Origin: Alphaproteobacteria bacterium | Lineage (GTDB): Bacteria > Pseudomonadota > Alphaproteobacteria > UBA7887 | Assembly: GCA_965216755.1 (NCBI GenBank) | Contig: CBDCGL010000011.1 | Span: forward strand, 4,480,001-4,544,000 | Direction: 5' to 3' | DNA length: 64,000 bases | In this document: positions 1-64,000 of the stretch, in pieces | How the letters are laid out: every line of letters starts with the position of its first letter | Numbering within the stretch: position 1 is the stretch's first letter | Made by a program: the position numbers and the translations under genes | The notes under the pieces: generated by a model | The model's input: only the letters and a program-made list of their open reading frames with translations | Databases searched by the model: none | Told to the model about the DNA's origin: nothing

Positions 1-210
1 ATGTTTTGGCCGCAGCTGCCGTCAGCGAGCCGGCCTTAGCCCAATCAGCAGGCGTATGCCGCGACCGCTCTCGCTTTATTGCGAGAGCGGTCGCTTTCTT
101 CACGATTTCGTGATCCCATGCCGCATAAGCTACAACAGCGTCCAATGTTGCATTGTGGCATTTACCGCACTATGCGCCGCAATCGCAAAATTCATAATTT
201 TGAGCGACCT

Positions 211-996
211 ATGACAATCGATCTGCTTCTCATTCATGGCATGTGTACGACCGGGCGTTTTTGGGACCCTTTTGGCGCTTCTCTAGCCGCCGCGGGTTTT
301 CGGATCCACGCGCCCACTTTACGTCACCATAAACGCCTATCCGAGGGGTCGCCGGATCCACGTTTGGGCATGGTCAGCTTGCGCGACTATGTCGAAGACC
401 TCGAAGGGCTGATCGCCGATATGGATGCCAAGCCGATCATTATCGGCCATTCCATGGGCGGTCTCTTGGCACAGAAATTGGCGGCCAGAGACCGGGCGCG
501 GGCGCTGGTGCTGCTGGCGCCGGCGCCACCGACCGGTGTTTTCGCCTTGTCACCATCGTCATTCATGACCTTCGCCAGCTATTTGCGCCACCCCTTGGCA
601 TGGATGCAGCCTTTTGTGCCGACGCGGGCCGAGGCGACCTATGGTGTCTTGAATGCCCTTGAAGAGGATCGGCACGAGGTGGTTTATGCCGAGCGCGCCC
701 ACGAGTCCGGCCGCGCTGTCTGGGAAATCGGCTTTTGGTGGTTGGATCCCTTGCGCGCGGCCTATGTTGAGCGCAGTGCCGTGCGGTGCCCTATTTTGGC
801 TTGCGCCGGCGGTCGCGACCGCGCCGCACCGCCGTCATTGGTTCATCGCATCGCAGCCCGCTACCCTCAGTCCGAGGTTCGCGATTATCCAGACCGTGGC
901 CATTTGATGGTTGTCGAACCGGGTTGGCCCGAAATTGCCGCGGATATTACCGAGTGGATTAAGGCGCTGCCGCCGCAGGCATCAACACACGATTGA
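211..996 (+). CDS. alpha/beta-fold hydrolase
   Basis: HG oxyanion motif (LIHGM), nucleophile elbow GHSMGG, downstream Asp (GRDR) and His (RGH). Start placed at ATG 211, not the ORF-track start at 79. Confidence 0.85.
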   Translation: MTIDLLLIHGMCTTGRFWDPFGASLAAAGFRIHAPTLRHHKRLSEGSPDPRLGMVSLRDYVEDLEGLIADMDAKPIIIGHSMGGLLAQKLAARDRARALVLLAPAPPTGVFALSPSSFMTFASYLRHPLAWMQPFVPTRAEATYGVLNALEEDRHEVVYAERAHESGRAVWEIGFWWLDPLRAAYVERSAVRCPILACAGGRDRAAPPSLVHRIAARYPQSEVRDYPDRGHLMVVEPGWPEIAADITEWIKALPPQASTHD

Positions 997-1675
997 ACAA
1001 TCCGAGGGTTCGCCTCATGGCCTGGGCCGCCGATTCCGCGTGGTGGGGTGGGTAGCCGGCCCGATTGAACCCATGCTCGGTGCCCGGATAGACAAAAATC
1101 TCAACATCCGGTCTGGCGCCCATCCGGTCTTTCACGGCGGCCACGGCGTCGGGCGGCACATGTGAATCGTTTTCGGCAAAATGGAAGATCATCGGGCACT
1201 TGATCTGTTCGGCTTCTTCCAAATAGGCGTCGATCTTGACACCGTAGTAACTGACCGCCGCGTCGACGCCCAACCGCGCGGCACACAAAAAAGCGAGCTT
1301 TCCGCCCAGACAAAAACCAGTGGCGCCGACCAGCCCGGTGCATTCGGGCCGGGCCTTGAGCGCGGTCACGCAGCGGCCGAGATCTTCAACCAGTCGATCA
1401 ACGTGAAGCTCGGCATTGAGGGCGCGCGCCTTCGTCCGGCCGTCATCGGTGTAGGGAAGGTAAGTATCTGGTTCGAGACGCCAAAACACGTCCGGCGCCA
1501 ATGTCACGTAGCCCTGTGCCGCGAACCCATCCGCGACCGAACGGATATGATCATTGCTGTTGAAGATTTCCGGCAACACCAAAAGTCCGGGGCCCACGCC
1601 GCCTGGCGGCGTCGCAATGTGTGCGGAAAACGCGCCGCCATCATCGGCTTGGACTGAGATTTGGCTACGTGACAT
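959..1675 (-). CDS. dienelactone hydrolase family protein
   Basis: PEIF, GFCLGG nucleophile motif, AENDSHV, and YPGTEHGF. Start placed at ATG 1675, just downstream of the amidase stop. Confidence 0.9.
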   Translation of the reverse strand: MSRSQISVQADDGGAFSAHIATPPGGVGPGLLVLPEIFNSNDHIRSVADGFAAQGYVTLAPDVFWRLEPDTYLPYTDDGRTKARALNAELHVDRLVEDLGRCVTALKARPECTGLVGATGFCLGGKLAFLCAARLGVDAAVSYYGVKIDAYLEEAEQIKCPMIFHFAENDSHVPPDAVAAVKDRMGARPDVEIFVYPGTEHGFNRAGYPPHHAESAAQAMRRTLGLFNRVLMPAAAAP

Positions 1676-1686
1676 GGGGCTATCCG

Positions 1687-3126
1687 CTAGTCGTTGACCG
1701 GTTTTGCAGGTTTCGGGTCGATCGGCACCTGGTTGGCGAGGCCCGTGGTCGCTTCGAACGCCGCCGCCGCCGATAGCAACGCCGCTTCGCCATGATGTCG
1801 ACCAACCATTTGTAGGCCAACGGGTCGCCCGTCCGCAGTAATGCCACATGGCACTGATATCGCCGGGCAACTGGTCAGCGTAATGGCGCCGCAGATCAAG
1901 AGCCAATCGGTGTAGTTGGGTAAGGCGACGCCGTTGACGCGGTTCGGCCAGCGGATTTCACAGTCGAACGGTGGCACGACGGCGGCCGGGCACAGGAGCA
2001 GGTCATACTTCTCAAAAAACGCCACAGATCGTTGAAATATCACGGCTCTCTGGCGTTCGCCGCGGATCACGTCTTCGGCCGTCAGCGCCAAGCCGGCTTC
2101 AATATTCCAGATCACTTCGGGCTTTAGAGCGTCGCGATGATCGGGCAAAAGGTCACCTTTCGTGCCAACAAACAGCGCCGCCCGCAACAGGTGGAAGCAT
2201 TCGGCCGCCTCGCTGAAGTCGGGACAGGCTTCCTCGACCACCGCGCCGAGCTCTTGGAACTTCACCGCCGCCTGGCGGCAGATGTCAGCCACTTCCGGTG
2301 TGACGGGCGTGATCCCTAAGTCAGGGCTGAACGCGACCCGCACCGGCGATTTGGGTGCGTCGACACTGGCCACGAAGGGTGTCGCGGGTTCGGTCATCGA
2401 CAGCGGGTCGCGTCGATCGCGGCCGGCCATGGCATCCAGCATTAGCGCCACGTCGCCGACCGAACGGCCCATCGGCCCGTCCACGGCCAAACTCTGAAAC
2501 GGCAATGGACCTGGGCCATGGGCGACCCGGCCGGGGCTGGGTCGTAGGCCAACCACGGAACAGAAGCTGGCCGGATTGCGCAAGCTGCCGCCCAGATCGC
2601 TGCCACTTGCCAGCCACGCCTGGCCGGCGGCGAGCGCGGCCGCGGCGCCGCCCGACGATCCGCCTGGCGTGAGCGCTGTATTCCAAGGGTTGCGCGTCGG
2701 CCCGAATACTTCGTTGAATGTTTGCGAACCGGCGCCGAATTCGGGCGTATTGGATTTGCCGATTACCACGCCGCCACGGCTCTCGAGGTGTTCGACCGCA
2801 TAATCGCTGTGCGGCGAGACATGGTCGGCATAGATCGGCGAGCCGAAGGTGGTGCGCACGCCTTCAACTTCGTTCAGGTCCTTGATCGGCAAGGGTAGTC
2901 CGTACAGTTGGCCGGGCTCATCTTCCGCCGGTTGCTGCATGATCGCCTTGGCCCGATCGCGGGCGCGATCCAAGCACAGTGTGGGCAGGGCGTTAACGGC
3001 GCTGTCGGTCGCTTCGATCCGTGCGGCAGCAGCATCGATCAGCTCCAGCGGCGATACCGCGCCGGACTTAAGCAAGGCAACCACTTCGCGTGCACTCTTT
3101 CGAATCAGCTCATCCATGTGTGTCAT
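1687..3126 (-). CDS. amidase signature family protein
   Basis: Catalytic Lys in GLPLPIKDL, plus GGSSGG and GSDLGGSLRNPA (Ser-cisSer-Lys triad). Confidence 0.95.
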   Translation of the reverse strand: MTHMDELIRKSAREVVALLKSGAVSPLELIDAAAARIEATDSAVNALPTLCLDRARDRAKAIMQQPAEDEPGQLYGLPLPIKDLNEVEGVRTTFGSPIYADHVSPHSDYAVEHLESRGGVVIGKSNTPEFGAGSQTFNEVFGPTRNPWNTALTPGGSSGGAAAALAAGQAWLASGSDLGGSLRNPASFCSVVGLRPSPGRVAHGPGPLPFQSLAVDGPMGRSVGDVALMLDAMAGRDRRDPLSMTEPATPFVASVDAPKSPVRVAFSPDLGITPVTPEVADICRQAAVKFQELGAVVEEACPDFSEAAECFHLLRAALFVGTKGDLLPDHRDALKPEVIWNIEAGLALTAEDVIRGERQRAVIFQRSVAFFEKYDLLLCPAAVVPPFDCEIRWPNRVNGVALPNYTDWLLICGAITLTSCPAISVPCGITADGRPVGLQMVGRHHGEAALLSAAAAFEATTGLANQVPIDPKPAKPVND

Positions 3127-3135
3127 GCCTCTCGC

Positions 3136-3873
3136 TCAATGGCGGCCGCCGGAAACGTCCATAACCGTGCCGACGCAATATGATGCTTTGTCGGACGCCA
3201 TCCACACAACGGCTTCGGCAATTTCATTTGGCTCCGCCATGCGTTTGATCGGGATAGTGGGTGGGATCGAAGCCACATTGTCCGCCGGGTTGATATCCGT
3301 GTCGGTCATGCCGGCGCGAACTGCGTTGACGCGTATGCCGTGATCAATCGCCTCTTTGGCCAGGCCCAAGGTAAATGTGTCGATGGCGGCCTTGCTGGCC
3401 GCGTAATGAACCCAATTGAAAGCACCGCCATGATGGACGGCGATAGACGAAACATTGACGATGACGCCGCCGCCGTGGCCGCGTTGGGTCGACATGCGCT
3501 TGAACGCTTCGCGGGCGCACAAGAAGTACCCAAATACATTGATGCGAAAGACTTCGTCGAGATCGGCGGCGTTGATTTCTGATACCAGACAGCGGCGGCC
3601 AACAATTCCGGCGTTGTTGATCAGCGTCGTGACCGGTCCGAGCTGTTGGTCGCAGGTCTCGAACAGGCGAAGGATCTCATCCTCGTGGGCGACATCGGCT
3701 TGCACCGCGACGGCCGTGCCGCCGGCCGCATTGATGTCGGCGACAACGGCTTCTGCGTGGGAATGGTTGCGGGCATAGTTGACGCAAACCGCAAAACCGT
3801 CTGTGGCACCGCGCTTAGCGATGGCCGCGCCGATGCCACGACCGGCGCCCGTGACGATCATAACCCCGCTCAT
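3136..3873 (-). CDS. short-chain dehydrogenase/reductase
   Basis: TGAGRGIG Rossmann motif, NNAG, and YAASK. ATG overlaps the upstream gene stop (ATGA). Confidence 0.93.
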   Translation of the reverse strand: MSGVMIVTGAGRGIGAAIAKRGATDGFAVCVNYARNHSHAEAVVADINAAGGTAVAVQADVAHEDEILRLFETCDQQLGPVTTLINNAGIVGRRCLVSEINAADLDEVFRINVFGYFLCAREAFKRMSTQRGHGGGVIVNVSSIAVHHGGAFNWVHYAASKAAIDTFTLGLAKEAIDHGIRVNAVRAGMTDTDINPADNVASIPPTIPIKRMAEPNEIAEAVVWMASDKASYCVGTVMDVSGGRH

Positions 3874-5054
3874 GTTTCTGCCCTTGCCAGGTGGGCGATA
3901 GCGGCGTCGACACCGCCGGCGCCGTGGGGCACGCCACACGCGCGCAATGATGCCTCAATACAGCCGAGGGTGCCCAGGATCATCGGTTCGTTCAAATCCC
4001 CCAAATGTCCGATCCGGAAGACCCGGCCGGCGAGCCGCAACAGGCCACCGCCGAGCACGACATTGTATCCGTCGGCGCAATGCGCCTTGACTTGGTTGGC
4101 GTCATGGCCCTCGGGCATCAATACAGCGGTGACCGAGTCTGAATGTTCGGCTGGATCGCACGATAGTAGATCCGGGCCTCCGCCTTGGCTCCAGGCGCGG
4201 ACCGCGCATCGGGTCGCTTCGGCCAACCGATGGTGACGCTGGAATACACCATCAAGCGTCTCCTCCAGCAACATGACGAGTGCCTCGCGCAATCCGAACA
4301 TCATGTTGATGGCCGGGGTACAAGGAAAGGTGACGGTCTTGCCGTCGGGCAACATTGTCCGCCAGTCCCAATAGCTGCGCGGCAATCGTCGCGATTGCGC
4401 GGCAGCCAACGCGTTCGGGCTGACTCCGGTAAAACTCAGTCCAGGTGGCAACATCAGTCCCTTTTGCGAGCCACCGACAGCTACGTCGACGCGCCATTCG
4501 TCCATGCGAAAATCCATCGACGCCAGCGAAGAGATCGTATCGACCAGAAACAAGGCCGGATGTTTGGCCGCGTCGATGGCCGCGCGGACCGCGGCACAAC
4601 GGCTCACTATGCCGGTTGAGGTTTCGTTGTGCACCAAGGCGACGGCTTTGATTTCGTAGTCGTTATCTTGGGCCAAATGGGCTTCGACCGCGGCTGGGTC
4701 GGCGCCGTGGCGCCAATCGCCGGGCAAATAGTCGACGCGGATACCGAACGCTTCGGCCATCTCTTTCCACCAACCGGAAAATGCGCCGGTTTCGGGTATC
4801 ACGATGCGATCGCCTGCCGCGCAGATGTTGGTTAGCGCGGCTTCCCAGGCGCCATGCCCGGCCGACGGATAGATTAAGACCGGATGTTCAGTCTGAAAAA
4901 TTTGTTTTATGTCAGAGAGCACCTGGGCACTCAACGCACGGAATTCCGGGCCACGGTGGTCGACGGCGGCGCGGTCCATAGCACGAAGAATCCGGTCCGG
5001 CATATTGGTGGGGCCGGGGGTATGAAGGAACTGGCGTCCGCGTTGAGGTGACAC
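3870..5054 (-). CDS. class V PLP aminotransferase (serine/alanine-glyoxylate aminotransferase-like)
   Basis: FLHTPGPTN, VHNETSTG, DTISSL, PLP lysine in GSQKGLMLPPG, and FRIGHLG. Start uncertain (GTG 5054 or ATG 5099). Confidence 0.9.
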   Translation of the reverse strand: MSPQRGRQFLHTPGPTNMPDRILRAMDRAAVDHRGPEFRALSAQVLSDIKQIFQTEHPVLIYPSAGHGAWEAALTNICAAGDRIVIPETGAFSGWWKEMAEAFGIRVDYLPGDWRHGADPAAVEAHLAQDNDYEIKAVALVHNETSTGIVSRCAAVRAAIDAAKHPALFLVDTISSLASMDFRMDEWRVDVAVGGSQKGLMLPPGLSFTGVSPNALAAAQSRRLPRSYWDWRTMLPDGKTVTFPCTPAINMMFGLREALVMLLEETLDGVFQRHHRLAEATRCAVRAWSQGGGPDLLSCDPAEHSDSVTAVLMPEGHDANQVKAHCADGYNVVLGGGLLRLAGRVFRIGHLGDLNEPMILGTLGCIEASLRACGVPHGAGGVDAAIAHLARAET

Positions 5055-5105
5055 GATTTCGATTGGCCTTGACTGATGAGCTGTTAGGGTGCGCAGCATA
5101 GCGAC

Positions 5106-8006
5106 ATGACGACTGATGTAGCAGAACGGATCAAGCTCGGCGATAGTCGCCTTGCGCGACGACTGCGTGGCGCAATCGCCGGCGACGTCTTGTTTGACCG
5201 GTTCAGCCGCGGGCGCCATGCGACCGATGCGTCGATCTATCAGATTGAACCTGTGGGCGTGGTCGTGCCACGGCATCGCGACGACGTAGCCGCGGTCATC
5301 GACATCGCCGCCAACGAAGGCGTCGCCGTTTTGCCGAGGGGCGGCGGGACATCGCAATGCGGCCAGACGGTCGGGCGCGCGCTGGTCGTCGATATGTCAA
5401 AGCATTTCAACCAGGTGACCGCGCTCAATCCGGACGCCGCGACTGTTTCGGTCGAGCCGGGATTGGTGCTCGATCAGCTCAACGCGACGCTGCGGCCGCA
5501 CGGCTTGATGTTCCCGGTTGATGTTTCGACGGCCAATCGGGCCACGATCGGTGGCATGGCCGGCAACAACTCATGCGGCGCGCGCTCCATTCGTTACGGC
5601 AACATGGTGCACAATGTGCGGGCCATCGACGCGATATTGAGCGATGGGGCACAGATCCGCTTTGGGTCTGTGCCGGGCAACCTGGACGGCTTGGCCGACG
5701 CGCCGCGTTATGCGGCGTTGGTTCAAGACATGCGCGCCCTGCATGCGCGCGAAGCAGACGAGATCGCTGCCAAATGGCCAAAGCTGCTGCGCCGCGTTGG
5801 CGGCTATAACATCGATAGCATCGCGTCGACCGGCCACAATATGGCCGACCTTTTAGTCGGCTCCGAGGGCACGCTCGGTTTCTTTACGGAGATCGAGCTC
5901 GATCTGAAACCGATCCCGCCGCACACGACATTGGGCGTGTGCCATTTTCCCAGCCTCCATCAGGCCATGGCGGCGACGCGGCAGATTGTCACATTGGATC
6001 CCGACGCGGTCGAATTGGCCGATCGCACCATGATCGATTTGGCGCGTGATCGACCGCTTTATCGGAACACAATTGAGCGGTTTGTGCGCGGTGAGCCGGC
6101 CGCCCTGCTTCTGGTCGAGTTTACCGGAGAGACGGAGGAGGGGCCGCGTCGCCAGCTGCGGCGATTGGTCACCATGATGGCCGACCTCGGTTTTCCCGGC
6201 GCGGTTGTCGAAGCCCATGACAAGGACTTCCAAAAAGCGGTATGGGACGTTCGCAAGGCCGCGCTGAACATCATGATGTCTATGAAGGGCGATGGCAAAC
6301 CGGTCTCGTTCATCGAAGACTGCGCCGTGTCACTCGAGGATCTGCCAGACTATACGGATCGGCTGACACAACTGTTTGCGAAACACGGGACAACGGGCAC
6401 GTGGTATGCGCACGCGTCGGTGGGTTGTCTCCATGTGCGCCCGATATTGAATATGAAAGATCCGTCGGCCGCGTCGACCATGCGTGCCATCGCGGAAGAA
6501 GCCTTCGCGATCGTGCGCGAATATCAGGGCGCGCATTCCGGCGAGCATGGCGATGGCATCGTTCGCTCAGAATTTCACGAAGAAATGTTTGGGTCGCGTT
6601 TGGCGCGCGCGTTCGAGACTGTCAAGGATCGATTTGATCCGGCGGGGCTTTTCAATCCCGGCAAAATCGTGCGTCCGGAACGCATGGACGACCGGTCGCT
6701 TTTCCGTTACGGCCCTGCCTATCGGCCACGACCCCATGAGGCGGTGCTGGATTGGTCCGAATGGGGCGGCTTCTTGCCGGCGGTGGAGATGTGCAACAAC
6801 AACGGCGCTTGTCGAAAGGCGTCGGCCGGCGTGATGTGCCCGTCATTTCGGGCCACGGGCGATGAGCAGCATGTCACCCGCGGTCGCGCCAATACGTTAC
6901 GGCTTGCGCTCAGCGGACAATTGGGACCCGACGCCCTGCGCTCTGATGGCGTCGCCGCCGCGTTCGATCTGTGCCTGAGTTGCAAGGGGTGTCGGCGCGA
7001 ATGCCCGACTGGCGTCGACATGGCACGGATGAAAATCGAAGTGGCTCACGCCCGACGACAAGTCAGAAGCCCGAGTCTGCGCGACCGCTTGATCGGTTTT
7101 TTGCCACGCTATGCGTCGTGGGCGAGTCGGTTTGGGCCCATCATCAATCGCCTCAATGGCTTGGCTTGGCTGCGACGACTGGTCGGCTTCGCCCACCAGC
7201 GTCCATTGCCGCGCTGGCACGTTGATCCGTTCAAGGGCGCGACATTCGCCGGCGACCCCGATCCTGACCTGGTTCTGTTTGTCGATACGTTCAATTGCTG
7301 GTTTTCGCCGGATGTGGCGCGCGCGGCGGTCAAGGTCCTGCGCGCGGCCGGTTATCGGGTCGCGATTGCGTGTGGTCGGGGGCGGCGACCTCTGTGCTGT
7401 GGTCGGACTTTCCTGTCGGCAGGGATGATCGACGACGCGCGCCGCGAAATGCGTCGGTCGATAACGGCTTTGGCGCCCTATGCGGTTCGGGGGCTGCCGA
7501 TTGTTGGCCTGGAACCGTCGTGCTTGTTCACCCTGCGCGATGAGTTGGTCGCTCTGTTGCCGGGGCCGCATGCCCAGGCGCTCGCAGACCATGCGGTTCT
7601 GTTTGACCAGTTTGTCGCCAACGAGCGCCGAGCCGGCCGTTTCGATGTGCCATTGCGTGATCATGCGACTGGGACCGCTGTCGCACACACCCACTGTCAT
7701 CAAAAAGCATTTGAAGCAGCCGACGCAACTGCCGATGCTTTGGACGTGATCCCAAATTTGGATGTGCAGGCGATCGGCGGCACCTGCTGTGGCATGGCGG
7801 GGGCCTTTGGCTATGAGGCGGAACACTATGATTTGTCGATGAGGATCGGCGCGCTTGACGTCTTGCCGAGGGTGGCTGCAGCGGGTCCGAAGGCGACCAT
7901 TGTCGCAAATGGAATCAGCTGCCGTCATCAGATTGCGGACGGCACTGGCCGGTCGCCCAAACACGTCGCGGAAGTGCTTGCCGCGGCGATCGATCAGCGC
8001 GCCTGA
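5106..8006 (+). CDS. FAD-linked oxidase fused to Fe-S/CCG domains (GlcD+GlcF / YdiJ-like 2-hydroxyacid dehydrogenase)
   Basis: RGGGTSQCGQ, GSEGTLG, SGEHGDG, CNNNGAC, CLSCKGCRRECP, two CCG motifs, and HCHQK. Confidence 0.9.
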   Translation: MTTDVAERIKLGDSRLARRLRGAIAGDVLFDRFSRGRHATDASIYQIEPVGVVVPRHRDDVAAVIDIAANEGVAVLPRGGGTSQCGQTVGRALVVDMSKHFNQVTALNPDAATVSVEPGLVLDQLNATLRPHGLMFPVDVSTANRATIGGMAGNNSCGARSIRYGNMVHNVRAIDAILSDGAQIRFGSVPGNLDGLADAPRYAALVQDMRALHAREADEIAAKWPKLLRRVGGYNIDSIASTGHNMADLLVGSEGTLGFFTEIELDLKPIPPHTTLGVCHFPSLHQAMAATRQIVTLDPDAVELADRTMIDLARDRPLYRNTIERFVRGEPAALLLVEFTGETEEGPRRQLRRLVTMMADLGFPGAVVEAHDKDFQKAVWDVRKAALNIMMSMKGDGKPVSFIEDCAVSLEDLPDYTDRLTQLFAKHGTTGTWYAHASVGCLHVRPILNMKDPSAASTMRAIAEEAFAIVREYQGAHSGEHGDGIVRSEFHEEMFGSRLARAFETVKDRFDPAGLFNPGKIVRPERMDDRSLFRYGPAYRPRPHEAVLDWSEWGGFLPAVEMCNNNGACRKASAGVMCPSFRATGDEQHVTRGRANTLRLALSGQLGPDALRSDGVAAAFDLCLSCKGCRRECPTGVDMARMKIEVAHARRQVRSPSLRDRLIGFLPRYASWASRFGPIINRLNGLAWLRRLVGFAHQRPLPRWHVDPFKGATFAGDPDPDLVLFVDTFNCWFSPDVARAAVKVLRAAGYRVAIACGRGRRPLCCGRTFLSAGMIDDARREMRRSITALAPYAVRGLPIVGLEPSCLFTLRDELVALLPGPHAQALADHAVLFDQFVANERRAGRFDVPLRDHATGTAVAHTHCHQKAFEAADATADALDVIPNLDVQAIGGTCCGMAGAFGYEAEHYDLSMRIGALDVLPRVAAAGPKATIVANGISCRHQIADGTGRSPKHVAEVLAAAIDQRA

Positions 8007-8039
8007 GGGAGATCATCCGACCCCGGGAAAGGCACAACG

Positions 8040-8585
8040 ATGCACTTGAGATGGATGTTTTTCGGCATTTTCCTTGCCGCGGCGCCGATCCTTGCCGGGT
8101 GTGCCGGGCGCGCGGTGGTTCCGCCCAAACCAACGCCGCCGGTCGTCAAGCCCGAGGTTTTGACTGAATCCGAGCGGTTCTGCCGGGCACTTGATCAAAT
8201 ACTGGCGGCACAGGAGGACGACTTTGTCTCCTTGCGTGGCCGGCCGCTGGGGCGGGATTCATGGGCGGCGGCGCTCCTGCTGCCGCGCACCCAGCGCTGC
8301 TTGGTGCGGACCGTAACCGGGCCGGAATTTGAGTGTCGTGGCGCCGATGCCCAATGGTCCGATCAAGCAGCGTTGAAATCGGAATTTCAGCATTTGGAGG
8401 CGTTGCTGGACCATTGTTTGGTCTACGATGCTGGCGAGGGATCCGCCTGGTACGCGTCGGCCCTGAACGACAATCCACCAGGTTTTGCGAAATTTTACAA
8501 AAACGGCCGCCGGCAAGTCTTTGTGACAACCAGCCAGGATGTGCAGTCAAAAAGATATTTCAATACGATAAAGATACATTATTAA
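8040..8585 (+). CDS. hypothetical lipoprotein
   Basis: Hydrophobic N-terminus ending in the lipobox LAGC, then a Pro-rich linker and several Cys. No family recognised. Confidence 0.6.
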   Translation: MHLRWMFFGIFLAAAPILAGCAGRAVVPPKPTPPVVKPEVLTESERFCRALDQILAAQEDDFVSLRGRPLGRDSWAAALLLPRTQRCLVRTVTGPEFECRGADAQWSDQAALKSEFQHLEALLDHCLVYDAGEGSAWYASALNDNPPGFAKFYKNGRRQVFVTTSQDVQSKRYFNTIKIHY

Positions 8586-8689
8586 AGTATGAAATAAGGA
8601 TCGGGCCATAGAAGAGTAAGTAATTTGTATAAAATGTGATATTGTCACCCAAGTGTGTGAGGGGCGTGGCACATGGGGAACGACCGGAA

Positions 8690-9412
8690 TTGAAACGCTC
8701 GCCTTTCAAGAATTTTTCGCCGTTGGCGTGGCCCTATCTTTTGATGGCTGCCCTGGCGGCCACGCTGATGTTCGCATCCCAGATTTTTGGTGCCGCGGCA
8801 GCGGAAACGCTGGGCGCCGAGACTGTTCGTCACGTCCAAGTCGCATTGCTGGCGCGCGGCTATGACCCTGGCCCCAGTGATGGCGCATTGGGGTCGCGCA
8901 CGCGCGGCGCCGTGAAGAGTTTTCAGGCTGCGTCTGGCCTGGACCCGACCGGTATAGTCACGGAGGATGTTTTACGCCGGCTCGGGATTGAGCCGCCGCC
9001 GCCACCGCAGTTGATCCGGGCGGTCCAATTGGCCTTGGCGAAACGTGGCTATGACCCCGGTCCGGCCGACGGCACCATGGGGCGGAAAACGCGCCAGGCC
9101 GTAACCAGCTATCAAAGCGACAACGATCTACCCGTCAGTGGCCGCGTGACAATGTGGCTGGTCAACCATTTGGGCATGGATGTGCCCGACGTCGTTGCCA
9201 CGCGCAGACTCAAGGCCGAACTGGCGGCGCGGTCGCAAGCGCCACTTCGTTTGAGTGATACGCAGCTGCGCAGCTTGCATTGCTGGCCGGTCCTGTCCTT
9301 ACCGACAAGCGATGAACCTTGTCCGGAATCCGAAAGATCGACGCTGCGCGATATGCGCTTGTTTATTGAGCCGGGCGCGCGCGCCGCATCGCCGACCGGT
9401 CCCACCAAATGA
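8690..9412 (+). CDS. secreted protein with two peptidoglycan-binding (PG_binding_1) domains
   Basis: Two repeats of VQxALxxRGYDPGPxDGxxGxxTRxAVxSFQ/YQ after a signal-like segment. Start uncertain (8636, 8690 or 8744). Confidence 0.82.
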   Translation: MKRSPFKNFSPLAWPYLLMAALAATLMFASQIFGAAAAETLGAETVRHVQVALLARGYDPGPSDGALGSRTRGAVKSFQAASGLDPTGIVTEDVLRRLGIEPPPPPQLIRAVQLALAKRGYDPGPADGTMGRKTRQAVTSYQSDNDLPVSGRVTMWLVNHLGMDVPDVVATRRLKAELAARSQAPLRLSDTQLRSLHCWPVLSLPTSDEPCPESERSTLRDMRLFIEPGARAASPTGPTK

Positions 9413-9565
9413 AACCGCACTGCCTGATCGGCCGCGCGCAAGGACGCCGATAACATCTGTCATCTTTCTGTGCGCAATCAATCGTGGCGCTGACACGTCT
9501 CTTATACGGGAGACGGCGCGCGCAGCCGTCGCTTTGCCGTGGAAGCTTGCCAGGAGGGGCGGTTC

Positions 9566-10615
9566 ATGACAGCCAGAAAGTCGTTTCTTTCAGATCTATT
9601 CGCCGGCGTTGTTGCGTCTATGGTTGCGATCTCCGCGGTCGCCGTAGCCGACGACTATGCCGATTATCGCGAACAGCTCGAAGCAATTCCGGCGTTGCCG
9701 CCGATCCCGGCCGACAACTCGATCACCGACGATCGATTGAAGCTAGGTCAGATGCTCTATTGGGACCGGAGGACGTCGAAGACTGGACAAACCAGCTGCG
9801 CCTTTTGCCATCACCCGGCCTATTACGGCGCGGAGCCAATGGATCGATCGCTGGGCGTGTTCGGCGAGGTTCATGCCGCCAACGCGCATACGGTCTTGAA
9901 CGCGGCATTTCATCCGGCGCAGTTCTTCAACGGATCGGCGCCGACATTGGAGGCTCAGGCCCTGGGCGCGATCAAGTCGCACGTGGCGTCGCGCAGTTGG
10001 CCTGAAGAGGTCGCGGCACGGCTCAACCGGATCCCCGGATATCGCGCACTTTCCGAGCAAGCCTATGGCGCGCCTCTGAGCGAGGAAATCATTGGCAAGG
10101 CGATCGCGACTTTTGTGCGGACATTGATCACGCCCGACTATCCGCTTGCCCGTTGGCTCAACGGCGACGAGGACGCCATGACCACGCAACAAAAGCGCGG
10201 CATGGCGCTGTTTGTGGATCACGGCTGCACCGGCTGCCACAGCGCGCCGTACTTCTCCAATTTCTCATATCAGAAATTCGAGATTGAGGGCGGCATGCAC
10301 CACCCGGGCCGCTACAAAGTCACCGAGGTGGACGACGACAAATATCGATTCAAGGTTCCGTCATTGCTGAATGTGGCGATGACGCCACCCTATACGCATG
10401 CCGGCGTGATCAAGGATTTACGGACAATGGTTCGCGTGATGGGTCAAAAAATGCTTGCGATCGAATTACCCGATGACGAGGTTGCCGACATCGTCGCGTT
10501 CCTCCATGCACTCACCGGCAAAATGCCCGCGCATTTCATGACCGTCCCGGTCATTCCAATCGGTGGCGGTGAAGGCGATTTTGGGCCCAACCTGACTCCA
10601 TCGACGAAGGAGTAG
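9566..10615 (+). CDS. diheme cytochrome c peroxidase / MauG family protein (atypical)
   Basis: Signal peptide, CAFCH and CTGCH heme motifs, TVLNA, and FKVPSLLNVAMTPPY. Preceded by RBS AGGAGG. Confidence 0.88.
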   Translation: MTARKSFLSDLFAGVVASMVAISAVAVADDYADYREQLEAIPALPPIPADNSITDDRLKLGQMLYWDRRTSKTGQTSCAFCHHPAYYGAEPMDRSLGVFGEVHAANAHTVLNAAFHPAQFFNGSAPTLEAQALGAIKSHVASRSWPEEVAARLNRIPGYRALSEQAYGAPLSEEIIGKAIATFVRTLITPDYPLARWLNGDEDAMTTQQKRGMALFVDHGCTGCHSAPYFSNFSYQKFEIEGGMHHPGRYKVTEVDDDKYRFKVPSLLNVAMTPPYTHAGVIKDLRTMVRVMGQKMLAIELPDDEVADIVAFLHALTGKMPAHFMTVPVIPIGGGEGDFGPNLTPSTKE

Positions 10616-10653
10616 GTCGCGCGCCACGTGCGATCAGCCGGCTGGACGCTTTA

Positions 10654-11487
10654 GGGCTTGTTGAGAATTAGGATTCCCATGGTGTTGTATTTGTGATTCA
10701 AGCTTCCTTTTGGGGGCTTTGATGACGCGTACAGTACTTTCAGACGATCAATGGGCCAAGATGGAGCCGCATTGCTTAGGCAAGCGGACTGATCCGGGCC
10801 GCAGTGGTGATAACAACCGGTTGTTTGTCGAAGGGGTTTTGTGGAAGGCGCGGACGGGCAGTCCTTGGCGCGATCTTCCTGAAGAATTCGGCAAGTGGAA
10901 CACGGTATTCAAGCGGTTTGACGATTGGTCGAAGGCGGGCGTTTTCGAACGTCTCTTTGCCGCGGTCTCGGATGACCCTGATATGGAATATGCCATGATC
11001 GACGCCACCATTGTTCCGGTCCACCGCCACGGACACGGCGCAAAAGGGGGACTCAAAATCAAGCCATCGGCAAGTCGAAGGGAGGCTGGACCACCAAAAT
11101 CCTTGCGCTGACGGATGGCTTGGGAAATCTCGTACGCTTTGTCCTGCTGGCGGGAAACCGTTACGATACGGTCGGTGTTGCGCCGCTAATCGAAGACATC
11201 GAATTCGACGCAGTGCTGGCCGATAAAGCATTCGATTCCAACTGGATCATCGAAGAGATGAATGAACGCGGGGCGCAGATCGTCATTTCGCAACGCCCCC
11301 AGAGGTTGGCCCCTCTCAAGATTGATCTGGAGATCTACAAGTGGCGCCACCTGATCGAAAACTTCTTTGCGAAGCTCAAGGAATTCAAAGCGGTCGCCAT
11401 GCGTTGCGAAAAGACAGATCGTAACTTTTGTTCCATGATTCACGCATGCGCCGCGGTCATCAATTCTCGATGAATCTCAACAAGCCC
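10654..11487 (+). mobile_element. IS5-family insertion sequence (IS427-group-like), 834 bp
   Basis: Perfect 13-bp terminal inverted repeats GGGCTTGTTGAGA (10654-10666) and TCTCAACAAGCCC (11475-11487), flanking TA duplication, and a two-ORF transposase. Confidence 0.93.
10722..11473 (+). CDS. IS5-family transposase in two frames (orfA 10722-11111; orfB ends 11473), probably joined by a programmed -1 frameshift
   Basis: orfA: TGSPWRDLPEEFGKWNTV and IDAT. orfB: LADKAFDS and YKWRHLIENFF. Slippery AAAAGGGGG at 11042-11050. Confidence 0.88.
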
Positions 11488-11963
11488 TAGTTTGAGCCCC
11501 AGCCGGCGCGGCTCGCGCGCTTTTCCAAATATTGCTGGTGATAGTCCTCGGCAGGATAGAAATCACCAACCGGCGCAATCGCCGTGACTATCGGACGGCC
11601 AAATCGACCGGACTTGTCGGCGGCGTCCTTTGACGTGGTCGCTGCCCGCGCTTGCGCATCGTCGTGGGTGAGAATTATGGAGCGATATTGGGTGCCCATG
11701 TCCGGGCCCTGGCGGTTCAATGTGGTCGGGTCGTGGACGGCCCAAAACACATCCAACAATTGCTCAAAAGTCACACGCGAGGGATCGAACTCCAACTGCA
11801 CGACTTCGGCATGCCCAGTATCACCCGTACACACATCCTCATATGTTGGGTTGACCATCGTGCCACCGGCATAGCCGACGACAGTGGCAGTGACGCCATC
11901 GACTTGGCGGAATGCGGCTTCAACGCCCCAAAAACATCCCGCTCCGAATGTGGCTTTTGCCAT
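11487..11963 (-). CDS. msrA: peptide-methionine (S)-S-oxide reductase
   Basis: GCFWG active site, TGHAE, RQGPDMGTQYRS, and AEDYHQQYL. Confidence 0.97.
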   Translation of the reverse strand: MAKATFGAGCFWGVEAAFRQVDGVTATVVGYAGGTMVNPTYEDVCTGDTGHAEVVQLEFDPSRVTFEQLLDVFWAVHDPTTLNRQGPDMGTQYRSIILTHDDAQARAATTSKDAADKSGRFGRPIVTAIAPVGDFYPAEDYHQQYLEKRASRAGWGSN

Positions 11964-12096
11964 TCTTGGCCTCCAATTGCCATGTGCTTAGCCATGTGGG
12001 CTCGACGCACGAACATTAAAGGGGCAGTCTTGCGCCGAAACCAGCTGTTGCAAGACTACCACAATAATTCGAAGGGTTTTGTGGTAATCATGCAAC

Positions 12097-12129
12097 GAAA
12101 AGGCCCACATCGTGGTCTTGATGCGGGCC
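12097..12129 (-). terminator. probable intrinsic terminator of the gluconolactonase gene
   Basis: Minus strand GGCCCGCATC-N8-GATGTGGGCC followed by TTTT, about 30 bp after the stop. Confidence 0.65.
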
Positions 12130-12158
12130 CGTTTCGTCACTGAGTTTTTCAGGTGGCG

Positions 12159-13298
12159 TCAGGTGATATGCGCCCCTTTGGTCTCCACGAACACGGCATA
12201 AAGAGATTGGCTGCCGGTCATGAACAGGCGGTTTCGTTTGGTGCCACCGAAGCAGACATTCGAACAGATTTCCGGCAAACGAATTTGACCGATTCGATCG
12301 CCGTTGGGCGCGAAGATGTGAACGCCGTCATAGCCGTCGCCGACCCAGCCGGCGCTGGCCCACACATTGCCATCTTCATCGCAGCGAATGCCATCCGCAA
12401 AGCCGCCTTTGCCGTCAAGTTCCATGCTGGCAAAGGTCGACGGGTTGCTTAGCGTTGCGCCGTCGACGTCGTAGCCCCAAATGATTTTTTGGGCGTCCGG
12501 ATAGTGAGACGCGCCAGTGTCGGCCACGTATAGCCGCTTGTAATCGTTCGAGAAACAGAGGCCATTCGGTTTGAACGGCTGGTCGGCCACCTTGGTGATC
12601 GCGCCGGACTGGGCGTCGATCCGATAGACGGCCTCTTTCTGGAACGGTTGCGGCGAACCCGTGTTAAACCGATTGCCTTCGTAGTTCATAAGGCTGCCGT
12701 AACCGGGATCGGTAAACCAAATCGAGCCGTCGTCGGGATGGACCACGGCATCATTTGGTGCGTTAAATTCCTTGCCGTCGAAGGAATCCGCCAACACGGT
12801 TTGGGTGCCGTCATATTCATATCGCACGACCCGGCGATTGCCGTGTTCGCACGCAATTTGGCGGCCGCTGAAGTCAAACGTATTGCCGTTACTGTTGCCA
12901 GACGGATAGCGGAACTGACGCGACACGTGGCCGTCTTCTTCAATCCAGCGCAACTGTTCGTTGCTTGGGATATCGCTCCACAACAGATAACGGCCGACCC
13001 CATTCCATGCCGGACCCTCGGCCCAAAACGTGCCCCTATAGAGACGCAAGATCGGAGTATTGCCGAGTTTGTATTTGAACCGTGGATCCAGGCCAACGAC
13101 GTCTGGTTCCGGATACCGGACCGGCTCTGCGTCTGGACCAAAGTTACGCGCAAACGCATCCGGCGCCATCGCCGTAACCGCGGCGAGCGCCGTCGCGACG
13201 CCAAAAAAGTCGCGGCGGTTCATGGACCGTTTTTCGCGATCGGCGTCCGTTACCGGCTTGGCCAGATCGATGAATTTATGCTCCTGAACTCTTCGCAT
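12159..13298 (-). CDS. SMP-30/gluconolactonase family protein, Tat-exported
   Basis: AEGPAW, SDIP, SNGN, PND, PNGL and DGI propeller motifs. Twin-arginine NRRDFF signal; alternative start 13223. Confidence 0.92.
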   Translation of the reverse strand: MRRVQEHKFIDLAKPVTDADREKRSMNRRDFFGVATALAAVTAMAPDAFARNFGPDAEPVRYPEPDVVGLDPRFKYKLGNTPILRLYRGTFWAEGPAWNGVGRYLLWSDIPSNEQLRWIEEDGHVSRQFRYPSGNSNGNTFDFSGRQIACEHGNRRVVRYEYDGTQTVLADSFDGKEFNAPNDAVVHPDDGSIWFTDPGYGSLMNYEGNRFNTGSPQPFQKEAVYRIDAQSGAITKVADQPFKPNGLCFSNDYKRLYVADTGASHYPDAQKIIWGYDVDGATLSNPSTFASMELDGKGGFADGIRCDEDGNVWASAGWVGDGYDGVHIFAPNGDRIGQIRLPEICSNVCFGGTKRNRLFMTGSQSLYAVFVETKGAHIT

Positions 13299-13542
13299 GA
13301 GTTTCCCCTCTCGGAGCTCGCATGCTCCTCCCTAGTGTGAGTGTGCGTCCGGTGAAGCCGGCGCAGACACATTCTGCCTCGGCTGCGACACATTTTCGAG
13401 CCCCAAAGGCGCCTAGACCGTTGGACCCATAAATTCTCGGCAACACTGACTGTGTCGGCAGCCCGCGACGTTGGCGCACTGTGCCAATTGTCAGGTCCGG
13501 GTCAAAGTGCGTTAGAATGCCGAACCATAAGGGGAGGAACGC

Positions 13543-14379
13543 ATGCCAAACATCTTATCCGAGGCGCGGGTCGCGGCCTATCGGCGCGACGGGTATGTAT
13601 TCCCGATACCGGTCATGTCGGTGGATGACGCCCTGACCTGCCGGCGCAAGCTGGAATCGATCGAGACTCCAGATGGTGGTTTGCCAGGCGCCGGCAATGT
13701 CAAGCCGCATCTGCTCTATACTTTTTTGGCAGATTTGGTGCGTGCGCCGACGGTGCTGGATGCGGTGGAAGACATCATCGGCCCGAACATTTTGTGCTGG
13801 GCATCGGGCTTTTTCACCAAGGAATGTGGCAGCAACGGTTTCGTGTCATGGCACCAGGACTCGACCTATTGGGGGCTCAGCGACCCCGATGTCGTGACGG
13901 CGTGGATCGCCCTAAGTCCGTCGACGCCCGAGTCCGGTTGTATGCGCGTGATGCCTGGTACGCATGCCCAAGACCAGATCGCGCACATCGATACCCATGC
14001 GACGACAAACATGCTTTCGCGCGGTCAAGAAATCGCAGTCGACGTGGATGAATCGCAAGCTATCGATATTGTGCTCGCGCCCGGCGAGATGTCGTTGCAT
14101 CACGTGCGTCTTTATCATGGCTCGCAGATTAACCGGTCGGCCGATCGACGCATCGGTTACGCGGTGCGATACATCCCGCCCCACATACGCCAAATCAATG
14201 GACCGGCGGATTCGGCAACTCTGGTGCGCGGCGTCGATCGGTATAACAATTTCGAACACGAGCCGCGGCCGCCATCGGATATGCACGCCGATGCGGTGGC
14301 TTGGCATAGGCGCGCCGTCGATTTGCACGGACAGCTCCTGTTCCAAGACAGCGCGCAGCGACCTCAACGTTACCAATAG
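13543..14379 (+). CDS. phytanoyl-CoA dioxygenase (PhyH) family Fe(II)/2-oxoglutarate dioxygenase
   Basis: SWHQDSTYW (HxD), VMPGTH, distal His in LYHGS, and RRIG. Preceded by RBS GGGGAGG. Confidence 0.9.
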   Translation: MPNILSEARVAAYRRDGYVFPIPVMSVDDALTCRRKLESIETPDGGLPGAGNVKPHLLYTFLADLVRAPTVLDAVEDIIGPNILCWASGFFTKECGSNGFVSWHQDSTYWGLSDPDVVTAWIALSPSTPESGCMRVMPGTHAQDQIAHIDTHATTNMLSRGQEIAVDVDESQAIDIVLAPGEMSLHHVRLYHGSQINRSADRRIGYAVRYIPPHIRQINGPADSATLVRGVDRYNNFEHEPRPPSDMHADAVAWHRRAVDLHGQLLFQDSAQRPQRYQ

Positions 14380-14418
14380 TGGCGATTGGCGCCGCAAACT
14401 GAATTTGGAGGAGCCCCG

Positions 14419-15453
14419 ATGACACGACCAGCGCGCCCATGTCTTGTGCTTGCCGTCGGTTGGCTGTTGGCGGCCTTGGCGCCGGTGACGAGCGCCTGGG
14501 CACAAGCCGACCATCAATGGAAAATGCAATCGCTTTGGCAAGCCGGGTCGATCAACCAGACCGTGTTCGAGGATTTCTGTACACGGGTCGGCGAGATCAC
14601 TGGCGGCCGTTTGATCATAGAACCTCTGCCGGTGGGGACGATCGTAGCCTACAACGAGACACTCGATGCGGTCGCAGCGGGCATCCTTGATGCGCAACAT
14701 GGCGGATCGGGCTATTTCGCCGGCAAGGATCCGGCTTTCGCGATTTTGGGCGACCTGAACGGCGGCTATGAGGACGTGCGTCAGCTGCAGATGTGGTTTG
14801 AATATGGCGGTGGTAAGGAGCTGGCCCGCGAGCTGTTTGCGCAATACGGCCTGTACTATGTTGGCGGTGTGTCGTGGGGCGCGGAATCGATTCCATCGAA
14901 GTTGCCCATCCGTTCGATCACCGATTTCAAGGGTGTCAAGATTCGTGCACCGGAAGGTATGAGCCAAGAGATCTTCGAGCTCATCGGCGCGTCGCCGGTC
15001 AACATTCCCGGTAGCGAGGTTTACACGGCTCTGGATCGCGGTGTGATCGATGCCGCCGACTGGGGGACGCTGGGCATGAACGACGACCTTGGCTATCACG
15101 AGATCGCGCCATACCCCCTCTATCCGGGTTTTCATTCGGCGCCGATGGCCGACGTTGCCGTCAACATGGCCAGATGGGAGGCGTTGCCCGATGACCTCAA
15201 GGCCTTATTGGAACTGGCGGTGCGTGATTTTTCGCGCGACATGGTCGAGCAGATCAGGCTGCAAGATTCAACCGTTGCCGCCAGCGCCGTTGCCAATGGT
15301 GTCGAACTGATCAATTGGTCGTCTGAGGATCGACGCGCGTTTCGAGAAATCGCGGCAGGGGTCTGGGCGGAATATGCGGCGCGAAGTCCCATGGCCCAAC
15401 GCATTTATGAGTCCCACATGGCGTTTTTGAGGCGACTCGGATTGTTGGACTGA
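14419..15453 (+). CDS. dctP: TRAP transporter substrate-binding protein (copy 1)
   Basis: Signal peptide, WKMQS, DAVAAGILD, conserved Arg in GVKIRAP, and EVYTALDRGVIDA. Confidence 0.92.
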   Translation: MTRPARPCLVLAVGWLLAALAPVTSAWAQADHQWKMQSLWQAGSINQTVFEDFCTRVGEITGGRLIIEPLPVGTIVAYNETLDAVAAGILDAQHGGSGYFAGKDPAFAILGDLNGGYEDVRQLQMWFEYGGGKELARELFAQYGLYYVGGVSWGAESIPSKLPIRSITDFKGVKIRAPEGMSQEIFELIGASPVNIPGSEVYTALDRGVIDAADWGTLGMNDDLGYHEIAPYPLYPGFHSAPMADVAVNMARWEALPDDLKALLELAVRDFSRDMVEQIRLQDSTVAASAVANGVELINWSSEDRRAFREIAAGVWAEYAARSPMAQRIYESHMAFLRRLGLLD

Positions 15454-15499
15454 ACGGCGCCGTGGCATGACGGCATTGCGGGTTGGTGGGAGGCGGATC

Positions 15500-16534
15500 A
15501 TGAGCCGAGGACACGTAACGTGTGGCACAACGGTTTTGGCATTGATCTCTGCAATGCTATGTGCCGTTCCAGTTCGGGCCGCGGACCATAGCTGGACTTT
15601 TCAAGCCGCGACCTCGGCGGGTGAAATTGCCTTTGAGATTATGGAGGATTTCACCGAGTCGATTGGCCCGCTTACGAACGGTCGCGTCGAAGTTCGGTTG
15701 ATGCCGGTGGGCGCGATCGTCCAGTATAGTGAGACCCTTGACGCGGTCGCCGCCGGCGTGCTGGATGGCCATGTCACGGCATCGGTGTATTTTTCTGGCA
15801 AAGATCCAGCCTTCGCCTTGCTTGGCGATTTGATTGGAGCTTACAACCACCCGAACGAAATGCTGCTGTTTTTGCATCGCGGTAGCGGCGATGCCTTGTT
15901 ACGGCAACTGTATGGGCAATATGGTTTGCACTATATCGGCGGCGCGACCACAGGTAAGGAGGCGTTTGTCTCGACGATCCCGATCCGCGGCGTCGCCGAT
16001 TTCGCCGGCGTCAAAGTACGCGCGCCAGAGGGCATGGCCCAGGACATCTTCGAGGAAATCGGCGCGGCGCCTGTGAACCTGCCGGCGGCGGAAGTCTTTA
16101 CCGCGGTCGAGCGCGGCGTCGTTGACGCCGCTGACTGGGCGACATTTTCCATGAATCATCAACTCGGCTTTCATAAGATCGCCCGCTATCCGATCTACCC
16201 AGGCATTCATTCGATGCCTGTTATCGATGTCTCCGTCAACCAATCACGTTGGGCGGCGTTGACACCGGATTTGCAGGCGATCCTAGCCGTGGCCGTACGG
16301 GATTTCGCGCGCGACATTGTCCAACGGCTGGAATTGCAGGATGTAAGCGATGTCGCGGACGCCCAGGCCGACGGCGCTGAGGTGATCGATTGGTCGGACC
16401 AGGAACGGCAGAAGCTGCGTGACGTCGCGGTCGGCGTGTGGGCCGACTGGTCCGCGCGCAGTGACCTGGCCAAGGATGCTTATGACGCGCAGACGTCATT
16501 TCTGAAGCGGATTGGTCTGATCAGTGGTCCGTGA
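15500..16534 (+). CDS. dctP: TRAP transporter substrate-binding protein (copy 2)
   Basis: Signal peptide, DAVAAGVLD, GVKVRAP, and EVFTAVERGVVDA. Clear paralogue of the preceding gene. Confidence 0.92.
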   Translation: MSRGHVTCGTTVLALISAMLCAVPVRAADHSWTFQAATSAGEIAFEIMEDFTESIGPLTNGRVEVRLMPVGAIVQYSETLDAVAAGVLDGHVTASVYFSGKDPAFALLGDLIGAYNHPNEMLLFLHRGSGDALLRQLYGQYGLHYIGGATTGKEAFVSTIPIRGVADFAGVKVRAPEGMAQDIFEEIGAAPVNLPAAEVFTAVERGVVDAADWATFSMNHQLGFHKIARYPIYPGIHSMPVIDVSVNQSRWAALTPDLQAILAVAVRDFARDIVQRLELQDVSDVADAQADGAEVIDWSDQERQKLRDVAVGVWADWSARSDLAKDAYDAQTSFLKRIGLISGP

Positions 16535-16576
16535 GCGGCCGCAGCGCAGATGCGCGATTGACCTGCGGAGCACGCC

Positions 16577-17062
16577 TTGATCGGCCGTGTCTGCAAATGG
16601 GTCGGTGAGACTTGCAGCTACATTTTCTTTATTTGTATGCTGATAATTGCCTACGAAGTAGTCATGCGTTACGTGTTGAACGCGCCGACGGTTTGGGCGC
16701 ACGACTTGATCACGGCGTTGTGCGCGGTCGGCTTTCTCATTAGCGGTGTCTACACGCTTTATCGGCGCGCGCACATTCGCATTTCGATCATCTATGAGAA
16801 GTTGCCAAGACGCGTGCAGCGTTGGCTCGATGTTTTCAACGGCGTCATCACGCTGACATTTCTAGGCTTGCTCGGCTACCAGTCGACGTTTAGTGCGGCC
16901 AAATCGATCCGCATCATGGAAACCGCCGGTACGGCGTCGCAATTGCCGCTGCCGCCGATCATCAAGACGGCCATGGTGGTCGCGTGTGTGCTGATGTTTG
17001 CGTTGGCGTTGGTGCATACCTGGCGGGCGCTGCAGGCTCTGCGCGGCCACGAGCCGTTGTAG
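16577..17062 (+). CDS. dctQ: TRAP small permease
   Basis: YEVVMRYVLNAPTVWA, HIRI, four TM helices, and position between dctP and dctM. Confidence 0.9.
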   Translation: MIGRVCKWVGETCSYIFFICMLIIAYEVVMRYVLNAPTVWAHDLITALCAVGFLISGVYTLYRRAHIRISIIYEKLPRRVQRWLDVFNGVITLTFLGLLGYQSTFSAAKSIRIMETAGTASQLPLPPIIKTAMVVACVLMFALALVHTWRALQALRGHEPL

Positions 17063-17076
17063 GCTGTCAACGGGCC

Positions 17077-18390
17077 ATGGGCATCGAACTGATCACGCTG
17101 TTGATGGTTGGCGCGATCGCCTTGTTGTTGGCGATGGGGCTGCCGCTGGCGTTTGTCACCGGTTTTGTCGCGCTCGCCTTCGCCATCGGCAATTTTGGCA
17201 TGCCGGGCTTGTTCTTGATCGAAAGCCGAATCTTCAGCTTTGTTCGCGAATTTGTGCTGGTCGCGGTGCCGATGTTCATCTTGATGGCGTCTGTCTTGGA
17301 ACGTTCGGGCGTCGCTCGTGATCTATATCGGGCCATGCATATCTGGTCGGGCGGGCTGCGCGGCGGTTTGGCCATCCAAACCATGATTGTCGCCGTTCTG
17401 ATGGCCGCCATGACCGGGATCATCGGCGGTGAGATCATCCTGCTTGGCCTGGTCGCGCTGCCGCAGATGCTCCGTCTGCAATACGATCGTAGCTTGGCGA
17501 TCGGTACGATTTGCGCCGGTGGCTCATTGGGCACCATGATCCCGCCCAGCATCGTACTGATCATTTATGGTCTGACCGCCGGCGTCGACATCGGGGCGCT
17601 GTTTGTGGCGACCATTGTTCCGGGCGTCCTATTGGCAAGCATTTACATCGGCTACATCATCATCCGCTGTCAGCTCAATCCCGCGTTGGGGCCACCGGCG
17701 CCGCCAGAGGAACGCAATTTGCCGCGCGCGGAGAAATTCAAACTGATTGGCGGCTTGGTCTTACCGTTGGCCGTTGCGGCAGGCGTTCTGGGGTCGATCT
17801 ATCTGGGTATTGCATCGGTCAGCGAGGCGGCGGGCATGGGCGCCGTGGGCGCGATCTTGTCGGCGGCCGTCCGCCGCGAGTTGACGTGGCCCATGCTGCG
17901 TGACGCGCTGTATCAGACCATGAATACCTGTGGCATGCTGCTTTGGATCACATTTGGCGCGACTGCCTTGATCGGAGTCTACAACCTACTGGGCGGCAAT
18001 GTTTTCGTTAAGGATCTGATTACGGGTCTGCCGCTTGGACCGCTCGGCATTGTGGTTGTCATGATGGCGATTCTGATCGTGCTTGGCCTGTTCATGGATT
18101 GGATCGGCATCTGCCTATTAACCATGCCGATCTTTGTGCCGGTAATCGTGGCGCTTGGCTACGACCCCATTTGGTTTGGCATTCTTTTTTGTATGAATAT
18201 GCAAATCAGCTACTTAACGCCGCCGTTCGGTCCCGCGGCGTTCTACTTACGGGGCGTTGCGCCCGACGGCATTGAGCTAGGTGATATTTTTCGCGCCATG
18301 TGGCCTTTTATCGGCTTGCAGGCCATAGGCTTGGCGCTGGTGCTGTTTTTCCCGGCCTTGGCGCTTTGGCTGCCGTCACTCATCCGTTAG
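17077..18390 (+). CDS. dctM: TRAP large permease
   Basis: AVPMFILM, GGSLGTMIPPSIV, YDPIWFG, and YLTPPFG. Confidence 0.95.
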   Translation: MGIELITLLMVGAIALLLAMGLPLAFVTGFVALAFAIGNFGMPGLFLIESRIFSFVREFVLVAVPMFILMASVLERSGVARDLYRAMHIWSGGLRGGLAIQTMIVAVLMAAMTGIIGGEIILLGLVALPQMLRLQYDRSLAIGTICAGGSLGTMIPPSIVLIIYGLTAGVDIGALFVATIVPGVLLASIYIGYIIIRCQLNPALGPPAPPEERNLPRAEKFKLIGGLVLPLAVAAGVLGSIYLGIASVSEAAGMGAVGAILSAAVRRELTWPMLRDALYQTMNTCGMLLWITFGATALIGVYNLLGGNVFVKDLITGLPLGPLGIVVVMMAILIVLGLFMDWIGICLLTMPIFVPVIVALGYDPIWFGILFCMNMQISYLTPPFGPAAFYLRGVAPDGIELGDIFRAMWPFIGLQAIGLALVLFFPALALWLPSLIR

Positions 18391-18523
18391 CCACGTCTTT
18401 TCGCGCATTCTTTTTTGTTCGGCGTCGCGATCGACCCTAGATCTATTTAAGCACCGCCATCTTGGCAAACCGTAGCCGCACGAACGCGCCGCGTCGGGAT
18501 TCAAAGATAGATATTGCCGCGAC

Positions 18524-19942
18524 ATGGAACAAAGCGACAATACATCCCTCTCTCCGTGCCACGCCTCGCCGCCAGTCGCGTTACCGCGGGCGGCTCCGGG
18601 CGCCGCGCAAGCTTTCGAAACCGCGCATCCTGGCGTCGAGTCTTTGGACGCGATTATTCCCGACCTTTGCGGCGTGTTTCGGGGCAAACGTCTGCCCTGG
18701 CGCGATGCCGCAAAACTCTGTGCAGGCGGCATGCCGGTCCCGGCATCATGCTACCTGCTCGACGCGGTCGGCGCCAATACGGATGCGGTCGGCAGCGGTT
18801 TCACGGATGGCGACCCAGACGTGACCGCGTGGCCAGTGGCGGGTGGATTTGCGTTGGTGCCGTGGCGCCGGCGCGCAACCGCGCAGATATTGATGTCGAC
18901 TTGCGAGGGCGACGGGCGACCATGCAGGTATGATCCGCGCGCCGTATTGGCTCAAGTGGTTGGCGCTTTCGATGCCATCGGGCTTAAACCGGTTGTCGCA
19001 TTCGAGCTTGAATTCTACCTGCTCGACCGATCGCGCGATGCCAAGGGGCGGCCGCGACCGTTCATCGATGCCGACGGGCGTCGACCCAGCCAGGTCCAGG
19101 TTCTAAGCATGGCGGACGTGGATCGGGCGTCGCATTTTCTCGACGACGTTGTCGCCGCGTGTCGGGTGCAAGGGATCCCGGCCGGCGGCATTTCCGCCGA
19201 ATACGCCCCCGGGCAGTTTGAGATCAACCTGGCGCACGGTGCTTCGCCGGTCGTTGCAGCCGACCAAGCCGCATTGTTTCGGCGGTTGGTCCAAGGTGTT
19301 GCGCGCAAGCATGAACTTGACGCCAGCTTCATGGCCAAACCATTTATCGACCGGGCTGGAAACGGCATGCATTTACATTTGAGCCTGGTCGACGCCGACA
19401 ATCGTAACATTTTCGCCGATAAGGATCCCTTTGGCGCGCCGGCTTTGCGCCACGCGATCGGTGGTCTGCAGGCGGTTGCTGCCGAATCGATGGCGATATT
19501 CGCGCCAAACGTGAATTCTTTTAGACGATATCGCGAGAATTTTTATACGCCCGTGAACATGTCGTGGGGCGCAAACAATCGATCGGTGAGCCTGCGCATA
19601 CCGAGCGGCGATGCGTCGAGCCGACGAATCGAGCACCGCTTTGCCGGTGCTGACGCGAACCCCTACCTTGTGCTCGCGGCCGTGCTCGCCGGCGTGCACC
19701 ACGGTGTGCAAGCACATTGCGATCCAGGCGCGCCGGCCGACGGCAATGCCAGTGTCAAGGCGGATCCCACGCTACCGCGGACCTGGCAGACCGCCCTTGA
19801 CTCCATGACCCGCGGAACCGTTCTGCGGCACTATTTGGGCGCGGACTATCTGCGCGCGTTTGGCGAAGCCAAACAGACGGAATTGGATCGGTTCTTCGAA
19901 TATATCGGCGACCGGGAGTATCGCTGGTACCTGCTTCCGTGA
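18524..19942 (+). CDS. glutamine synthetase family protein (gamma-glutamyl-amine ligase, PuuA-like)
   Basis: GVFRGKR, FELEFYL, EYAPGQFEINL, FMAKP, GNGMHLHLSL, NSFRR, and EHRFAGADANPY. Confidence 0.9.
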   Translation: MEQSDNTSLSPCHASPPVALPRAAPGAAQAFETAHPGVESLDAIIPDLCGVFRGKRLPWRDAAKLCAGGMPVPASCYLLDAVGANTDAVGSGFTDGDPDVTAWPVAGGFALVPWRRRATAQILMSTCEGDGRPCRYDPRAVLAQVVGAFDAIGLKPVVAFELEFYLLDRSRDAKGRPRPFIDADGRRPSQVQVLSMADVDRASHFLDDVVAACRVQGIPAGGISAEYAPGQFEINLAHGASPVVAADQAALFRRLVQGVARKHELDASFMAKPFIDRAGNGMHLHLSLVDADNRNIFADKDPFGAPALRHAIGGLQAVAAESMAIFAPNVNSFRRYRENFYTPVNMSWGANNRSVSLRIPSGDASSRRIEHRFAGADANPYLVLAAVLAGVHHGVQAHCDPGAPADGNASVKADPTLPRTWQTALDSMTRGTVLRHYLGADYLRAFGEAKQTELDRFFEYIGDREYRWYLLP

Positions 19943-20274
19943 TGATGTTCCGCTTTCGTTACGAATCGCACTGTGACAAGCGTGGGTGGGGCCGTGTATC
20001 AACCATCACAGATGGTCCACAAAGTGGCCATCTGAGAGACAACTTTGTGACCGACTGGATATGCGGATGACATGTGCCCTATATAATTGTTTGAAATATC
20101 GGCATTTTGCCTTGGCTGCTTGTGCCCAGCTTGATCCTTTGCGTGACGGATCACGGAACACACCAGAATGTTCGGCTGATTGGCTGCCGCGCTTGTGTTA
20201 GGGGGAGTTTGAATCGTCGGCGTCATCAACCCATGAGGCGCCAAATTTGTGAGCCTTTCGGGGAGGGATTTATC

Positions 20275-20766
20275 TTGGCTCGCTATTTATCTTCCTTGCT
20301 TGTATCCACCGGCTTGCTGGTCGCGGGTTTCACAGCACCAGCGCACTCCGTATGCACCGACAGTGCCGAAGACGTCGCGGTGCAGGTTCGCGCGTTGCAG
20401 ACGCGCTTAATGGTGGCGGCGCTTGCGTGCCGCGCCCAACTCAATCCAGAATATCCAGTTTACTACAATTCGTTCGTTCGCAAGTTCGGCTCGGAACTTG
20501 CCCAACACGCGCATGTCTTGCGCGCACATTTTGAACGCGAACATGGCCGCTCAGGCGACGCTCAAATGGACGCGTTCATCACGCGGATCGCAAATGGCGT
20601 TTCGCAAGACAGCATGTCCGACGGAAATTTCTGTCGTGCGTCCAAGCCGTTGTTTCAACGCGTGCTGGGCGCGCAGCCGGGCGAACTTGGTGATTTCGCC
20701 GCCGCGATTGCACCCAGCCCAAGCGCCAGGCCGAGTTGCGCGGTCGTTGCGGGCGGTGGCGGCTGA
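20275..20766 (+). CDS. hypothetical secreted protein
   Basis: RBS GGGAGG, TTG start, signal peptide ending AHS, LQTRLMVAALAC segment, and four Cys. Confidence 0.6.
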   Translation: MARYLSSLLVSTGLLVAGFTAPAHSVCTDSAEDVAVQVRALQTRLMVAALACRAQLNPEYPVYYNSFVRKFGSELAQHAHVLRAHFEREHGRSGDAQMDAFITRIANGVSQDSMSDGNFCRASKPLFQRVLGAQPGELGDFAAAIAPSPSARPSCAVVAGGGG

Positions 20767-20962
20767 CCGGCACGATATCGCACGTTGATCTTGATGGGTG
20801 AGGCGGCGTCAAAGCCAATCACCTGACAAAGTGAGACCCCCGCCATGGCAGGCCCCGCCAGGCGGGGGTCTAATTTTGTGCTCTGGCTCCGTGGAACCGG
20901 CACGCCCTTAAACCGCGCCGCCCCTAGACTTCGCCGAGGGGCGGCCGCCCGGCTCCGGCCCC

Positions 20963-21859
20963 TTACGGCTGGAGCACGATCTCGGCGCGGCGGTTTTGCG
21001 GTTCGCGCACACCGTCCGGCGTCGGTACTAATGGATCTTCTTCGCCACGCCCGTCGACCGCGATAATCGTGGTGTCGACGCCCTGCGTCGCCAGCACCGC
21101 GCGCGCGGCCTCCGCACGCCGCAGCGACAGGGCGAGATTGTAGGCGTTCGGGCCAGATCGGTCGGCGTGACCCGTGATCGTGACGCGGGAGACGCCAAAC
21201 TCCGCCGCGGTCGCAGCCGCGCTTTCTAGAATTGACTGAGCTTCGACGGTGATTTCGGATTTATCCCAGTCAAAAAAGACCAAATAGGTTCTCTGCACTT
21301 CGGGCGCCTGTGCGGGTGCGGCCGGTGGCGGCATCGCGGCCGGCGGCGCCTCCGTGGTCGCCTCGGGCCGATCGAGCGCGGTCTCGACGTTGGTGATGGC
21401 CGTCAGATAGCCGGTTCGGCAAAAGGCAATGTCTTCAGGTTGATAGTTCTCCGACTGCTCATGAATCCAGCAATCGAACATCACTTGGGCTCGCGCCATG
21501 GACGACGGCATGACCTTGGCGCCACCGCGTTCCAGCGCGCGGACGATGCGGGCGCGAGCGTCTGTTAACTCATCGACATGCTCAGCCGGCAGATCCCAAT
21601 CTTCAATTCGTTCCGGGTCGACGATCTCGCCGCCGCCGGTCAGATTTGCCTTGTTGCCAAACAGCTTTGAGTCTGACCAGTCATCTTCGGCACCTTCGCG
21701 CCGCGACAACTCGACATAGTCGAAATGCAGATGGCGTATGAACTTCTCCCACCCGCTGTCGACCAGATCCCAACGCTCGGTATCCGTATAGTTGGACGAA
21801 GCACACGCGCCCAGCACCGTACAACTCGCCATCACGACCCAAAGCGCAAGCGACTTCAT
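20963..21859 (-). CDS. OmpA-family lipoprotein
   Basis: Lipobox LGAC. C-terminal OmpA domain: VFFDWDKS, GHADRSG, YNLALSLRRA, and NRRAEI. Confidence 0.92.
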   Translation of the reverse strand: MKSLALWVVMASCTVLGACASSNYTDTERWDLVDSGWEKFIRHLHFDYVELSRREGAEDDWSDSKLFGNKANLTGGGEIVDPERIEDWDLPAEHVDELTDARARIVRALERGGAKVMPSSMARAQVMFDCWIHEQSENYQPEDIAFCRTGYLTAITNVETALDRPEATTEAPPAAMPPPAAPAQAPEVQRTYLVFFDWDKSEITVEAQSILESAAATAAEFGVSRVTITGHADRSGPNAYNLALSLRRAEAARAVLATQGVDTTIIAVDGRGEEDPLVPTPDGVREPQNRRAEIVLQP

Positions 21860-22212
21860 ATGTGAGATCCCCCGATCAATGCGATGACTCGAGCCTGTGG
21901 CGCCGTTCATCCAGTTTCGCGCGCATGCGACGATCCTTAGTAACGGACACGCGACACTGGCCCACGTCGAGCCATTAATCGCCAGATATCAGACGAACAT
22001 AAGCGATTCAACCACGTATGTAAGATTGCGCGGCAAACAAACACGAAACAGCCGACAAGCGTTTCTCTTCGGCAACAGGGCCACCCCAACGTTCGCCGGC
22101 AAAAATGCCCCAACATCTCAAGTCTGCGGCCGCCCGCCACGGCGGACCGGTTGTAGAAATATCAAGTCGTTCTATCCGCGCCGTCCCTCCGCGCGAAGCA
22201 GGTGACACACGA

Positions 22213-22644
22213 TCACGGCTTTTGGATCCATTGGCCGGCTGCGTTCTGGACCCAATCGCCCGAACCGGCGCGTTCGCGCAATCTCGCGCCGGCGACGGCT
22301 TCGACCTCCGCCATCGAGCGGCCGGTATCGCCCGCTGTTTTTTCGTAGGCGCTGCGCCGCTGCGCATTGAGGCTTTCCACAGCCGCTTTGAGATCACTGT
22401 CGCCGGCGCCGTCCACGAGCCCCAAATAGCCGTGGATTGTTTCGCCCACCGCGCCCGTATTCTTGAGATCTCGGGCGGATTGGGCCCACACGTCGCCGCC
22501 ATCAACCGCCAGCCAGGCTACAACAATAAGCGCGCACAGCCGCACCGCGCGGCACGCATAGATCGCAACCGTCATAGATATCCATCCTCGCGCTTGGGTG
22601 CGGCTTCGGGCACCCACATGATCGATGGTACCATTCGACCTCAT
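22213..22644 (-). CDS. ydbL: YdbL / DUF1318 family protein
   Basis: GAVGETIHGYL, NAQRRSAY, and GDWVQNAAGQWIQK. Third gene of ydbH-ynbE-ydbL. Confidence 0.85.
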   Translation of the reverse strand: MRSNGTIDHVGARSRTQARGWISMTVAIYACRAVRLCALIVVAWLAVDGGDVWAQSARDLKNTGAVGETIHGYLGLVDGAGDSDLKAAVESLNAQRRSAYEKTAGDTGRSMAEVEAVAGARLRERAGSGDWVQNAAGQWIQKP

Positions 22645-22845
22645 TCAAAAAAGGTCAGGATTCTCTTCGAACGTCTGTTCCAGCTCACGTTCAATTTGGA
22701 CCCGGACCTCTTGCTCAATCTTGATATTCAGATTTATGACGATCGGCTTGTCGGGGGCCTCGACTTTGACCGTCGGCGTACAGCCGGCGGCAACCGTAGC
22801 CGCCGAAATCAAACAAACGACATGCACGAGCCGCACCATTCCCAT
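22645..22845 (-). CDS. ynbE: YnbE-like lipoprotein
   Basis: AAGC lipobox then TPTVKVEAPDKPIVINLNIKIEQEV...PDLF. Confidence 0.92.
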   Translation of the reverse strand: MGMVRLVHVVCLISAATVAAGCTPTVKVEAPDKPIVINLNIKIEQEVRVQIERELEQTFEENPDLF

Positions 22846-22875
22846 GTCTACGATCCTGTCACCGCGTGGTCCAAC

Positions 22876-25800
22876 TCATGGCGCATCGCCCGCCGGTGCC
22901 AATTGTCGCGCCACCTCTTCGGGAATCTCGTAGTAGGCCTCATAGGTTTCTCGCAGAATCTGCTCTAGCTTGCCAGTAATGCTCAAATTCAGCTCGAACT
23001 CACTGCCGCCATACACCGCCGGGTTGGCGCCGCGTATGCGAAACCGCAAGTCCGTTTGGCCGTCGCCGCGGCCGGTCAGGTCGACGCGCAGACGGCTATA
23101 GGCGAAATCGTCCAAGGCATCCAGCAGCAACTTAACGCCGGGGCCTCCGGCCAGCAACGCCGACTCAAGGTTTTCGGGACGATAGGTCAAAGTGCCGCCA
23201 TCAAACGTCGATTCAAGCCATCCTTCGGTGATGACGAACGCGCCATCCCGCATCACAACCGGAATCCGCCCATTGAGCCGTCCAGTGGCTTCGAGATTGG
23301 CACGTTCGGGTGTTAGTTCAAGCAGCTGGTCGAGCTCAATGCCGTCAATGTCCAGATTAAGGAGTAACGCACCGGTATCGGGCAGATGCGACGAGGCCAC
23401 CCGGACGCTGCCGCCAGCCCATTGAAATACCGCATTTTCCAACAGTGGCTGGCCATCCCGATCAAGGCGCACAGACAACAATCCATCGGTCAGTGGCAGA
23501 CCCAGATCAATGCCACGGATGGCGACGAGTTGTCCCGGCGGGGTCGATGGTGGCAGAAGTGCGTCGAAGGTAATGACGCTGTTGACGCCAAGCATTTCAA
23601 TGCCGTCCCAGCTGGTGCTGAAATCGGAGACGGTCAGGTCAAGTGCGCTTGCCAAGCGGCCGTCCGACCAAGTGATCGGACCCGCCATGCGGAATTGCCC
23701 TTGAGTGGGCCCCAAACGATTGGCGAGCAATGGCAATAGACGGGTCGGTTGTAGGCCATCCTCCAAGAAAATGATCGGATAGAGCTGCAAATTGCCACTG
23801 CCCTGGTCGCGTGCGGTGTCGTGTCTGCCATCGAACGCGATCACCAAATTGCCGCCGGGCTCGGTGATATTGGCCAGAAGTGTGATTGTTGAGCCGGAGG
23901 TGGCAATTTCGACATTTCCCTGCAATGGCGTAATGGCGGGGCGGGGTACGGCGTGCCGCAGGCTCGGCATTTCAAGCGAAAGTTTCGTTTGCCCGGTATG
24001 ATCGGCATTGAACGCAACGGCAAGTGATTCAGCGATCAGGCCGATCGACCCATCGGACGACGCCGTCTCGTCCCGTTTTTTTGCGTCAATCGCAACCCGG
24101 CCGCCGTCGCCCGCAAGTTCCGCGCTGAATTTGTGGCCGTCGTGACGCAAGACGCCCGCCGCCGTGAGTTTCAGGGGCGGCGTTGTCACGGTGGCTTGTA
24201 GTGTCGCGTTGCCATCCGTGCGATCGATATCGACTGTGCTCGGCTGCAGCTGCAGTTGCGCGCGCCATCGTACGGGACCACTGTCCAGACCGGAAATTTC
24301 GACAAGAGGCGCCGTTTCGCGTTGATCAAACGCAAGCGTTACCGGCGTGAAATCAAGGGTTGGCGCGGTGCCGACACGCAATCCGTCAAGTCTTAGAAGC
24401 TGTGTACCGCGAAGTTGCGTGTGCAGGTTGGCACCGTCGTAGGTGAAATCGGCGTTTACGGTCATCGTGCTGCCGGTCATAGAGACCGCCTCAGGCAAGG
24501 CGGGCGTTCCGCGCGTCGTGAAACGCAGATTGCCGACATAGACGCCGTCGGCGGCGGACAATGTGACATGGCCGTCGCGCAAAGATACGCCGTCGGTGAG
24601 TGGTACAGCCGCGACAGCGGTCAGGTCTGCTTTCTTGATGGCCCGCAGTGTGACTTGACCGCCCTTGATCCTGCCGACGACCTCCATGCCCCGCGCGAAT
24701 AGGTCCACGGCGACGCCGTTGTCACCACCAATCACGAGCATACCGCTGCCGGACAAATGCGCGCGCGTGTGCCCAGATGGGTCCACCGATACGACCGACG
24801 GGATCTCGGGGTCGGACTCAATGCTCGATTCAACGCCATTCAACAGCAGGCGACCTAAGGGCGAAGCGCGCGGCATGCCCACAATCTCTGGCGCAACGGA
24901 TGCGGCGCGGGCGTCAATTTTGGCATCCAAAATGGCCAATGCACCGTTTGTCGTTTCAACCATGGCGGTGGCATCAATACCAGCGTTATCAATGACACCC
25001 GGCACCGTGACGCCCGGGATCGTCACGGCAACGCGCAGCTGGGTGTCGGCGGCGCGAAACCAGTCACCGGCGACCACGGCATCGCGGGCCCGCTTGGTGC
25101 CAAGCATGGTTCCGGCCACCGAGAAATCCAATCGCGGACCGATCTGAGACAACTGCAAGGCCGTCGGCAAATACGCCTCGGCAGCGAGACTTGACGGGAC
25201 GCGCATGTGACCGCGCAGTTCAAACTGCGGCGCGTCACTGCTTATGTTTGCAAAATCACCGGCGACGACAGCTTCAAATGCTTGATCGGTAGACTCGGCG
25301 TTGACGGCGACGTTTATCGTGTCGTCGGCAAATGCAAAACTGATCGTGGCCGGCAGGGGGCCGAACGGAAGGTCGATCCCGGCGGTGCGCAGCAAGCCTT
25401 CGCCTTGGTAAAGAGCGCGTTCATTGACCTGAAACGCCACCTGACCGGAAATGCCATGGCCGGTGAACCAGTCCGCGCGCAGCCAAGCATCCGAGATTTC
25501 AGCGAACAGATCAAAGGATTGGGCGATGATCGATCCATCGAATTCGACGGCGACCCGCGCGGCGCCGAACGGTGTGGTCAAGGAAACGTCAGCGTGGCCG
25601 CTCACCGCACCGACATCGCTGAGTGCGGCGGTTGCGTTGATGGGCATCGACACTTCGCCTTGGTCCGTTCCCAATACTATCAATGCGTCGCGCAACTCCA
25701 CCGCGCGCACCGGCGGTACGAAGCCATGGCTCGTCGTACCGGCGGGCCGTTCGATTTGCACAAGTGTGCGCGGGTCGGGCACGGGCGCGCCATCAACGAT

Positions 25801-26157
25801 ACGGCCATGCCAGCGCACGCCCACCAACACCAGCCGATCGAACAGCAGTTTTGATTCGAGGCCCTCGCGCAAGATCGGCAGGGCTTTGTAATGCAGACTG
25901 GCTTGCCGTGCCGTCACGGCGCCGTCGCCCAGGGCGATGTTTTCCAGCAGCATGCTGCTGGCGCCAACAAAGCTCACGTCGAAGGAGATTCCCGAGACCT
26001 TATTCGCGGCCAGCCAGCGCTTGGCAGCGGTCTCGGCGAGCTGCGGACCGATGACGATCCACACACTCGCGGCCAACAGGCCGATCGGAATGACGCCGTA
26101 GAACAAGAGGTGACGCAGCCAGCGGGCAATCGATCGAACAAACATGAAGGCCGTCAC
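22876..26157 (-). CDS. ydbH: YdbH-family AsmA-like intermembrane bridge protein
   Basis: N-terminal TM anchor, long beta-rich body, C-terminal GRLNGRIP...ALDDFAY...GANP...LNL, and synteny with ynbE/ydbL. Confidence 0.88.
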   Translation of the reverse strand: MTAFMFVRSIARWLRHLLFYGVIPIGLLAASVWIVIGPQLAETAAKRWLAANKVSGISFDVSFVGASSMLLENIALGDGAVTARQASLHYKALPILREGLESKLLFDRLVLVGVRWHGRIVDGAPVPDPRTLVQIERPAGTTSHGFVPPVRAVELRDALIVLGTDQGEVSMPINATAALSDVGAVSGHADVSLTTPFGAARVAVEFDGSIIAQSFDLFAEISDAWLRADWFTGHGISGQVAFQVNERALYQGEGLLRTAGIDLPFGPLPATISFAFADDTINVAVNAESTDQAFEAVVAGDFANISSDAPQFELRGHMRVPSSLAAEAYLPTALQLSQIGPRLDFSVAGTMLGTKRARDAVVAGDWFRAADTQLRVAVTIPGVTVPGVIDNAGIDATAMVETTNGALAILDAKIDARAASVAPEIVGMPRASPLGRLLLNGVESSIESDPEIPSVVSVDPSGHTRAHLSGSGMLVIGGDNGVAVDLFARGMEVVGRIKGGQVTLRAIKKADLTAVAAVPLTDGVSLRDGHVTLSAADGVYVGNLRFTTRGTPALPEAVSMTGSTMTVNADFTYDGANLHTQLRGTQLLRLDGLRVGTAPTLDFTPVTLAFDQRETAPLVEISGLDSGPVRWRAQLQLQPSTVDIDRTDGNATLQATVTTPPLKLTAAGVLRHDGHKFSAELAGDGGRVAIDAKKRDETASSDGSIGLIAESLAVAFNADHTGQTKLSLEMPSLRHAVPRPAITPLQGNVEIATSGSTITLLANITEPGGNLVIAFDGRHDTARDQGSGNLQLYPIIFLEDGLQPTRLLPLLANRLGPTQGQFRMAGPITWSDGRLASALDLTVSDFSTSWDGIEMLGVNSVITFDALLPPSTPPGQLVAIRGIDLGLPLTDGLLSVRLDRDGQPLLENAVFQWAGGSVRVASSHLPDTGALLLNLDIDGIELDQLLELTPERANLEATGRLNGRIPVVMRDGAFVITEGWLESTFDGGTLTYRPENLESALLAGGPGVKLLLDALDDFAYSRLRVDLTGRGDGQTDLRFRIRGANPAVYGGSEFELNLSITGKLEQILRETYEAYYEIPEEVARQLAPAGDAP

Positions 26158-26348
26158 GTTCGACTCACGGACGCACGCCTATGGTGAGGTCTGCACAAAC
26201 GGGTTGTCAAAACAAACTTTCGTTGGTGTTAAAACCATGTCGTGCCGCGCAGTTCGACACAATTTTAATCGTATGGCAATGATATCGAGTCGACTGCCAC
26301 TCGGGTGGGCGCTGGCGTAGGCCACGTTCACTGCAATTGGATCCGGCC

Positions 26349-27593
26349 CTAGGCCGCGAATTCATTGTGACTCAAGCGCAGCGGCAGTCTTCGGACGCCG
26401 CGCAGCACCAGTGAATCATCCCATTCTAGTACATCGCTGGCATGCGCGATATTGGGACATCGCGCAAGCAGAGCTGTCAGAGCCTCGTGTCCTTCGACAC
26501 GCGCCAACTGGGCACCGATACAGAAGTGGAGCCCATAACCGAATGCAAGATGGCGATTGGGATTGCGCGTGATATCGAAACGATCAGGATCCGAAAAATG
26601 CGCAGGGTCACGATTGGCACCGATGAACATCAAAAAAATTCGGTCGCCCGCGCGAATTCCTTTTCCACCAATCACCATGTCTTCGGACGCGATGCGCACG
26701 GCCGATTGCGCGGGGCTCTCGAAACGCAGCATTTCCTCGATCGCGGACGGCATCAGTTCGGGATCGGCACGCAACAAGGCCAATTGATCCGGATGTGCGA
26801 GCAGCGCGATTATGCCGTTGGCGATCAAGTTGGTGGTTGTTTCATGGCCAGCAAACAAGATGAACACGCAATTCGCCACCAGCTCGTCGTTGCTGAGGCC
26901 GCGGCCATCGTGGTCGTGATTCGATGTGGCGATCAAAGTATCAATCAGGGTGCCCTGCGCGTTGCTCTTGCGCCGTTGTGCCACGAGTTCGCGAAAATAT
27001 GCCGTGATTTCTGTTAGTGCCTCGGCGCCACGACGATAGCGATCCGATGTTAACCGGGCGCTGCCGACGACCGTGGCCACGTCGTCCGACCATCGCCGGA
27101 AGCGGTCCATATTATTCGTTGGCACACCAAGGATATGCGCGATGACCCGAGCCGGTAACGGATACGCGAAGTCCTGAATCAAATCGATGTCATTCCGGCC
27201 GGCAAGCCCATCAAGCAGTTCGTCGACGATCGCCCGAATATGAAACCGCAATGCCTCAATAGCGCGGGGGGTGAAGGCGTCGACCATCAACCGTCTCAGG
27301 CGCGTGTGATCCGGCGGATCCTTGAAAACCGTCCATAGTTTGAGCTGTGCGGCCATGTCCAGAACGTCTTTGCGGTTTTCGCCCGCCCAGACGTCGCTGG
27401 CGACATGTTCCGCAAATGGTGTCAGTCGATCCGCCGAGAAGCGACGGTCGATCTGCGCCGCTTTGACATCGTCATAGCGGGTTAGCACCCAACCGCCCAA
27501 TGCATCGGACCAATGAACTGGATCGTCGTCACGCAGCGTGTGCAGCGTTGGATGCGGGTTGGCGATGAACTCGGTGGCGTTTGGATTGAACAT
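26349..27593 (-). CDS. cytochrome P450
   Basis: DPPDHTRLR, AGHETT (I-helix), EEMLR (ExxR), and FGYGLHFCIG heme ligand. Start placed at ATG 27593. Confidence 0.96.
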   Translation of the reverse strand: MFNPNATEFIANPHPTLHTLRDDDPVHWSDALGGWVLTRYDDVKAAQIDRRFSADRLTPFAEHVASDVWAGENRKDVLDMAAQLKLWTVFKDPPDHTRLRRLMVDAFTPRAIEALRFHIRAIVDELLDGLAGRNDIDLIQDFAYPLPARVIAHILGVPTNNMDRFRRWSDDVATVVGSARLTSDRYRRGAEALTEITAYFRELVAQRRKSNAQGTLIDTLIATSNHDHDGRGLSNDELVANCVFILFAGHETTTNLIANGIIALLAHPDQLALLRADPELMPSAIEEMLRFESPAQSAVRIASEDMVIGGKGIRAGDRIFLMFIGANRDPAHFSDPDRFDITRNPNRHLAFGYGLHFCIGAQLARVEGHEALTALLARCPNIAHASDVLEWDDSLVLRGVRRLPLRLSHNEFAA

Positions 27594-27935
27594 GAACAGC
27601 CCAACTTGTCGGATCAGCCGCGTGTCGACGCCACAGTACCCCGAAACAGCTTGTGGAAAAAGACGCTGCATAAAGGGGATAAAATCGGCTCTTGCGGGTC
27701 GATTTTGAGACCAAGCGGCCGCCCGTGTGACAGCCGTGTGAGAAGGATGTGACAAGGCGCACAAATCCAGCACGAATCGTTGTTTTCCATGGGGATTCCG
27801 GCAAATGTTTCGATGTTGGTGCGCACCGGGCGTGTCCCGCAGCGGGGAATAAACGGGCCGAACGGCCGTCCATTGTTGTACGACCCGACGATGCGGAGAG
27901 ACGATCCCCTAAACCACCAACAAAGGAAGATAACG

Positions 27936-28226
27936 ATGAAGATGAGTACGGACACACCCTATCGGAAGGCCCTTTTGACGAGCACAGTCGCCGCCACGTT
28001 CGCCGGAGTGCTCGCCCTGTCGGGCGCGGGCTTCGCGCAAACCGCCGAGGAATGTGCGCTAAAGGTCCAGGATGTTCAGGGGCAGCTTGAGCAGCAGCCC
28101 GAAGACGCTGCGCTGCAGGGCGAGGTCGACAAAGCCGCGGCATTGTGTGGTGAGGGCCGTATCGACGAAGCCGACCAGATTCTCATGGAAGTGGTCGAGC
28201 GCATGGCCGACACAGTGACGCAGTAA
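27936..28226 (+). CDS. small secreted helical protein
   Basis: RBS AAGGA, signal peptide ending GFA-Q, two Cys, acidic helical mature region. Confidence 0.65.
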   Translation: MKMSTDTPYRKALLTSTVAATFAGVLALSGAGFAQTAEECALKVQDVQGQLEQQPEDAALQGEVDKAAALCGEGRIDEADQILMEVVERMADTVTQ

Positions 28227-28309
28227 GACAGGGCAGCGTTAGACACACTGGTCGACGTTATGCCCGCCGCGACCGAAGCGGCCCGGTCAGGGCGTTCGGT
28301 TGCCAGATG

Positions 28310-28342
28310 GGGTCGGGATCGGCGCACGCGCCATCCCGACCC
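28310..28342. repeat. GC-rich inverted repeat (hairpin)
   Basis: GGGTCGGGAT-C-GGCGC-AC-GCGCC-ATCCCGACCC between two small genes; no U-tract. Confidence 0.6.
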
Positions 28343-28366
28343 GACAACCACTGAAAGGACGGAAGC

Positions 28367-28588
28367 ATGAATGCGAGTAGCCTATCAATCATCGTGGCAA
28401 TGGGCGTGGCGTTGGGATTAGCTGCGTGTGATCAGGGGGGGACTCCTGAAGGAACCGCCGGCGATTCAACCGAGACATCGGCGGCTGCCCCGGCGCCAGT
28501 GCAAGACAGCGTTGGGGCTGCAGATGAATCTGCCGTTGAGGTCGCGCCTTCGACGACGATTGTTGAAGACGATTCCACTAGCCAATAG
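28367..28588 (+). CDS. small lipoprotein, low-complexity
   Basis: RBS AAGGA, lipobox LAAC, and an Ala/Ser/Thr/Asp-rich disordered mature part. Confidence 0.68.
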   Translation: MNASSLSIIVAMGVALGLAACDQGGTPEGTAGDSTETSAAAPAPVQDSVGAADESAVEVAPSTTIVEDDSTSQ

Positions 28589-29272
28589 AAAAGCGGTCCG
28601 GGCAGCCGTCGGGCGTGAACCGACGGCGTGTCCCGGCGCGCCGTATCGGCTGTTGGTGGCGATTTTTCGTGCATAGCGACCGAGTTGAATTTCGTCGACA
28701 GAGATGAAATAACATTTTAATAAATCGATTGAGTGCTAAGTGGGCGGATTGGCGCTGTCTCGCGCATTGACGATCGCTACGGATAGCGCCTTGCGGCGGG
28801 TCAACCCGCCGACCGAGTTGGACGTCAGGCGGACACGTGCGCCGTCGGTGGCCAAATGAGACAGCCCGTGTGCGCGTAGCGGTCCGTGGTCCCGGCAAGG
28901 AATTGCGGTGCTGCATGCAGTCACGATCGACACCTTCCGTCCGTTCCCCCCATGGGCGGGCGATGTCAGTCCGCCGCGCCGTCTTAGAGGTGGATGATGG
29001 CGAGTTGCACGGGTTCCCCGCACCGATGAAGCAATGTGGTTTCTTCGGTGCGGGGTTTTTTGACTCATCGCGTTATTCATTTTTAAGCCAATGAATGTCA
29101 CCCTATTATAGCAAATATTAGCAATCGCCTTGATATAATCCACGACACCTAGACAACGATAAAAATCAACTGGAGACAGGCAATTCGCAAGCAAGTCAGC
29201 GGTGCAGTCCGTGGTGAACGAAAAACTGCGAACACTCAAGATGGCAAATCGCACGATCGGACGGGGGGCGCG

Positions 29273-29770
29273 GTGATTGCGCATATTCCGGGGTTGCGCC
29301 GGTATGCGCGGGCGCTAACTGGCAATGCCGACGATGCCGAGGACTTGGTTCAAGAATGCCTTGCGCGGACATTGGCACGGGACCATTTGGTTGCCCGTGC
29401 GGCGGATGCCCGTGCATATATTTACGCTATTCTTCACAACATTCACGTTGACCATGTCACGGCTCGTCGGCAATTGGTTGAGGGGGTGTGCCTGGAGGAC
29501 GTCGAGCGCACGGTTTCGTGCCCCGCCGGACAATTGGAGCGGTTGGCTGTGCGCGACCTGGAAGTAGCCATGGCGCAATTGCCGCATGATCAACGCGAGG
29601 TCGTTCTGATGGTCGGACTGAAGGGCATGAGCTATCGCGACGTGTCGCGTCAACTCGGGGCGCCGCTTGGCACGGTCATGTCACGCCTGTCGCGCGCGCG
29701 GGGAACGTTACGACGCCTGTTGGCGGGGCGCGGCGATGGCCAGGACGCAACTAGGGGCGTGGCGTCTTAA
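29273..29770 (+). CDS. ECF RNA polymerase sigma factor
   Basis: Region 2 LRRYARALTGNADDAEDLVQE; region 4 LPHDQREV...GMSYRDVS...GTVMSRLSRAR. Confidence 0.9.
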   Translation: MIAHIPGLRRYARALTGNADDAEDLVQECLARTLARDHLVARAADARAYIYAILHNIHVDHVTARRQLVEGVCLEDVERTVSCPAGQLERLAVRDLEVAMAQLPHDQREVVLMVGLKGMSYRDVSRQLGAPLGTVMSRLSRARGTLRRLLAGRGDGQDATRGVAS

Positions 29771-30803
29771 AGTAGTCGTATCGGTTGCCGGATTTGACGA
29801 TTAGCTCGACACCTGCGCTTTCGCGAATAATGGTCAGGGACACGTCGATGCCCGCATCGCCCAACGCCCAGAGCTTGCGGTAAAGGTCACTCAAGCCGCT
29901 GATGTTGTGTCCGCCCACGCGCAGGATCACATCGCCTGGCTTGATGCCGGCGCGGTCTGCGGGGCCCCCAATCGTAAGGTGCGTGACTACCAACTCGGCC
30001 GGCGTCGACATGGTAAACATGCCAAGCCATGGGCGCGGTCGTCTGGGTATCCGACCTTCGCGAACGAGGTCTTGGAGCAACGGACGAAGCAGATCGATGG
30101 GCACGAACATGTTGCCCTGGGCGGATTTGCCGCCTGTATCGGCCGTCGCATCCTCGACGAACAGCGAGCCGATGCCGGCCAACCGCCCCTCCATATCCAA
30201 GAGCGCCGCGCCACTCCAATTCGGGTAAAACGGCATGGTAAATATCGCGTCGTCTATCAGATACTCCCAGTATCCGGCGAACTCACGGCGATCGCTGACC
30301 TCGGCTTGGATGGCGTTCTCGACCCCTCCGTTGCCGGCCAATACAACTTTCTGCCCGGTCTTGATCGAATCTGATGATGCCATTTGCACCGGATCGACGC
30401 CGAGGTTGGCTGTCGCCCGCGCGAGCCCAAATCCGGTTTCAAAGTCGTAGCCTACAAACGTCGCCATCGTCCAATCGCCATCCGCCATCTCGATTTCGAT
30501 GGCGCGCGATTCGAGCAATAAATAGCCGATCGTGACGACCAAACCGGTTTCGTCGATCACCACCGCGCTGCCCTCGCGTTCCGTTCCCAGCAACTCGGCC
30601 GTATGGGCTTCCGAGGGGATTTCCGTGCGTAATCCGACCACGGCACTGGCGACATCTTGCAGCGGAAAGGGCACCTGCCCAGGGTCGATCGGCGTAGCTG
30701 GCACCAGGCCTGGATCGATTTGGCGCAGCAGCCGTTTCGGCTTGTGGCCGTTCATTTTGACGCTTTGCGAATTCGAATCTTGGTCTTCGTTGTTCGAGTC
30801 CAT
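29751..30803 (-). CDS. trypsin-like (S1C/HtrA) fold protein with C-terminal PDZ domain
   Basis: GSAVVIDETGLVVT, AALLDMEGRLAGI, PWLG, and GPADRAGIKPGDVI. Catalytic His and Asp not conserved; start uncertain. Confidence 0.88.
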   Translation of the reverse strand: MDSNNEDQDSNSQSVKMNGHKPKRLLRQIDPGLVPATPIDPGQVPFPLQDVASAVVGLRTEIPSEAHTAELLGTEREGSAVVIDETGLVVTIGYLLLESRAIEIEMADGDWTMATFVGYDFETGFGLARATANLGVDPVQMASSDSIKTGQKVVLAGNGGVENAIQAEVSDRREFAGYWEYLIDDAIFTMPFYPNWSGAALLDMEGRLAGIGSLFVEDATADTGGKSAQGNMFVPIDLLRPLLQDLVREGRIPRRPRPWLGMFTMSTPAELVVTHLTIGGPADRAGIKPGDVILRVGGHNISGLSDLYRKLWALGDAGIDVSLTIIRESAGVELIVKSGNRYDYFKTPRP

Positions 30804-31314
30804 GATCGCCTTGTCCATCCGCCCGCTCGGGTCGCGCATGCGGTATTGGACGCTATCCCAGCGCGGTTATCAACCGCACTGCTCAGGGCCGTGCCATCGC
30901 CGGGGTCAAAGGCCGTTTTCGCCACAATGAGGCCGCGCCAGAATTTCGGTTCGGTCTGCTCGGCGGCGAAGGCGCCCCCACTTTGGGTGCCATGGTGATA
31001 AATCAGGAACGGCGCGGTGTCCGGCGGGTGCCGAAGGCGCAGAAGGGCACGGGACAAGAGATGACGCGCGGGCTGCGCGCCGGAGCCTTCACCAAAGGGT
31101 GTTGCCACGCTGCCGAAACGTGAAGAGAACTAAACAATAAAAAACAGCATTTTGGCGAGAAATCTTGATCCGGCGGCTTTGGCTGCGATGGAGACGCTTC
31201 CTAATGGATTATCGCGGTTTGCCGTTTTTGCCCAGGAACGACCCCGTACGCCGGTCTGACCCGGGCGCAGACCGATTCCCTTGTGATGGACGATAGCCGA
31301 CGCCGATATGACGG

Positions 31315-31593
31315 CTATTGCAGCGTTAGGCAAATATCAGCGTGACGCAGCTCACGTTGTTCCAAAATTCCGACCGATCCGATGCGCACCGAATGAACTG
31401 GGCTGTCCAGGTTTTCATCCCAGAACTTAAGAAATCGTCGTAACTCAGGAAAACTGGGCGCGATGTCGTAGTCCTGCCAGACATAGGTCTGTAATAAGTT
31501 GGGATGATCCGGCATTCGGTAGGTAATTTCGGCGGTTGCCAGACGGTATTCCTGTCCGGGGACCTGCCTGTCATTATTGGTCAATATCGCCAT
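31315..31593 (-). CDS. usg: Usg family protein
   Basis: YRLATAEITYRMPDHPNLLQTYVWQDYDIAPSFPELRRFLKFW...VHSV. Divergent from groES. Confidence 0.92.
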   Translation of the reverse strand: MAILTNNDRQVPGQEYRLATAEITYRMPDHPNLLQTYVWQDYDIAPSFPELRRFLKFWDENLDSPVHSVRIGSVGILEQRELRHADICLTLQ

Positions 31594-31777
31594 GTGATCC
31601 TCGTCAGATTGTGGGCGGCACGCGGTGCCGCACATGAATGTTGTGTCTATACACGGCCGGGATCAACAAAAGGGTTATAAAAAACAATACTTTAGCAGCA
31701 AGCCCAGGAAGCTGCTAACAAGCCGTCGCAAAACCCCTTGACAGCTGCGCGATTGCCTCTTACCTGAACGCCCTGAG

Positions 31778-31804
31778 TTGGCACTCAATAATCATGAGTG
31801 CTAA
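31778..31804 (+). promoter_or_regulatory. CIRCE element (HrcA operator)
   Basis: TTGGCACTC-AATAATCAT-GAGTGCTAA, one mismatch to TTAGCACTC-N9-GAGTGCTAA, 55 bp upstream of groES. A CTTGAC -35-like element lies at 31737. Confidence 0.93.
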
Positions 31805-31859
31805 CAACGTTCTGAGACACTGATCGGTAAAAACCGCACAACGAAGGGGATTTAGCCGG

Positions 31860-32177
31860 ATGAAATTTCGACCTTTGCATGATCGGGTCGTCGTACGTCG
31901 GATTGACGAAGATGAGCGTTCCGCGGGCGGCATCATTATTCCGGACACAGCCAAGGAAAAGCCTATGCAAGGCGAAGTCACGGCCGTCGGCCCGGGCGGG
32001 CGCGACGAAAGCGGCAAGCTACAGGCGCTGGATGTCAAAGTCGGCGATCGCGTCTTGTTCGGGAAATGGTCGGGAACAGAGGTGACGCTTGATGGTGAGG
32101 AGCTCTTGATCATGAAGGAATCGGACATTCTTGGCGTGATCGAGGGTGCCGCAGATATCACCAAAAAAGCCGCTTAG
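31860..32177 (+). CDS. groES: co-chaperonin GroES
   Basis: [23 protein letters not shown], and KESDILG. Confidence 0.99.
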
Positions 32178-32201
32178 CCGAATAAATTGGGAAAGGAGTG
32201 A

Positions 32202-33842
<1,641 letters not shown>

Positions 33843-33893
33843 GACCCAAACAGAACTGGCGTCCGCGCGATCGGATGCCATTTGCCACATGCC

Positions 33894-33924
33894 AGGGCCG
33901 CATCGTTCATGCGGCCCTTTTTTT
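33894..33924 (+). terminator. intrinsic terminator of groESL
   Basis: AGGGCCGCAT-CGTTC-ATGCGGCCCT followed by a T-run. Confidence 0.88.
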
Positions 33925-34093
33925 GTGTGGTCGGCTCGGTTTGGCACGCGAAACGCCGAGATTAAACCGTCAAAAACAAGACCGGTAAAATTTGAACAAA
34001 CTTGCTGAACAATTCAAATAAATATCTAAGATAAAAGAAAGTAAGATCTGCTTTTTATTAGCAATGTGCGCTCGATATCAGTGTTTGATTGGT

Positions 34094-34200
34094 CTAAATC
34101 TCTATTAAGGCTATGCGTTGTGACCAATCGAAGCTTTGTTTGTGTCTGAACTTTTACCTCTGTGACTAGAGTCACTTCCGACAAGTTAACGGAACCTTAG
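34094..34200. promoter_or_regulatory. two near-consensus CtrA boxes upstream of the Tad cluster
   Basis: CTAA-ATCTCTA-TTAA (34094-34108) and TTAA-CGGAACC-TTAG (34186-34200), each one mismatch from TTAA-N7-TTAA, in AT-rich intergenic DNA. Confidence 0.55.
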
Positions 34201-34617
34201 TTTGTTTGCCGTGTAAAGCGGTAGTGAGAAATCGATTACGCCGCGATCACGTCCATGGTGATGACCGGCCGGTTATCAGAGGGGAACCAGCGCATGGCAC
34301 GGATAATGAGCCGCGAATGTACCGCCCTGCGGCGCTCGTCTTCGAAGTGCGCCGCGGTCGGCCCGCATTTCGGCTGGTCGCCGGGTCTGTATGACGATCG
34401 GCGAACGGAGACGCCACTATGACGAGAATATCGCCACGAAGACTCACCCGCGCAACCGCGCGCCGGAACCGAACCCCCGCGCAACTGGCGCGCGGACGGG
34501 CACGGGCAGGCACGCGCCGTCGCTATCGCGGCAGCGTGTGTGTCGAACGCGGTTTTGAGCGATGTCTCATCGGACTCGCCGGGTGACCACGGCAACGGTT
34601 GGTTTGGGACGCAGGGG

Positions 34618-35148
34618 ATGATTATCAGCGATGCCCTCCACATGCTCGCGATTGGGGCATTCGCGCTGGCGCTGGTTTGGGCGACGGTGACGGACTTCCT
34701 GTATTTGCGCGTCCTCAATGCCACCAGCGTGCTGATTGTGGCGGTGTATCCCCTTTATGTGGTGACAGCGCCCGCGGCGATTGATTGGCTCGGCGCGCTG
34801 GCTGTGGCCGGAGTCGTTTTCGCGGTTGGGTTTGTCATGTTTGTGCGCAACTGGTTTGGCGGTGGCGACGCCAAACTGCTGACCGCTGTGGCCCTGTGGG
34901 CCGGGCCGACGCACATTTTACCAGTTTTGCTGATCACAGGGCTTGCCGGGGGCGTCTTGGCGCTGGCCATGATTTCGCCGGCCAAATATCTGTTTGCCTC
35001 GATCTTGCCGATTGGGACGCGTACCCACGCCGGCGGCACCGTCGAACCGTCATCCGGTGAACACGCAAATCTCAAAATGAGCGTGCCCTACGCATTCGCG
35101 ATCGCGGTGGGCGGGCTATGGATCGTACCAAACCTAGTAGGACTATAA
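34618..35148 (+). CDS. cpaA: prepilin peptidase (A24), CpaA/TadV
   Basis: TD in the first TM, GGGDAKL, and VPYAFAI. Confidence 0.9.
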   Translation: MIISDALHMLAIGAFALALVWATVTDFLYLRVLNATSVLIVAVYPLYVVTAPAAIDWLGALAVAGVVFAVGFVMFVRNWFGGGDAKLLTAVALWAGPTHILPVLLITGLAGGVLALAMISPAKYLFASILPIGTRTHAGGTVEPSSGEHANLKMSVPYAFAIAVGGLWIVPNLVGL

Positions 35149-35204
35149 GCAATGGTTAGCAGCAAAACAGGCTGCCGTTTGACCGATATTTGCGAGGGTG
35201 AACT

Positions 35205-36182
35205 ATGAGAGCGCGCGCACTGTTTTTGCTTGTGTTCGCCGTTGTCGCGGCGGGTGGCACGGCGTATCTTGCGCGGGGGTGGCTTAACGCCCAACGGGCG
35301 CAAGTCGTCACGCCCGTTGAGCAGCCGAAAGAAGTGGCGAGCGTGTATGTGCTCGTCGCGGCGCAAACGTTGCCCACGGGCACGTTCGTGCGTGATCAGG
35401 ATCTGCGTTGGCAAGCTTGGCCGGACGAAGACATCCCCGAGAATTATTTGATCAAAGAGACGACCGACAAGGACGAGCTTGTCGGCGCCGTTGTTCGTGC
35501 GCGGATCGTGACCGGCGAGCCGATTTTGCCGGATCAGGTGGTCAAGCCGGGCGACAAGGGCTTCTTGGCGGCGGTGATCCGCCCGGGCATGCGTGCGCTT
35601 ACGGTTCATGTCGATCGTGCATCTGGCGGCGCCGGGTTGGTGTTTCCGGGCGACCAGGTCGACTTGATCCTGACCCATGGCATCGAGGTTGAGTACGAGA
35701 CCCAGGAAGACGGCAAGCAGAAGACCAAGTCGGTCGAGCACCAAGCGAGTGAAACCGTCGCACGGGGTGTGCGTGTCGTCGCTGTTGATCAGTACACGGA
35801 CGTACAAGACGGTGATTCGGTCGTCGCTAAGACGGCCACGTTAGAAGTGACGCCAAAGCAAGCCGAAGTGGTCGCCGTCAGCGCGGAGCTTGGCACACTG
35901 ACCATGAGCTTGAAAAGTTTGGTTGACACGCCGGAAAGTCTGGGCGGCCAAGAAGAGCTTATCTTGGTTGGGACACAGCCCGAGTCCGGGCCGGCGCCGG
36001 AACAGCGGTCCATGAGCCTGCCGGAGCCACAGCCGTCGGAACCCAGCTACACATGGGACAGTGACGCGAGCAACCTCATCACCCCGCCGGGCACGGTTGG
36101 CGGCAACCGTCATCAAACGCCAATTACGGTCGCGCGCGGCTCGGAGTCGGAATCAGTGAATGTCGACAGGGTCAGCAAATGA
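35205..36182 (+). CDS. cpaB: Flp pilus assembly protein CpaB/RcpC
   Basis: N-terminal TM, SAF domain, PGMRALTV, PGDQVDLIL, VRVVAVDQ, and TLEVTPKQAE. Confidence 0.93.
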   Translation: MRARALFLLVFAVVAAGGTAYLARGWLNAQRAQVVTPVEQPKEVASVYVLVAAQTLPTGTFVRDQDLRWQAWPDEDIPENYLIKETTDKDELVGAVVRARIVTGEPILPDQVVKPGDKGFLAAVIRPGMRALTVHVDRASGGAGLVFPGDQVDLILTHGIEVEYETQEDGKQKTKSVEHQASETVARGVRVVAVDQYTDVQDGDSVVAKTATLEVTPKQAEVVAVSAELGTLTMSLKSLVDTPESLGGQEELILVGTQPESGPAPEQRSMSLPEPQPSEPSYTWDSDASNLITPPGTVGGNRHQTPITVARGSESESVNVDRVSK

Positions 36183-37576
36183 AATTGATGTCTAAAGCCT
36201 CTGTGGCGGCACTGCTTGTTGCCCTTACCACAGCCATTCTCGGCGATCTCGGATCGGCCGCTGCGGAGAGCATCGTTGCGACCCGTAGCGAACCCATCGT
36301 GGTCGAAGTCAATCGCGGGACTGTGGTTCGCTTGGCGGCCTCGGCTAGTCACGTGTTTGTCGCCAATCCCGAGGTTGCCGACGTTCAGGTCAAATCGGAA
36401 CGGCTACTCTATATTTTTGGCAAAAAAGCGGGTCAAACCACTGTTTATGCGGTCGGGCCCGATGACACGGTCTTGATGCGCCGCGATATTGATGTCACAC
36501 ACAATCTTGGCAGCCTCAGCCAAGCCATTGAACAGATCGTTCCCAATGGCGTGGTTGCTGTTGAATCGGTGGAAGGCACGATCGTCCTAACCGGCCAAGT
36601 CGCCACGGCCGCCGAAGCGGAGACCATTCGCGCGCTCACCGCCAACATGGTCGAAGAACGCGAGCATGTGATCAATCAAATCAATATCACCGGGCCAAAC
36701 CAAGTCAGCCTGCGCGTCAAGATCGTCGAGATGCGACGGGATGTCGGCAAGAAACTGGGGATAAACTTTAACAATGCTTTACGTCTGCGCGATGTTGGCT
36801 CAGACGTGGCCTTCGGTCTGTTTACGCCGGATATCGGCAATCTGGTCGACAATATCCCGGTCAACCAGGCGAACTTGTTCGTCAACAATGCGGCCACAGA
36901 CATTGATTTGATCTTTGATCTGTTGGACCGCGAGAACCTGGTGTCGGTCTTGGCCGAACCGAATCTGACGGCCATTTCCGGCGAGACCGCCAGTTTCCTG
37001 GTTGGTGGCGAATTCCCCATCCCGATCTCGCAGCGTGAAGATCGTATCACAATCGTGTTCAAGGAATTCGGTATCAAACTGGCGTTTACGCCAACGATGG
37101 TGAGTCGGAACCGAATCAGCTTGAACGTGCGTCCGGAAGTGAGCCGATTGTCCGATGAGGGCGCGATCGAGCTGGCCAACATTCGGGTCCCAGCTTTGGC
37201 CACCCGGCGTGCCGAAACCACAGTGGAATTGGGCAGCGGGCAGAGCTTTGCAATTGCCGGCCTGCTTTCGAACGATACCCAGAACGAGATCAAGAAATAT
37301 CCCGGTTTGGGCGATTTGCCGGTTCTGGGCGCGCTGTTCCGTTCAAATCAGTTCATTCGTAACGAAACTGAACTGGTCATCATCGTCACACCGCTGATCG
37401 TCCAGCCGGTCCGCCAGCAGATGGCAACGCCGATGGATGGATACACCGTGCCGAACGATGTTGAACGCTATTGGGAAGGTCGGCGCTATCGCCAGGGTAT
37501 GCCGATCCCGTCCGGTGGGCCCGCCACGCGGTCCAGTGGCGGCATTGTCGGTCAAGCCGGTTACACGCTGTTCTAG
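36179..37576 (+). CDS. cpaC: secretin CpaC/RcpA
   Basis: VFVANPEVADV, BON-like domain, LAEPNLTAISGETASFLVGGEFPIP, and PGLGDLPVLGALFRS. Confidence 0.95.
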   Translation: MKLMSKASVAALLVALTTAILGDLGSAAAESIVATRSEPIVVEVNRGTVVRLAASASHVFVANPEVADVQVKSERLLYIFGKKAGQTTVYAVGPDDTVLMRRDIDVTHNLGSLSQAIEQIVPNGVVAVESVEGTIVLTGQVATAAEAETIRALTANMVEEREHVINQINITGPNQVSLRVKIVEMRRDVGKKLGINFNNALRLRDVGSDVAFGLFTPDIGNLVDNIPVNQANLFVNNAATDIDLIFDLLDRENLVSVLAEPNLTAISGETASFLVGGEFPIPISQREDRITIVFKEFGIKLAFTPTMVSRNRISLNVRPEVSRLSDEGAIELANIRVPALATRRAETTVELGSGQSFAIAGLLSNDTQNEIKKYPGLGDLPVLGALFRSNQFIRNETELVIIVTPLIVQPVRQQMATPMDGYTVPNDVERYWEGRRYRQGMPIPSGGPATRSSGGIVGQAGYTLF

Positions 37577-37590
37577 GGAGTAGGCAGATT

Positions 37591-38259
37591 ATGTCGATAG
37601 CAACCAAACCACTGCGCGCTCTTCTGCCTATCGGGGTGGCGCTCGCCACGCTGACGGCAGTTTCCGGATGCGCCAATGTCAATGAGCAATATCGTTCCGA
37701 CAACGACAGACCAAAGGAACTGCAAGTCGATCTGGTAAAGATGCATCACGCGGTGCGCTTCAACAACGGCAGCACGGATATCGGCCAAATGGAGTTGGCT
37801 GAGCTTGACATGTTCCTGCAACGGATCCGCCTGGAACGCGGCGATCAGATCTTTGTCAGCGGGCTAGGTCCGGTTGACCCGTTGACTGAAGACCGTGTGT
37901 CGACCGTTGTGAGTCAACTCGGCGGCTGGGGCGTTCCCGCGCGTTTTGGTGGCCGCGTCGCCGGTGGAGCACGCACCGATGGACCCACGGTCTTGGTCAC
38001 GGTCGAACGGCATGTGATCATCTATCCGGATTGCCCGGATTGGGAGAAGTCCGCCGTTGGCGATTTCAAGAATACGCCCGGCAGCAACTTTGGCTGCGCG
38101 AACGTCACCAATTTGGGATTGATGGTCGCCGATCCGCGCGACTTGCTCGGCGGACAGCCGATGACAGAGTCCGACGCCACCCGGTTGGCGGCGGGAGTCG
38201 AGCGATATCGCAATGACGAAACCAAAGAAATCCTCGTCGAGGAGTCGAAAGTAGAATGA
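37591..38259 (+). CDS. cpaD: pilus lipoprotein CpaD
   Basis: VSGC lipobox; CPDW...NFGCA...NLGLMVADPRDL. Confidence 0.92.
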   Translation: MSIATKPLRALLPIGVALATLTAVSGCANVNEQYRSDNDRPKELQVDLVKMHHAVRFNNGSTDIGQMELAELDMFLQRIRLERGDQIFVSGLGPVDPLTEDRVSTVVSQLGGWGVPARFGGRVAGGARTDGPTVLVTVERHVIIYPDCPDWEKSAVGDFKNTPGSNFGCANVTNLGLMVADPRDLLGGQPMTESDATRLAAGVERYRNDETKEILVEESKVE

Positions 38260-39473
38260 CCGCGCTCGCAACGCGTCCAAACGGCAAGGGGCAAGCCGGC
38301 GCTCAGCGGCCGTCCACTGTCACCGCTTTTTTGCAGGATGATCAAAGTCGTCAGGTTATCGAACAGGTCCTTAACGGGCGACTTTGGCCGTCGAACGATC
38401 TTCGCGTCGGCGAAGTGGACGACGCCGTTCAGTTTCTGACCGACCACGAATCGCCAGATGTATTGATCGTCGATGTGTCCTCGGCGCGCAATCCGGCCAC
38501 GCGCGTACAGTTGTTGTCGAAGCTTTGCGCAAGCAGCTCACGCATCATCGGCATCGGCGAGATCAATGATGTCGATCTCTATAGGCAGGTTCTGGACGCC
38601 GGATTGGTCGACTATTTGATCAAGCCATTGACCCCCGAGTCGGTCGAACGCGCTTTTGACGCGGAGCCGCGGCAGTCAGGGGCCGCCATCGCCAGCAATA
38701 AGCGTTTGATGGCATTTGTTGGTGCGCGCGGCGGCGTTGGCACGACAACGATTGCTGTCAGCACGGCTTGGCTGCTGGCTCACGACTATGCGCAGCAGAC
38801 GGCACTTGTGGATCTAGACCTGCATTTCGGGACTTGTTCCTTGTCGTTGGATCTGCTGCCCGGGCGCGGGTTGCGTGAGGCACTTGAGCATCCGGAACGT
38901 ATCGATACGTTGTTTGTAGCCCGTGCCATGGTCAAGGAAAGCGACAATTTGTCCATCCTTGGTGGCGAAGAATCGCTTCATGAGAGCGCGCAGCTTAACG
39001 GCCATGGGCTCGAAATGCTGCTTGCGGAGTTGCAGCAAAATTTCGATCAGATCGTAATCGACCTCCCGCGTGACATACTGATCGCGTTTCCGCAGCTGCT
39101 TAACGCCATCCAGAAATTGGTCGTTGTGTCCGATCTGTCCTTGCCCGGCGTTCGCGACGCGTTGCGTGTGCTGACCTTGGCGAAGGATTCGGCGCCTGAT
39201 CTGGACGTACGCATGCTGGTCAATCAAGCAGGTCGGAGCAAGTTTGACGGTCTGCCTGTGGGCGAGTTCGAACGCGGCATTTCGGCGAAGATCGATTGGT
39301 TGGTGCCGTTTGATGCCAAAGCCATGGGCACGGCGAATAAACAAGGTCGTTCGGTGGTCGATGTTGCGCGCAATTCGAAAATGGTTCGCGAGCTGCGCGC
39401 CATGTGCGAGGCGCTCTCGGGCGCCGTGCAACCGAAGAAGCGCACCATCCTTCCGTTCAAGAAAGCTAGCTAG
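38256..39473 (+). CDS. cpaE: CpaE/TadZ (receiver-like domain plus MinD-like ATPase)
   Basis: NDVDLYR, DYLIKP, deviant Walker A GARGGVGTTT, and DLDLHFG. Confidence 0.93.
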   Translation: MTALATRPNGKGQAGAQRPSTVTAFLQDDQSRQVIEQVLNGRLWPSNDLRVGEVDDAVQFLTDHESPDVLIVDVSSARNPATRVQLLSKLCASSSRIIGIGEINDVDLYRQVLDAGLVDYLIKPLTPESVERAFDAEPRQSGAAIASNKRLMAFVGARGGVGTTTIAVSTAWLLAHDYAQQTALVDLDLHFGTCSLSLDLLPGRGLREALEHPERIDTLFVARAMVKESDNLSILGGEESLHESAQLNGHGLEMLLAELQQNFDQIVIDLPRDILIAFPQLLNAIQKLVVVSDLSLPGVRDALRVLTLAKDSAPDLDVRMLVNQAGRSKFDGLPVGEFERGISAKIDWLVPFDAKAMGTANKQGRSVVDVARNSKMVRELRAMCEALSGAVQPKKRTILPFKKAS

Positions 39474-39481
39474 CGAGCGGT

Positions 39482-41299
39482 ATGTTTCGGCGACGCGATA
39501 GACCAGGCGATGGGGGACAACGACGACGGCCGCTGACAGCGGATGGCGCTGAGCCGGTCGTCGACGAAACGCCCCCTGAAGCGCCGGCGCCCGCGCCGCC
39601 GACGCCGGATGCACCGAAGATTGGGAATGACCGATTGGGCTTGATCCAATCGGTTTGCGATTTGGTCTGCTCCCAAATCGGCGAGCGTGTTGATCTGGAT
39701 GATGCGGTCAAGCAATCGCGCGGCAAATTCTCGCACATCGTTGGTGTCGTCGCTGGCGAAGTGCTGGGTGAGACCGGCGTTCAGCTGGAACCGATTGAAC
39801 AGCGTTATTTGGTGACCATGATCATGAAGGAGGTGGCCTCCTTCGTCGAAGAACATGGTGGCGATGCCGATGACGTGCCTGACCTTGACGAAGATCCGAT
39901 GGTCGCGAGCCTCGGACTTGCGGTGCAATCCGCCGACGAAAATGCGCGCAGGAATAGTTCAGCGCCGAAGCCCGCCGCCAAGGCGCAGGCCGGCGACGAC
40001 GGCGATATTATTTCGGCCAGTAAGAACAGCGTCGAAGCGGCCAAAAAAGCAATTCAGCCGGTTTTGCTGGAACGGATCGATGTAACAATCGCCACACAGC
40101 TGCCGCGCGCTGAACTCGCCGAGCAGATCAACGAACTCGTCCAAGAGATCTCCGACGAGTCCAAGATTCAGCTTAACAGCCTAGAGCAACGCAATCTTGT
40201 CACCTCGTTGATCAACGATATGATCGGCTTGGGGCCGCTTGAACCATTGCTGGCTGATCGTTCGGTTACCGACATCATGGTCAACGGCCCCGACAGCGTC
40301 TATGTCGAACGCGCCGGCAAGCTGGATTTGACGGACGTCACATTTATCGACAACACGCACGTTCTCAACGTTGCCACGCGCATTGTGACGGCGGTCGGCC
40401 GGCGCATTGATGAGACCACGCCACTTTGCGATGCGCGCTTGGAAGACGGTAGCCGCGTAAACGTCATCATACCGCCCTTGGCCATCGACGGTCCGTCGAT
40501 CTCGATTCGTAAGTTTGCGGCGAAAAAAATCACACTGGATGTGATGGAGAAGCAACGCAATCTATCGCCGGCGATGGCTAATGTTCTCAAGATTGCTGGG
40601 CGTTGTCGCCTCAACATCATTATTTCCGGCGGTACCGGTTCGGGTAAGACGACAACGCTGAACGCGATTTCGCAACTGATCGAGCCCGGAGAGCGCATTG
40701 TCACGATCGAGGACGCCGCGGAACTTCAGCTTCAGCAGCCGCATGTCGTGCGTTTGGAAACACGACCGGCAAATCTGGAGGGCAAAGGCGAGATCACCAT
40801 GCGTGACTTGCTGCGCAACACACTGCGTATGCGCCCGGATCGCATCATCTTGGGCGAGGTTCGTGGCGCCGAGGTGGTTGACATGCTGCAGGCTATGAAC
40901 ACTGGCCACGATGGTTCGTTGTGTACCATTCACGCCAACAATCCGCGTGAAGGATTGACGCGGCTTGAAAACATGGTTGGCCTAGCGGGTGTCAATCTCT
41001 CGCCAAAAGCGATCCGCACGCAGATCGTTCAAGCGGTCGATCTGATCGTGCAAGTCAGCCGCATGCGCGACGGTGTGCGGCGCGTGACCCACATCACAGA
41101 AGTTGTTGGCCAAGAAGAAGACGTCATTCTCACGCAGGACCTGTTCACCTTCAAATATGAGGGCGAAGGCGACGACAATCGCCTTAAAGGGCAGTACGTG
41201 TCGAGTGGCATTCGACCACATCTGATGACCAAAGCCGAGTATTTTGGTCTGGATCGCGCATTGTTAGAGACGATGTCTTGGGAGTCGGCGGCGGCATGA
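39482..41299 (+). CDS. cpaF: pilus assembly ATPase CpaF/TadA, N-terminally extended
   Basis: [41 protein letters not shown], and MNTGHDG. Confidence 0.96.
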
Positions 41300-42306
41300 G
41301 TTCAGATCAATCAATTCTGCTGCTTATCATGGGCGGTAGCGTCATATTCTTCCTATTGTTTGGCATGTTCGGCATCGAGCTGGTGGCTGGCGACGCGCGG
41401 CGCACCCGCAAACGAGTCGAGGGTTTGCGCAATCGCTGGCGGCCGGACGCGTCGGCAGCGGCACAACGCATGGCGGTTAAGGCATCGAGCGTGAAGCGCG
41501 ATACCAACTACAGCGCCAACCCGTTGATCGACCGCGTGCTGCGCCAGGCCATTCCCCGACCGGATCGCCTGCGCGCGCGACTACAGCAAACCGGAAAGGA
41601 CATTACGCTCGGCGTCTATGCGATCATCAATGTCCTAATGTTGATTGCCGCCGGTGGCGGCGCGCATTTCTGGATCGGGCTGTCACCAATCCTATCGGCC
41701 ATGGTCGGTCTTACGATCGGTGTCGGCCTGCCCCATTTCATGATTGGGCGCATGATTGCCAAGCGGCAGAAAAAGTTCTTGGGTCAATTTCCGGAATCGC
41801 TCGACCTGATTGTCCGGGGCTTGAAGTCGGGCCTGCCTGTGACCGAGACGATGGGCATGGTTGCACGCGAAATGCCCGATCCTGTTGGAACCGAGTTTCG
41901 CCGGGTGGCGGACGAAGTTCAATTGGGCCAAACCATGGAGCAAGCCCTGTGGGAGGCCGCCCAGCGTATCGCCGTCCAGGAGATGAAGTTTTTCATCATC
42001 GCACTTTCGATTCAACGGGAAACGGGCGGTAATCTGGCCGAAACACTTGAGAATCTGTCTGATATCTTGCGCCGACGTCGGCAAATGAAGATGAAAATCC
42101 GGGCCATGTCCTCGGAAGCACGTGCCAGTGCCATGATTATTGGTGCTATGCCGTTTATTGTCAGCGGCATCCTTTATTTGGTGAACCGGGATTACGTCAT
42201 GATGCTGGTCACCGATCCGCGTGGCGTGGTCTTGGCGTCCGTCGGATTGACCCTGATGGCGGTTGGCGGTGGTGTGATGGCGAAAATGATTAGGTTCGAC
42301 GTATGA
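41296..42306 (+). CDS. tadB: TadB inner-membrane platform protein
   Basis: FPESLDLIVRGLKSG, IQRETGGNLAETL, and SSEARASA. Confidence 0.94.
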   Translation: MSSDQSILLLIMGGSVIFFLLFGMFGIELVAGDARRTRKRVEGLRNRWRPDASAAAQRMAVKASSVKRDTNYSANPLIDRVLRQAIPRPDRLRARLQQTGKDITLGVYAIINVLMLIAAGGGAHFWIGLSPILSAMVGLTIGVGLPHFMIGRMIAKRQKKFLGQFPESLDLIVRGLKSGLPVTETMGMVAREMPDPVGTEFRRVADEVQLGQTMEQALWEAAQRIAVQEMKFFIIALSIQRETGGNLAETLENLSDILRRRRQMKMKIRAMSSEARASAMIIGAMPFIVSGILYLVNRDYVMMLVTDPRGVVLASVGLTLMAVGGGVMAKMIRFDV

Positions 42307-43277
42307 ACTTTGAACTTTTATTGCCGCCCGGCGTAACCGGGGATGAGGTGATCGCGGTGCTTGCCGGGATTGCCATGTTTATCACGCTGGTGTCACTCTG
42401 GCAGGCACTGATTGCGCGCGACCCGACGGCAGCCCGAGTCCGTGCGATGTCTGAACGCAGCCGAGCCTTGAAATCCCAAGTGTTGGCACCGGTCCATCGC
42501 AAACGACGCGATACAGGGATGGGGTTCGTCCGGCAAGCGGTGACCAGTCTCAAGTTGGTCGGTGGCGAGACGTCGAAACGCGTGACCATTTCGTTGGCGC
42601 GCGCGGGGTTCCGCTCGCGCGACGCGCTGATGCTGTTCATGTTTATGAAGTTTGTGCTGCCGGTTGCGTTCGGAATTGGTGGATTGGTCTTTTTGAGCGG
42701 CCTGAAACTGTTCAGCTTGCCGCCGATGGCCAACACGATCATCTCAGGCATTCTTGTCGTGTTCGGCGTTTTTGCGCCCGATATCTTTGTCAAGAACCGC
42801 GCGGACAAGCGGCGTACGGCGCTGCGCAAATCATTACCCGATGCGATTGACCTGTTGGTCGTTTGTTCGGAGGCAGGCCTAAGCCTGGATGCCGCGTTGG
42901 ATCGCGTGGCGCGCGAGATCGCCGGGCCGTCGCCGGAACTTGCCGACGAGCTCGGCCTGACGGCGGTGGAGCTGCGCTTTCTACCGGAACGCAGAAAGGC
43001 GCTGGAGAACATGGCCGAGCGGACCGGGTTACCCGGCATTCAGGGTTTGATGAACACACTGATCCAGACGGAAAAATACGGCACGCCACTGGCCAATTCG
43101 TTGCGTGTACTGGCTAACGAAATGCGCAATGAACGGCTGATGCGGGCAGAGGAAAAGGCTGCCCGCTTGCCGGCCATTCTGACGGTCCCGATGGTGGTGT
43201 TCATCATGCCGGCCCTATTCATTGTGCTGATAGGGCCGGGCATTCTGAAAACGATCGATGGACTTAGTGGACTCTAG
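42303..43277 (+). CDS. tadC: TadC inner-membrane platform protein
   Basis: LPDAIDLLVVCSEAGLSL, QTEKYGTPL, and AEEKAARLP. Confidence 0.94.
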   Translation: MNFELLLPPGVTGDEVIAVLAGIAMFITLVSLWQALIARDPTAARVRAMSERSRALKSQVLAPVHRKRRDTGMGFVRQAVTSLKLVGGETSKRVTISLARAGFRSRDALMLFMFMKFVLPVAFGIGGLVFLSGLKLFSLPPMANTIISGILVVFGVFAPDIFVKNRADKRRTALRKSLPDAIDLLVVCSEAGLSLDAALDRVAREIAGPSPELADELGLTAVELRFLPERRKALENMAERTGLPGIQGLMNTLIQTEKYGTPLANSLRVLANEMRNERLMRAEEKAARLPAILTVPMVVFIMPALFIVLIGPGILKTIDGLSGL

Positions 43278-43325
43278 ATAATGTCGTTTCGGTATCGAGT
43301 TAGGCAGCGTCTGGCCGGGACCCGC

Positions 43326-44180
43326 TTAGAGCGGATCCACAGCCGTGAAATCGCCGATGCCGACACCGATCGCGTCGGCCTGATTGATCGCCGTGCCGGA
43401 ACCACGCAAGACTTCGTAGTAGCCGAGGTTCTGTTGAACGTCGTCTTCGGCGAGGTCGCGGCGCGCAACCTCTGCCGCTTTCTCGGGTTGGCCGGCAAGC
43501 CCGTAGGCAAGCGCCAGATTTTGGCGATGGCGGGGCGTGGCGTCGGGCCCGGTGGCCAATTCAGACAGCGTTTCAATGGCGGCGTCGTAGTCACCGCTCA
43601 ACGCCAGGGACAGGCCCAAATTGCCACGGACAGACTCGTCATTGGGCGCCAGGGCCATGGCTTGACGGTAGTGCTTTTGCGCTTCGCCAAACTGGCCGGC
43701 TTTATCCCGCGCGACCCCCATGCTGTTCAAGGCGCGCACATCAGCCGGGTTTTTTGCCAACACAACATTCAGCTTTTCGACCGCAAGTTCGGTCTGGTCA
43801 AGCTGAATCAGGGCATTGGCCAGGCCGCGCAAGGCTTGGCTGTTATCTGGCACGAAGTCCAACGCTTCGCGGAAAGTTTCGGCGGCTTCGTTTGGTTGGC
43901 CGATCGCCGCCAACGTTTCTCCCAGGCCGATCAGCGGCACGGGGTCTTGCGGGGCAAAAGCAAGCGCACGGCGATAGAGATTGATGGCCGTTGCGTATTC
44001 ACCGCGGGCGCGCGCGTTGTCCGCAACACGCACTATGGCCGCGGCCGGGCCTTCCACCTGGGCGCCATCTTCGGCGGCTTCGGCGGGTGGCCAAACGTCC
44101 TTGCTGTTCTTCTGGACATGGTTTGTGTACATGTCCGTGCACGCACCCAGCATGAGAGCCAGGACACTGCACGCGATCAT
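43326..44180 (-). CDS. tadD: TPR lipoprotein TadD/CpaO (pilotin-like)
   Basis: LGAC lipobox, TPR repeats, NLGLSLALSG, and RQNLALAYGL. Start uncertain. Confidence 0.85.
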   Translation of the reverse strand: MIACSVLALMLGACTDMYTNHVQKNSKDVWPPAEAAEDGAQVEGPAAAIVRVADNARARGEYATAINLYRRALAFAPQDPVPLIGLGETLAAIGQPNEAAETFREALDFVPDNSQALRGLANALIQLDQTELAVEKLNVVLAKNPADVRALNSMGVARDKAGQFGEAQKHYRQAMALAPNDESVRGNLGLSLALSGDYDAAIETLSELATGPDATPRHRQNLALAYGLAGQPEKAAEVARRDLAEDDVQQNLGYYEVLRGSGTAINQADAIGVGIGDFTAVDPL

Positions 44181-44266
44181 CGGGCGGTCGAAACGGCGGC
44201 TCGACTTTCTCTCATTGGCATCGCCCCGAACGGATTGGTCGGGGCCAAGATCATGGGTACCTTGCA

Positions 44267-44920
44267 ATGCTAACCGTAACGTCACAGATCGTCTCCATAT
44301 TTCGGCAATTTGTCAGAATTGGTTCGCGCCGGAAGTGCTCAGCGAGCGCCGATGGCATAGCAGTGAATGACAATGGCGCTACCATTGTTGAGTTTTCGTT
44401 AATTTTCCCTGTCTTCATGTTCTTTTTCTTGGGCGTGATCGAACTCACGATGGTGTTGTTCGTGTCCGCTCTGTTGGAAGGTGGCTTGCGCGAAGCATCG
44501 CGTGTCGGTGCGACTGGATTCGCACCCGAAGGCAGTGATCGCCTGACCAACATTTTGAATATCATCGAAGACAACACGATTGGGCTTGTCGAGATGAGCG
44601 ATGTCGAACTTGAGACTTTGGTCTACAACAGCTTCGACAGTGTCGGCGCTGGCGAGCAACGGGTCGACGAAGATCCCTGCCCGGAAACCTTGGACGGTGG
44701 CGTTTGCTTTATCGACAGCAACGGCAACGGCCAATTCGATGAAGATTTCGGCGAGCCGGGCCTGGGTGGATCGAACGACATTGTTCTATATCGCCTCAGT
44801 TATGACTGGCCTTCGATCACCGGCTATTTGGGCACGGTGTTTGGGGGCGATGACCAAAAGATTACGCTGGAAGCCGCGGTCGCGGTGCGCAACGAACCCT
44901 TTGGCGCAGCGCAGCAATAA
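44267..44920 (+). CDS. tadE: TadE-like pseudopilin
   Basis: G-ATIVEF prepilin cleavage motif, hydrophobic helix, REASR, and C-terminal RNEPF. Confidence 0.88.
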   Translation: MLTVTSQIVSIFRQFVRIGSRRKCSASADGIAVNDNGATIVEFSLIFPVFMFFFLGVIELTMVLFVSALLEGGLREASRVGATGFAPEGSDRLTNILNIIEDNTIGLVEMSDVELETLVYNSFDSVGAGEQRVDEDPCPETLDGGVCFIDSNGNGQFDEDFGEPGLGGSNDIVLYRLSYDWPSITGYLGTVFGGDDQKITLEAAVAVRNEPFGAAQQ

Positions 44921-44950
44921 TGAGCCACAGCGTGAGGATAGACGTTGACC

Positions 44951-45535
44951 ATGAACACAATTCACACGAAAACGATACCGCATAAGCGGTCCGCGGTCCC
45001 TGCTGCGTTGTGGCGCGACACGCGCGGCGTGGCCTTTATCGAAGTGGCGATTTTTCTGCCTGTGCTGGTCATGCTGACCTTGGGCACGTTGGATCTCGCG
45101 CGCTACATCTTGATCAACCAGCGCATGGATCGGGCGGCCGCGACGCTGGCGGATCTGACCGCGCGAGTCGAAGCTGTGACTGAAACGGACGTCGACCAAA
45201 TCTTCTTCTCTGTTGAACAGGTTGCCCAGCCGTTTGAACTCAACAACGATGGCATTGCCATCCTGTCGTCGGTTGTCGGACAAGGTGGCGCACCGATTAT
45301 CGATTGGCAGCGCTCTGGCGTCGGCACGCTCGGCGAAGCAAGTCGGCTCGGCACAGAAGGTGGCACCGCTGATCTGCCCGATGGGTTCACTGTTGGTGAC
45401 GGTGAGGGCATGGTTGCTGCGGAAATTATCTACAGCTATACGTCGATTTGGTTGTCGGGACTGGTGCCGGCGCGCGAACTGTACTTCCGCACGTTCTTCC
45501 GGCCGCGCCGAAGCTTGACGGTGGAGTTGGAATAG
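44951..45535 (+). CDS. TadE/TadF-like pseudopilin
   Basis: RDTRG-VAFIEVA motif, hydrophobic helix, AATLADL, and C-terminal FRPR. Confidence 0.85.
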   Translation: MNTIHTKTIPHKRSAVPAALWRDTRGVAFIEVAIFLPVLVMLTLGTLDLARYILINQRMDRAAATLADLTARVEAVTETDVDQIFFSVEQVAQPFELNNDGIAILSSVVGQGGAPIIDWQRSGVGTLGEASRLGTEGGTADLPDGFTVGDGEGMVAAEIIYSYTSIWLSGLVPARELYFRTFFRPRRSLTVELE

Positions 45536-45962
45536 GCGCCGGAAAGCGGCGACATCCGAGCGGCGGTGCGGCAACCGCCGCCGCTTCGCCGCGTTACGTT
45601 TGATTGATGTCCCGCCGCGCTGCGCCCGTGCCGCGGCGTTAGCACCCCGTGACACGAAATTCGGTCGTGCCGCGACCATCTCGTGGCCGGCCAAATACGG
45701 GTCCGTTTGCAGTTCATAGGTTCAAACGGACTCGTTGCGGGTGCGAATCAAGTTTGTTTGGTAGGGGCTTGATTTCGTTCTCTATTGCAAATTTTCATAA
45801 TATTCGATAAAAATCCAATTAGTGGTGCACAAACCAATGCCTAAACTTGCTATCGGTCTTGGATGATATTTTTCGGTGGCAGGGCGGCGGCGATGACGAT
45901 TGCGCGCGCATCATGACAACGCTGCTATTGGGATAGATCCATCGAAAAGGACGCCGGACAGC

Positions 45963-46655
45963 ATGCCAGAGACGGGGGCTCTGTACCGATTACTGTCATG
46001 GCTCACACCTTTGTTTCCACTTGAAACAGCCCGCATGGATCAGGGGTTGGAGGATGCCGTCGCGTCCGGCGTTCTGGTGGACCGTGAGACGTTGGTGGCT
46101 TGGAGCCGCGGCATTCTGGAGTATGGCGCTGCGTCGTTTGATGCGGTTGTTTTCGCGGCCGCGTGGCGGGCGGCGCGTCGGTCCGACCTGTCGGCGCTGG
46201 AGAACGTCTGCGACTTTGCGGTCAGTCTTTCTGGTGACGCGCATCGCGCGTTGGACAGTACACAGCAGGGCGACGCCTTTCTTCAGGCCGTGATGCGAAC
46301 TTGGCCCGAGTCCGGCCTCATGCGCACGGTCGACCGGCTGCGAAAGCGTGATCATGTGGTTGCCCATCCGATTGCAGTGGCACTGGTGTGCTACGATTCT
46401 GACGTCGCCCTAGAGCATGGCCTGCTGGCATATTTGCACGCCTACGTATCACACATTGTTCTTAAAGCGCGTCGATTGATCCCACTCGACATTAAAGATG
46501 GACAACGCGCAATCGGCATGCTGGAAATGGACGTGCTGCGTGCTGCCCGTATTGCGCGAACACGTACGCCGGCTGAAATCGGGGCGATCCTCAGTCGACA
46601 ACCCGGCGAGGCGTCAGATCCCGACGACCTGACCGGGCAGCCGTTGCGTCATTAG
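45963..46655 (+). CDS. UreF-like protein, divergent
   Basis: LYRLLSWLTPLFP...GLEDAV, QQGDAF, HPIAVA, AYL, and RLIPL...DGQR match the UreF pattern. The conserved C-terminal tail is missing. Confidence 0.75.
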   Translation: MPETGALYRLLSWLTPLFPLETARMDQGLEDAVASGVLVDRETLVAWSRGILEYGAASFDAVVFAAAWRAARRSDLSALENVCDFAVSLSGDAHRALDSTQQGDAFLQAVMRTWPESGLMRTVDRLRKRDHVVAHPIAVALVCYDSDVALEHGLLAYLHAYVSHIVLKARRLIPLDIKDGQRAIGMLEMDVLRAARIARTRTPAEIGAILSRQPGEASDPDDLTGQPLRH

Positions 46656-46801
46656 GATCAGGTCGGACGACTTTGGCATTGGCCGCCACGCGTGGCACAC
46701 ATATTCTTGGCCCGAGGCTGGTCACATGGCTATTGCGACTCGGCTGAATAACCTTATCGTTCCGACCAACGCGGCCTGTTCGCGCTTTTGATTGTGGGAT
46801 C

Positions 46802-48637
46802 ATGTGTCAATGTGTCGCGAAGAGGTGGAGCCGGTCGTGCCTGGGGCGTATTTATGTGGTGGTTGGCACCATCGTATCCATTGTGACGGCCGGTGGGTTC
46901 GATGGCGTTGTCGACTTGGCTTTGGCGGACTCCGAGTTGTCGACGCCCTATCAGGTCGAGTTTCTTGGCATTGACGACCAAGCGTTGAGGTCGGCCATTC
47001 GGGCGGCCTCGCGTCTGGTCGCGGACCAAGAAAATCCGCCGGCGACCCCGGCGCAGCTGGATCGTCGCGCCCGACGCGATATGGATACGATCGATCAAGT
47101 ACTGGATTCGCGCGGCTATTATGGTGCCAATGCGACATTTGTGATCGACCAGTCAACCGATCCCGCAACCGTGTTCGTCGCGGTGGAGTCGGGTCCCCCA
47201 TACCCGCTGACCTCGTATCACGCGGTGGCGAAGACCGCGGATGGCATCCCGACCGTACCCATTGAGGAATTGGGTTTGATTTTGGGCGCGCCGGCTGAGG
47301 CGGACACGATTCTAGCTGCCGAGCCGGTTCTGCTCGCGAACATCAAAGCGCGTGGATATCCCTTTGCGGAAATTGCCGATCGCGAGGTCATTGTTGACCA
47401 TCTGACACCTTCGGTCACGGTCACCGTGACAATTGAACCGGGACCGCGTTCCCGGTTCGGCGACGTGAACATTATTGGTCTCGATACTGTTAGGGCAGCC
47501 GTTGTCGAGGACAATATTGCATGGACCATGGGCGAGATATATGACGGTGCGCGCGTTTCCGAGACGATACAGAACCTGCGCGAAACGCAGCTCTTCGACT
47601 CGGTTCGGGTCGACCCGCAGCGGCCCTTGCCTGGCCGCGAAGACGCCACCATGCGCATCACACTTAGCGAGCGACCCGCGCGGACGGTGGGCGCCGGTGC
47701 TGGATATGCAACCAGCGAGGGACCGCGCGTCAAGGCCTTTTGGGAGCACCGCAACATTCTGGGCGACAACGAGCGGTTGCGGATTACGGGCCGACTTGCG
47801 CAACTCGCTAGTGGTCTTGATGGCAGGCTGACAATCCCCAAATTTTGGTCGAAAAGACAGGATTTGTTACTGGGGGCTGAGCTGACGCGTGAATCGACGG
47901 ATGCGTTCGACAGCGACAATATTATTGGTAATGTGGCATTGCGACGGCACTTGACCGAAGATGTCACGGTCTCAGGCGGTGCCCAGGTTGAACGATCATT
48001 CTTGACCGAGAATGGCATTGAATCCAAGTTTACGCTGGTGTCATTGCCGCTTGATGCGCAGTACGACACCAGCAACGATCGTTTGCATCCCACCGGTGGG
48101 ACCCGATTGTCCGCGACAGTATCCCCGTATTTGCAAGCGATTGGCAGTGATCTGAGTTTTGTCAGCGTGAGCCTGTCCGGCGCCAACTACTACCAGGTGT
48201 TTGAACAGGATGGCATCGTTCTGGCCGGTCGCTGGCGCGTGGGCTCCATCCTTGGTCTTGACTTCGACGCAATCCCCACCAACAAGCGATTTTTCTCAGG
48301 TGGCGGCGGATCGGTGCGTGGGTACCAATTCCAAGACATCGGGCCGCGCGGTGGCGATGGCGAACCAGCCGGCGGCCGTTCGCTGATTGAACTGGGCGCT
48401 GAGATACGCTTTCGCGTATTCGAGGATTTCGGGATCGTCCCATTTATCGAAGGTGGCCAAGTTTTTGTCGACGAATTGCCGGACGTGCTTAGTGAATTGC
48501 AATGGGGCGCGGGGCTGGGTCTGCGATACTTCACCGCTGTTGGTCCAATTCGCCTCGACGTGGGCTTTCCTATCAACAAACGTTCGGGGATCGATGATCC
48601 GTTTCAGATCTATATCAGCCTTGGCCAGGCGTTCTAG
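46802..48637 (+). CDS. tamA: TamA (Omp85 family)
   Basis: POTRA domains, RFFSGGGGSVRGY, GLGLRYFTAVGPIRLD, and terminal YISLGQAF. Confidence 0.95.
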   Translation: MCQCVAKRWSRSCLGRIYVVVGTIVSIVTAGGFDGVVDLALADSELSTPYQVEFLGIDDQALRSAIRAASRLVADQENPPATPAQLDRRARRDMDTIDQVLDSRGYYGANATFVIDQSTDPATVFVAVESGPPYPLTSYHAVAKTADGIPTVPIEELGLILGAPAEADTILAAEPVLLANIKARGYPFAEIADREVIVDHLTPSVTVTVTIEPGPRSRFGDVNIIGLDTVRAAVVEDNIAWTMGEIYDGARVSETIQNLRETQLFDSVRVDPQRPLPGREDATMRITLSERPARTVGAGAGYATSEGPRVKAFWEHRNILGDNERLRITGRLAQLASGLDGRLTIPKFWSKRQDLLLGAELTRESTDAFDSDNIIGNVALRRHLTEDVTVSGGAQVERSFLTENGIESKFTLVSLPLDAQYDTSNDRLHPTGGTRLSATVSPYLQAIGSDLSFVSVSLSGANYYQVFEQDGIVLAGRWRVGSILGLDFDAIPTNKRFFSGGGGSVRGYQFQDIGPRGGDGEPAGGRSLIELGAEIRFRVFEDFGIVPFIEGGQVFVDELPDVLSELQWGAGLGLRYFTAVGPIRLDVGFPINKRSGIDDPFQIYISLGQAF

Positions 48638-48658
48638 GCTCTGGGTAGGCTAGCCGCC

Positions 48659-51600
48659 GTGCGCGTTCTGTTCTGGATCGTCACGGGCATTCTGGTCGTG
48701 TCGCTGGTTGCGATCGGCGGTACCTATGGCGCGCTGCAGACCAATACCGGGCGCGACTATCTGTCTGCCCAAGTCGAAGCCCTGACCCGCGGTACCGACA
48801 ACCATGTGCGGATATCCGGACTGCAGGGGCATGTGCCATTCGATTTTGCTGCCGATGAAATCTCCGTCGCCGATGGCGATGGGGTTTGGTTGACCGTCCG
48901 TGGCCTGGTGCTGGACTGGTCGCCACAATACTTGGTTGGCCGCGTGTTCCGCGCCGAGCGTTTCGCCGTCGAGGAAATTGCCCTGGATCGGGCGCCGCGC
49001 TTGTCAGCAGCGCAGTCCTCAGCGGATTCGGATGCAGACGCCGGCATGGCGATACCGCTGGGGATCGATATTCAGAGCATCCAATTGACTCGGGTCGTGG
49101 TCGGCGCCGCGCTCGCGGGACGCGATGTCGTGTTTGCCGTTGATGGCGAGGCGGCCATCGATCTACCGGCCCAACAGCTTCACGTCGCCATGAAGCTCGA
49201 CAGGTTAGATGGCGTGCCCGGGCGGGCCCGGATCAACGGCACATTTGCCACTGTTACCGAGACGCTGACTCTTGATATATCGATCGACGAGGCGGCCGGC
49301 GGGTTGCTTGGCGCGTTGGCCGGGATGCCCGATCTGCCTGCGGTCACGATGGCGTTGGCCGGCAACGGCCGCCTTGACGACTGGCAGGCAACGCTCGACG
49401 CCCGGGTGCAAGGCCTGGCTGCCGTGACCGGGCAGGCACGCTTGGCCGCCATGCCCGGCGGGCGACAGGCTGAGGCAACATTGGACGCCGATGTCGCCGG
49501 GTTGCTACCCGCCAACCTGCGGCATTTGCTGCGCGATGGCGTTCATGTCGTCGCCTCGTCTCAGTTGATTGATCGCGGTCCGATCGATATCGACCTGCTA
49601 CGTCTCGAAACAACCGCTGGCGCAGCGACATTGTCCGGAACCGTCGACATCGAAGCGCAGCGTGTTGATATGTCCGTTCAAGCCGATGTGGGCGATTTGG
49701 CGGTCGCTGCGCCGTTGATTGGACAAGACATAGCGGGACGCGCGATTCTTGAGGCCGACCTGCACGGGCCTTGGATGTCGACGGTGGCCGAATTTCGTGC
49801 GCGCGCCGATGACCTGGTGCTGACCGATGCCGCGGTCGGCACGATCACCCTTGACGGTGTTGTCCGGCCCGACGGTGGAGACTGGGGTGCCGCCGGGACG
49901 GAGATCGCAGTGAGCGCTGATGGGCACCTCGACGATGTCATGGTCGCCGGCGCCGAGACGGTTTTGGCGGCATTGGGCAACGACGTCGGACTCGCGGCAG
50001 AAGCCCGGGTAAATCAACACACGCAGCTTGTTCTTGTCGACTCTGCCACCGTGCAAACAGCGACCATGGTTCTGTCGTCGGCCGGCCGCGTCGAACTGAT
50101 GGATGGCCGCATGCGGTTCGCCGTGCGCGGTGAGGTGCCTGACTTGGTGCCGTTTGCGCCACTTGCGGGCACGGCACTCGCCGGCGGCATCGGCCTCGAT
50201 GCCGAAATTGAGTTTGGCCAGGCGATGCCAGCAGTTATCGCGTTCAGCGTCGACGGCAAGGAGATGCGCTCAGGCGTCCCGTTCGCTGACGCTTTGATTG
50301 GGACGGCACCGATGGTGGCCGGGGTCGCGGAGATCGATCCCGGGGGCGCGGTGACCGTACGCGAAGCCCGATTGCAAGGGGCGTCGGTGTCGGCCGATGT
50401 TGCGGGCACGCTTGGCGCCGACGGCCATGTTGATGCGATGGTTCAGGCAGCATTGCCCGAACTTGCCGCGCTCAGCGATGCCACCGGCATGGGCGTGGCC
50501 GGCTCCTTCGATGTCAGTGCCGCGCTTAGCGGGACAGTCGCGGCGCCTGCCGCGGTGGTCGATTTCGGATTGCGCGACGCCGTGGTCGACCAATCTCCGC
50601 CGTTGAGCGCCACGGGGCGTATCCATGCCGCCGATCTAACGGGAGCGATTAACGGTCGTGCAGCAATCAATGTAGGCCTTATGGATACCGAAACAACGGC
50701 TGCGTTTGACTATGCCATGGTTGAAGAGGCTGTGTTGATCGACGACATCACGGTCGATGCGACCGCATTGAGAATAGGCGGCGACCTAAGCGTGCCGCTC
50801 AATGGTGGTGCGGCAATTGGCGCGTTGACCGGTCAGGTGACGGATCTGAGCCCCTGGGGCGCGTTGGCGGGTGTAGATGCCGGCGGCCATGTTAGGTTTG
50901 ACTTGGCCTTGCGCGCCGATGCCGGCGGCCAGGGTTTCCAACTCGCCGCAAATGGCGAATCGCTTGTGATGGCCGACAACCCGGTGTCGCTTGCCGCGGT
51001 GGCCGTTAATGTCACGGGCCGTCCCGATCAGTTCGAGTTCGACGTTGACCTTGATGGCAATCACGACCGTCCGATTTCGCTGCAGAGCGCCGGCAACGTG
51101 GCGCGGACATCCGACGGCGGGCAACAGCTGCGGCTGGCTCGGCTCGACGGCCGATACGGAGATATTCCCGTGCAACTCGCCGAGACGGCGGTGATCGATT
51201 TTCTGGGCGGCGCGGTTTCCGTTGAGAATTTCGCGGCGACGGTCGCGACCGGCACCGTGCGCGCACGTGGCCGCTACGGTGAAGAACGCATCGTCTTGAA
51301 TGCCGCGCTCGCCCAACTTCCCGTTGCGCTGGTGGCGCCGGACATTGCCGGCACGGTGGACGTGCAGATTGACGCGGATTTGACGGCAGGTTCACCACGA
51401 CTCGATGGCCGGGCGGAGCTTGTCGGCCTGCGCGTGCAAGATGACTCGATAGGGCCGTTGCCCGGGATCGATATCGGCGCAGACTTGACTTGGCAGGGGC
51501 AAAGTGCGGCCGTTGACATTGCGGCCACTGGCGTGCCCGGTGCCACGATCAGCGCCGGTTTCAGCCTGCCGCTGGGCACCGACGGCGTATCACCCTTGCC

Positions 51601-52915
51601 ACAATGGTCCAGCTCAGGAGAACTAAAAGGTCATGTCTCGGTCGATGCCGCCTTGGAGAAGTTGGCCTTTTTGATTCCGGACGAGAACAGTGTCGTACGT
51701 GGGGCACTGGCGGTTCAGGCCGATATTACCGGCAACATCGCCGAACCCGAGGTTCGCGGGACCACGGCCCTGAGCGGCGGCTATTACGAGAATGTTGCGA
51801 CGGGCACGATTGTCGACGATATCGAGCTGCGGATCCAAGGTGACGATCGTCGGATAACGATTGTCGAGCTCACGGCAAACGATGGTGGCGACGGTCGGAT
51901 CAACGGACACGGGCATATCGACTTGGATGCCGCGACTGATTTCCCGGTTTCATTTGATGTCGAGTTTGATCGCTTTGAAGCTCTGCGCAGCGACGATGCC
52001 ACCGCCGCGGCGTCGGGGGCGCTAGCGGTGCGCGGTCCGACCACGGCGCTTGCGCTAACGGGCGGTGTTACTGTCGGACCCGCGGAAATCCGCATTCCGG
52101 ATTCTGCGCCGGCGGGGGTCACGACATTGGATGTGATCGAAGTTAACGGCCAGGAGGGCGCCGGCGATGACATAGCCCAGCGGGAGCCGAAACGGGAGTC
52201 GCCAATCGCACTGGATATCGATATCAATATGCCCGGCCGGGTGTTCGTCCGTGGTCGCGGCCTGACTTCGGAATGGCGGGGACAACTCAGCGTCACGGGA
52301 ACGAGCGATGCGCCGCTGGTGCTCGGCACCTTACAGGTCGTACGGGGGCAATTCGAACTGATCGGCCGGCTATTGGACCTGGAACGTGGGGTGATTACTT
52401 TTGACCAGGCGGCGGTCAATGACCCGGGGTTGGACATCCGCGCGGTTGGCGACGCGGATGACATCATTGCAGTGATCTTGGTCTCAGGGCGCGCGTCGGC
52501 GCCAGTGTTGGAGTTGACCAGCGAGCCGCCGCTGCCGTCAGACGAAGTTCTGGCGCGGGTCCTGTATGGCAAGAGTGTCGGCAACCTCTCACCCATTCAG
52601 GCTTTGGGCGTGGCTCGCGGCCTGGCCACTTTAACCGGCGTGGGATCGGGTCCCGGGTTTTTGGACAAAGTACGCGGCGTCACCGGGCTTGACACCTTGG
52701 ACGTGCAGTCGGGGGGCGAAAGCGTTGACGAGGGTCGGTTGCGGGCCGGGAAATATATCGCTGATGGGGTTCTGTTGTCCGTTGAGCAAGGGCTAGCTCA
52801 GGGTAGCACGCGCGCCACATTGGAAGTGGATATCACACCAAATATTTCAGTTGAAACGAATGTTGGCGCCGATGCCCAAACTGGGATTGGCGTCAACGTC
52901 AAAACCGACTATTGA
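48659..52915 (+). CDS. tamB: TamB (DUF490)
   Basis: N-terminal TM, long beta-taco body, VFVRGRGL, SEPPLPSDEVLARVLYG, and AGKYI. Follows tamA. Confidence 0.93.
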   Translation: MRVLFWIVTGILVVSLVAIGGTYGALQTNTGRDYLSAQVEALTRGTDNHVRISGLQGHVPFDFAADEISVADGDGVWLTVRGLVLDWSPQYLVGRVFRAERFAVEEIALDRAPRLSAAQSSADSDADAGMAIPLGIDIQSIQLTRVVVGAALAGRDVVFAVDGEAAIDLPAQQLHVAMKLDRLDGVPGRARINGTFATVTETLTLDISIDEAAGGLLGALAGMPDLPAVTMALAGNGRLDDWQATLDARVQGLAAVTGQARLAAMPGGRQAEATLDADVAGLLPANLRHLLRDGVHVVASSQLIDRGPIDIDLLRLETTAGAATLSGTVDIEAQRVDMSVQADVGDLAVAAPLIGQDIAGRAILEADLHGPWMSTVAEFRARADDLVLTDAAVGTITLDGVVRPDGGDWGAAGTEIAVSADGHLDDVMVAGAETVLAALGNDVGLAAEARVNQHTQLVLVDSATVQTATMVLSSAGRVELMDGRMRFAVRGEVPDLVPFAPLAGTALAGGIGLDAEIEFGQAMPAVIAFSVDGKEMRSGVPFADALIGTAPMVAGVAEIDPGGAVTVREARLQGASVSADVAGTLGADGHVDAMVQAALPELAALSDATGMGVAGSFDVSAALSGTVAAPAAVVDFGLRDAVVDQSPPLSATGRIHAADLTGAINGRAAINVGLMDTETTAAFDYAMVEEAVLIDDITVDATALRIGGDLSVPLNGGAAIGALTGQVTDLSPWGALAGVDAGGHVRFDLALRADAGGQGFQLAANGESLVMADNPVSLAAVAVNVTGRPDQFEFDVDLDGNHDRPISLQSAGNVARTSDGGQQLRLARLDGRYGDIPVQLAETAVIDFLGGAVSVENFAATVATGTVRARGRYGEERIVLNAALAQLPVALVAPDIAGTVDVQIDADLTAGSPRLDGRAELVGLRVQDDSIGPLPGIDIGADLTWQGQSAAVDIAATGVPGATISAGFSLPLGTDGVSPLPQWSSSGELKGHVSVDAALEKLAFLIPDENSVVRGALAVQADITGNIAEPEVRGTTALSGGYYENVATGTIVDDIELRIQGDDRRITIVELTANDGGDGRINGHGHIDLDAATDFPVSFDVEFDRFEALRSDDATAAASGALAVRGPTTALALTGGVTVGPAEIRIPDSAPAGVTTLDVIEVNGQEGAGDDIAQREPKRESPIALDIDINMPGRVFVRGRGLTSEWRGQLSVTGTSDAPLVLGTLQVVRGQFELIGRLLDLERGVITFDQAAVNDPGLDIRAVGDADDIIAVILVSGRASAPVLELTSEPPLPSDEVLARVLYGKSVGNLSPIQALGVARGLATLTGVGSGPGFLDKVRGVTGLDTLDVQSGGESVDEGRLRAGKYIADGVLLSVEQGLAQGSTRATLEVDITPNISVETNVGADAQTGIGVNVKTDY

Positions 52916-52925
52916 TCTCTCGTTT

Positions 52926-55421
52926 TCAATCGGCAGAAGGCGGCGTCTGTGACAGGGCCAGTGGCGCGGCAGCCAGCGCCGGCGGAAAGTCTCCGATATG
53001 GTAGTTGTGGCATTCCGTGCAGCGATCGCCGGCCAGTTCATGCTTATGGCATGCAGCGCAGGTTGATTTGTCCAATGAACGGAAATTACTCGCGAATTGG
53101 GCGGGTTGGCGGTGGTCAAAACTGGCCATGTACGCTGCTGCCGGATCCAGGATGTGGCAAGTGAGGCATCCGGCCTCGTTCAACAGGCTGAAATGGGGGA
53201 CATGCGCGTAGACGCTGAATCGCTTGTCATTTGGCTGTGGCGGCACGGTCAGCCAATTGATGAGGAACCCGCCATTTTGGCCCTTGCGGTCGTCGACGCT
53301 GTGGCACTTGGTACAGGAGCCGACTGTTTTTGAGTTGGTGAGTAGTTGTGCCAGCGGTGCGCCAAGGGGATCAGCGCCGCCGATCATGCCGGACAGGTCA
53401 AGCCATGCGCGCATGAACCCGTCGGCATGATCGCCAGGTCGGTAATACAAGCCATAGTCTTGCCGATACCAGCCGCCAGCATTGCTCCAGGCTTCTGGGG
53501 CGACCGGCCTTAGCGCTTGCGGCAGCGGTGTCACGTCCACGTCCGCCACCGGCGCCGACGCGCGGTCGTTGCTGTCCGGCATGTCGCCCGCGTTGCCGTC
53601 CGAAAGGCTGATTTCATCGTCGTCTGCCAGCAGTCCTTCGTCCCCCAGTAGGTCGCCGTCGTTGCCCAGCAGGTCGCCACCGTCTGCTAGCAAATCATCG
53701 CCCAGCAAATCACCATCGTCCGCCAGCAGATCGTCGTCGAGCAGGCCGCCAAGGTCGCCATTGTCGGCTTCCGCGGTCGGTGTATCGAATAGGGTCTCGG
53801 CATCGTCAGCGGCGCCGTCGCTGTCGAGCAGGCCGCCAAGGTCCAGCTCTTCCGTTGTTTGGGCGGGCGTCTCGGCAAGGTCACCAGTCGCCTCCGGTTC
53901 CGACACGTGGCTGGCGATTTCCGAGGCCGTTGGCCCCATGACGATGTCGCCCGCCGCGTGGCGCGCCAACTCGGTGCCCAAGTCTGGAAACCACTCGCTT
54001 TGTGCCGCCAAGACGGCATCGGTTGGCAGCATGCCGATCAATGATGCGACTTGGTCACTTGTTAGCTGTCGCCCAGCCACTCGTGACAGTCGATCGGCAT
54101 ATGCGTCGTGGCCGTCGACGACAATTGACCCGAGCATTTTTTTGACGCCCCACGCGACGCGGGCGACGGCGGCCAATTGGTGGTCGTCTGCGTCCAACAA
54201 ATCGAGCAGGTCCAGCGTCGACACCTCGTCCAGAGCGTCGGCGACATCGGGGTCCGCGGCCAGTAGCACACGCACGAAGGGCGTGATCGGGCCGTCGGCA
54301 TAATAGGGCCAATGGCCGATCTCAACATTGCGGGCGTCGAGGGTCTGCAGGTCCAGACCCGGCAACGCAATAACCGGCAGTCCTTTGACACCCGCGCGGC
54401 CCTCGCCGGCGATTTGTTTGCCGTGGCACGCGCGGCAAGTTTGGTCGAAGTCCTTCACCAGCATGTAGGCTCCGCCCGTGTCGGGTTCATGGCAGCCGGT
54501 GCAGGCCGTTGGCGCGTCGACGGTGTCCGGTTCCCTAAAATGCTTACCGATATGACCGACATGGTCGAAAATAATCCGCGTTCGCCTTTGATAAGGAAAC
54601 GACTCAAACTGCGGATGACCCTGGACAAACGTATCAAATGCTCTTTCGTGACATGTGTGGCAGTGCAGGTTGGAAATCTCGTCCAAGGTATAGCGCTGCC
54701 CGTGATGCTCTCGATGACACGTTGAACAGGCCAAATCTTGGTCCTTCGGCTGTTGGCCGAATACGAACTTGGCCACTGTCGGCATAATTGAAACTTGCTG
54801 CGGTCGTGGCATGTTCTGCAAGCGGGTCGTGACCGGCTTCAATGTTTCCGGCGCCAAGCTGTGTGCTTTGGTCGCGTAGTTGCCAAGCCGATGGCACGCA
54901 AGACATGGCGCGCTGTCTTCCGCTGCGCTCCGCGGTAAGAACGCTGCCTGCAGCCAGCCAATAAGTCCGTGCTCGGAACCAGTGTGGCATCCGTCGCAGG
55001 TCGCCACGTCGCCATGTTGATAGGTCACTTCGCCGGGCACGACCACACGCTCCGCCAGGCGACCATTGAGCAGTAAGAGGATGGCACCAACGGTCAGGCA
55101 CACAAGCCACAGTGTTGTCAAACCGCGTCGGGCACGATCACTACGTTTGGGGACGCAGCGGTCTATCGGACGGGCGCAGCGACCATCAGGAAGCGGGCCG
55201 TCGGTGCAACGGCCGCCATATTGCGGTGCACGCGTGCACGACCATCGATCGTCGGTATTGAGTGGAATGCATTCAAAATCGGCCCGGCATTGGCCACGCA
55301 AATCCGGTCCGATCCGGCATGTGCGACCGTCTTGGGCGCGTCCGCAGACCCATGGCTGCGACGGCCGTTCATAAGCACTTTCGCGGTGACCAAACCGCTG
55401 CCAAAGGGATGACATACTCAC
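52926..55421 (-). CDS. membrane-anchored decaheme c-type cytochrome with N-terminal Cys-rich repeats
   Basis: Ten CxxCH motifs (CDGCH, CLACH, CSTCH, CHTCH, CTGCH, CRACH, CTKCH, CLTCH, CAACH, CTECH) after a single TM helix; 8 further Cys before the TM. Confidence 0.9.
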   Translation of the reverse strand: MSMSSLWQRFGHRESAYERPSQPWVCGRAQDGRTCRIGPDLRGQCRADFECIPLNTDDRWSCTRAPQYGGRCTDGPLPDGRCARPIDRCVPKRSDRARRGLTTLWLVCLTVGAILLLLNGRLAERVVVPGEVTYQHGDVATCDGCHTGSEHGLIGWLQAAFLPRSAAEDSAPCLACHRLGNYATKAHSLAPETLKPVTTRLQNMPRPQQVSIMPTVAKFVFGQQPKDQDLACSTCHREHHGQRYTLDEISNLHCHTCHERAFDTFVQGHPQFESFPYQRRTRIIFDHVGHIGKHFREPDTVDAPTACTGCHEPDTGGAYMLVKDFDQTCRACHGKQIAGEGRAGVKGLPVIALPGLDLQTLDARNVEIGHWPYYADGPITPFVRVLLAADPDVADALDEVSTLDLLDLLDADDHQLAAVARVAWGVKKMLGSIVVDGHDAYADRLSRVAGRQLTSDQVASLIGMLPTDAVLAAQSEWFPDLGTELARHAAGDIVMGPTASEIASHVSEPEATGDLAETPAQTTEELDLGGLLDSDGAADDAETLFDTPTAEADNGDLGGLLDDDLLADDGDLLGDDLLADGGDLLGNDGDLLGDEGLLADDDEISLSDGNAGDMPDSNDRASAPVADVDVTPLPQALRPVAPEAWSNAGGWYRQDYGLYYRPGDHADGFMRAWLDLSGMIGGADPLGAPLAQLLTNSKTVGSCTKCHSVDDRKGQNGGFLINWLTVPPQPNDKRFSVYAHVPHFSLLNEAGCLTCHILDPAAAYMASFDHRQPAQFASNFRSLDKSTCAACHKHELAGDRCTECHNYHIGDFPPALAAAPLALSQTPPSAD

Positions 55422-55424
55422 GGC

Positions 55425-56249
55425 TTACGAGAACGCATAGACCAGGACAATATGAACCAAGATGAGGATCAGAAGCACGGTGCTGACTGGCACGTGGACA
55501 AACTGCCAACGGCGCAACAAAGATTGCATCGCGTATTGAAAATCCAAGTCGTCTTTTGTGCGCACCAAATCGGCAAGCTGGTCCATCACGGCGCACTCGC
55601 CAGCGTCCAGATAACGTTCGAGGCCGCGCATTTGATTGAGCAACCGGGTGCGTGGTCGGCCGGACAGCATGGCGTGGCGCCAGAAATTTCGGGGCCGATC
55701 AAAAAAGCTATGCAACTGGTCGCTGTAATAATCCGCGATCGTCGTCGAGCGGGCGTCCTTAACAGAATTGATCGCCAGAGCTTCGGCTTGCGTCGCCAGT
55801 TTGCGCCGGTAGATCGGAATCCGTTCGTAAACGACATTCTCACCCCGCACAGACAGCCGGGGCGGCACGGCGCGGAACAGAAGCCAACCGACCAAACCGC
55901 TGGCGACGACGAAAGCAAAAGCAATGGCGAGAACGGTTTCGAACGGCCCGTCCGGTACTTGCCAGTCGACGTGCACGCCGAAGAGAAACGCACAGACCAA
56001 GCCGATATAGACGTGCAGTTGCAGCCAAGCGGACGACGAACCCAACGGCAAAAACGGCAACCGCCGGCGAATTTGATAGCAAGCCAAGAAGAGGATCGTC
56101 AGAAACAATGTCCAGCCGGTCAAGAATGATGGATTGCGCAGCGTCGATGCATAGATCGCGTGCACGCCGGCGAGTACGATCACGATCACAACAGCCGTCC
56201 CCGCATGCACCATTCGGCGCCTGGCAAAGGTGATCATCTGTGGATCCAA
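55425..56249 (-). CDS. integral membrane protein, probable diheme cytochrome b (ferric-reductase-like TM domain)
   Basis: About five TM helices, with two H-x13-H pairs (HVYIGLVCAFLFGVH and HVPVSTVLLILILVH). Confidence 0.75.
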   Translation of the reverse strand: MDPQMITFARRRMVHAGTAVVIVIVLAGVHAIYASTLRNPSFLTGWTLFLTILFLACYQIRRRLPFLPLGSSSAWLQLHVYIGLVCAFLFGVHVDWQVPDGPFETVLAIAFAFVVASGLVGWLLFRAVPPRLSVRGENVVYERIPIYRRKLATQAEALAINSVKDARSTTIADYYSDQLHSFFDRPRNFWRHAMLSGRPRTRLLNQMRGLERYLDAGECAVMDQLADLVRTKDDLDFQYAMQSLLRRWQFVHVPVSTVLLILILVHIVLVYAFS

Positions 56250-57946
56250 GCCATCAACTTGTCCGGTGTTCTGAGATCGATGCGAACCAAGGCATCATTC
56301 GGACACGCGCGCTGGCACGCGGGACCACCCAATTGATCGGCACAAAGGTCGCATTTGGTTGCCCGCTCGATGGGCGCATTGGTGGCCTGATCGATGACGA
56401 ATTCGCCAGCCCGATTACGGATGTTCACCAACCGAATATTATTGTAGGGGCACGCACTCGCACAGGTCCCACAACCGATGCATGTGTCGTCGTTGATCAC
56501 CACAGTGCCGCCCTCTGTATCGCGGTGGATCGCGCCGGTTGGACAGCCGATGAGGCAGACCGGATCGACGCAATGCATGCAGGCATTGGCGATCATGAAA
56601 TGATCATAGTGCGGGCCGTGGCGGACAAATCGCGGGTTGTTGCCATGCGCGGCGGCGCACGCGCGCACGCATTCGTCGCAGCGTGTGCACCGGTCGACGT
56701 CGATGACCATAGTCTGTGTGCCGTTAATAAACCGATTGTCGACCAAAAACTCCAGCATGGCCGACTCGATGCGCCCTTCGGACGTGCCACGCTGCCACGC
56801 CGATTGAACGCCGCTGCGGGTTTCAACCGGTTCCGGCAGCGCCGCGGCCGGCATGGTTGGCAAAATGTGGTCGGCGACCAGATCACCGGGGATGCGCAGC
56901 ACGTCGACATATCCTGTCGCGCGCATGGTGCCTTGGAATGAAATCTGCTGATCGTTACGCCAATTGTGGACGATTTCCCTCAGGCCGAACGTGCCCCCGG
57001 GGCCCAAATAGCCGACCGTGCGATGGCCGTGGTCGACCCGTTCGGTGACCCGCGCAAATCCCGACCGCACAATAATCAAGCTATCGGCGTGTTCATCTTC
57101 GCCAGCGATAATCGGCTCGCCGGCGAGCCTTTCAGCATGTGTCCGTTCGCCCGCTGCCTTGTAGGCCGTGTACCATTCGAAACTGCCATAAGAGGCAAAC
57201 TGCGTGCGCGGCGCAATCTCCGCGATTTGCCCGGGGGTCAGGTGGGAGAGCAGGGGTGTGTCGCGAAGCTGGGCCGCCAAACTGCGCTCGCGATATAGCT
57301 GATCAATCTGTTCACGAAACTTGCGATCGCGACGGCGGATATCACGCAGACCTTGCCATCGAATTTCCAGCAGCTCCGAATCGCCGTCGGCGTAGATCGT
57401 TGCCGTTCGAGGCGCGCGCGATATGGCGCCAATCTCGCCGAACATTTCGCCCGCGCCTATGAGGGCGGTCCGATGGTTCTTCGTCACTTGCGCCGGATCG
57501 GGCAACGCGACGCGGATATCGTCGTCACCGTCGCCACGGACAATGACTTGCTCGCGCCGTCCCAAGTCACGGACTTCCGGTTGGCCAGGGTTGTTCCAAA
57601 GCTGGCTGATCGCCGACCACATCCCCCGCCGACTCGCTTCTTGGCGACCCAACGCTTTGGCAGGTAGCCGTGGGCCAAGCACGACCCGCGCGGCACCGGT
57701 CAGCACAACAAACGCCGAATTGCCATAATCCTCGGCGCGCACGACAATGTCGCCATAGCTATAACTGCGAATGCGCGTGTCATTGCGGATGATATCGCGC
57801 AAAGGCGCTGTATCTGGGAAGCTTGACGGATCGACTTGGGCAAAGGGATCGTGCGCCAAAACGCGATCAATGTCGGCTTCCGACATCGACGTGCTAAACG
57901 GATTTTCCCAACGGTCCGGACGATGAATTTCTACCGGTCGCGCCAT
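56234..57946 (-). CDS. two cyclic-nucleotide-binding domains fused to a four-cluster 4Fe-4S (DmsB/NrfC-type) module
   Basis: GEMFGEIGAISRAPRTAT phosphate-binding cassette and a second degenerate cNMP domain. Sixteen Cys: CTRCDECVRAC, CMHCVDPVCLIGCP, CIGCGTCASACP, and CDLC...PACQRACP. Confidence 0.9.
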   Translation of the reverse strand: MARPVEIHRPDRWENPFSTSMSEADIDRVLAHDPFAQVDPSSFPDTAPLRDIIRNDTRIRSYSYGDIVVRAEDYGNSAFVVLTGAARVVLGPRLPAKALGRQEASRRGMWSAISQLWNNPGQPEVRDLGRREQVIVRGDGDDDIRVALPDPAQVTKNHRTALIGAGEMFGEIGAISRAPRTATIYADGDSELLEIRWQGLRDIRRRDRKFREQIDQLYRERSLAAQLRDTPLLSHLTPGQIAEIAPRTQFASYGSFEWYTAYKAAGERTHAERLAGEPIIAGEDEHADSLIIVRSGFARVTERVDHGHRTVGYLGPGGTFGLREIVHNWRNDQQISFQGTMRATGYVDVLRIPGDLVADHILPTMPAAALPEPVETRSGVQSAWQRGTSEGRIESAMLEFLVDNRFINGTQTMVIDVDRCTRCDECVRACAAAHGNNPRFVRHGPHYDHFMIANACMHCVDPVCLIGCPTGAIHRDTEGGTVVINDDTCIGCGTCASACPYNNIRLVNIRNRAGEFVIDQATNAPIERATKCDLCADQLGGPACQRACPNDALVRIDLRTPDKLMAWIHR

Positions 57947-57967
57947 ACCAGACGAGGCCGCGCCGCG

Positions 57968-59020
57968 CTAGCGGGCTGGCTTACCCTTGTAGCTTTCCGG
58001 CGCGGGAAGCAGGGCATCGAGCCCGGCAAGGTCGGCGCCGTCATTGGATTCGGCAAATTGTCGTGCGGCGGCTTCGATCTCATCGGCGGCCGCGTTCAGC
58101 GCATCCGCGTTGTTCAGCTTGAGTTTGACGCTGCCCGCGACCGCCAGCATGGCGTCAACCTCGGCAATCGACGCGGCTTTGCCGATTTGCTGCAGCCGCT
58201 GAGCCGCGGTCTTTGCCCGTTTTGCCATTGCCTTTGCATAGTCGGCGTTGGCCGTCGCCTTGGCGACGCCGCGCAGGGCGAATGTCAGGTCCAGGGCGCG
58301 CCCGACGACATACATGACGCGCTTGCGCGCGTCAGTCGCCTCGCGATTGGCTTTGCCTTCGGAAAACCAAATATTGTGACGCACTTCGCCTTGCGACCAG
58401 GCAACGAGCTCAAAAGCGCTGCCAGCCGGGTGGCCGCCTTCATTGACGAGTTTTTCCTCTGGCACGGTATGGCAGCCATAGCAGTTCGATGCCCAATCGA
58501 CGATCCACAACGGCCGGATCAATCCGGCAGCCTCGACCGTTGCTAGTCGTTCCGCCTTATGTTCAGGTGTCTCCGATTCTGCGGTGACATCCTTGCCGCC
58601 AAAATCGCTGTGGGGATCATTCCAATCCTTGGCCGCGCCGTGGCACGATTCACAACTGATTCCGGCAATTGCTTTTGTTTCACCGTCTGAAACAGCTTCG
58701 GTGAAATGACAACTCAGACAAACGCTCTCGTCTTTGATGCGGCGCAGGCCCAGCTTGTCGGCGATTTCGCGGGCCTTGTCCTCGCGCGGCATGGTCGTAA
58801 AGGTCTTGGCGTGATGCGTCTCTCGCCACACTTCGACCTCTTCCTTATGGCACTCGCCACACGTGTCGGGCCCCAGCACCATGGCCGGATCAGTTGCCGC
58901 ACCCCCAGCCGCGGCCGGTGCGGCCCAAAGCAGCATCACACCGCCGGCAACGGCGGCTGCCGCGCTGGCAAGTTGATTGTCCATGCCAGGACTTACACTC
59001 AAGGACATCTTGACCGGCAT
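57968..59020 (-). CDS. periplasmic tetraheme cytochrome, c554-like
   Basis: RBS GGGAGG, signal peptide, CGECH, CLSCH, GISCESCHG, CYGCH, and a C-terminal helical domain. Confidence 0.88.
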   Translation of the reverse strand: MPVKMSLSVSPGMDNQLASAAAAVAGGVMLLWAAPAAAGGAATDPAMVLGPDTCGECHKEEVEVWRETHHAKTFTTMPREDKAREIADKLGLRRIKDESVCLSCHFTEAVSDGETKAIAGISCESCHGAAKDWNDPHSDFGGKDVTAESETPEHKAERLATVEAAGLIRPLWIVDWASNCYGCHTVPEEKLVNEGGHPAGSAFELVAWSQGEVRHNIWFSEGKANREATDARKRVMYVVGRALDLTFALRGVAKATANADYAKAMAKRAKTAAQRLQQIGKAASIAEVDAMLAVAGSVKLKLNNADALNAAADEIEAAARQFAESNDGADLAGLDALLPAPESYKGKPAR

Positions 59021-59135
59021 TCGCTCGCAATCCTCCCATTGAGGCGCCAGTTGATTATGTTTGGCGCCATGACCTCGCCAGGCGAGAATAGCATACTCGT
59101 TGACGCCTTCGGAATCCGACTCCCCGTGTCAACAT

Positions 59136-60404
59136 TTACGCATCAAGAACCAAGTCGGTCTTGGGAATCGCGATGCATGTCAGGCACGTACCGGCTTTGA
59201 CCTCGGCGGTCGGCTCAGTCAGATAGGTGACTTCGCCCGTCCGGATTGCCGTCACACAGGTTCCGCAATTGCCGACCCGGCAGCCAAAATCTATGGGTAC
59301 GGTGTTGGCTTGCGCCAGATCCAAAAGCGATCCTGCCGCGCCAGTCCATTTCGCCGTGCGGTTTGAGCGTTCAAAACTCACGGCCAAAGGGGTCTCGTCT
59401 TTGTCGTCGGCGACACCGGGTGCAGCGGCGCCTTGGACGCTGGCCGCCGCAAACGCTTCGCGATGCACGCGATCGTCCGGAACGCCCCATTTTCGGAGAT
59501 CCCCGCTCACTTGGGTCATCATCGCGGGCGGCCCGCAGATAAAGAAATCGTAGTTGGACGAGGGCAGTGTGTCTTTCAGATGATCGATCGAGATATGGCC
59601 CTTCAGATCGTAATCGGACTCGCCGTCCAGTCCCGGCCGTGGGCTGCTATAGGCGACGGTGACGTGAATGTTTTCGTTATCCAGATCAAAATCGCGTAGG
59701 CGCTCTTTGGTAAGATGCTCCAAGCCATTGCGCACACCGTAGAAAACCCAAACTTCACGCTTGCTGCCTGTTTCCACAATCGCGTCGAGCATGCTCAATA
59801 TGGGCGTGATGCCGATGCCGCCGGCGATCAACACCAAAGGCGAGTTTTCCAGCGGATCGATCGTGAAGTTGCCGCTGGGCGCGATCACGTCGATCAGGTC
59901 GCCCGCGTGCATGCCCCGATGCAAATGATTGGAAACCAGCCCCTCCGGCGCCGTATCGTTCTTGGCCGGGGCGGCCAGTCGCTTGACAGTGATTTGATAC
60001 TCGTCCGGCTCCGGCGTCCATTGCGACAGTGAATAGCAGCGCACCACCGGCCGCGGCTGGTCTTTCATGGCAAACCGAAAGGTCAGGAACTGGCCGGGTC
60101 GGTACGGGGGCAGGGGGCGATGATCGTGAGGCACCAAGCGAAACGAGGCGATATTGTCCGCTTCCGGAACGACTTCCGAGATTTCGAACTTGCGATAACC
60201 GCTCCAGCCAAAATTGACCCGATCCGTTTCCCCCTGAGTGGTCGCGGCCGCGGCCATCACATTTTGCCTGAGCACTTCCAGGGACAAGCGCCGCCGGTCG
60301 CGTTCGAAGGTCGAGCGCCTGGCAGATTCGACCAGCATCATCGTGGCTTGCGCCAATACCAACGCGATGATCAAGGCACCGGCAATTTGAACCAGCAATG
60401 CCAT
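59136..60404 (-). CDS. membrane-anchored FAD/NAD(P)H-binding reductase with C-terminal 2Fe-2S domain
   Basis: N-terminal TM, PGQFL, RCYSLS, GLVS, IAGGIGITP, FFICGP, and CRVGNCGTC...C. Confidence 0.92.
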   Translation of the reverse strand: MALLVQIAGALIIALVLAQATMMLVESARRSTFERDRRRLSLEVLRQNVMAAAATTQGETDRVNFGWSGYRKFEISEVVPEADNIASFRLVPHDHRPLPPYRPGQFLTFRFAMKDQPRPVVRCYSLSQWTPEPDEYQITVKRLAAPAKNDTAPEGLVSNHLHRGMHAGDLIDVIAPSGNFTIDPLENSPLVLIAGGIGITPILSMLDAIVETGSKREVWVFYGVRNGLEHLTKERLRDFDLDNENIHVTVAYSSPRPGLDGESDYDLKGHISIDHLKDTLPSSNYDFFICGPPAMMTQVSGDLRKWGVPDDRVHREAFAAASVQGAAAPGVADDKDETPLAVSFERSNRTAKWTGAAGSLLDLAQANTVPIDFGCRVGNCGTCVTAIRTGEVTYLTEPTAEVKAGTCLTCIAIPKTDLVLDA

Positions 60405-60468
60405 CACGCGCGTGGCTCCTTGGTTGGTCTTGACGATGGGACGTTCACGGCAGCCAGACCGAGTAGAA

Positions 60469-61887
60469 CTAGAACTTAACCTGAATCTCGGTTCGCGCGC
60501 CAAAACCGGCGCCCTCTGTCTCGGTCATCGAGCCGAACAAATCCAATTGCCAAAACGCCTGATTGTGAATTTGCAATTGATAGCGGCCGCCCAGCGCAAA
60601 CGCGTCTGAGTCAGACCCGTCGGCTGATTTCCGCGCGCCAAACTCAAGCACCAATTGTTCACGGTTGTTTGGGACCAAGAACCATTGGTGGCCGACCGAA
60701 AACCCGATAACGTCCTTGGCGCGATTGCTGAGCGCCGAACCAAAACGGCCGAGGCGCTGCGACGCGAACAGGATTCCGGCGCGTCCCAGCGGCCCGCCGA
60801 CCTGCGGATCACGGGCGGCCATGGTGAATTCATCCAATGCTGCGAACGCGGTGGCGTAGAGAATGTTGTCCGTACCCAAGGGTGTCGTCGACACATCGGC
60901 GAATAACAGATAGCCGTCCTTGGCAGCACGCGTGTCGCCGTCGAATGCCTGCGAGGTCATGAAGCGAAACGACGATGTCCAAAGCCCGAAACGTTGTACC
61001 GCGCTGAGACCCAAATAGGCCGCGTCACCGCCATTGTCGTCGGACGCCACATAGATTGCGTCCAAAGCCACGGTGCTCTTGTAAAAATCCGCCTCGTTGA
61101 ACAGCCCAAACAATTGCGCGTTGCTGTCCACGTCACTGTCGCCGCGGCTCACCTCGCCCCAACCATAAAGCCCAGAGACCCGCAAGTTCGCGCCGCCGGG
61201 AACGGTCAGGGAATTGCGCACGATGCCAATCGAGTCGAGCGCGGTATCGTCGATCAGGATCCCTTGTTGATAGGAGATCGCCTGACGCCCGACCGCAAAG
61301 CCATAGTCGAGGGTGCCGGAATCGTCCCGGTCCAGGTCGGGAAACAGTTCGCCGAAATCGCCTTCGAAAAACAGGGTGCGCACGTTGCCGTTGAAGCTTT
61401 CAAACGAGCCGCGCTCTGAGTCCGGCCCCAGCGTATAGCCGGTGTAGTTGACGCCTTGTCGCAACGGGTTGATTCCCAACAGCAATCTTTCCGTGCCCGT
61501 GAGCTGCAGATTGGCAAACAGATCGAGCGAGTTGGCCCATTCGGTGATTGGCTTGCGATCACCGCGGTCGAAGCTCTGCAAAGCCGTACGATAGGTTCCA
61601 AAGACCCACAAGGACGGTCGCCAGACGGCGCCGGTTGGCAGTTCCCAGCCCGGCTCGATATTGCCGACTTCCAGGAACGGGTCGCCAAATATCACCAGTG
61701 GTTTCGCCTGTGGCGGCAGCTCATCGACGACGTAGGGTACGGGCTCATCGGGTAGACTACGGCCGTAGATGCTGACCGCCGCGTCAACGGACCCGCATTC
61801 GAACGCCACCCATCCCGCCGCTCCAGCGATCGCCCATGCTGTAAAGTGCCACCGTCGGCGACACCAATCGCCCACCCGTTCCGCCAT
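60469..61887 (-). CDS. putative outer-membrane beta-barrel (porin-like)
   Basis: Signal-like N-terminus, alternating aromatic/polar beta-strands, GRQ motif, and C-terminal beta-signal TEIQVKF. Confidence 0.72.
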   Translation of the reverse strand: MAERVGDWCRRRWHFTAWAIAGAAGWVAFECGSVDAAVSIYGRSLPDEPVPYVVDELPPQAKPLVIFGDPFLEVGNIEPGWELPTGAVWRPSLWVFGTYRTALQSFDRGDRKPITEWANSLDLFANLQLTGTERLLLGINPLRQGVNYTGYTLGPDSERGSFESFNGNVRTLFFEGDFGELFPDLDRDDSGTLDYGFAVGRQAISYQQGILIDDTALDSIGIVRNSLTVPGGANLRVSGLYGWGEVSRGDSDVDSNAQLFGLFNEADFYKSTVALDAIYVASDDNGGDAAYLGLSAVQRFGLWTSSFRFMTSQAFDGDTRAAKDGYLLFADVSTTPLGTDNILYATAFAALDEFTMAARDPQVGGPLGRAGILFASQRLGRFGSALSNRAKDVIGFSVGHQWFLVPNNREQLVLEFGARKSADGSDSDAFALGGRYQLQIHNQAFWQLDLFGSMTETEGAGFGARTEIQVKF

Positions 61888-61907
61888 TTGCGACCTCGAC
61901 GACGTTA

Positions 61908-63842
61908 TTATTCGATTTCAAACTCGACTATCTTACGAGCGGCGACCGTGTGTCCGTCAACCAGGGCGTCGCCGACCGATCGTGGGCTCATGTTGAAGTC
62001 GAAGCCGACATCTTGAATTGCGTGGATCAAGTTTATCGGCACCATGCCAACAACGATTTCGACCTCAGCCGTGTAGGGACCGTAAACAATTAGTTCTTCA
62101 CCCGGCACCGTATAGGCGGTGCGGCGGCTGCCGAGCGGTTCGATGCCGCGCTTGTGGATGCGCGCGCTAAGTGGCCGACCGGTCAGAATGGTCGACCGTG
62201 TCGCCGGGCGAACAAACGGCAGCACATCGAGTGAATAGTTGGCGGCCAAGACTTGCTCGCGTTCGCCGCCGCGATTGTTCAGGGTCACAAAAAACGATTG
62301 CAGGCTATACAGCTGATCATCCAGCGGCACATCGCCACTGAGCACCAATTGCGAATGGGAATCGCGCAGGTCGCCGTTGCTGTCCAGGTCGCCAGAGACG
62401 AACACGGGTTGATCATCGCTGTCATATACGGTCACCCGCAGCCAGACGAGACGTTCCGCAATAAAGCCGGTCGGCACATTGTGTCCGTCGGTCCCGTTCC
62501 TAATTTCGACGTTGAGGCGAATGCCGTTGCGATCAGCTTTTTCAATGATCACCTCGCCGATCTTGAAGCCGGCACTGAGTACTTCTTGGCGCTTCGCCTT
62601 GGCCCAGGCGAGCAGCTCGAATTGGTCATCAAGGATATCGCGCGCGTCATAGCGATCATCGATCGTGCGCCAGCGTTCCGGAAATGTGTAATCCTCCGGC
62701 ACGTTGTCTTCGAACGAATCAGTGCCCCAACCGGCCTCATAATCGAACGTCAGCCACTCCTCCAACGTGGCCATGCGCGCGGCTTCGACATTGTGCGGAA
62801 AGATCCCCGGATGCACGATTGAATGGTCCGGACCGGCGAAATAATGATTGGTCAACTTGCGCGGCTCTGTCGCCACGCCGCCGATCTCTGCCGCCGGCCC
62901 GTGTTCGTATCCGGACACCACGCCCTGCACCTTGCCCATATGGCAATCGTGGCACGTGGCGCCGCCATCGGCACCGCTATTGCGCAAATCGTTGGCCGGT
63001 GACGTCTTGAATTCACTAAATGCTTCTTCCAGTCGAAACCCGTTGGGCAGTGTCACATCGTGGCAGGTACCGCAAAAGCCCGGCTCGACCATCTGGAAAA
63101 AACGTTCGGCCTCGGTGTGGATCTTGCGACCCGGCTGGTCCGCGTCGGTGACCACTTTGTAACGATTCCGGTTGTCGAGGACCCGATTGAGTTCGTCACC
63201 CCCCGTTGGGCCGCGCACCGGCTTTAGGATGTCGCCTTGGTCGATGGCCATGCGACCACTGATCTTGCCATACGCTTGGCTGACACGATGACAGACCACG
63301 CAGGTGATGCCTTCGCGTGACGTGGGATGCCGGTCGAGATTGTTAGTGGCGATGCCTTCGCCGAGATTCATGCCCACCTGGTTGTGACAGCGGATGCAGA
63401 AGTCACCCACCGTGCCACTCAGGCGATCATAGCTAAATCTCTGCATGGCCATGTAAATTGGGCTCAGCTGGGCATAGGAATGTTGTGAGACGGACCACTC
63501 GCGATAGTGTTTCGGGTGGCAGGTCATGCAGGTCGTCGCCGAGGGGTAGCGATCTTCCAGAAACAGGGCTTCGTGGGCCGCGGCCGCAGTCGAACCCGCT
63601 AGCGCACCCGGTTCGTCTTCAGCTTCAGTATCAGCGTCGGCCGTCGGTTCATCGAGTGGTACTTCGTCGTCGCCGAGCAAGTCGTCGCCACCCAAAAGGT
63701 CGTCGCCGCCGAGCAAGTCATCATCTGCAAGCAGCGTGTCGTCGCCAAGTAGGTTGTCATCTTGCGCAAGACTTGGCCCGGCCAAAGTAAGCGCCGCCGC
63801 CATGCCGATCGCCATAGCAACTCGCGAGAACCTGATTTGCAT
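61908..63842 (-). CDS. exported pentaheme c-type cytochrome (c554/c-prime-like N-terminal region) with acidic repeat
   Basis: Signal peptide ending SLA-Q; CMTCH, CIRCH, CVVCH, CGTCH, CHDCH; YREWSVSQH; GHNVPTG in a beta-rich C-terminal domain. Confidence 0.9.
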   Translation of the reverse strand: MQIRFSRVAMAIGMAAALTLAGPSLAQDDNLLGDDTLLADDDLLGGDDLLGGDDLLGDDEVPLDEPTADADTEAEDEPGALAGSTAAAAHEALFLEDRYPSATTCMTCHPKHYREWSVSQHSYAQLSPIYMAMQRFSYDRLSGTVGDFCIRCHNQVGMNLGEGIATNNLDRHPTSREGITCVVCHRVSQAYGKISGRMAIDQGDILKPVRGPTGGDELNRVLDNRNRYKVVTDADQPGRKIHTEAERFFQMVEPGFCGTCHDVTLPNGFRLEEAFSEFKTSPANDLRNSGADGGATCHDCHMGKVQGVVSGYEHGPAAEIGGVATEPRKLTNHYFAGPDHSIVHPGIFPHNVEAARMATLEEWLTFDYEAGWGTDSFEDNVPEDYTFPERWRTIDDRYDARDILDDQFELLAWAKAKRQEVLSAGFKIGEVIIEKADRNGIRLNVEIRNGTDGHNVPTGFIAERLVWLRVTVYDSDDQPVFVSGDLDSNGDLRDSHSQLVLSGDVPLDDQLYSLQSFFVTLNNRGGEREQVLAANYSLDVLPFVRPATRSTILTGRPLSARIHKRGIEPLGSRRTAYTVPGEELIVYGPYTAEVEIVVGMVPINLIHAIQDVGFDFNMSPRSVGDALVDGHTVAARKIVEFEIE

Positions 63843-63984
63843 CGGAAAATTCCCCGTTCCCTGACGTTTCCGAGCTTGCAACTTTGCCCTGAAACCGATC
63901 GACTCTCCACCACGTCTCATTATACGGCGATCGTGTTGAACCCGACCACCTCAACGCCATGTTAGGGGGCATGGCGCGCCTATC

Positions 63985-64000
63985 TATGAACAAGGTCACA
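63985..64000. promoter_or_regulatory. CRP-family-like operator upstream of the multiheme cluster
   Basis: TATGA-ACAAGG-TCACA, 9/10 to TGTGA-N6-TCACA. A minus-strand TATAAT lies at 63919-63924. The site sits at the window edge. Confidence 0.4.

Follow-up and report, generated by a model that had tools for sequence, protein, structure and literature searches.

A ptdABCDEFG operon of an alphaproteobacterium as a candidate chain for electron export from NAD(P)H to periplasmic hemes

What could a bacterium do with one gene set that encodes an NAD(P)H reductase, an iron-sulfur protein, a membrane protein, three multiheme cytochromes and an outer-membrane barrel? In the 64,000-nucleotide stretch of Alphaproteobacteria bacterium DNA analysed here (the window), an ORF check found seven co-directional genes on the minus strand at 52926-63920, all where the initial annotation had placed them. 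ORFs, Pfam domains and motif counts bore out its parts list, including 19 c-type hemes (5 + 4 + 10 CXXCH). Since gene order, domain content and the 5/4/10 heme counts agree with the published description, we identify the cluster as the ptdABCDEFG operon, present here in canonical form (Table 1). A 2023/24 preprint gave it that name, in identical gene order, made the same EET and nitrogen-cycle guesses as the initial annotation and called its function "completely unknown"; we found no experimental work on any Ptd protein in the literature. The architecture had thus been printed before and is not new, but the view that no characterised system has it still stands. To the published description we add, from sequence, 16 invariant Fe-S cysteines, two H-x13-H pairs in PtdF, spare histidines matching the heme number, a putative cytoplasmic 8-Cys domain in PtdG and a nucleotide cyclase gene abutting 11 of 80 loci; modelling adds a predicted OprD/AlgE-like rather than MtrB-like PtdB, a PtdA of c552/ExtKL fold, and a PtdE-PtdF complex.

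Table 1. Genes and features of the ptd operon in the window
Feature	Position (strand)	Description	Basis or detail
ptdA (g1)	61908..63842 (-), ORF extends to 63920	exported pentaheme cytochrome	5 CXXCH
PtdA tail	63663..63764 (-)	acidic D-D-L-L-G repeat	residues 53-86 of long ORF
ptdB (g2)	60469..61887 (-)	predicted outer-membrane beta-barrel, ~18 strands, C-terminal ...KF	AF2 model
ptdC (g3)	59136..60407 (-)	N-terminal TM helix, FNR-type FAD/NAD(P)H, C-terminal plant-type [2Fe-2S]	Pfam
ptdD (g4)	57968..59020 (-)	periplasmic tetraheme cytochrome, c554-type N-domain	4 CXXCH
ptdE (g5)	56234..57946 (-)	cytoplasmic, two CRP-type cNMP domains, DmsB/NrfC-type four-cluster ferredoxin domain	Pfam, NCBIfam
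PtdE phosphate-binding cassette, cNMP domain 1	57398..57442 (-)	FGE...R-T-A	residues 169-183
PtdE Fe-S domain	56276..56710 (-)	four Cys groups	residues 413-557
PtdE Cys groups	within 56276..56710 (-)	420/423/426/430, 456/459/464/468, 489/492/495/499, 532/535/544/548	
ptdF (g6)	55425..56249 (-)	inner-membrane, five helices, N-terminus inside	hydropathy and charge
PtdF TM3	55971..56030 (-)	H79-x13-H93	H79 77/78, H93 78/78 homologues
PtdF TM5	55431..55496 (-)	H252-x13-H266	H252 77/78, H266 77/78 homologues
ptdG (g7)	52926..55421 (-)	8-Cys cytoplasmic domain, one TM helix, 6-heme and 4-heme blocks	10 CXXCH
PtdG N-terminal 8-Cys domain	55155..55346 (-)	C26, 35, 45, 51, 62, 72, 82, 89	of no known family
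PtdG TM helix	55068..55124 (-)		residues 100-118
PtdG linker between hemes 6 and 7	53547..53864 (-)	acidic D-D-L-L-type repeat	about residues 520-625

The ptdC reading frame extends to 60503, and its start most likely lies at GTG 60407 or ATG 60404, because AAGGAG lies ahead and homologue alignments begin there. This later start removes the annotated overlap of ptdB and ptdC, so that the 16-nt overlap of ptdE and ptdF is the sole one to remain. The annotated ptdA start corresponds to Met27 of the long ORF, and the signal-peptide-like segment (TM-like, residues 34-52) comes after it. As a simple promoter and terminator scan of the cluster gave nothing above shuffled controls, it is spacing and synteny that suggest co-transcription.

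Relatives of PtdE number more than 4570 proteins, of which the 119 non-self ones listed are 50-63% identical; in a search of genomes, PtdE relatives were found at 565 sites. We sampled 80 of these loci, searching each by tblastn with all seven proteins, and recovered E in 80, F in 78, G in 77, D in 69, C in 67, A in 45 and B in 43. The annotated gene order recurs across phyla, with 22 loci colinear ABCDEFG; a further five carry an insert between B and C, and the arrangements cbaDEFG (7), CDEFG (19) and CEFG (3) were also seen. We read C, E, F and G as a constant core, with A and B optional and D dispensable too. The ptdA-ptdB pair is absent from 35 loci, 13 of which have at least 4.7 kb of flank on each side; where both genes occur they are adjacent in 42 of 43 loci, ptdC splitting them in locus L036 and ptdC plus a gap of ~1 kb in L073. 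Heme counts recur in complete homologue ORFs, at five in 37/40 for PtdA, four in 68/68 for PtdD and ten in 60/63 for PtdG. Both recurrences, of gene order and of heme counts, speak against a chance arrangement. A class III nucleotide cyclase gene directly adjoins the cluster in 10 Planctomycetota and one SAR324; with ten of these eleven cases from one phylum, independent events are few, and the 64-kb window holds no such neighbour. Other than these, no gene family turned up at more than 10 loci.

PtdC matches FAD_binding_6, NAD_binding_1 and Fer2 in Pfam; its RxYS and GGxGxxP motifs and four 2Fe-2S cysteines are 100% conserved (n = 59), and 55 of 59 sequences have the N-terminal TM-like segment. 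Its best NCBIfam match is the reductase module of Hmp, the NO-inducible flavohemoprotein (226.4 bits, below the cut-off of 432). PtdE, in which neither a TM segment nor an export signal was found, matches cNMP_binding in two stretches and Fer4_11. Residues F169, G170, E171, A174, R177 and R180 of the first cNMP domain, in an element that we take to resemble the CRP phosphate-binding cassette, are invariant in 15/15 aligned homologues; the second cassette is non-canonical, with 18 residues from E324 to R342 as against 9 in domain 1. All 16 Fe-S cysteines are likewise invariant in 15/15, which argues for four clusters, as initially annotated, and not two.

PtdF, with a large cytoplasmic loop at about residues 125-250, is a candidate di-heme cytochrome b. 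The H-x13-H motif annotated in it is present, but as two pairs rather than one, and these sit on two parallel helices. The nearest Atlas cluster is "Ferric reductase like transmembrane component" (score 0.97); among 35 family members sub-threshold Pfam matches went to DUF4405 (17), Ni_hydr_CYTB (12) and Ferric_reduct (11), PtdF itself matching DUF4405 only. Because no curated family cut-off was reached and PDB sequences, searched by profile, yielded nothing relevant, it is the histidine geometry that points to heme b. No fused PtdF-reductase form appeared among longer proteins, a blank that the tool rates as weak evidence.

An interaction was predicted for PtdE and PtdF. Their complex model passed, with a score of 0.65 compared with 0.01 for the best of three controls. 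Of 157 solved complexes 116 attain this mark, as do 2 of 215 mismatched pairs (approximate with our own alignments); the score expresses model confidence rather than a measurement. Runs share at least 92% of contacts, with partner pLDDT of at least 82. In the model, residues 417-433 (Cys group I) and 535-552 (Cys group IV) of PtdE meet PtdF 62-76, 125-141 and 242-246, segments that flank H79 and H252, which sets the region of a terminal Fe-S cluster against the cytoplasmic loops. Together, the motifs, histidine conservation and this model support the annotated route from NAD(P)H into the inner membrane through an FNR reductase and a bis-His di-heme-b protein.

The periplasmic part of PtdG runs from the 6-heme block through a non-heme region with the acidic linker to the 4-heme block. 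All 61 homologues compared show this 6+4 division, the two blocks standing at least 231 residues apart, and 42 of them have an acid-rich stretch in the gap. The TM anchor had been annotated correctly, but the 8-Cys domain, also present, had been missed; six K/R just upstream of the helix place the N-terminus in the cytoplasm. Each cysteine occurs in 83-86% of 64 sequences and is absent from Pirellulaceae-type variants. The domain had no Pfam or Atlas match; 601 library representatives match it at E<=1e-3, always within the first ~110 residues of the protein among the 150 listed. PtdD matches Cytochrome_C554 (PF13435; 55.7 bits, cut-off 20.8) and PDB 1bvb (E 3.5e-8), and has no conserved extra Cys.

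PtdA comprises an acidic N-terminal tail, an alpha-helical five-heme cap and a C-terminal Ig-like beta-sandwich. It matches PDB 5ze8 in sequence (E 5e-8) and in fold (Foldseek E 7.4e-12, TMt 0.66), the sole fold match at E<=0.001, with no NrfA, HAO or octaheme enzyme matched. The tail is poorly modelled (pLDDT <50 at mature residues 20-83), and similar acid/hydrophobic repeat clusters occur in 15/40 homologues. NCBIfam scores are 36.3 bits to ExtKL, the best (cut-off 250), and 23.8 bits to DmsE/MtrA (cut-off 192.2). We regard PtdA as a probable globular cap-and-stem protein. Spare histidines equal the hemes in number in all three cytochromes (five in PtdA, 100% conserved in 37 sequences; four in PtdD, 100%; ten in PtdG, at least 98%), a count that does not by itself prove ligation. 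PtdA has two more histidines at 95% and one Met at 97%; with five invariant spare histidines, no conserved Cys beyond the five CXXCH and no CXXCK, it has no obvious open or Cys-ligated heme. Six-coordinate bis-His ligation looks likely for each of the 19 c hemes, and the set would then serve as a wire and not for catalysis. PtdB, without a Pfam or NCBIfam match, folds in the AF2 model as the annotated barrel (mean pLDDT 84.5, pTM 0.79); its top Foldseek matches are OccK2/OccK11, MOMP, chitoporin and AlgE (E 3e-11 to 7e-9, TMq 0.47-0.56).

These data allow us to propose that, with the ptd products, electrons of NAD(P)H in the cytoplasm most likely pass through the inner membrane to 19 periplasmic hemes, and we give a little over even weight to the canonical copy working as an electron-export chain that is NOX-like and independent of quinones. 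From its tether in the inner membrane, PtdC would oxidise NAD(P)H on FAD and pass single electrons to its own [2Fe-2S]; PtdE, docked on the cytoplasmic loops of PtdF, would relay them through four [4Fe-4S] clusters, and the pair of cNMP-binding domains would make the relay responsive to cAMP or cGMP. Two bis-His b hemes in PtdF, at H79/H252 on the inner side and H93/H266 on the outer side, would span the membrane. PtdG, anchored at the complex by its 8-Cys domain and TM helix, would take the electrons into the periplasm, with its 4-heme block on a flexible acidic linker beyond the 6-heme block; PtdD may be a soluble carrier, and PtdA and PtdB a distal outer-membrane module that is optional. 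The sequences show the parts with their motifs, conservation and co-occurrence, and the PtdE-PtdF contact comes from a model; we infer the direction of flow, the cNMP gating and the cofactor content. A quinone bypass is proposed because NrfD-, CymA- or NapC-type genes are found neither in the cluster nor conserved alongside it; like the quinol proteins, molybdoenzymes are missing there, as annotated. Control by cNMP is proposed from the invariant domain 1 cassette and the adjoining cyclase genes. Against the chain, in terms of benefit to the cell, outward electron flow dissipates membrane potential. Of the trans-envelope wire in the initial annotation, the inner-membrane part is supported; the crossing of the outer membrane and the terminal acceptor are not.

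The leading idea of the 2023/24 preprint, shared by the initial annotation, is that PtdA sits inside PtdB as an MtrAB/PioAB-type wire to extracellular Fe(III), Mn(IV), humics or electrodes, which we judge unlikely. The barrel gene does lie beside a multiheme cytochrome gene and travels with it, the PtdA hemes may all be bis-His, ptdAB transcription is high in the preprint at a depth with known Fe reduction, and the like-repeat disordered tails of PtdA and PtdG could conceivably thread or bind the barrel. However, PtdB, modelled with ~18 strands, matches substrate channels, with no MtrB among the matches listed, PtdA is globular with a single fold match and scores far below the DmsE/MtrA cut-off, and the pair is missing from 35/80 loci, so the annotated porin-cytochrome sheath is not supported. 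Many carriers, from their record titles, also belong to aerobic or facultative heterotroph lineages. The substrate-channel likeness would fit a periplasmic terminal reductase, with PtdA as enzyme, PtdB as channel and PtdC-G as low-potential electron supply, for a nitrogen oxide, hydroxylamine, polysulfide or similar small soluble substrate. MccSep/ExtKL, a relative sharing the architecture of PtdA, is a demonstrated periplasmic polysulfide reductase whose gene is clustered with the porin gene extI; the PtdA stem D-G-H-N-V-P may correspond in position to the reported D-G-U-P of MccSep, the best NCBIfam match of PtdC, though below its cut-off, is to the NO-inducible Hmp, and nitrite oxidisers and ODZ bacteria are among the ptd carriers noted in the preprint. 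This reading we hold to be at best unlikely, given the cysteine inventory of PtdA, its lack of enzyme fold matches, its low ExtKL score and the occurrence of CEFG without A and B.

That constant core would itself suit an internal valve or oxidant generator, in which PtdC-G feed ordinary periplasmic acceptors (either cytochrome c in soluble form, leading on to a terminal oxidase, or O2 itself, yielding superoxide as in NOX) for redox balancing under cNMP control, with PtdAB as accessory. The cNMP domains and neighbouring cyclases, the presumed NOX and Fre-MsrQ parallels and record titles spanning many non-metal-reducing lineages fit this; yet 14-19 hemes would seem far beyond need, the data give no pointer to O2 or to any one cytochrome c, and the conserved neighbours of the cluster include no gene for an oxidase. 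We rate this reading quite unlikely. Inward flow, from periplasmic or external donors to cytoplasmic NAD(P)+, as in nitrite oxidisers or lithotrophs, is very improbable: all cofactor types are reversible, the title of the paper on c552, a PtdA relative, calls it low-potential, and the preprint reports ptd in Nitrospirales, but such flow works against the membrane potential with no ion-coupling subunit in the parts list, and most named carriers are heterotroph lineages.

The electron-export chain that we favour can be set beside known systems part by part. With about 18 strands in its model, PtdB is like the 18-strand substrate channels (OccK/OprD, MOMP, chitoporin, AlgE) and unlike MtrB, which has 26. 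PtdA shares its cap-and-stem pentaheme architecture with MccSep/ExtKL but lacks the catalytic Cys. The ptd design we liken to NOX and to the Fre-MsrQ pair.

The seven genes lie head to tail, all on the minus strand, and the parts read from the sequence in the initial annotation are confirmed by their open reading frames, by CXXCH counts of five in g1 (ptdA), four in g4 (ptdD) and ten in g7 (ptdG), and by Pfam. The latter assigns FAD_binding_6, NAD_binding_1 and Fer2 to g3 (ptdC), Cytochrome_C554 to ptdD, and two cNMP_binding stretches with Fer4_11 to g5 (ptdE); g6 (ptdF) has a DUF4405 match below threshold only, and g2 (ptdB) has no Pfam match. None of the seven proteins reaches an NCBIfam curated cut-off. 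The best score is that of PtdC against the Hmp reductase module (226.4 bits, cut-off 432), and the cytochromes give weak matches to ExtKL, DmsE and c554 models.

Features of the ptd cluster and its surroundings, with cyclase genes adjoining ptd at loci fetched from other genomes (L numbers; positions within each locus)
Feature	Position	Strand	Description
g1 (ptdA)	61908-63920	minus	ORF
g2 (ptdB)	60469-61887	minus	ORF
g3 (ptdC)	59136-60503	minus	ORF
g4 (ptdD)	57968-59020	minus	ORF
g5 (ptdE)	56234-57946	minus	ORF
g6 (ptdF)	55425-56249	minus	ORF
g7 (ptdG)	52926-55421	minus	ORF
PtdG 8-Cys domain	55155-55346		residues 26-89
Repeats, PtdA tail	63663-63764		D-D-L-L-G-like
Repeats, PtdG linker	53547-53864		D-D-L-L-G-like
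TamB	48659-52915		convergent on g7
Omp85/TamA	46802-48637		convergent on g7
Tad/Flp pilus cluster	35205-45000		
1093-residue ORF	22879-26157	minus	
His-Xaa-Ser-repeat-like protein	8636-10612		
Cyclase gene, L005	5550-7442		
Cyclase gene, L011	4012-5847		
Cyclase gene, L022	1826-3661		
Cyclase gene, L040	2526-4424		
Cyclase gene, L052	1302-3443		
Cyclase gene, L055	5433-7265		
Cyclase gene, L063	6392-7231		
Cyclase gene, L064	6203-7042		
Cyclase gene, L068	5471-7033		
Cyclase gene, L076	5539-7374		
Cyclase gene, L078	3916-5358		

The true start of ptdA is likely Met27 (63842), and that of ptdC is likely the GTG/ATG at 60407/60404, with AAGGAG ahead of it; this choice leaves short gaps and a single overlap, that of ptdE and ptdF. 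The database copy of PtdE (P0001) has 550 residues and the ORF 570; as residues 1-20 (R9, P10, W13, F17) are kept in homologues, the longer form looks right. TamB and Omp85/TamA genes converge on ptdG from its 3' side, which indicates that the cluster stops there. Only 10 nt separate the stop codons of ptdG and the TamA (Omp85/POTRA)/TamB pair, which is probably unrelated to ptd because it is not conserved beside ptd at other loci. On the 5' side, the window ends 80 nt past the longest ptdA ORF. A promoter and terminator scan was uninformative, both counts falling below expectation (promoter-like sites: 3 found, 3.8 expected; terminator-like sites: 7 found, 11.2 expected).

Elsewhere in the window, a His-Xaa-Ser-repeat-like protein (97.6 bits against the HxsA model, cut-off 121.65) is encoded next to a MauG/MbnH-like di-heme enzyme gene. 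The Tad/Flp pilus cluster encodes CpaB, a secretin, CpaD, a TadA-family ATPase and a MinD/CpaE-like ATPase with weak MinD/Ssd-family matches only, below cut-off; its downstream ORFs are without matches. The 1093-residue ORF has no NCBIfam match at E ≤ 1e-10.

The initial annotation knew of no characterised system with this architecture. The architecture is already in print as ptd, without a functional test: ptdABCDEFG was named in marine ODZ Alphaproteobacteria (bioRxiv 10.1101/2023.11.21.568154), and that preprint describes a function that "remains completely unknown", guessing at a role in extracellular electron transfer or in nitrogen cycling. It also reports high ptd transcription in an ocean oxygen-deficient zone and presents PtdB as a porin, PtdC as an FAD/NAD(P)-binding oxidoreductase, PtdD as a periplasmic tetra-heme protein, PtdF as a ferric-reductase-like membrane protein and PtdG as a periplasmic deca-heme protein. 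Our cluster matches in its seven genes and their order (pentaheme with beta-sandwich, porin, FAD/NAD(P), tetraheme, cNMP-Fe-S, ferric-reductase-like, decaheme), and its PtdA has both the C-terminal beta-sandwich and the kinship to the penta-heme c552 of T. tepidum to which the preprint ties PtdA. Nothing essential differs. In the preprint PtdE carries two Fe-S clusters, PtdG is periplasmic and the range is marine or high-salinity, whereas we find four clusters in PtdE, an additional cytoplasmic 8-Cys domain in PtdG, and also soil- and freshwater-type record titles (Chthoniobacterales, Opitutus, Rariglobus). A literature search for another name or a characterisation of the cluster found this preprint only. 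A Verrucomicrobia porin-MHC cluster (PMC5615132) is a different system, described with cytochromes of eight hemes and with barrels that have 20 strands or more. The additions made here are the four PtdE clusters, the PtdG Cys domain, a split into core and accessory genes, the barrel type, a bookkeeping of His residues, the cyclase neighbours and a modelled docking of PtdE on PtdF.

The genes co-occur in other genomes, as the initial annotation had supposed they might. When 8000 candidates were scored against PtdE, more than 4570 relatives were found at E ≤ 0.001; the 119 non-self relatives listed share 50-63% identity with it, and source names include Alphaproteobacteria, Planctomycetes, Phycisphaerales and Zixibacteria. 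A one-genome-per-species scan with a 15-sequence PtdE alignment matched at least 583 stretches, at least 565 of which encode a relative, and the best 80 of these at least 565 loci were retrieved together with flanks of up to 10 kb. The record titles span Alpha- and Gammaproteobacteria, Planctomycetota, Verrucomicrobiota, Acidobacteriota, Myxococcota, SAR324 and Gemmatimonadales; a few titles, of Bifidobacteriaceae and Flavobacteriales, may be binning errors. The nearest loci among the 80 are Alphaproteobacteria/Rhodospirillaceae records, with 45-73% identity over all seven proteins. Cultured carriers, by record title, are Nisaea denitrificans, N. nitritireducens, Hwanghaeella grinnelliae, Planctomycetales bacterium ZRK34 and 'Ca. 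Uabimicrobium amorphum'.

By tblastn, ptdE was found in all 80 loci, ptdF in 78, ptdG in 77, ptdD in 69, ptdC in 67, ptdA in 45 and ptdB in 43, many of the misses being contig ends. With one letter per gene, the order ABCDEFG occurs in 22/80 loci and, with 0.6-1.8 kb inserted between B and C, in another 5/80; CDEFG occurs in 19/80, cbaDEFG (A-B-C divergent from D-G) in 7/80 and CEFG in 3/80, and the other 24/80 are rearranged otherwise or truncated. ptdA is absent from 35/80 loci, 13 of which have at least 4.7 kb on both sides. The gene orders and the loci lacking ptdA indicate that C, E, F and G form a constant core to which D usually belongs, with A and B an optional pair, and the recurrence of all seven genes indicates that the cluster is a unit. 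All-against-all clustering of 966 ORFs gave no further conserved neighbour family in more than 10 of the 80 loci. Heme counts are conserved as well: complete homologues have five CXXCH motifs in 37/40 cases for PtdA (2, 2 and 3 in the rest), four in 68/68 for PtdD and ten in 60/63 for PtdG (6, 7 and 9 in the rest). In Hwanghaeella grinnelliae (locus L038) the order is C-E-F-G-A-B-D, with A, B and D at lower identity (27-41%); as a cultured strain, it could show which ptd parts need adjacency. The ptd system is widespread (at least 565 genome sites at one genome per species) and strongly conserved.

The inner-membrane half of the initial interpretation is the better supported. PtdC carries an FNR-type FAD/NAD(P)H module, encoded in cis in 67/80 loci as a separate protein rather than a fusion; its RxYS, GGxGxxP and C-G-P motifs and four 2Fe-2S cysteines are at 100% in 59 sequences, 55 of which have a TM-like N-terminal segment. 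A search found no longer, fused forms of PtdF, a blank that is weak evidence. In PtdE, 16 cysteines in four ferredoxin-type groups are invariant (15/15), which identifies the domain as a four-cluster module of DmsB/NrfC type and bears out its initial reading as a 4x[4Fe-4S] protein. The Fer4_11 score is 43.1 bits (cut-off 26.2), no NCBIfam equivalog cut-off was reached, and no Tat/Sec signal or TM segment was found. In cNMP domain 1, the phosphate-binding cassette reads F169 G170 E171 ... R180 T181-A182 with F169, G170, E171 and R180 invariant (15/15); judged by its sequence, it matches the G-E ... R-[ST]-A pattern of CRP/FNR cassettes and is predicted to bind a nucleotide. The cassette of cNMP domain 2 contains an insertion.

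From hydropathy and charge, PtdF is predicted to have five helices, an N-terminus on the inside and a large loop in the cytoplasm (~125-250). There are two motifs, H79-x13-H93 in helix 3 and H252-x13-H266 in helix 5, and each His is kept in 77-78 of 78 homologues. The two helices share an inside-to-outside direction, so H79 and H252 would pair on the cytoplasmic side and H93 and H266 on the periplasmic side, a geometry that we take to be that of the NOX/ferric-reductase fold. FRD proteins typically hold two b hemes by two His pairs, spaced 12-14 residues, on a pair of parallel TM helices; PtdF shows this His pattern and is a candidate di-heme b protein. Family matches are all sub-threshold (DUF4405 in 17/35 homologues, Ni_hydr_CYTB in 12/35, Ferric_reduct in 11/35); the window PtdF itself has no match to Ferric_reduct (PF01794), and the best E value among the homologues is 0.0015. 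The nearest Atlas cluster is named ferric-reductase-like (score 0.97), and a profile of 35 PtdF sequences gave chance coiled-coil matches only (E ≥ 0.36) against PDB sequences.

A predicted interaction within the cluster supports, without demonstrating, the docking of PtdE on PtdF. The modelled complex scored 0.65 in three runs, and none of three controls exceeded 0.01; 116/157 solved complexes and 2/215 mismatched pairs reach the same mark, counts that apply only roughly here because the model used our own alignments. Contact agreement between runs was at least 92% and partner pLDDT at least 82. In the model, PtdE 417-433 and 535-552 (Cys groups I and IV) contact PtdF loops 62-76, 125-141 and 242-246, which flank H79 and H252, and a conserved loop of cNMP domain 1 (PtdE 107-116) meets the PtdF N-terminus. 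We know of no solved complex of this kind. The first ptd gene has a class III adenylate/guanylate cyclase gene as its immediate neighbour in 11/80 loci. Planctomycetota account for ten of these loci, with the cyclase gene divergent from ptdC; in the remaining one, from SAR324, the cyclase gene is co-directional, upstream of ptdA, and its product carries a 7TMR-DISM sensor. These adjoining genes fit a PtdE under cNMP control; the 64-kb window has no cyclase gene.

PtdG has a single TM helix (100-118) with six K/R just upstream. N-terminal to it lies a domain of eight cysteines, each present in 83-86% of 64 sequences; because hemes are attached in the periplasm, this domain must be cytoplasmic. 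Residues 1-100 alone matched 601 library representatives, and all 150 matches listed fall within the protein's first ~110 residues at 45-63% identity, self excluded, so the domain looks PtdG-specific and better conserved than the heme domains. It matched no known family, and an Atlas search with residues 1-125 gave no usable match. In Pirellulaceae-type PtdG (loci L005, L011 and others) the eight cysteines are missing, and these loci have an adjoining cyclase gene and no ptdAB; they may be a distinct subtype of the system. The PtdG hemes form a block of six and a block of four, separated by 231 residues or more in 61/61 sequences; this gap is acid-rich in 42/61. No decaheme family in NCBIfam matched PtdG at E ≤ 0.01.

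We also counted conserved His residues outside the CXXCH motifs, which is a count and not a structure. PtdA has five at 100% and two at 95% (a Met stands at 97%), PtdD has 4/4 at 100% (68 sequences) and PtdG has 10/10 at 98% or more. No Cys outside the motifs is conserved in PtdA (at 80% or more) or in PtdD, the only invariant Cys of PtdA being the ten of its motifs (36 sequences). These counts fit nineteen putative bis-His electron-transfer hemes with no sign of an open catalytic site.

The ptdB product is a predicted beta-barrel, as initially annotated: the AF2 model (42-sequence alignment, pLDDT 84.5, pTM 0.79) has ~18-19 long strands. Its best fold matches are 18-strand substrate channels; the top Foldseek hits in the PDB are OccK2, OccK11, C. 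jejuni MOMP, chitoporin and AlgE (E 3e-11 to 7e-9, TMq 0.47-0.56), with no MtrB entry among the matches listed. In the AF2 model of PtdA (36 sequences, pLDDT 77.9) the acidic tail is disordered, the heme region is helical and the C-terminal part forms a beta-sandwich (strands 426-643). By fold, PtdA matched a single PDB entry at E ≤ 0.001, namely 5ze8 (E 7.4e-12, TMt 0.66), which is the pentaheme c552 of T. tepidum and also the sole meaningful match by sequence (E 5e-8). An NrfA/HAO-type enzyme was rejected for PtdA, since no NrfA family is among the Pfam and NCBIfam matches listed and Foldseek gave 5ze8 only.

D-D-L-L-G-like acidic/hydrophobic repeats occur in both the PtdA tail and the PtdG linker of the window. 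Motif clusters of the D-D-L-L type were found in 15/40 PtdA, 17/63 PtdG and, more weakly, 5/73 PtdE sequences, and in none of 43 PtdB, 64 PtdC, 68 PtdD or 77 PtdF sequences. Similar repeats occur in PtdA and PtdG of distant phyla, often within one genome (e.g. loci L008, L012, L016, L025, L033 and L049), and might, speculatively, point to a shared partner. It is equally a speculation that the long acidic PtdG linker lets the four-heme block reach across the periplasm.

We propose a mechanism in which NAD(P)H would be oxidised on the flavin of PtdC, and electrons would pass to its 2Fe-2S cluster, along the four PtdE clusters to the inner PtdF heme, and across the membrane to the outer one. From there they would enter the ten PtdG and four PtdD hemes and, where PtdA is present, would reach it at the PtdB barrel, with flow tuned by cAMP or cGMP through PtdE. 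A quinol-oxidising subunit is neither present nor conserved nearby, which suggests that the flow bypasses quinones. We consider the core chain, from NAD(P)H through PtdC, PtdE and PtdF to c hemes with quinone bypass and cNMP tuning, slightly more likely than not, and any particular acceptor much less likely. If true, it would be a second quinone-free NAD(P)H route across the inner membrane besides the NOX type, under second-messenger control.

Several other readings compete with this model. The trans-envelope wire of the initial annotation is supported for the inner membrane, where the PtdC and PtdF motifs and the PtdE-PtdF model agree with it, and not for the outer membrane; against an MtrAB-like outer-membrane wire stand the small barrel, the globular shape of PtdA and the fact that A and B are optional. 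PtdA might instead be a periplasmic enzyme with PtdB as its substrate channel, for which MccSep and ExtI offer a parallel; that PtdA lacks the catalytic residues and has a spare His for every heme speaks against this reading. The C-E-F-G core would suit an internal valve or oxidant generator, and the excess of hemes counts against that role. Energetics make inward electron uptake the least likely reading: inward flow would run against the membrane potential, and the outward direction is thermodynamically the easy one.

Going beyond the core chain, ptd could be a cyclic-nucleotide-gated, quinone-bypassing NAD(P)H electron valve to the cell surface, present at several hundred genome sites in seven or more phyla, among them common aerobic heterotrophs of the sea, soil and fresh water, with the D-D-L-L linkers of PtdG and PtdA as tethers that bridge the periplasm and engage PtdB. 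We regard this fuller picture as improbable. Were it true, such a valve could be an unrecognised enzymatic source of extracellular reductant in oxic and low-oxygen waters, by reducing Fe(III) or humics or by making superoxide.

Among known systems, ptd resembles MtrCAB/PioAB/MtoAB in having a barrel gene adjoining a multiheme cytochrome gene and a decaheme in the cluster. MtrB is a 26-strand barrel; PtdB is instead an OprD/AlgE type of ~18 strands, not an MtrB-type sheath, and PtdA has a globular c552 fold unlike MtrA (TIGR03508, MtrA/DmsE: 23.8 bits, cut-off 192.2). An MtrAB/PioAB-type porin-cytochrome pair, as brought up in the initial annotation, is not supported: PtdB does not fit the MtrB barrel, nor PtdA the MtrA family. 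Unlike MtrCAB, ptd also has no CymA-type quinol dehydrogenase, and its porin pair is optional.

PtdA is closer to the PHC family (c552 5ze8, ExtKL/MccSep), with which it shares a five-heme alpha-helical cap and an Ig-like stem. It is quinone-linked respiration, rather than an NAD(P)H module, that supplies ExtKL and MccSep with electrons. The fold family of 5ze8 and PtdA now includes Geobacter ExtKL/MccSep, and the likeness of PtdA to MccSep follows from a published comparison of MccSep with c552. A 2025 preprint shows that MccSep is a periplasmic polysulfide reductase with a Cys-ligated heme 2 and a selenocysteine; ExtKL is clustered with the porin gene extI (PMC11976967). PtdA differs from MccSep in having neither the heme-ligating Cys (heme 2 distal) nor the stem-loop Sec/Cys, and from c552 in being ~200 residues longer, with an acidic tail. 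Against the ExtKL model it scores 36.3 bits (cut-off 250).

PtdD resembles cytochrome c554 (CycA) of Nitrosomonas europaea in its four c hemes and in an N-domain that matches PF13435 and PDB 1bvb. The likeness is at Pfam domain level only: the equivalog score is 42.5 bits (cut-off 400), PtdD has 350 residues against 211, its four hemes are matched by four spare His where one heme of c554 is five-coordinate, and no HAO gene was found near ptdD.

In the NOX/ferric reductase superfamily and in Fre-MsrQ, an FNR-type flavoprotein feeds two stacked bis-His b hemes. The likeness of ptd lies in its cytoplasmic NAD(P)H flavoprotein PtdC and in the PtdF His pairs ~13 residues apart on TM3 and TM5, leading outward without quinone. 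It differs in that three separate proteins make up the path, which runs from flavin to heme by way of five Fe-S clusters and two cNMP domains, and PtdF has five predicted helices rather than six and misses the Pfam Ferric_reduct cut-off. On the acceptor side, the ptd system has a c-type chain of 14-19 hemes.

Follow-up and report, generated by a model that had tools for sequence, protein, structure and literature searches.

A ptdABCDEFG gene cluster with a predicted porin-docked pentaheme cytochrome and a possible quinone-independent NAD(P)H electron path

Results

Gene content and occurrence of the ptd cluster

The locus contains seven genes, all on the minus strand and at the places given in the initial annotation of the 64,000-nucleotide stretch analyzed here (the window, in whose numbering all positions are given). 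The proteins, from A to G, contain 5, 0, 0, 4, 0, 0 and 10 CxxCH motifs, which accounts for the 19 c-type hemes counted previously. These genes are a copy of ptdABCDEFG, a functionally uncharacterized cluster named in a bioRxiv paper by Elbon, Stewart and Glass (10.1101/2023.11.21.568154), the accessible part of which describes, in the matching order, a pentaheme cytochrome with a beta-sandwich, a porin, a FAD/NAD(P) oxidoreductase, a tetraheme cytochrome, a cNMP and 4Fe-4S protein, a ferric-reductase-like transmembrane protein and a decaheme cytochrome. The architecture is therefore already known and widespread, and not new; the initial view that no such system had been described has to be given up. 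The accessible part makes no mention of the barrel size, the 8-Cys domain, the intact cNMP pocket or the heme-2 site.

The full set of seven genes was found together in 10 of the 14 fetched genome loci and in 11 of the 16 metagenome loci of at least 17 kb, which bears out the expected co-occurrence in other genomes; the grouping is not due to chance. In 64 of the 67 metagenome loci with room for it, ptdA is the immediate upstream neighbor of ptdB, and in the remaining 3 it lies 627-750 bp upstream. Two of the 16 long metagenome loci contained ptdAB without the remaining ptd genes, and ptdC was absent within 20 kb around the cluster at locus L060, indicating that the seven proteins need not be one obligate chain. 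The identities of PtdA and PtdB co-vary, moving as a pair, for example in the mosaic locus L021. PtdA showed the highest conservation of all subunits in 6 of 11 loci (57-67%, versus 33-43% for PtdG in the same six), and its identity was ~39%, below that of PtdE, in DEFGABC-type loci. As previously noted, none of the seven proteins was annotated with an NrfD, CymA or molybdoenzyme family, with at most weak partial matches to NapC/NrfH heme motifs. Pfam found no kinase, DNA-binding or cyclase output domain in any of the seven, and no lipoprotein cytochrome is encoded in the cluster.

PtdA has a pentaheme fold with an invariant glutamate at heme 2

The ptdA gene (61908..63842, minus strand) encodes an exported pentaheme c-type cytochrome with a C-terminal Ig-like domain and a predicted PHC/MccSep/5ZE8 fold. 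The reading frame is open from 63920, from which residues are numbered here, and ATG 63842 is the likely start. All 10 Cys of PtdA sit in its five CxxCH motifs, and the five-heme count requires no CxxCK motif. No consistent lipobox was seen among 29 homologue N-termini read by eye. In Pfam, both PtdA and the tetraheme PtdD match Cytochrome_C554. The AF2 model of PtdA (pLDDT 88) had a single clear fold match, 5ZE8 (Foldseek E 6e-15, TM 0.68 by target), which was also recovered by profile (E 3.8e-16). 5ZE8, the pentaheme cytochrome c552 of Thermochromatium tepidum, is the only solved structure sharing the PtdA fold, and is also given as the PtdA homologue in the accessible part of 10.1101/2023.11.21.568154. 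It differs from PtdA in being smaller, with 16% identity, and in carrying a Cys at the position of Glu298, the residue at the heme-2 distal-ligand position of PtdA that is kept in 103 of 103 sequences. By homology, heme 2 of PtdA would thus have neither His nor Cys as its distal ligand at this position. H116, K219 and H370 are also invariant, and one of them could ligate heme 2, which would make PtdA a plain carrier.

Another relative is MccSep/ExtKL, a Geobacter pentaheme polysulfide reductase encoded near the porin of the ExtI porin cluster, in which heme 2 is catalytic and heme 1 is the proposed electron entry (10.1101/2025.11.18.688581; PMC13510729). PtdA likewise has five CxxCH motifs, an Ig-like domain and a gene near a porin; by motif, four distal His positions match, and PtdA weakly matches NF040886 (E 2.4e-9, 36 bits against a cut-off of 250). 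However, in a register compared by eye from two supplementary rows, the heme-2 ligand C239 of MccSep corresponds to Glu298, and the catalytic Sec U325 corresponds to Phe486 in PtdA and to Ser in the other clade. Since PtdA has no Cys beyond the heme motifs, the Sec/Cys mechanism of MccSep is impossible for it. New here is that PtdA has the pentaheme fold of MccSep and 5ZE8, invariably with Glu instead of the heme-2 Cys ligand, and no Sec.

PtdB is modelled as an 18-strand channel capped by PtdA

The product of ptdB (60469..61887, minus strand), previously proposed to be a beta-barrel, was indeed modelled as one by AF2 (pLDDT 91.6); the DSSP list gives a count of 18 barrel strands, and the sequence has a terminal Phe. 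The fold matched OccAB3, OpdQ, MOMP and AlgE at Z 26-28 (27.8 for OccAB3/OpdQ), pointing to an outer-membrane channel of the OccD/OccK/AlgE/MOMP type, whereas the match to MtrB was weak (Z 12.6, rmsd 8.5). The MtrB family PF11854 had no match in PtdB in Pfam, and none was found across this genome. Many charged residues are conserved in PtdB.

The predicted complex of PtdA and PtdB scored 0.90, and the best control scored 0.00, which supports the physical pentaheme-porin pair suggested initially. In calibration, 116 of 157 solved pairs reached the 0.90 mark, as did 2 of 215 mismatched pairs; these counts are approximate with the alignments made here. The runs shared at least 93% of contacts, with a partner pLDDT of at least 88; the modelled complex was heme-free and was interpreted from residue lists. 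On PtdB, the modelled interface comprises all 8 periplasmic turns and part of loop 7. On PtdA, it comprises residues 168-174, R177 and 183-193, which flank the heme-2 motif, and the helix after E298; the heme-1 and heme-5 motifs lie outside it. In the model, PtdA caps the periplasmic face of PtdB and a loop without a heme motif (562-595) enters the lumen, which it may plug. Interface conservation was not above the rest in PtdA (0.69 versus 0.72, p 0.92) and was 0.67 versus 0.61 elsewhere in PtdB (p 0.01).

These results do not fit the analogy drawn initially with MtrAB/PioAB. In MtrCAB/PioAB a 26-strand sheath embeds a decaheme cytochrome and a surface cytochrome is present (PMC7198977). The ptd cluster shares with them a barrel gene adjoining a multiheme gene and a tight predicted complex, but in the model a globular pentaheme cytochrome docks from the periplasm onto an 18-strand channel of the solute type, with a heme-free loop in the lumen, and there is no surface lipoprotein cytochrome. 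PtdA also differs from MtrA/DmsE, scoring 23.8 bits against a cut-off of 192 for TIGR03508. Both an 18-strand OccD/AlgE-type model of PtdB, without a MtrB-like 26-strand sheath, and a predicted PtdA-PtdB complex are new.

Components of the predicted inner-membrane path

The ptdC gene (59136..60503, minus strand; likely start at an ATG near 60404) encodes an N-terminally membrane-anchored FAD/NAD(P)H reductase with a C-terminal [2Fe-2S] domain, in the PaaE/Hcr/BenC-type order. Pfam detected FAD_binding_6, NAD_binding_1 and Fer2, with NCBIfam in support, and the FAD, NAD and 2Fe-2S motifs are conserved in 11 of 11 locus homologues. The transmembrane segment spans residues 33-51 and is followed by basic residues. 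PtdC matches the flavohemoprotein reductase domain, over profile positions 142-396 of 399 only; it differs from flavohemoglobin (NO dioxygenase) in that Pfam found no N-terminal globin domain.

The ptdD gene (57968..59020, minus strand) encodes an exported tetraheme cytochrome with four CxxCH motifs, a c554-like N-terminal half and a helical C-terminal half. Its core aligned over residues 50-152 with Nitrosomonas c554 (1BVB, E 3.5e-8), from which it differs by the extra C-terminal half and by a score of 42.5 bits against the CycA cut-off of 400; no hao and no octaheme gene is among the seven ptd genes. H70, H137, H197 and H215 are invariant in 11 of 11 homologues, and these four extra His are consistent with an electron carrier.

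PtdE (56234..57946, minus strand) is a cytoplasmic protein, with no hydrophobic segment, that combines two cNMP-binding domains with a four-cluster ferredoxin, as claimed earlier. Pfam detected two cNMP_binding stretches and Fer4, and the 16 Cys, in four DmsB/NrfC-type motifs, are each conserved in 119 of 119 homologues; this indicates four clusters, not the two 4Fe-4S clusters given in the accessible part of 10.1101/2023.11.21.568154. Domain 1 fits the phosphate-binding cassette G-E-x(7-8)-R-[TSA]-A, with G170 and R180 each in 118 and E171 in all of 119 homologues, and neither the Glu nor the Arg of the cassette is present at its position in domain 2. By sequence, the first pocket is intact and the second degenerate. 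There are 33 class III cyclase matches in the host genome.

The ptdF gene (55425..56249, minus strand) has a likely start at ATG 56237, with a 4 bp overlap with the ptdE stop, and encodes a protein with five hydrophobic segments and a big cytoplasmic loop, a topology taken from hydropathy. Of its three approximate H-x13-H pairs, which had marked it initially, H79/H93 on TM3 and H252/H266 on TM5 are conserved in 150 of 150 homologues, but H15/H30 is not conserved. The di-heme b transmembrane domains of NOX, ferric reductases (FRD) and MsrQ have two bis-His pairs. The two H-x12/13-H pairs point to a NOX/ferric-reductase-like di-heme b arrangement in PtdF, with a cytoplasmic-side NAD(P)H-FNR donor and a putative outward flow without quinone. 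Ptd differs in having the FNR part as an anchored protein of its own, a four-cluster cNMP-ferredoxin as an additional intermediate, and a decaheme as the presumed acceptor. PtdF had no Pfam ferric-reductase match and no PDB sequence match; its Atlas cluster carries the automatic name ferric reductase-like TM (score 0.97). Natural PtdE-PtdF fusions exist (P0420 and P0462). In the distant relative L030, a PtdE homologue is fused with a pyridine-nucleotide disulfide reductase domain, suggesting that NAD(P)H input is provided by two different routes. The fusions and the single intact cNMP pocket are new.

PtdG (52926..55421, minus strand) is a decaheme cytochrome with a single transmembrane segment (100-118), preceded by a basic stretch, and ten CxxCH motifs arranged 6+4 around an acidic linker. 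Its N-terminal domain, predicted to be cytoplasmic, has 8 Cys conserved in 11 of 11 homologues; it matched nothing in Pfam or the PDB and no known family, and is new. In L030 an FHA domain stands in its place.

Discussion

The cluster can be divided into an inner module (PtdC, D, E, F and G) and an outer module (PtdA and B), in keeping with the initial suggestion of a part for every compartment. PtdC would oxidize cytoplasmic NAD(P)H and, through its FAD and [2Fe-2S] centers, hand electrons one at a time to PtdE and its four [4Fe-4S] clusters. PtdE would be seated on PtdF, whose two b hemes would take the electrons over the inner membrane without quinone. The quinone bypass suggested earlier is supported by the four invariant His of PtdF and the PtdE-PtdF fusions. 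From PtdF, electrons would reach the anchored PtdG and the periplasmic PtdD, and then PtdA, a putative periplasmic redox enzyme docked beneath PtdB, entering at the exposed heme 1 and moving on to heme 2 by homology with MccSep. Since outward electrons and protons released inside would spend proton-motive force, the path needs a switch, a role that likely falls to PtdE through its intact cNMP pocket. Heme 2 lies on the pore-facing side of PtdA in the model, which makes a small soluble compound admitted by PtdB the most likely substrate for reduction by PtdA; it could be a nitrogen oxide or oxyanion, a metal in chelated form, or a redox shuttle. The reading that we tentatively prefer, at somewhat less than even odds, is thus an outward wire that carries electrons from NAD(P)H without quinone, may be gated by cNMP, and supplies a porin-docked periplasmic enzyme that reduces a small solute. 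It draws on genes, motifs, conservation, synteny and fusions, and on predicted folds and a predicted A-B complex; from these we infer heme b and Fe-S binding, direction, cNMP gating, catalysis and substrate.

A MtrAB/PioAB-like conduit, with PtdA hemes threaded through PtdB to minerals, humics or electrodes, would account for a porin beside multiheme cytochromes with 19 hemes and for the strong A-B complex; the PHC fold is linked with archaeal nanowire cytochromes, and iron reduction in oxygen-deficient zones is among the roles raised in the accessible part of 10.1101/2023.11.21.568154. The strand number and weak MtrB match of PtdB, the periplasmic interface, the inserted loop without a heme motif, and the lack of a lipoprotein cytochrome in the cluster and of PF11854 in this genome make it quite improbable. 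PtdB could instead be a plugged outer-membrane anchor, with PtdA, PtdD and PtdG forming a periplasmic electron store or relay without a specific substrate site. Such a store would act as a redox valve or capacitor for surplus NAD(P)H, and the energy-costing outward path would suit an overflow valve; the PtdA loop extends to loop 7, the usual constriction, and the His complement of PtdD would suffice for bis-His ligation of all its hemes. The invariant Glu that PtdA carries at the heme 2 which is catalytic in MccSep, the high conservation of PtdA and the conserved charges of PtdB argue against this unlikely alternative.

Electron flow might also serve mainly signalling instead of bulk metabolism, reading out cNMP and phospho-signals or acting as their output, given the cNMP domains in all PtdE checked, the FHA domain of L030 and the cyclase-rich host, or it might run in the opposite direction, with NAD(P)+ accepting electrons from a donor in the periplasm. 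Such inward flow would work against the membrane potential and requires a very low-potential donor. The absence of output domains from the seven proteins also argues against signalling, as does the high ptdAB transcription reported in the accessible part of 10.1101/2023.11.21.568154, which is expected of metabolic genes; we hold this pair of readings improbable. A system for NO, hydroxylamine or nitrite, tied to Nod, HAO or nitrite oxidation, would be the preferred explanation with its substrate fixed. The c554 homology of PtdD, the flavohemoprotein reductase match of PtdC and an HAO-like octaheme encoded elsewhere in this genome favor it; nitrite, sulfite or hydroxylamine is typically bound by an open heme site. 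Four COX1-family matches in this genome are open frames of 533-570 aa, and qNor and Nod are longer, so the cluster appears not to need nod here. In favor of this role, the accessible part of 10.1101/2023.11.21.568154 reports that ptd is co-transcribed with nod and occurs in Nitrospirales. With PtdC lacking a globin domain and the PtdA hemes reached without a CxxCK motif, so specific a role is unlikely.

On the preferred reading of a porin-docked periplasmic reductase, the cluster is unlikely to serve as a conduit to solids outside the cell, and the electrons probably end not in a wire that reaches the cell surface but at a pentaheme cytochrome with a predicted position under a small outer-membrane pore.

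Organization and spread of the ptd cluster

The seven-gene anatomy proposed in the initial annotation was borne out: ptdA to ptdG are seven minus-strand ORFs transcribed from 63842 to 52926, and the intergenic gaps from A to G, with the likely starts used, are 20, ~64, 115, 21, -4 and 3 bp. CxxCH motifs number five in PtdA, four in PtdD and ten in PtdG. PtdC contains an FNR-type FAD/NAD(P)H domain and a C-terminal 2Fe-2S domain, and a hydrophobic helix at its N-terminus, with basic residues after it, points to a membrane-anchored enzyme on the cytoplasmic side. PtdE contains two cNMP domains and 16 Cys, PtdF has five hydrophobic segments, and PtdB matched no Pfam family. Since the single transmembrane helix of PtdG comes after a basic stretch, its heme side should be the periplasm. 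Acidic LLGDD-type low-complexity repeats, present at the mature N-terminus of PtdA (window ~63760-63600, minus strand), in the inter-heme linker of PtdG (53900-53600, minus strand) and in many PtdA homologues, are possibly flexible spacers spanning the periplasm. Promoter and terminator scans gave counts at or below the shuffle level (3 versus 4.1; 8 versus 11.8).

The architecture had been put forward as undescribed, which proved incorrect: the available text of a preprint (bioRxiv 10.1101/2023.11.21.568154) already names the cluster ptdABCDEFG (penta/tetra/deca-heme), and its parts and their order coincide with all seven found here. Carriers listed there are marine Alpha- and Gammaproteobacteria, Nitrospirales and Planctomycetes; ptdAB are noted as highly transcribed in an oxygen-deficient zone, and the function is described as entirely unknown. 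No follow-up study on ptd from 2023 onward was found among the listed matches in the open-access literature. The present copy is no discovery, as the cluster is in print and common.

Each Ptd subunit has thousands of homologues, and one of those of PtdB is assigned by name to Ferruginivarius sediminum. The ptdE gene was matched in 14 of the 301 sampled genomes of the class, host included, and the PtdB profile in 5 of 401 genomes of the phylum. Co-occurrence in other genomes was confirmed, with all seven genes together in 10 of 14 fetched loci, five in the order ABCDEFG and five in the order DEFGABC. The four remaining loci were a six-gene cluster truncated by a contig end, a 6 kb contig with D and E, a cluster in pieces amid transposase-like ORFs and a distant variant. 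We then sampled the best 80 of 421 metagenome PtdB loci, 13 of which had no room upstream of ptdB. Among the 67 loci with room, ptdA directly preceded ptdB in 64, and in the remaining three it lay 627-750 bp upstream. Metagenome loci of at least 17 kb (n = 16) contained seven genes (11 loci), six genes (1), AB only (2), ABD (1) or CAB (1); L132 and L136 are possible near-duplicates. Identity values for PtdA and PtdB rise and fall together: one clade shows 57-67% (PtdA) and 43-60% (PtdB), the second about 39% and 27%. One locus, L021, joins a near-type AB to a far-type DEFG. These co-moving identities, the L021 mosaic and the synteny indicate that, judged from sequence, ptdAB and ptdDEFG are modules and ptdC is mobile.

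Several unusual loci were also observed. Among L078, L084 and L060, two metagenome loci contain ptdAB without ptdC-G within ~8-10 kb on each side, and one genome cluster lacks ptdC. One genome (G182) carries two ptd clusters (L017 and L025), which differ in both gene order and clade. Locus L028 (6533-11142) contains a decayed ptdEFG, with ptdE and ptdG in several frames, beside transposase-like ORFs.

The inner module: PtdC to PtdG

The first cNMP domain of PtdE retains the phosphate-binding cassette, with E171 in 119/119 and R180 in 118/119 homologues, and the second lacks it. Since all 16 Cys are invariant, four clusters are likely, whereas two are stated in the available text of the naming preprint (bioRxiv 10.1101/2023.11.21.568154).

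The His pairs H79/H93 and H252/H266 of PtdF are kept in 150/150 homologues; H15/H30 was rejected as a heme site because the pair is not conserved among these homologues. Their placement on TM3 and TM5 is the pattern of NOX-type di-heme b domains. No Pfam or PDB sequence match to NOX-type domains was obtained, the PtdF profile gave weak helical-bundle matches only against the PDB, and the sole database support for the link was an automatic Atlas name. Two of the best 150 PtdF matches were E-F fusions (P0420 and P0462).

The N-terminal domain of PtdG contains eight Cys that are invariant in 11/11 loci. It had no Pfam match in 8/8 members, a best PDB match of E 0.31 and no likeness to PtdE, and full-length PtdG had no meaningful match in the PDB. 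Conserved Cys on the predicted cytoplasmic side suggest that this domain holds a metal site. PtdD resembles cytochrome c554 and has four extra invariant His in 11/11 loci, so that its predicted His complement is sufficient for bis-His ligation of every heme.

A distant sister module was observed at L030 (8262-15734), comprising a Pyr_redox-2xcNMP-ferredoxin fusion (795 aa), a PtdF-like protein and an FHA-decaheme, with a c554-like tetraheme encoded on the other strand and no ptdA, ptdB or ptdC match within 20 kb. Its PtdE homologue thus has a pyridine-nucleotide disulfide reductase domain attached, with the PtdF homologue next to it, and its decaheme carries the FHA domain at the N-terminus, where PtdG carries the 8-Cys domain. 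L030 and ptd thus differ in how an NAD(P)H input would be provided: by a domain fused to the PtdE homologue in the former, by the separate PtdC in the latter.

The outer module: PtdA and PtdB

The PtdB model (pLDDT 91.6) contains 18 barrel strands, in agreement with the beta-barrel assignment of the initial annotation. The closest folds were OccAB3, OpdQ, MOMP, AlgE and OccD (Z 25-28, rmsd ~3).

The PtdA model (pLDDT 88) had a sole clear fold match, pentaheme cytochrome c552 from Thermochromatium tepidum (5ZE8), whose fold, according to the accessible part of PMC11976967, is common to the Geobacter polysulfide reductase ExtKL/MccSep and the cable-bacteria PHC family. In MccSep, hemes 1, 3, 4 and 5 are described as bis-His, heme 2 as His/Cys and catalytic with Sec, and heme 1 as the proposed entry (bioRxiv 10.1101/2025.11.18.688581, available portion). 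PtdA (residues numbered from 63920) has four invariant His at motifs matching MccSep (H147, H268, H359 and H480) and an invariant E298 (103/103) aligned to the 5ZE8 Cys. By eye, in two supplementary rows of PMC13510729, E298 corresponds to MccSep C239 and F486 to the Sec position. Because NF040886 detected no true MccSep in 401 phylum genomes (0 matches above the cut-off), the register to MccSep is based on 5ZE8 and the by-eye comparison. With Glu at the Cys position and Phe at the Sec position, PtdA is therefore not MccSep. It may retain a special heme 2, and the near-invariant H116, K219 or H370 could ligate this heme instead.

Plasmids contained distant PHC relatives only (5 records, ~22%). 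A compact pentaheme family (L035 and L038-L054), with ~360 aa after heme 1 and most members coming from a single family in the phylum, has Glu at the position of E298 and lacks the Ig-domain His motif.

A predicted PtdA-PtdB complex

PtdA residues 115-670 and PtdB residues 43-472 were modelled with hemes absent, and the predicted complex scored 0.90, the best control scoring 0.00. Of 157 solved complexes, 116 attained this score mark, as did 2 of 215 mismatched pairs; the counts are rough because the alignments were our own. Contact agreement between runs was at least 93% and partner pLDDT at least 88; no solved complex of this pair was listed in the fold searches. On the PtdB side, the interface draws on 8/8 periplasmic turns, the extension at the N-terminus, strand residues that line the lumen, and a portion of loop 7; in the model the other outer loops lie outside it, strand-end residues excepted. 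The top contacts are made by the heme-free PtdA loop 562-595, which in the model may plug the PtdB pore. In the model, the barrel is faced by the sequences flanking the heme-2 motif and by the helix that follows E298, and not by the motifs of hemes 1 and 5. Interface conservation compared with the rest of the protein was no higher in PtdA (p 0.92) and gave p 0.01 in PtdB.

Genomic neighborhood and host

The tamA and tamB genes (window 46802-52915, plus strand; best NCBIfam matches, below cut-off) are convergent with ptdG, ending 10 bp from its stop. They were rejected as cluster members because of this orientation and because none was noticed, by eye, by other ptd loci. The ORFs at window 43326-46655 are, by eye, presumably Tad pilus accessory-like (a TPR protein and two pseudopilin-like proteins) and a UreF-like protein. 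Just past the window end (L001, 4051-9410) lie a divergent spondin-domain protein, a class III cyclase-AAA-TPR protein and, cyclase-like by eye but lacking a Pfam match, a 379-aa ORF. The cyclase gene ~3.5 kb upstream of ptdA was not counted as linkage evidence because class III cyclases match at 33 places in the host, in many cases within ~1100-aa frames. The host also encodes a NapC-type cytochrome and an octaheme HAO/HDH-like protein (L143 2966-6181; G000 C11 ~1286-1289 kb). The octaheme protein matched NF052343 at E 7e-32, far under the cut-off, and adjoins ORFs resembling, by eye, a split cytochrome b.

Proposed electron path and its alternatives

The likeliest path, which we propose tentatively, runs from NAD(P)H through PtdC, PtdE, PtdF, PtdG, PtdD and PtdA to a small solute via PtdB. 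Electrons from NAD(P)H would enter at PtdC and pass to PtdE under cNMP control, then to the hemes b of PtdF, to PtdG and to PtdD. Heme 1 of PtdA would receive them, heme 2 would take over from heme 1, and a small solute admitted by PtdB would be reduced by PtdA. As to direction, NAD(P)H is the usual donor for reductases with the domain order of PtdC, and electrons moving outward go with the membrane potential; inward flow to NAD(P)+ would require a very low-potential donor. Since outward flow spends proton-motive force, there is reason for gating, and we infer an outward direction and the need for a gate.

A signalling machine or inward flow is improbable. An Mtr-type conduit, the analogy drawn initially, is a poor candidate, at the low end of the alternatives: MtrB has 26 strands with MtrA embedded (PMC7198977, accessible part), and the analogy is weakened by the 18 strands of the PtdB model and its distance from the MtrB fold (Z 12.6, rmsd 8.5). 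No MtrB match was found in the host genome. A dedicated nitrogen-oxide system is likewise unlikely; of the four COX1-family genes in the host, not one is of Nod-like length. Equally unlikely is that the complex serves as an anchor or electron store.

More speculatively, and with considerable doubt, Ptd could be the prototype for a class of envelope machines not described before: a quinone-free wire, gated by a second messenger, that uses up NAD(P)H and membrane potential in driving a periplasmic pentaheme enzyme clamped beneath its own substrate pore, which would make it a porin-capped enzyme rather than an Mtr-type wire. Its heme-2 site, His/Glu or open, would reduce a metal or an inorganic nitrogen compound in marine and oxygen-poor waters, where high ptdAB transcription has been reported. 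In the open-access literature, we found no description of a transmembrane electron wire controlled directly by cyclic nucleotides or of an enzyme docked beneath its own porin.

The loose description of ptdAB as a porin-cytochrome complex with possible extracellular electron transfer can now give way to specific predictions: PtdA would cap an 18-strand pore from the periplasm, heme 2 would be open by Glu298, and cAMP or cGMP would gate a four-cluster ferredoxin. Such testable predictions for a widespread system matter more than the present copy. Genome surveys scoring ptdAB as a mineral-respiring conduit would over-call extracellular electron transfer.

Follow-up and report, generated by a model that had tools for sequence, protein, structure and literature searches.

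A ptd operon protein that joins tandem cyclic-nucleotide-binding domains to a four-cluster ferredoxin, and its possible role as a switchable electron relay

The window, a stretch of 64,000 nucleotides from an alphaproteobacterial genome, contains all seven genes of the ptdABCDEFG operon on the minus strand. The genes match, one by one and in the same order, those named in a preprint (bioRxiv 10.1101/2023.11.21.568154), whose available text lists the products as a pentahaem protein, a porin, a FAD/NAD(P) reductase, a tetrahaem protein, a cyclic-nucleotide-binding (CNB)/Fe-S protein, a 'ferric reductase-like' membrane protein and a decahaem protein, calls their function "completely unknown" and describes strong transcription of ptdAB in bacteria of oxygen-deficient zones. 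The gene considered here sits between ptdD and ptdF, with ptdG, ptdC, ptdB and ptdA alongside, and its synteny identifies it as ptdE with near certainty. Thus, it is not the isolated oddity that a preliminary description took it for, but part of a named seven-gene operon and of a large family. A literature search outside subscription journals found the ptd naming in this preprint only, and no paper on a ferredoxin regulated by cyclic nucleotides. PtdE belongs to a known, named family; its gating by cyclic nucleotides is a plausible hypothesis.

The ptdE open reading frame (56234..57946, minus strand) has an ATG start and encodes 570 amino acids, whereas the plus-strand frame at these positions is riddled with stops. 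The positions first assigned to the gene are right, and the strand given by the present analysis is minus. The N-terminal motif R-P-x-R-W-D-x-P-F (residues 9-17; 57896..57922, minus strand) is conserved in the alignments. Its residues R9, P10, W13, D14, P16 and F17 are at least 90% conserved in 33 sequences, and in a set of 91 sequences 56-74 retain them, so that the 570-residue start is favoured over the 550-residue gene call in the protein collection (P0002). A segment scan of the sequence showed no hydrophobic or transmembrane segment and no signal peptide, and the N terminus as read has no twin-arginine (Tat) leader, indicating a cytoplasmic protein and agreeing with the earlier statement that a signal peptide is absent. 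The open reading frame, its translation, the Pfam matches and the AF2 model together define two CNB domains (CNB-A and CNB-B) followed by a four-cluster ferredoxin with 16 cysteines, the architecture originally described. The whole protein is modelled as one unit (pLDDT 92.6, pTM 0.89).

Besides PtdF, the other operon genes encode cytochromes, a porin-like protein and a reductase. PtdA (61908..63920, minus strand) is a pentahaem cytochrome c with five CXXCH motifs. PtdB (60469..61887, minus strand) is a porin-like outer-membrane protein that ends in Phe; it has no Pfam match, and the Atlas cluster closest to it bears the automatic name 'Porin family protein' (score 0.99). PtdC (59136..60503, minus strand) is a membrane-anchored FAD/NAD(P)-binding reductase with an N-terminal transmembrane segment and a C-terminal [2Fe-2S] domain (Pfam FAD_binding_6, NAD_binding_1 and Fer2). 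PtdD (57968..59020, minus strand) is a tetrahaem cytochrome c with a signal peptide, four CXXCH motifs and a Cytochrome_C554 match. PtdG (52926..55421, minus strand) is a decahaem cytochrome c with ten CXXCH motifs, one transmembrane helix (residues 99-124) and an N-terminal 8-Cys domain, as also seen from Cys conservation. The genes are tightly spaced, with intergenic gaps of 20, -35, 115, 21, -16 and 3 nt from ptdA to ptdG. Among 80 species-level loci from at least eight phyla or classes, PtdF follows PtdE in 79, and PtdG is present in 77, PtdD in 73, PtdC in 67, PtdB in 44 and PtdA in 42. Co-encoding of a porin with multihaem cytochromes resembles the MtrCAB/Pcc porin-cytochrome conduits, a comparison made in the available text of the preprint (bioRxiv 10.1101/2023.11.21.568154). 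Unlike those conduits, Ptd brings an NAD(P)H/Fe-S/haem b input module of its own, which includes a putative sensor. In the known porin-cytochrome conduits, electrons come from the quinol pool by way of CymA, ImcH or Cbc proteins.

The PtdE family comprises 593 clusters at 50% identity (E<=1e-30), and at least 566 matching stretches were found in a collection with one genome per species. The genome-collection matches were obtained with an alignment as the query; a single-protein query gave no locus. The matches listed span Alphaproteobacteria, Planctomycetota, Verrucomicrobiota, Nitrospinota, SAR324, Acidobacteriota and others, and the closest genome orthologues among them are from alphaproteobacterial MAGs (62-63% identity).

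The ferredoxin domain occupies residues 407-570 (56237..56728, minus strand), as defined by PDB matches, VIA-align and Cys conservation, and Pfam Fer4_11 matches residues 449-552 (43.1 bits vs. a cut-off of 26.2). Exactly 16 cysteines form four motifs (C420/423/426/430, C456/459/464/468, C489/492/495/499 and C532/535/544/548). All 16 are invariant in 33/33 homologues and present in 79/80 genome orthologues, which bears out the four-cluster signature noticed before. The available text of the preprint (bioRxiv 10.1101/2023.11.21.568154) credits PtdE with two 4Fe-4S clusters, whereas the sequence has four complete Cys motifs. Sequence matches include HycB3 (7qv7_A, E 1.6e-16) and ArrB (E 1.3e-15), and structural comparisons gave Z 11.6 for ArrB and Z 11.5 for HycB, within a range of Z 10.9-11.9 at 30-36% identity for four-cluster ferredoxin subunits (VIA-align). 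However, the NCBIfam scores of PtdE are far below every cut-off, including 65.3 vs. 1003 in one case, 61.6 vs. 214.1 for DmsB, 50.5 vs. 377.6 for NrfC, 57.7 vs. 263 for HybA and 64.1 vs. 260 for HydN. The assignment to a DmsB/NrfC type thus holds for the four-cluster fold (Fer4_11), but the nearest relatives are the cytoplasmic HycB/HydN types. The fold and the 16-Cys pattern are the same in HycB/HydN, the AegA N terminus, DmsB, NrfC, HybA, FdnH, PsrB and ArrB. In comparison with these subunits, PtdE has no Tat signal and no adjacent molybdo-/tungstopterin, NiFe or NrfA-type partner, and it bears 400 residues of sensor domains. Pfam and NCBIfam searches of the ptd operon proteins showed no Mo/W-bisPGD, NiFe or NrfA-type catalytic subunit family.

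PtdF (55425..56249, minus strand) is a membrane protein of 274 residues with five transmembrane helices, whose gene overlaps ptdE by 16 nt. Two His-x13-His pairs (H79/H93 and H252/H266) are invariant in 69/69 sequences and correspond to the two pairs of haem-ligating His, on two transmembrane helices, of ferric-reductase-domain proteins and di-haem cytochromes b; one locus (L014), with a stop codon in the start region chosen, was left out of the alignment. The PtdF model (pLDDT 92.7) has no Foldseek match at E<=1e-3, and its VIA-align matches to HyaC (Z 10.6), FdnI (Z 9.3) and SpNOX (Z 9.2) are all under the helical-bundle noise of ~13. Pfam gave only a weak DUF4405 match (E 0.0015), and a neighbouring Atlas cluster is auto-named ferric-reductase-like. 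PtdE and PtdF occur as natural in-frame fusions in two proteins (P0125 and P0141, E 2e-59 and 2e-50 vs. the window's PtdF). In the complex model, PtdE stacks on the cytoplasmic face of PtdF with a score of 0.65, compared with 0.00 for the best of three controls; this score, which expresses the model's own confidence only, was reached by 58/80 solved complexes and 2/110 mismatched pairs, counts that apply here only approximately, as we supplied our own alignments. At least 92% of the contacts are shared between the runs and the partner pLDDT is at least 82, in a model built without cofactors. On the PtdE side, the contact is formed by residues 417-433 (Cys motif I), residues 535-552 (Cys motif IV) and a helix of the CNB-A insertion (109-116, through residues 109, 112-113 and 115-116). 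On the PtdF side, it is formed by three loops that flank H79 and H252 (62-76, 125-141 and 242-246). Docking through the motif I/IV end differs from DmsB-type subunits, which turn the II/III end towards the membrane anchor. The pairing of a ferredoxin with a predicted di-haem membrane protein resembles that of FdnH-FdnI.

The gene context, the natural fusions and the complex model make it likely that the [4Fe-4S] clusters of PtdE dock on the cytoplasmic face of PtdF, that the PtdF His pairs hold one haem b at each membrane face, and that the two proteins carry electrons across the inner membrane between PtdC and PtdD/PtdG/PtdA, together with the porin PtdB. In the Ptd system, electrons would probably pass from NAD(P)H through the membrane to the haem proteins; this outward direction would be the thermodynamically easy one. 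A similar arrangement is seen in NADPH oxidases, in which electrons from cytoplasmic NAD(P)H and flavin cross the membrane over two stacked b haems; in NOX5, a fused sensor acts as the switch. NOX5, SpNOX and MsrQ-type ferric-reductase-domain proteins resemble the proposed Ptd system in outline, with SpNOX among the PtdF fold matches that lie within the helical-bundle noise. However, the parts of Ptd are separate proteins and a four-cluster wire would lie between the flavin and the haem, PtdF has five helices, and the acceptor would be a multihaem cytochrome chain instead of O2. Outward flow would drain reductant and membrane potential and therefore would need control, as in NADPH oxidases. 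The signal might also run in reverse, with the Fe-S domain sensing redox and altering the cyclic nucleotide affinity of the CNB domains or the binding of another target, which would make PtdE a redox-to-second-messenger transducer. FNR, in which a CNB-like fold is coupled to an Fe-S sensor, is a precedent, and the rigid unit seen in the whole-PtdE model would suit such coupling. However, the four clusters in a HycB-type wire fold, the constant adjacency to PtdF (a predicted di-haem membrane protein) and the fusions with it, and the NAD(P)H reductase encoded nearby speak for through-transfer, and PtdE has no output domain, so that we regard reverse signalling as improbable in comparison with a conduit through PtdE and PtdF.

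Pfam cNMP_binding (PF00027) matches PtdE in two stretches (83.1 bits vs. a cut-off of 27.5). CNB-A occupies about residues 45-231 (57254..57814, minus strand), as defined by VIA-align and PDB sequence matches, which include PKA RI-alpha. The CNB-A model superimposes on the MloK1 CNBD (2k0g) with Z 14.9 and an rmsd of 3.0 over 138 aligned residues (model range 14-228). Its phosphate-binding cassette (F169-T183; 57398..57442, minus strand) reads F169-G-E171-I-G-A-I-S-R-A-P-R180-T-A-T183 and aligns with both PKA RI-alpha cassettes, with the Glu that contacts the ribose (E171) and the Arg that contacts the phosphate (R180) both present. The first cassette is thus intact, as had been proposed, and the sensor proposal withstands its own check, which loss of the cassette residues in orthologues would have failed: G170, E171 and R180 are kept in 89, 81 and 82 of 91 representatives at 50% identity, and the G-E...R triad is intact in 73/77 species-level genome orthologues. 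The position after the Arg is Thr in 35/91, Ser in 19/91 and variable in the remainder. The cAMP-binding CRP, MloK1 and HCN also have Ser or Thr there. The variability of this position means that the Thr is no indicator of cGMP, and the suggestion of a cGMP preference is not supported. CNB-A also has a beta-barrel insertion of about 65 residues (92-160; 57467..57673, minus strand), identified from the alignments and from its contacts with PtdF in the complex model. The insertion carries a conserved L-G-R and Q-L-W...P-E-x-R.

The second domain, CNB-B (residues 236-395; 56762..57241, minus strand; Pfam and VIA-align), is divergent. Its best Pfam stretch covers residues 276-356 and no PDB sequence match was found at E<=0.1, but the model has a full CNB fold, matching PKG II CNB-B (5bv6) with Z 15.4 and an rmsd of 3.5 over 141 aligned residues. 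The cassette region (F320-G345; 56912..56989, minus strand) is expanded, with a longer loop between T319-F-G-L-R-E324 and M-R342-A-T, in keeping with its first description as degenerate. G321 is kept in 90/91, E324 in 71/91 and R342 in only 61/91 sequences, and the domain does not have the canonical Glu/Arg cassette.

The top Foldseek matches to PtdE are tandem-CNB structures of PKA-R and PKG (6rsx, E 2.5e-16; 1rl3 and 4z07 weaker). PtdE thus has the tandem CNB pair in common with the PKA regulatory subunit and PKG, in addition to the cassette alignment of CNB-A. However, CNB-A has the insertion and CNB-B is without a canonical cassette, and the output of PKA and PKG is a kinase, whereas that of PtdE is a covalently attached electron-transfer domain. 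Other structure matches include NtcA, DNR, a KCNH CNB-homology domain and a cAMP-independent trypanosome PKA-R. Counting against a cyclic-nucleotide sensor, the ligands of CNB folds in the CRP/FNR superfamily also include haem, 2-oxoglutarate and nucleosides, and some of these folds bind nothing. The resemblance to the CRP-family sensors DNR, Clr and FixK2 could suggest a CRP/FNR-type transcription factor that regulates the ptd operon. However, the C terminus is a ferredoxin and the complex model places PtdE on a membrane protein, leaving this role a negligible probability. It was rejected since no helix-turn-helix family is among the 13 Pfam matches. A PKA-R-like tandem regulatory module is the reading preferred here for the CNB pair.

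In 17 of 55 assessable loci, the ptd cluster is immediately preceded by a class III cyclase gene. All 17 cyclase open reading frames detected in about 617 kb of flanking DNA are at this place, no more than 1 kb from the first ptd gene, and none was found elsewhere in these flanks. The cyclases have three architectures (CHASE2-cyclase, 7TMR-DISM-cyclase and a Planctomycetota type) and fall at three separate places on a quick PtdE tree, from which 4/81 rows, one of them a cyclase-linked locus, were dropped for having fewer than 450 aligned residues. The remaining 38 of the 55 loci have no adjacent cyclase, and three Planctomycetota loci that were checked have unrelated genes upstream of ptd. In the window's own genome, one of 33 cyclase domains in 5.0 Mb is encoded two genes upstream of ptdA, which is weak evidence alone given their number. 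Four of the 77 orthologues have lost the cassette Arg but keep the operon (L003 with R to Q; L011, L021 and L071 with R to H). Their genomes hold 15-39 cyclase domains (2-39 in 5/5 genomes when one control genome is included), showing no correlation between the missing Arg and an absence of cyclases.

These observations bear on whether the CNB domains are sensors at all. They could be structural, serving to dock or scaffold PtdE on PtdF, on PtdC or on the Cys-rich head of PtdG in the cytoplasm, with the wire constitutive and under transcriptional control only. The position of the CNB-A insertion helix at the predicted PtdF interface, the degenerate CNB-B, the retention of the operon without the cassette Arg and the many loci without an adjacent cyclase would all fit such a scaffold. 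However, a scaffold fails to explain why the Glu and Arg are kept in most orthologues across phyla and why cyclases of three architectures are placed exactly upstream of the cluster, and we consider a purely structural role unlikely. A regulatory module is thus preferred, and it is fairly probable, judging from the sequences, that the two CNB domains form such a module and that CNB-A binds a cyclic nucleotide made by the cyclase that several lineages encode beside the cluster.

The identity of this nucleotide is a separate matter. At the first specificity position, which is Lys in adenylyl cyclases, the ptd-adjacent cyclases of Planctomycetota have Asp, the window's neighbour has Gln, and those of loci L008 and L038 have Lys. 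The second specificity motif was not found in several of the cyclase sequences. The Asp and Gln suggest that the ligand may not be cAMP. CNB-A could be a real sensor of a different ligand, such as a cyclic pyrimidine, another nucleotide or nucleoside, or a metabolite, with the same control of the wire as its output. Matches to the cUMP-binding PycTIR CNB (8jsj_A, E 2e-05; 8jsk_B, Z 13.6), the nucleoside-binding trypanosome PKA-R among the Foldseek matches and the non-canonical residue of the Planctomycetota cyclases at the purine-specifying position are consistent with this. However, the CNB-A cassette is canonical for a cyclic phosphate, and the Lys in the two neighbour cyclases is of the adenylyl type. 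A ligand other than cAMP or cGMP is thus rather unlikely, and cyclic nucleotide binding by CNB-A remains the preferred reading.

Binding of the ligand may alter the coupling of PtdE to its partners and switch electron flow post-translationally, a possibility that we put somewhat below an even chance and that is proposed because the conserved CNB-A insertion sits at the predicted PtdF interface. As the sensor domains are built into the iron-sulfur carrier itself, a second messenger may switch the current directly. The conservation of the cassette, the upstream cyclases, the relatives with FHA domains (8 of 18 odd-length PtdE relatives scanned), the PtdE-PtdF fusions and the docking model fit a sensor-controlled wire. 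The FHA domains would let some relatives integrate phospho-threonine signals as well. Taken whole, the best explanation, at slightly below an even chance, is that PtdE is the cytoplasmic iron-sulfur relay of the Ptd conduit and is switched by a cyclic nucleotide. The more specific proposal, that PtdE is the first cyclic-nucleotide-gated redox wire, in which the product of an adjacent sensor-cyclase acts on CNB-A to turn a conduit from NAD(P)H to the periplasm or cell surface on and off post-translationally, is put forward tentatively. The available text of the preprint (bioRxiv 10.1101/2023.11.21.568154) has no analysis of the sensor domains, the cyclase linkage, the fusions or the docking.

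If true, a sensor inside the wire itself would be a new and fast layer of control. Cyclic nucleotides are known to control respiratory and extracellular electron transfer through transcription, as with CRP/cAMP in Shewanella. Ptd would be a bacterial counterpart of the regulated NADPH oxidases, occurring in hundreds of species from the sea, soil and fresh water, and it would offer bioelectrochemistry a genetically encoded, ligand-switchable electron path. The substrate of the conduit and the signal that opens it bear on marine iron and nitrogen cycling. Cultured carriers of ptd, which allow direct testing of a gated wire, include Nisaea denitrificans, Ferruginivarius sediminum and Hwanghaeella grinnelliae among the matches listed, according to the record titles.

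The ptdE gene lies on the minus strand at 56234-57946 as a single open reading frame with an ATG start, encoding 570 residues; the plus-strand frame of the same interval has stops throughout. The preliminary description had placed the gene at these positions with the strand left unstated, and its account of two cyclic-nucleotide-binding (CNB) domains and a 16-Cys ferredoxin without a signal peptide is confirmed in all details. The Pfam cNMP_binding model matches PtdE in two stretches (83.1 bits vs. a cut-off of 27.5), and Fer4_11, among the four-cluster ferredoxin models matched, covers residues 449-552 (43.1 bits vs. 26.2). The 16 cysteines form four C-x2-C-x2-C-x3-C-type groups. The sequence as read has no hydrophobic segment and no twin-arginine leader, and the Pfam search showed no DNA-binding domain. 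A 550-residue version starting at Met21 is present in the protein collection as entry P0002 (100% identity, 96% coverage; window 57887-57946, minus strand). However, a conserved R-P-x-R-W-D-x-P-F motif occupies residues 9-17, ahead of Met21, indicating that the 570-residue start is the real one. The AlphaFold2 model of the whole protein is confident (pLDDT 92.6, pTM 0.89). Residues 407-570, one of three domains assigned by VIA-align, resemble ArrB, HycB and PsrB-type subunits (Z 10.9-11.9, 30-36% identity).

Foldseek matches the PtdE model best to PKA and PKG regulatory subunits with CNB domains in tandem. VIA-align pairs residues ~14-228 with MloK1 (Z 14.9) and residues ~214-383 with the second CNB domain of PKG II (Z 15.4). 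The first domain (CNB-A) carries the phosphate-binding cassette F169-G-E-I-G-A-I-S-R-A-P-R180-T-A-T, which can be aligned at every residue with each of the two PKA RI-alpha cassettes. In a diverse set of 91 sequences, 89 retain G170, 81 E171, 82 R180 and 87 a Thr or Ser at position 183. Of the 77 species-level orthologues with coverage, 73 have the complete G-E...R triad, the exceptions being locus L003 (R to Q) and three Geminicoccaceae-type loci (R to H). Thus, the cassette residues on which the proposed cyclic-nucleotide switch was built are conserved among orthologues. The residue after the cassette Arg is Thr in 35, Ser in 19 and another residue in 37 of the 91 sequences, which lends no support to the earlier suggestion that Thr at this position is a sign of cGMP. 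In the second domain (CNB-B), T-F-G-L-R-E precedes a longer loop. The model gives this domain a complete CNB fold, although no relative of its sequence was found among solved structures. An insertion of ~65 residues in CNB-A bears conserved L-G-R and Q-L-W...P-E-x-R motifs. FHA domains were found in 8 of 18 odd-length relatives scanned, placed N-terminally, within CNB-A or between CNB-A and CNB-B, indicating that the N-terminal half behaves as a signal-collecting module. FHA-bearing relatives outside the window are the collection entries P0126, P0127, P0142, P0145, P0188, P0228, P0233 and P0249; five other PtdE relatives (P0171, P0178, P0184, P0206 and P0219) have an N-terminal extension of ~350 residues with no Pfam match.

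The ptdE gene belongs to a tightly spaced minus-strand operon (gaps of 20, -35, 115, 21, -16 and 3 nt) encoding, in order, a pentahaem cytochrome, a porin-like protein, a membrane-anchored FAD/NAD(P)/[2Fe-2S] reductase, a tetrahaem cytochrome, PtdE, a five-helix membrane protein and a decahaem cytochrome. It is the operon named ptdABCDEFG in a preprint (bioRxiv 10.1101/2023.11.21.568154). The preprint assigns two clusters to PtdE, whereas the sequence here supports four. The literature searched yielded no further paper on the ptd operon and none on a cNMP-regulated ferredoxin. Of 8000 candidates scored in a word-indexed search, 4570 proteins passed E<=1e-3; the best 120 have 543-630 residues and combine PF00027 with Fer4 families. 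Searching 1.84 billion representatives exhaustively returned 7968 matches at E<=1e-3, of which 593 reach E<=1e-30. In a one-genome-per-species collection, relatives are encoded by at least 566 of at least 574 pattern matches. The best 80 of these 566 or more loci, used for synteny, come from Alpha-, Beta-, Gamma- and Zetaproteobacteria, Planctomycetota, Verrucomicrobiota, Nitrospinota, SAR324, Acidobacteriota and one Flavobacteriales-labelled MAG. Within these best 80, ptdF follows ptdE in 79, and the other partners are present in 77 (PtdG), 73 (PtdD), 67 (PtdC), 44 (PtdB) and 42 (PtdA), many of the missing genes being accounted for by contig ends. All 16 cysteines are retained in 79 of 80 orthologues, and the window's genome has one ptdE copy. 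PtdE is a genuine and well-conserved representative of a family that is named yet uncharacterised.

PtdF has five hydrophobic helices and four histidines (H79, H93, H252 and H266), invariant in 69 of 69 sequences, that form two His-x13-His pairs. Its N terminus is placed inside by the positive-inside rule and by fusions joining the PtdE C terminus to the PtdF N terminus; two independent representatives of such in-frame fusions match the window's PtdF (E 2e-59 and 2e-50). In this topology each member of a pair would lie near one membrane face, a pattern compatible with a stacked pair of b haems. PtdF is modelled with confidence (pLDDT 92.7), and its fold matches are a designed two-haem bundle (Z 12.6), HyaC (10.6), FdnI (9.3) and SpNOX (9.2), to be read against a helical-bundle noise of ~13. 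Prediction of the PtdE-PtdF complex scored 0.65, the best of three controls scoring 0.00. Of 80 solved complexes, 58 score this high, as do 2 of 110 mismatched pairs; these are only rough counts because the PtdE-PtdF prediction used custom alignments. Contacts agree by at least 92% between runs, with a partner pLDDT of at least 82. The predicted interface joins Cys motifs I and IV (417-433 and 535-552) and the CNB-A insertion helix (109, 112-113 and 115-116) of PtdE to the cytoplasmic PtdF loops 62-76, 125-141 and 242-246, which flank H79 and H252. Part of this result could reflect likeness to FdnH-FdnI, since solved complexes of that type exist; however, no relationship of PtdF to FdnI or HyaC is detectable in sequence. 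The complex prediction supports a putative PtdE-PtdF interaction.

A profile derived from the 33 cyclase domains of the window's own 5.0-Mb genome was run against the 80 loci. A class III cyclase was found at 17 loci, in all 17 directly upstream of the first ptd gene and within 1 kb, and no other cyclase reading frame was found elsewhere in the ~617 kb of flanks searched. The linked loci are 17 of the 55 having at least 1.5 kb upstream, including 15 of 25 clusters starting with ptdC and 2 of 21 starting with ptdA. A quick PtdE tree places them in a single Planctomycetota clade (14 of 22 rows) and on two other, separate branches. The adjacent enzymes are a CHASE2-cyclase (Kiloniellales MAG), a 7TMR-DISM-cyclase (SAR324) and a 585-residue type divergent from ptdC (Planctomycetota). 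The linkage is not universal: three Planctomycetota loci lack a cyclase and have unrelated genes in the upstream position. In the window's own genome, a class III cyclase-AAA_16-TPR protein of 1106 residues is encoded two genes upstream of ptdA, 4.1 kb past the window end (locus L085, 820-4140, minus strand); with 33 cyclases in the genome, this neighbour alone is weak evidence. Two motifs, (V/I)-x-D-Y-(Y/F)-G-D-G and R-(L/M)-K-Y-G-P-x-G-x-x-V-N, recur in the ptdC-divergent cyclases of locus L043 (4656-6413, minus strand) and of 13 further Planctomycetota loci. Where adenylyl cyclases have Lys, these enzymes carry Asp, suggesting that their product may be an unusual nucleotide.

Alongside the observed architecture, conservation, synteny, fusions and cyclase adjacency, a route for electrons can be proposed, which would run from NAD(P)H through PtdC (FAD, [2Fe-2S]) and the four PtdE clusters to the two PtdF haems, then to the periplasmic cytochromes PtdD and PtdG, and from there to PtdA and PtdB. 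Outward flow would be redox-downhill and assisted by the membrane potential, and an unregulated conduit would waste reductant, which could give a reason for a built-in switch like that of NOX enzymes. A cyclic nucleotide bound at CNB-A would move the domain, including its insertion at the predicted PtdF interface, and this movement would alter docking or donor access. The gating idea of the preliminary description is unproven; it agrees with the sequence-level tests and gains independent support from gene context.

PtdG (52926-55421, minus strand) has an N-terminal domain of residues 1-95 ahead of a single transmembrane helix. Eight cysteines in this domain (C26, C35, C45, C51, C62, C72, C82 and C89) are kept in 60-63 of 60-65 covered orthologues. 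The domain is probably cytoplasmic and could hold a metal or Fe-S site, or act as a docking head in the same compartment as PtdE. Long acidic D/L/G-rich repeats of the DDLLGGDDLLG type occur at residues ~520-620 of PtdG and ~55-85 of PtdA (61908-63920, minus strand). Elsewhere in the window, a protein like the His-Xaa-Ser repeat protein HxsA (8636-10615, plus strand) adjoins a MauG/MbnH-like di-haem enzyme. Tad/Flp pilus genes (CpaB, secretin and TadA-type ATPase; 35205-44920, plus strand) are followed by TamA/TamB (46802-52915), which converges on ptdG.
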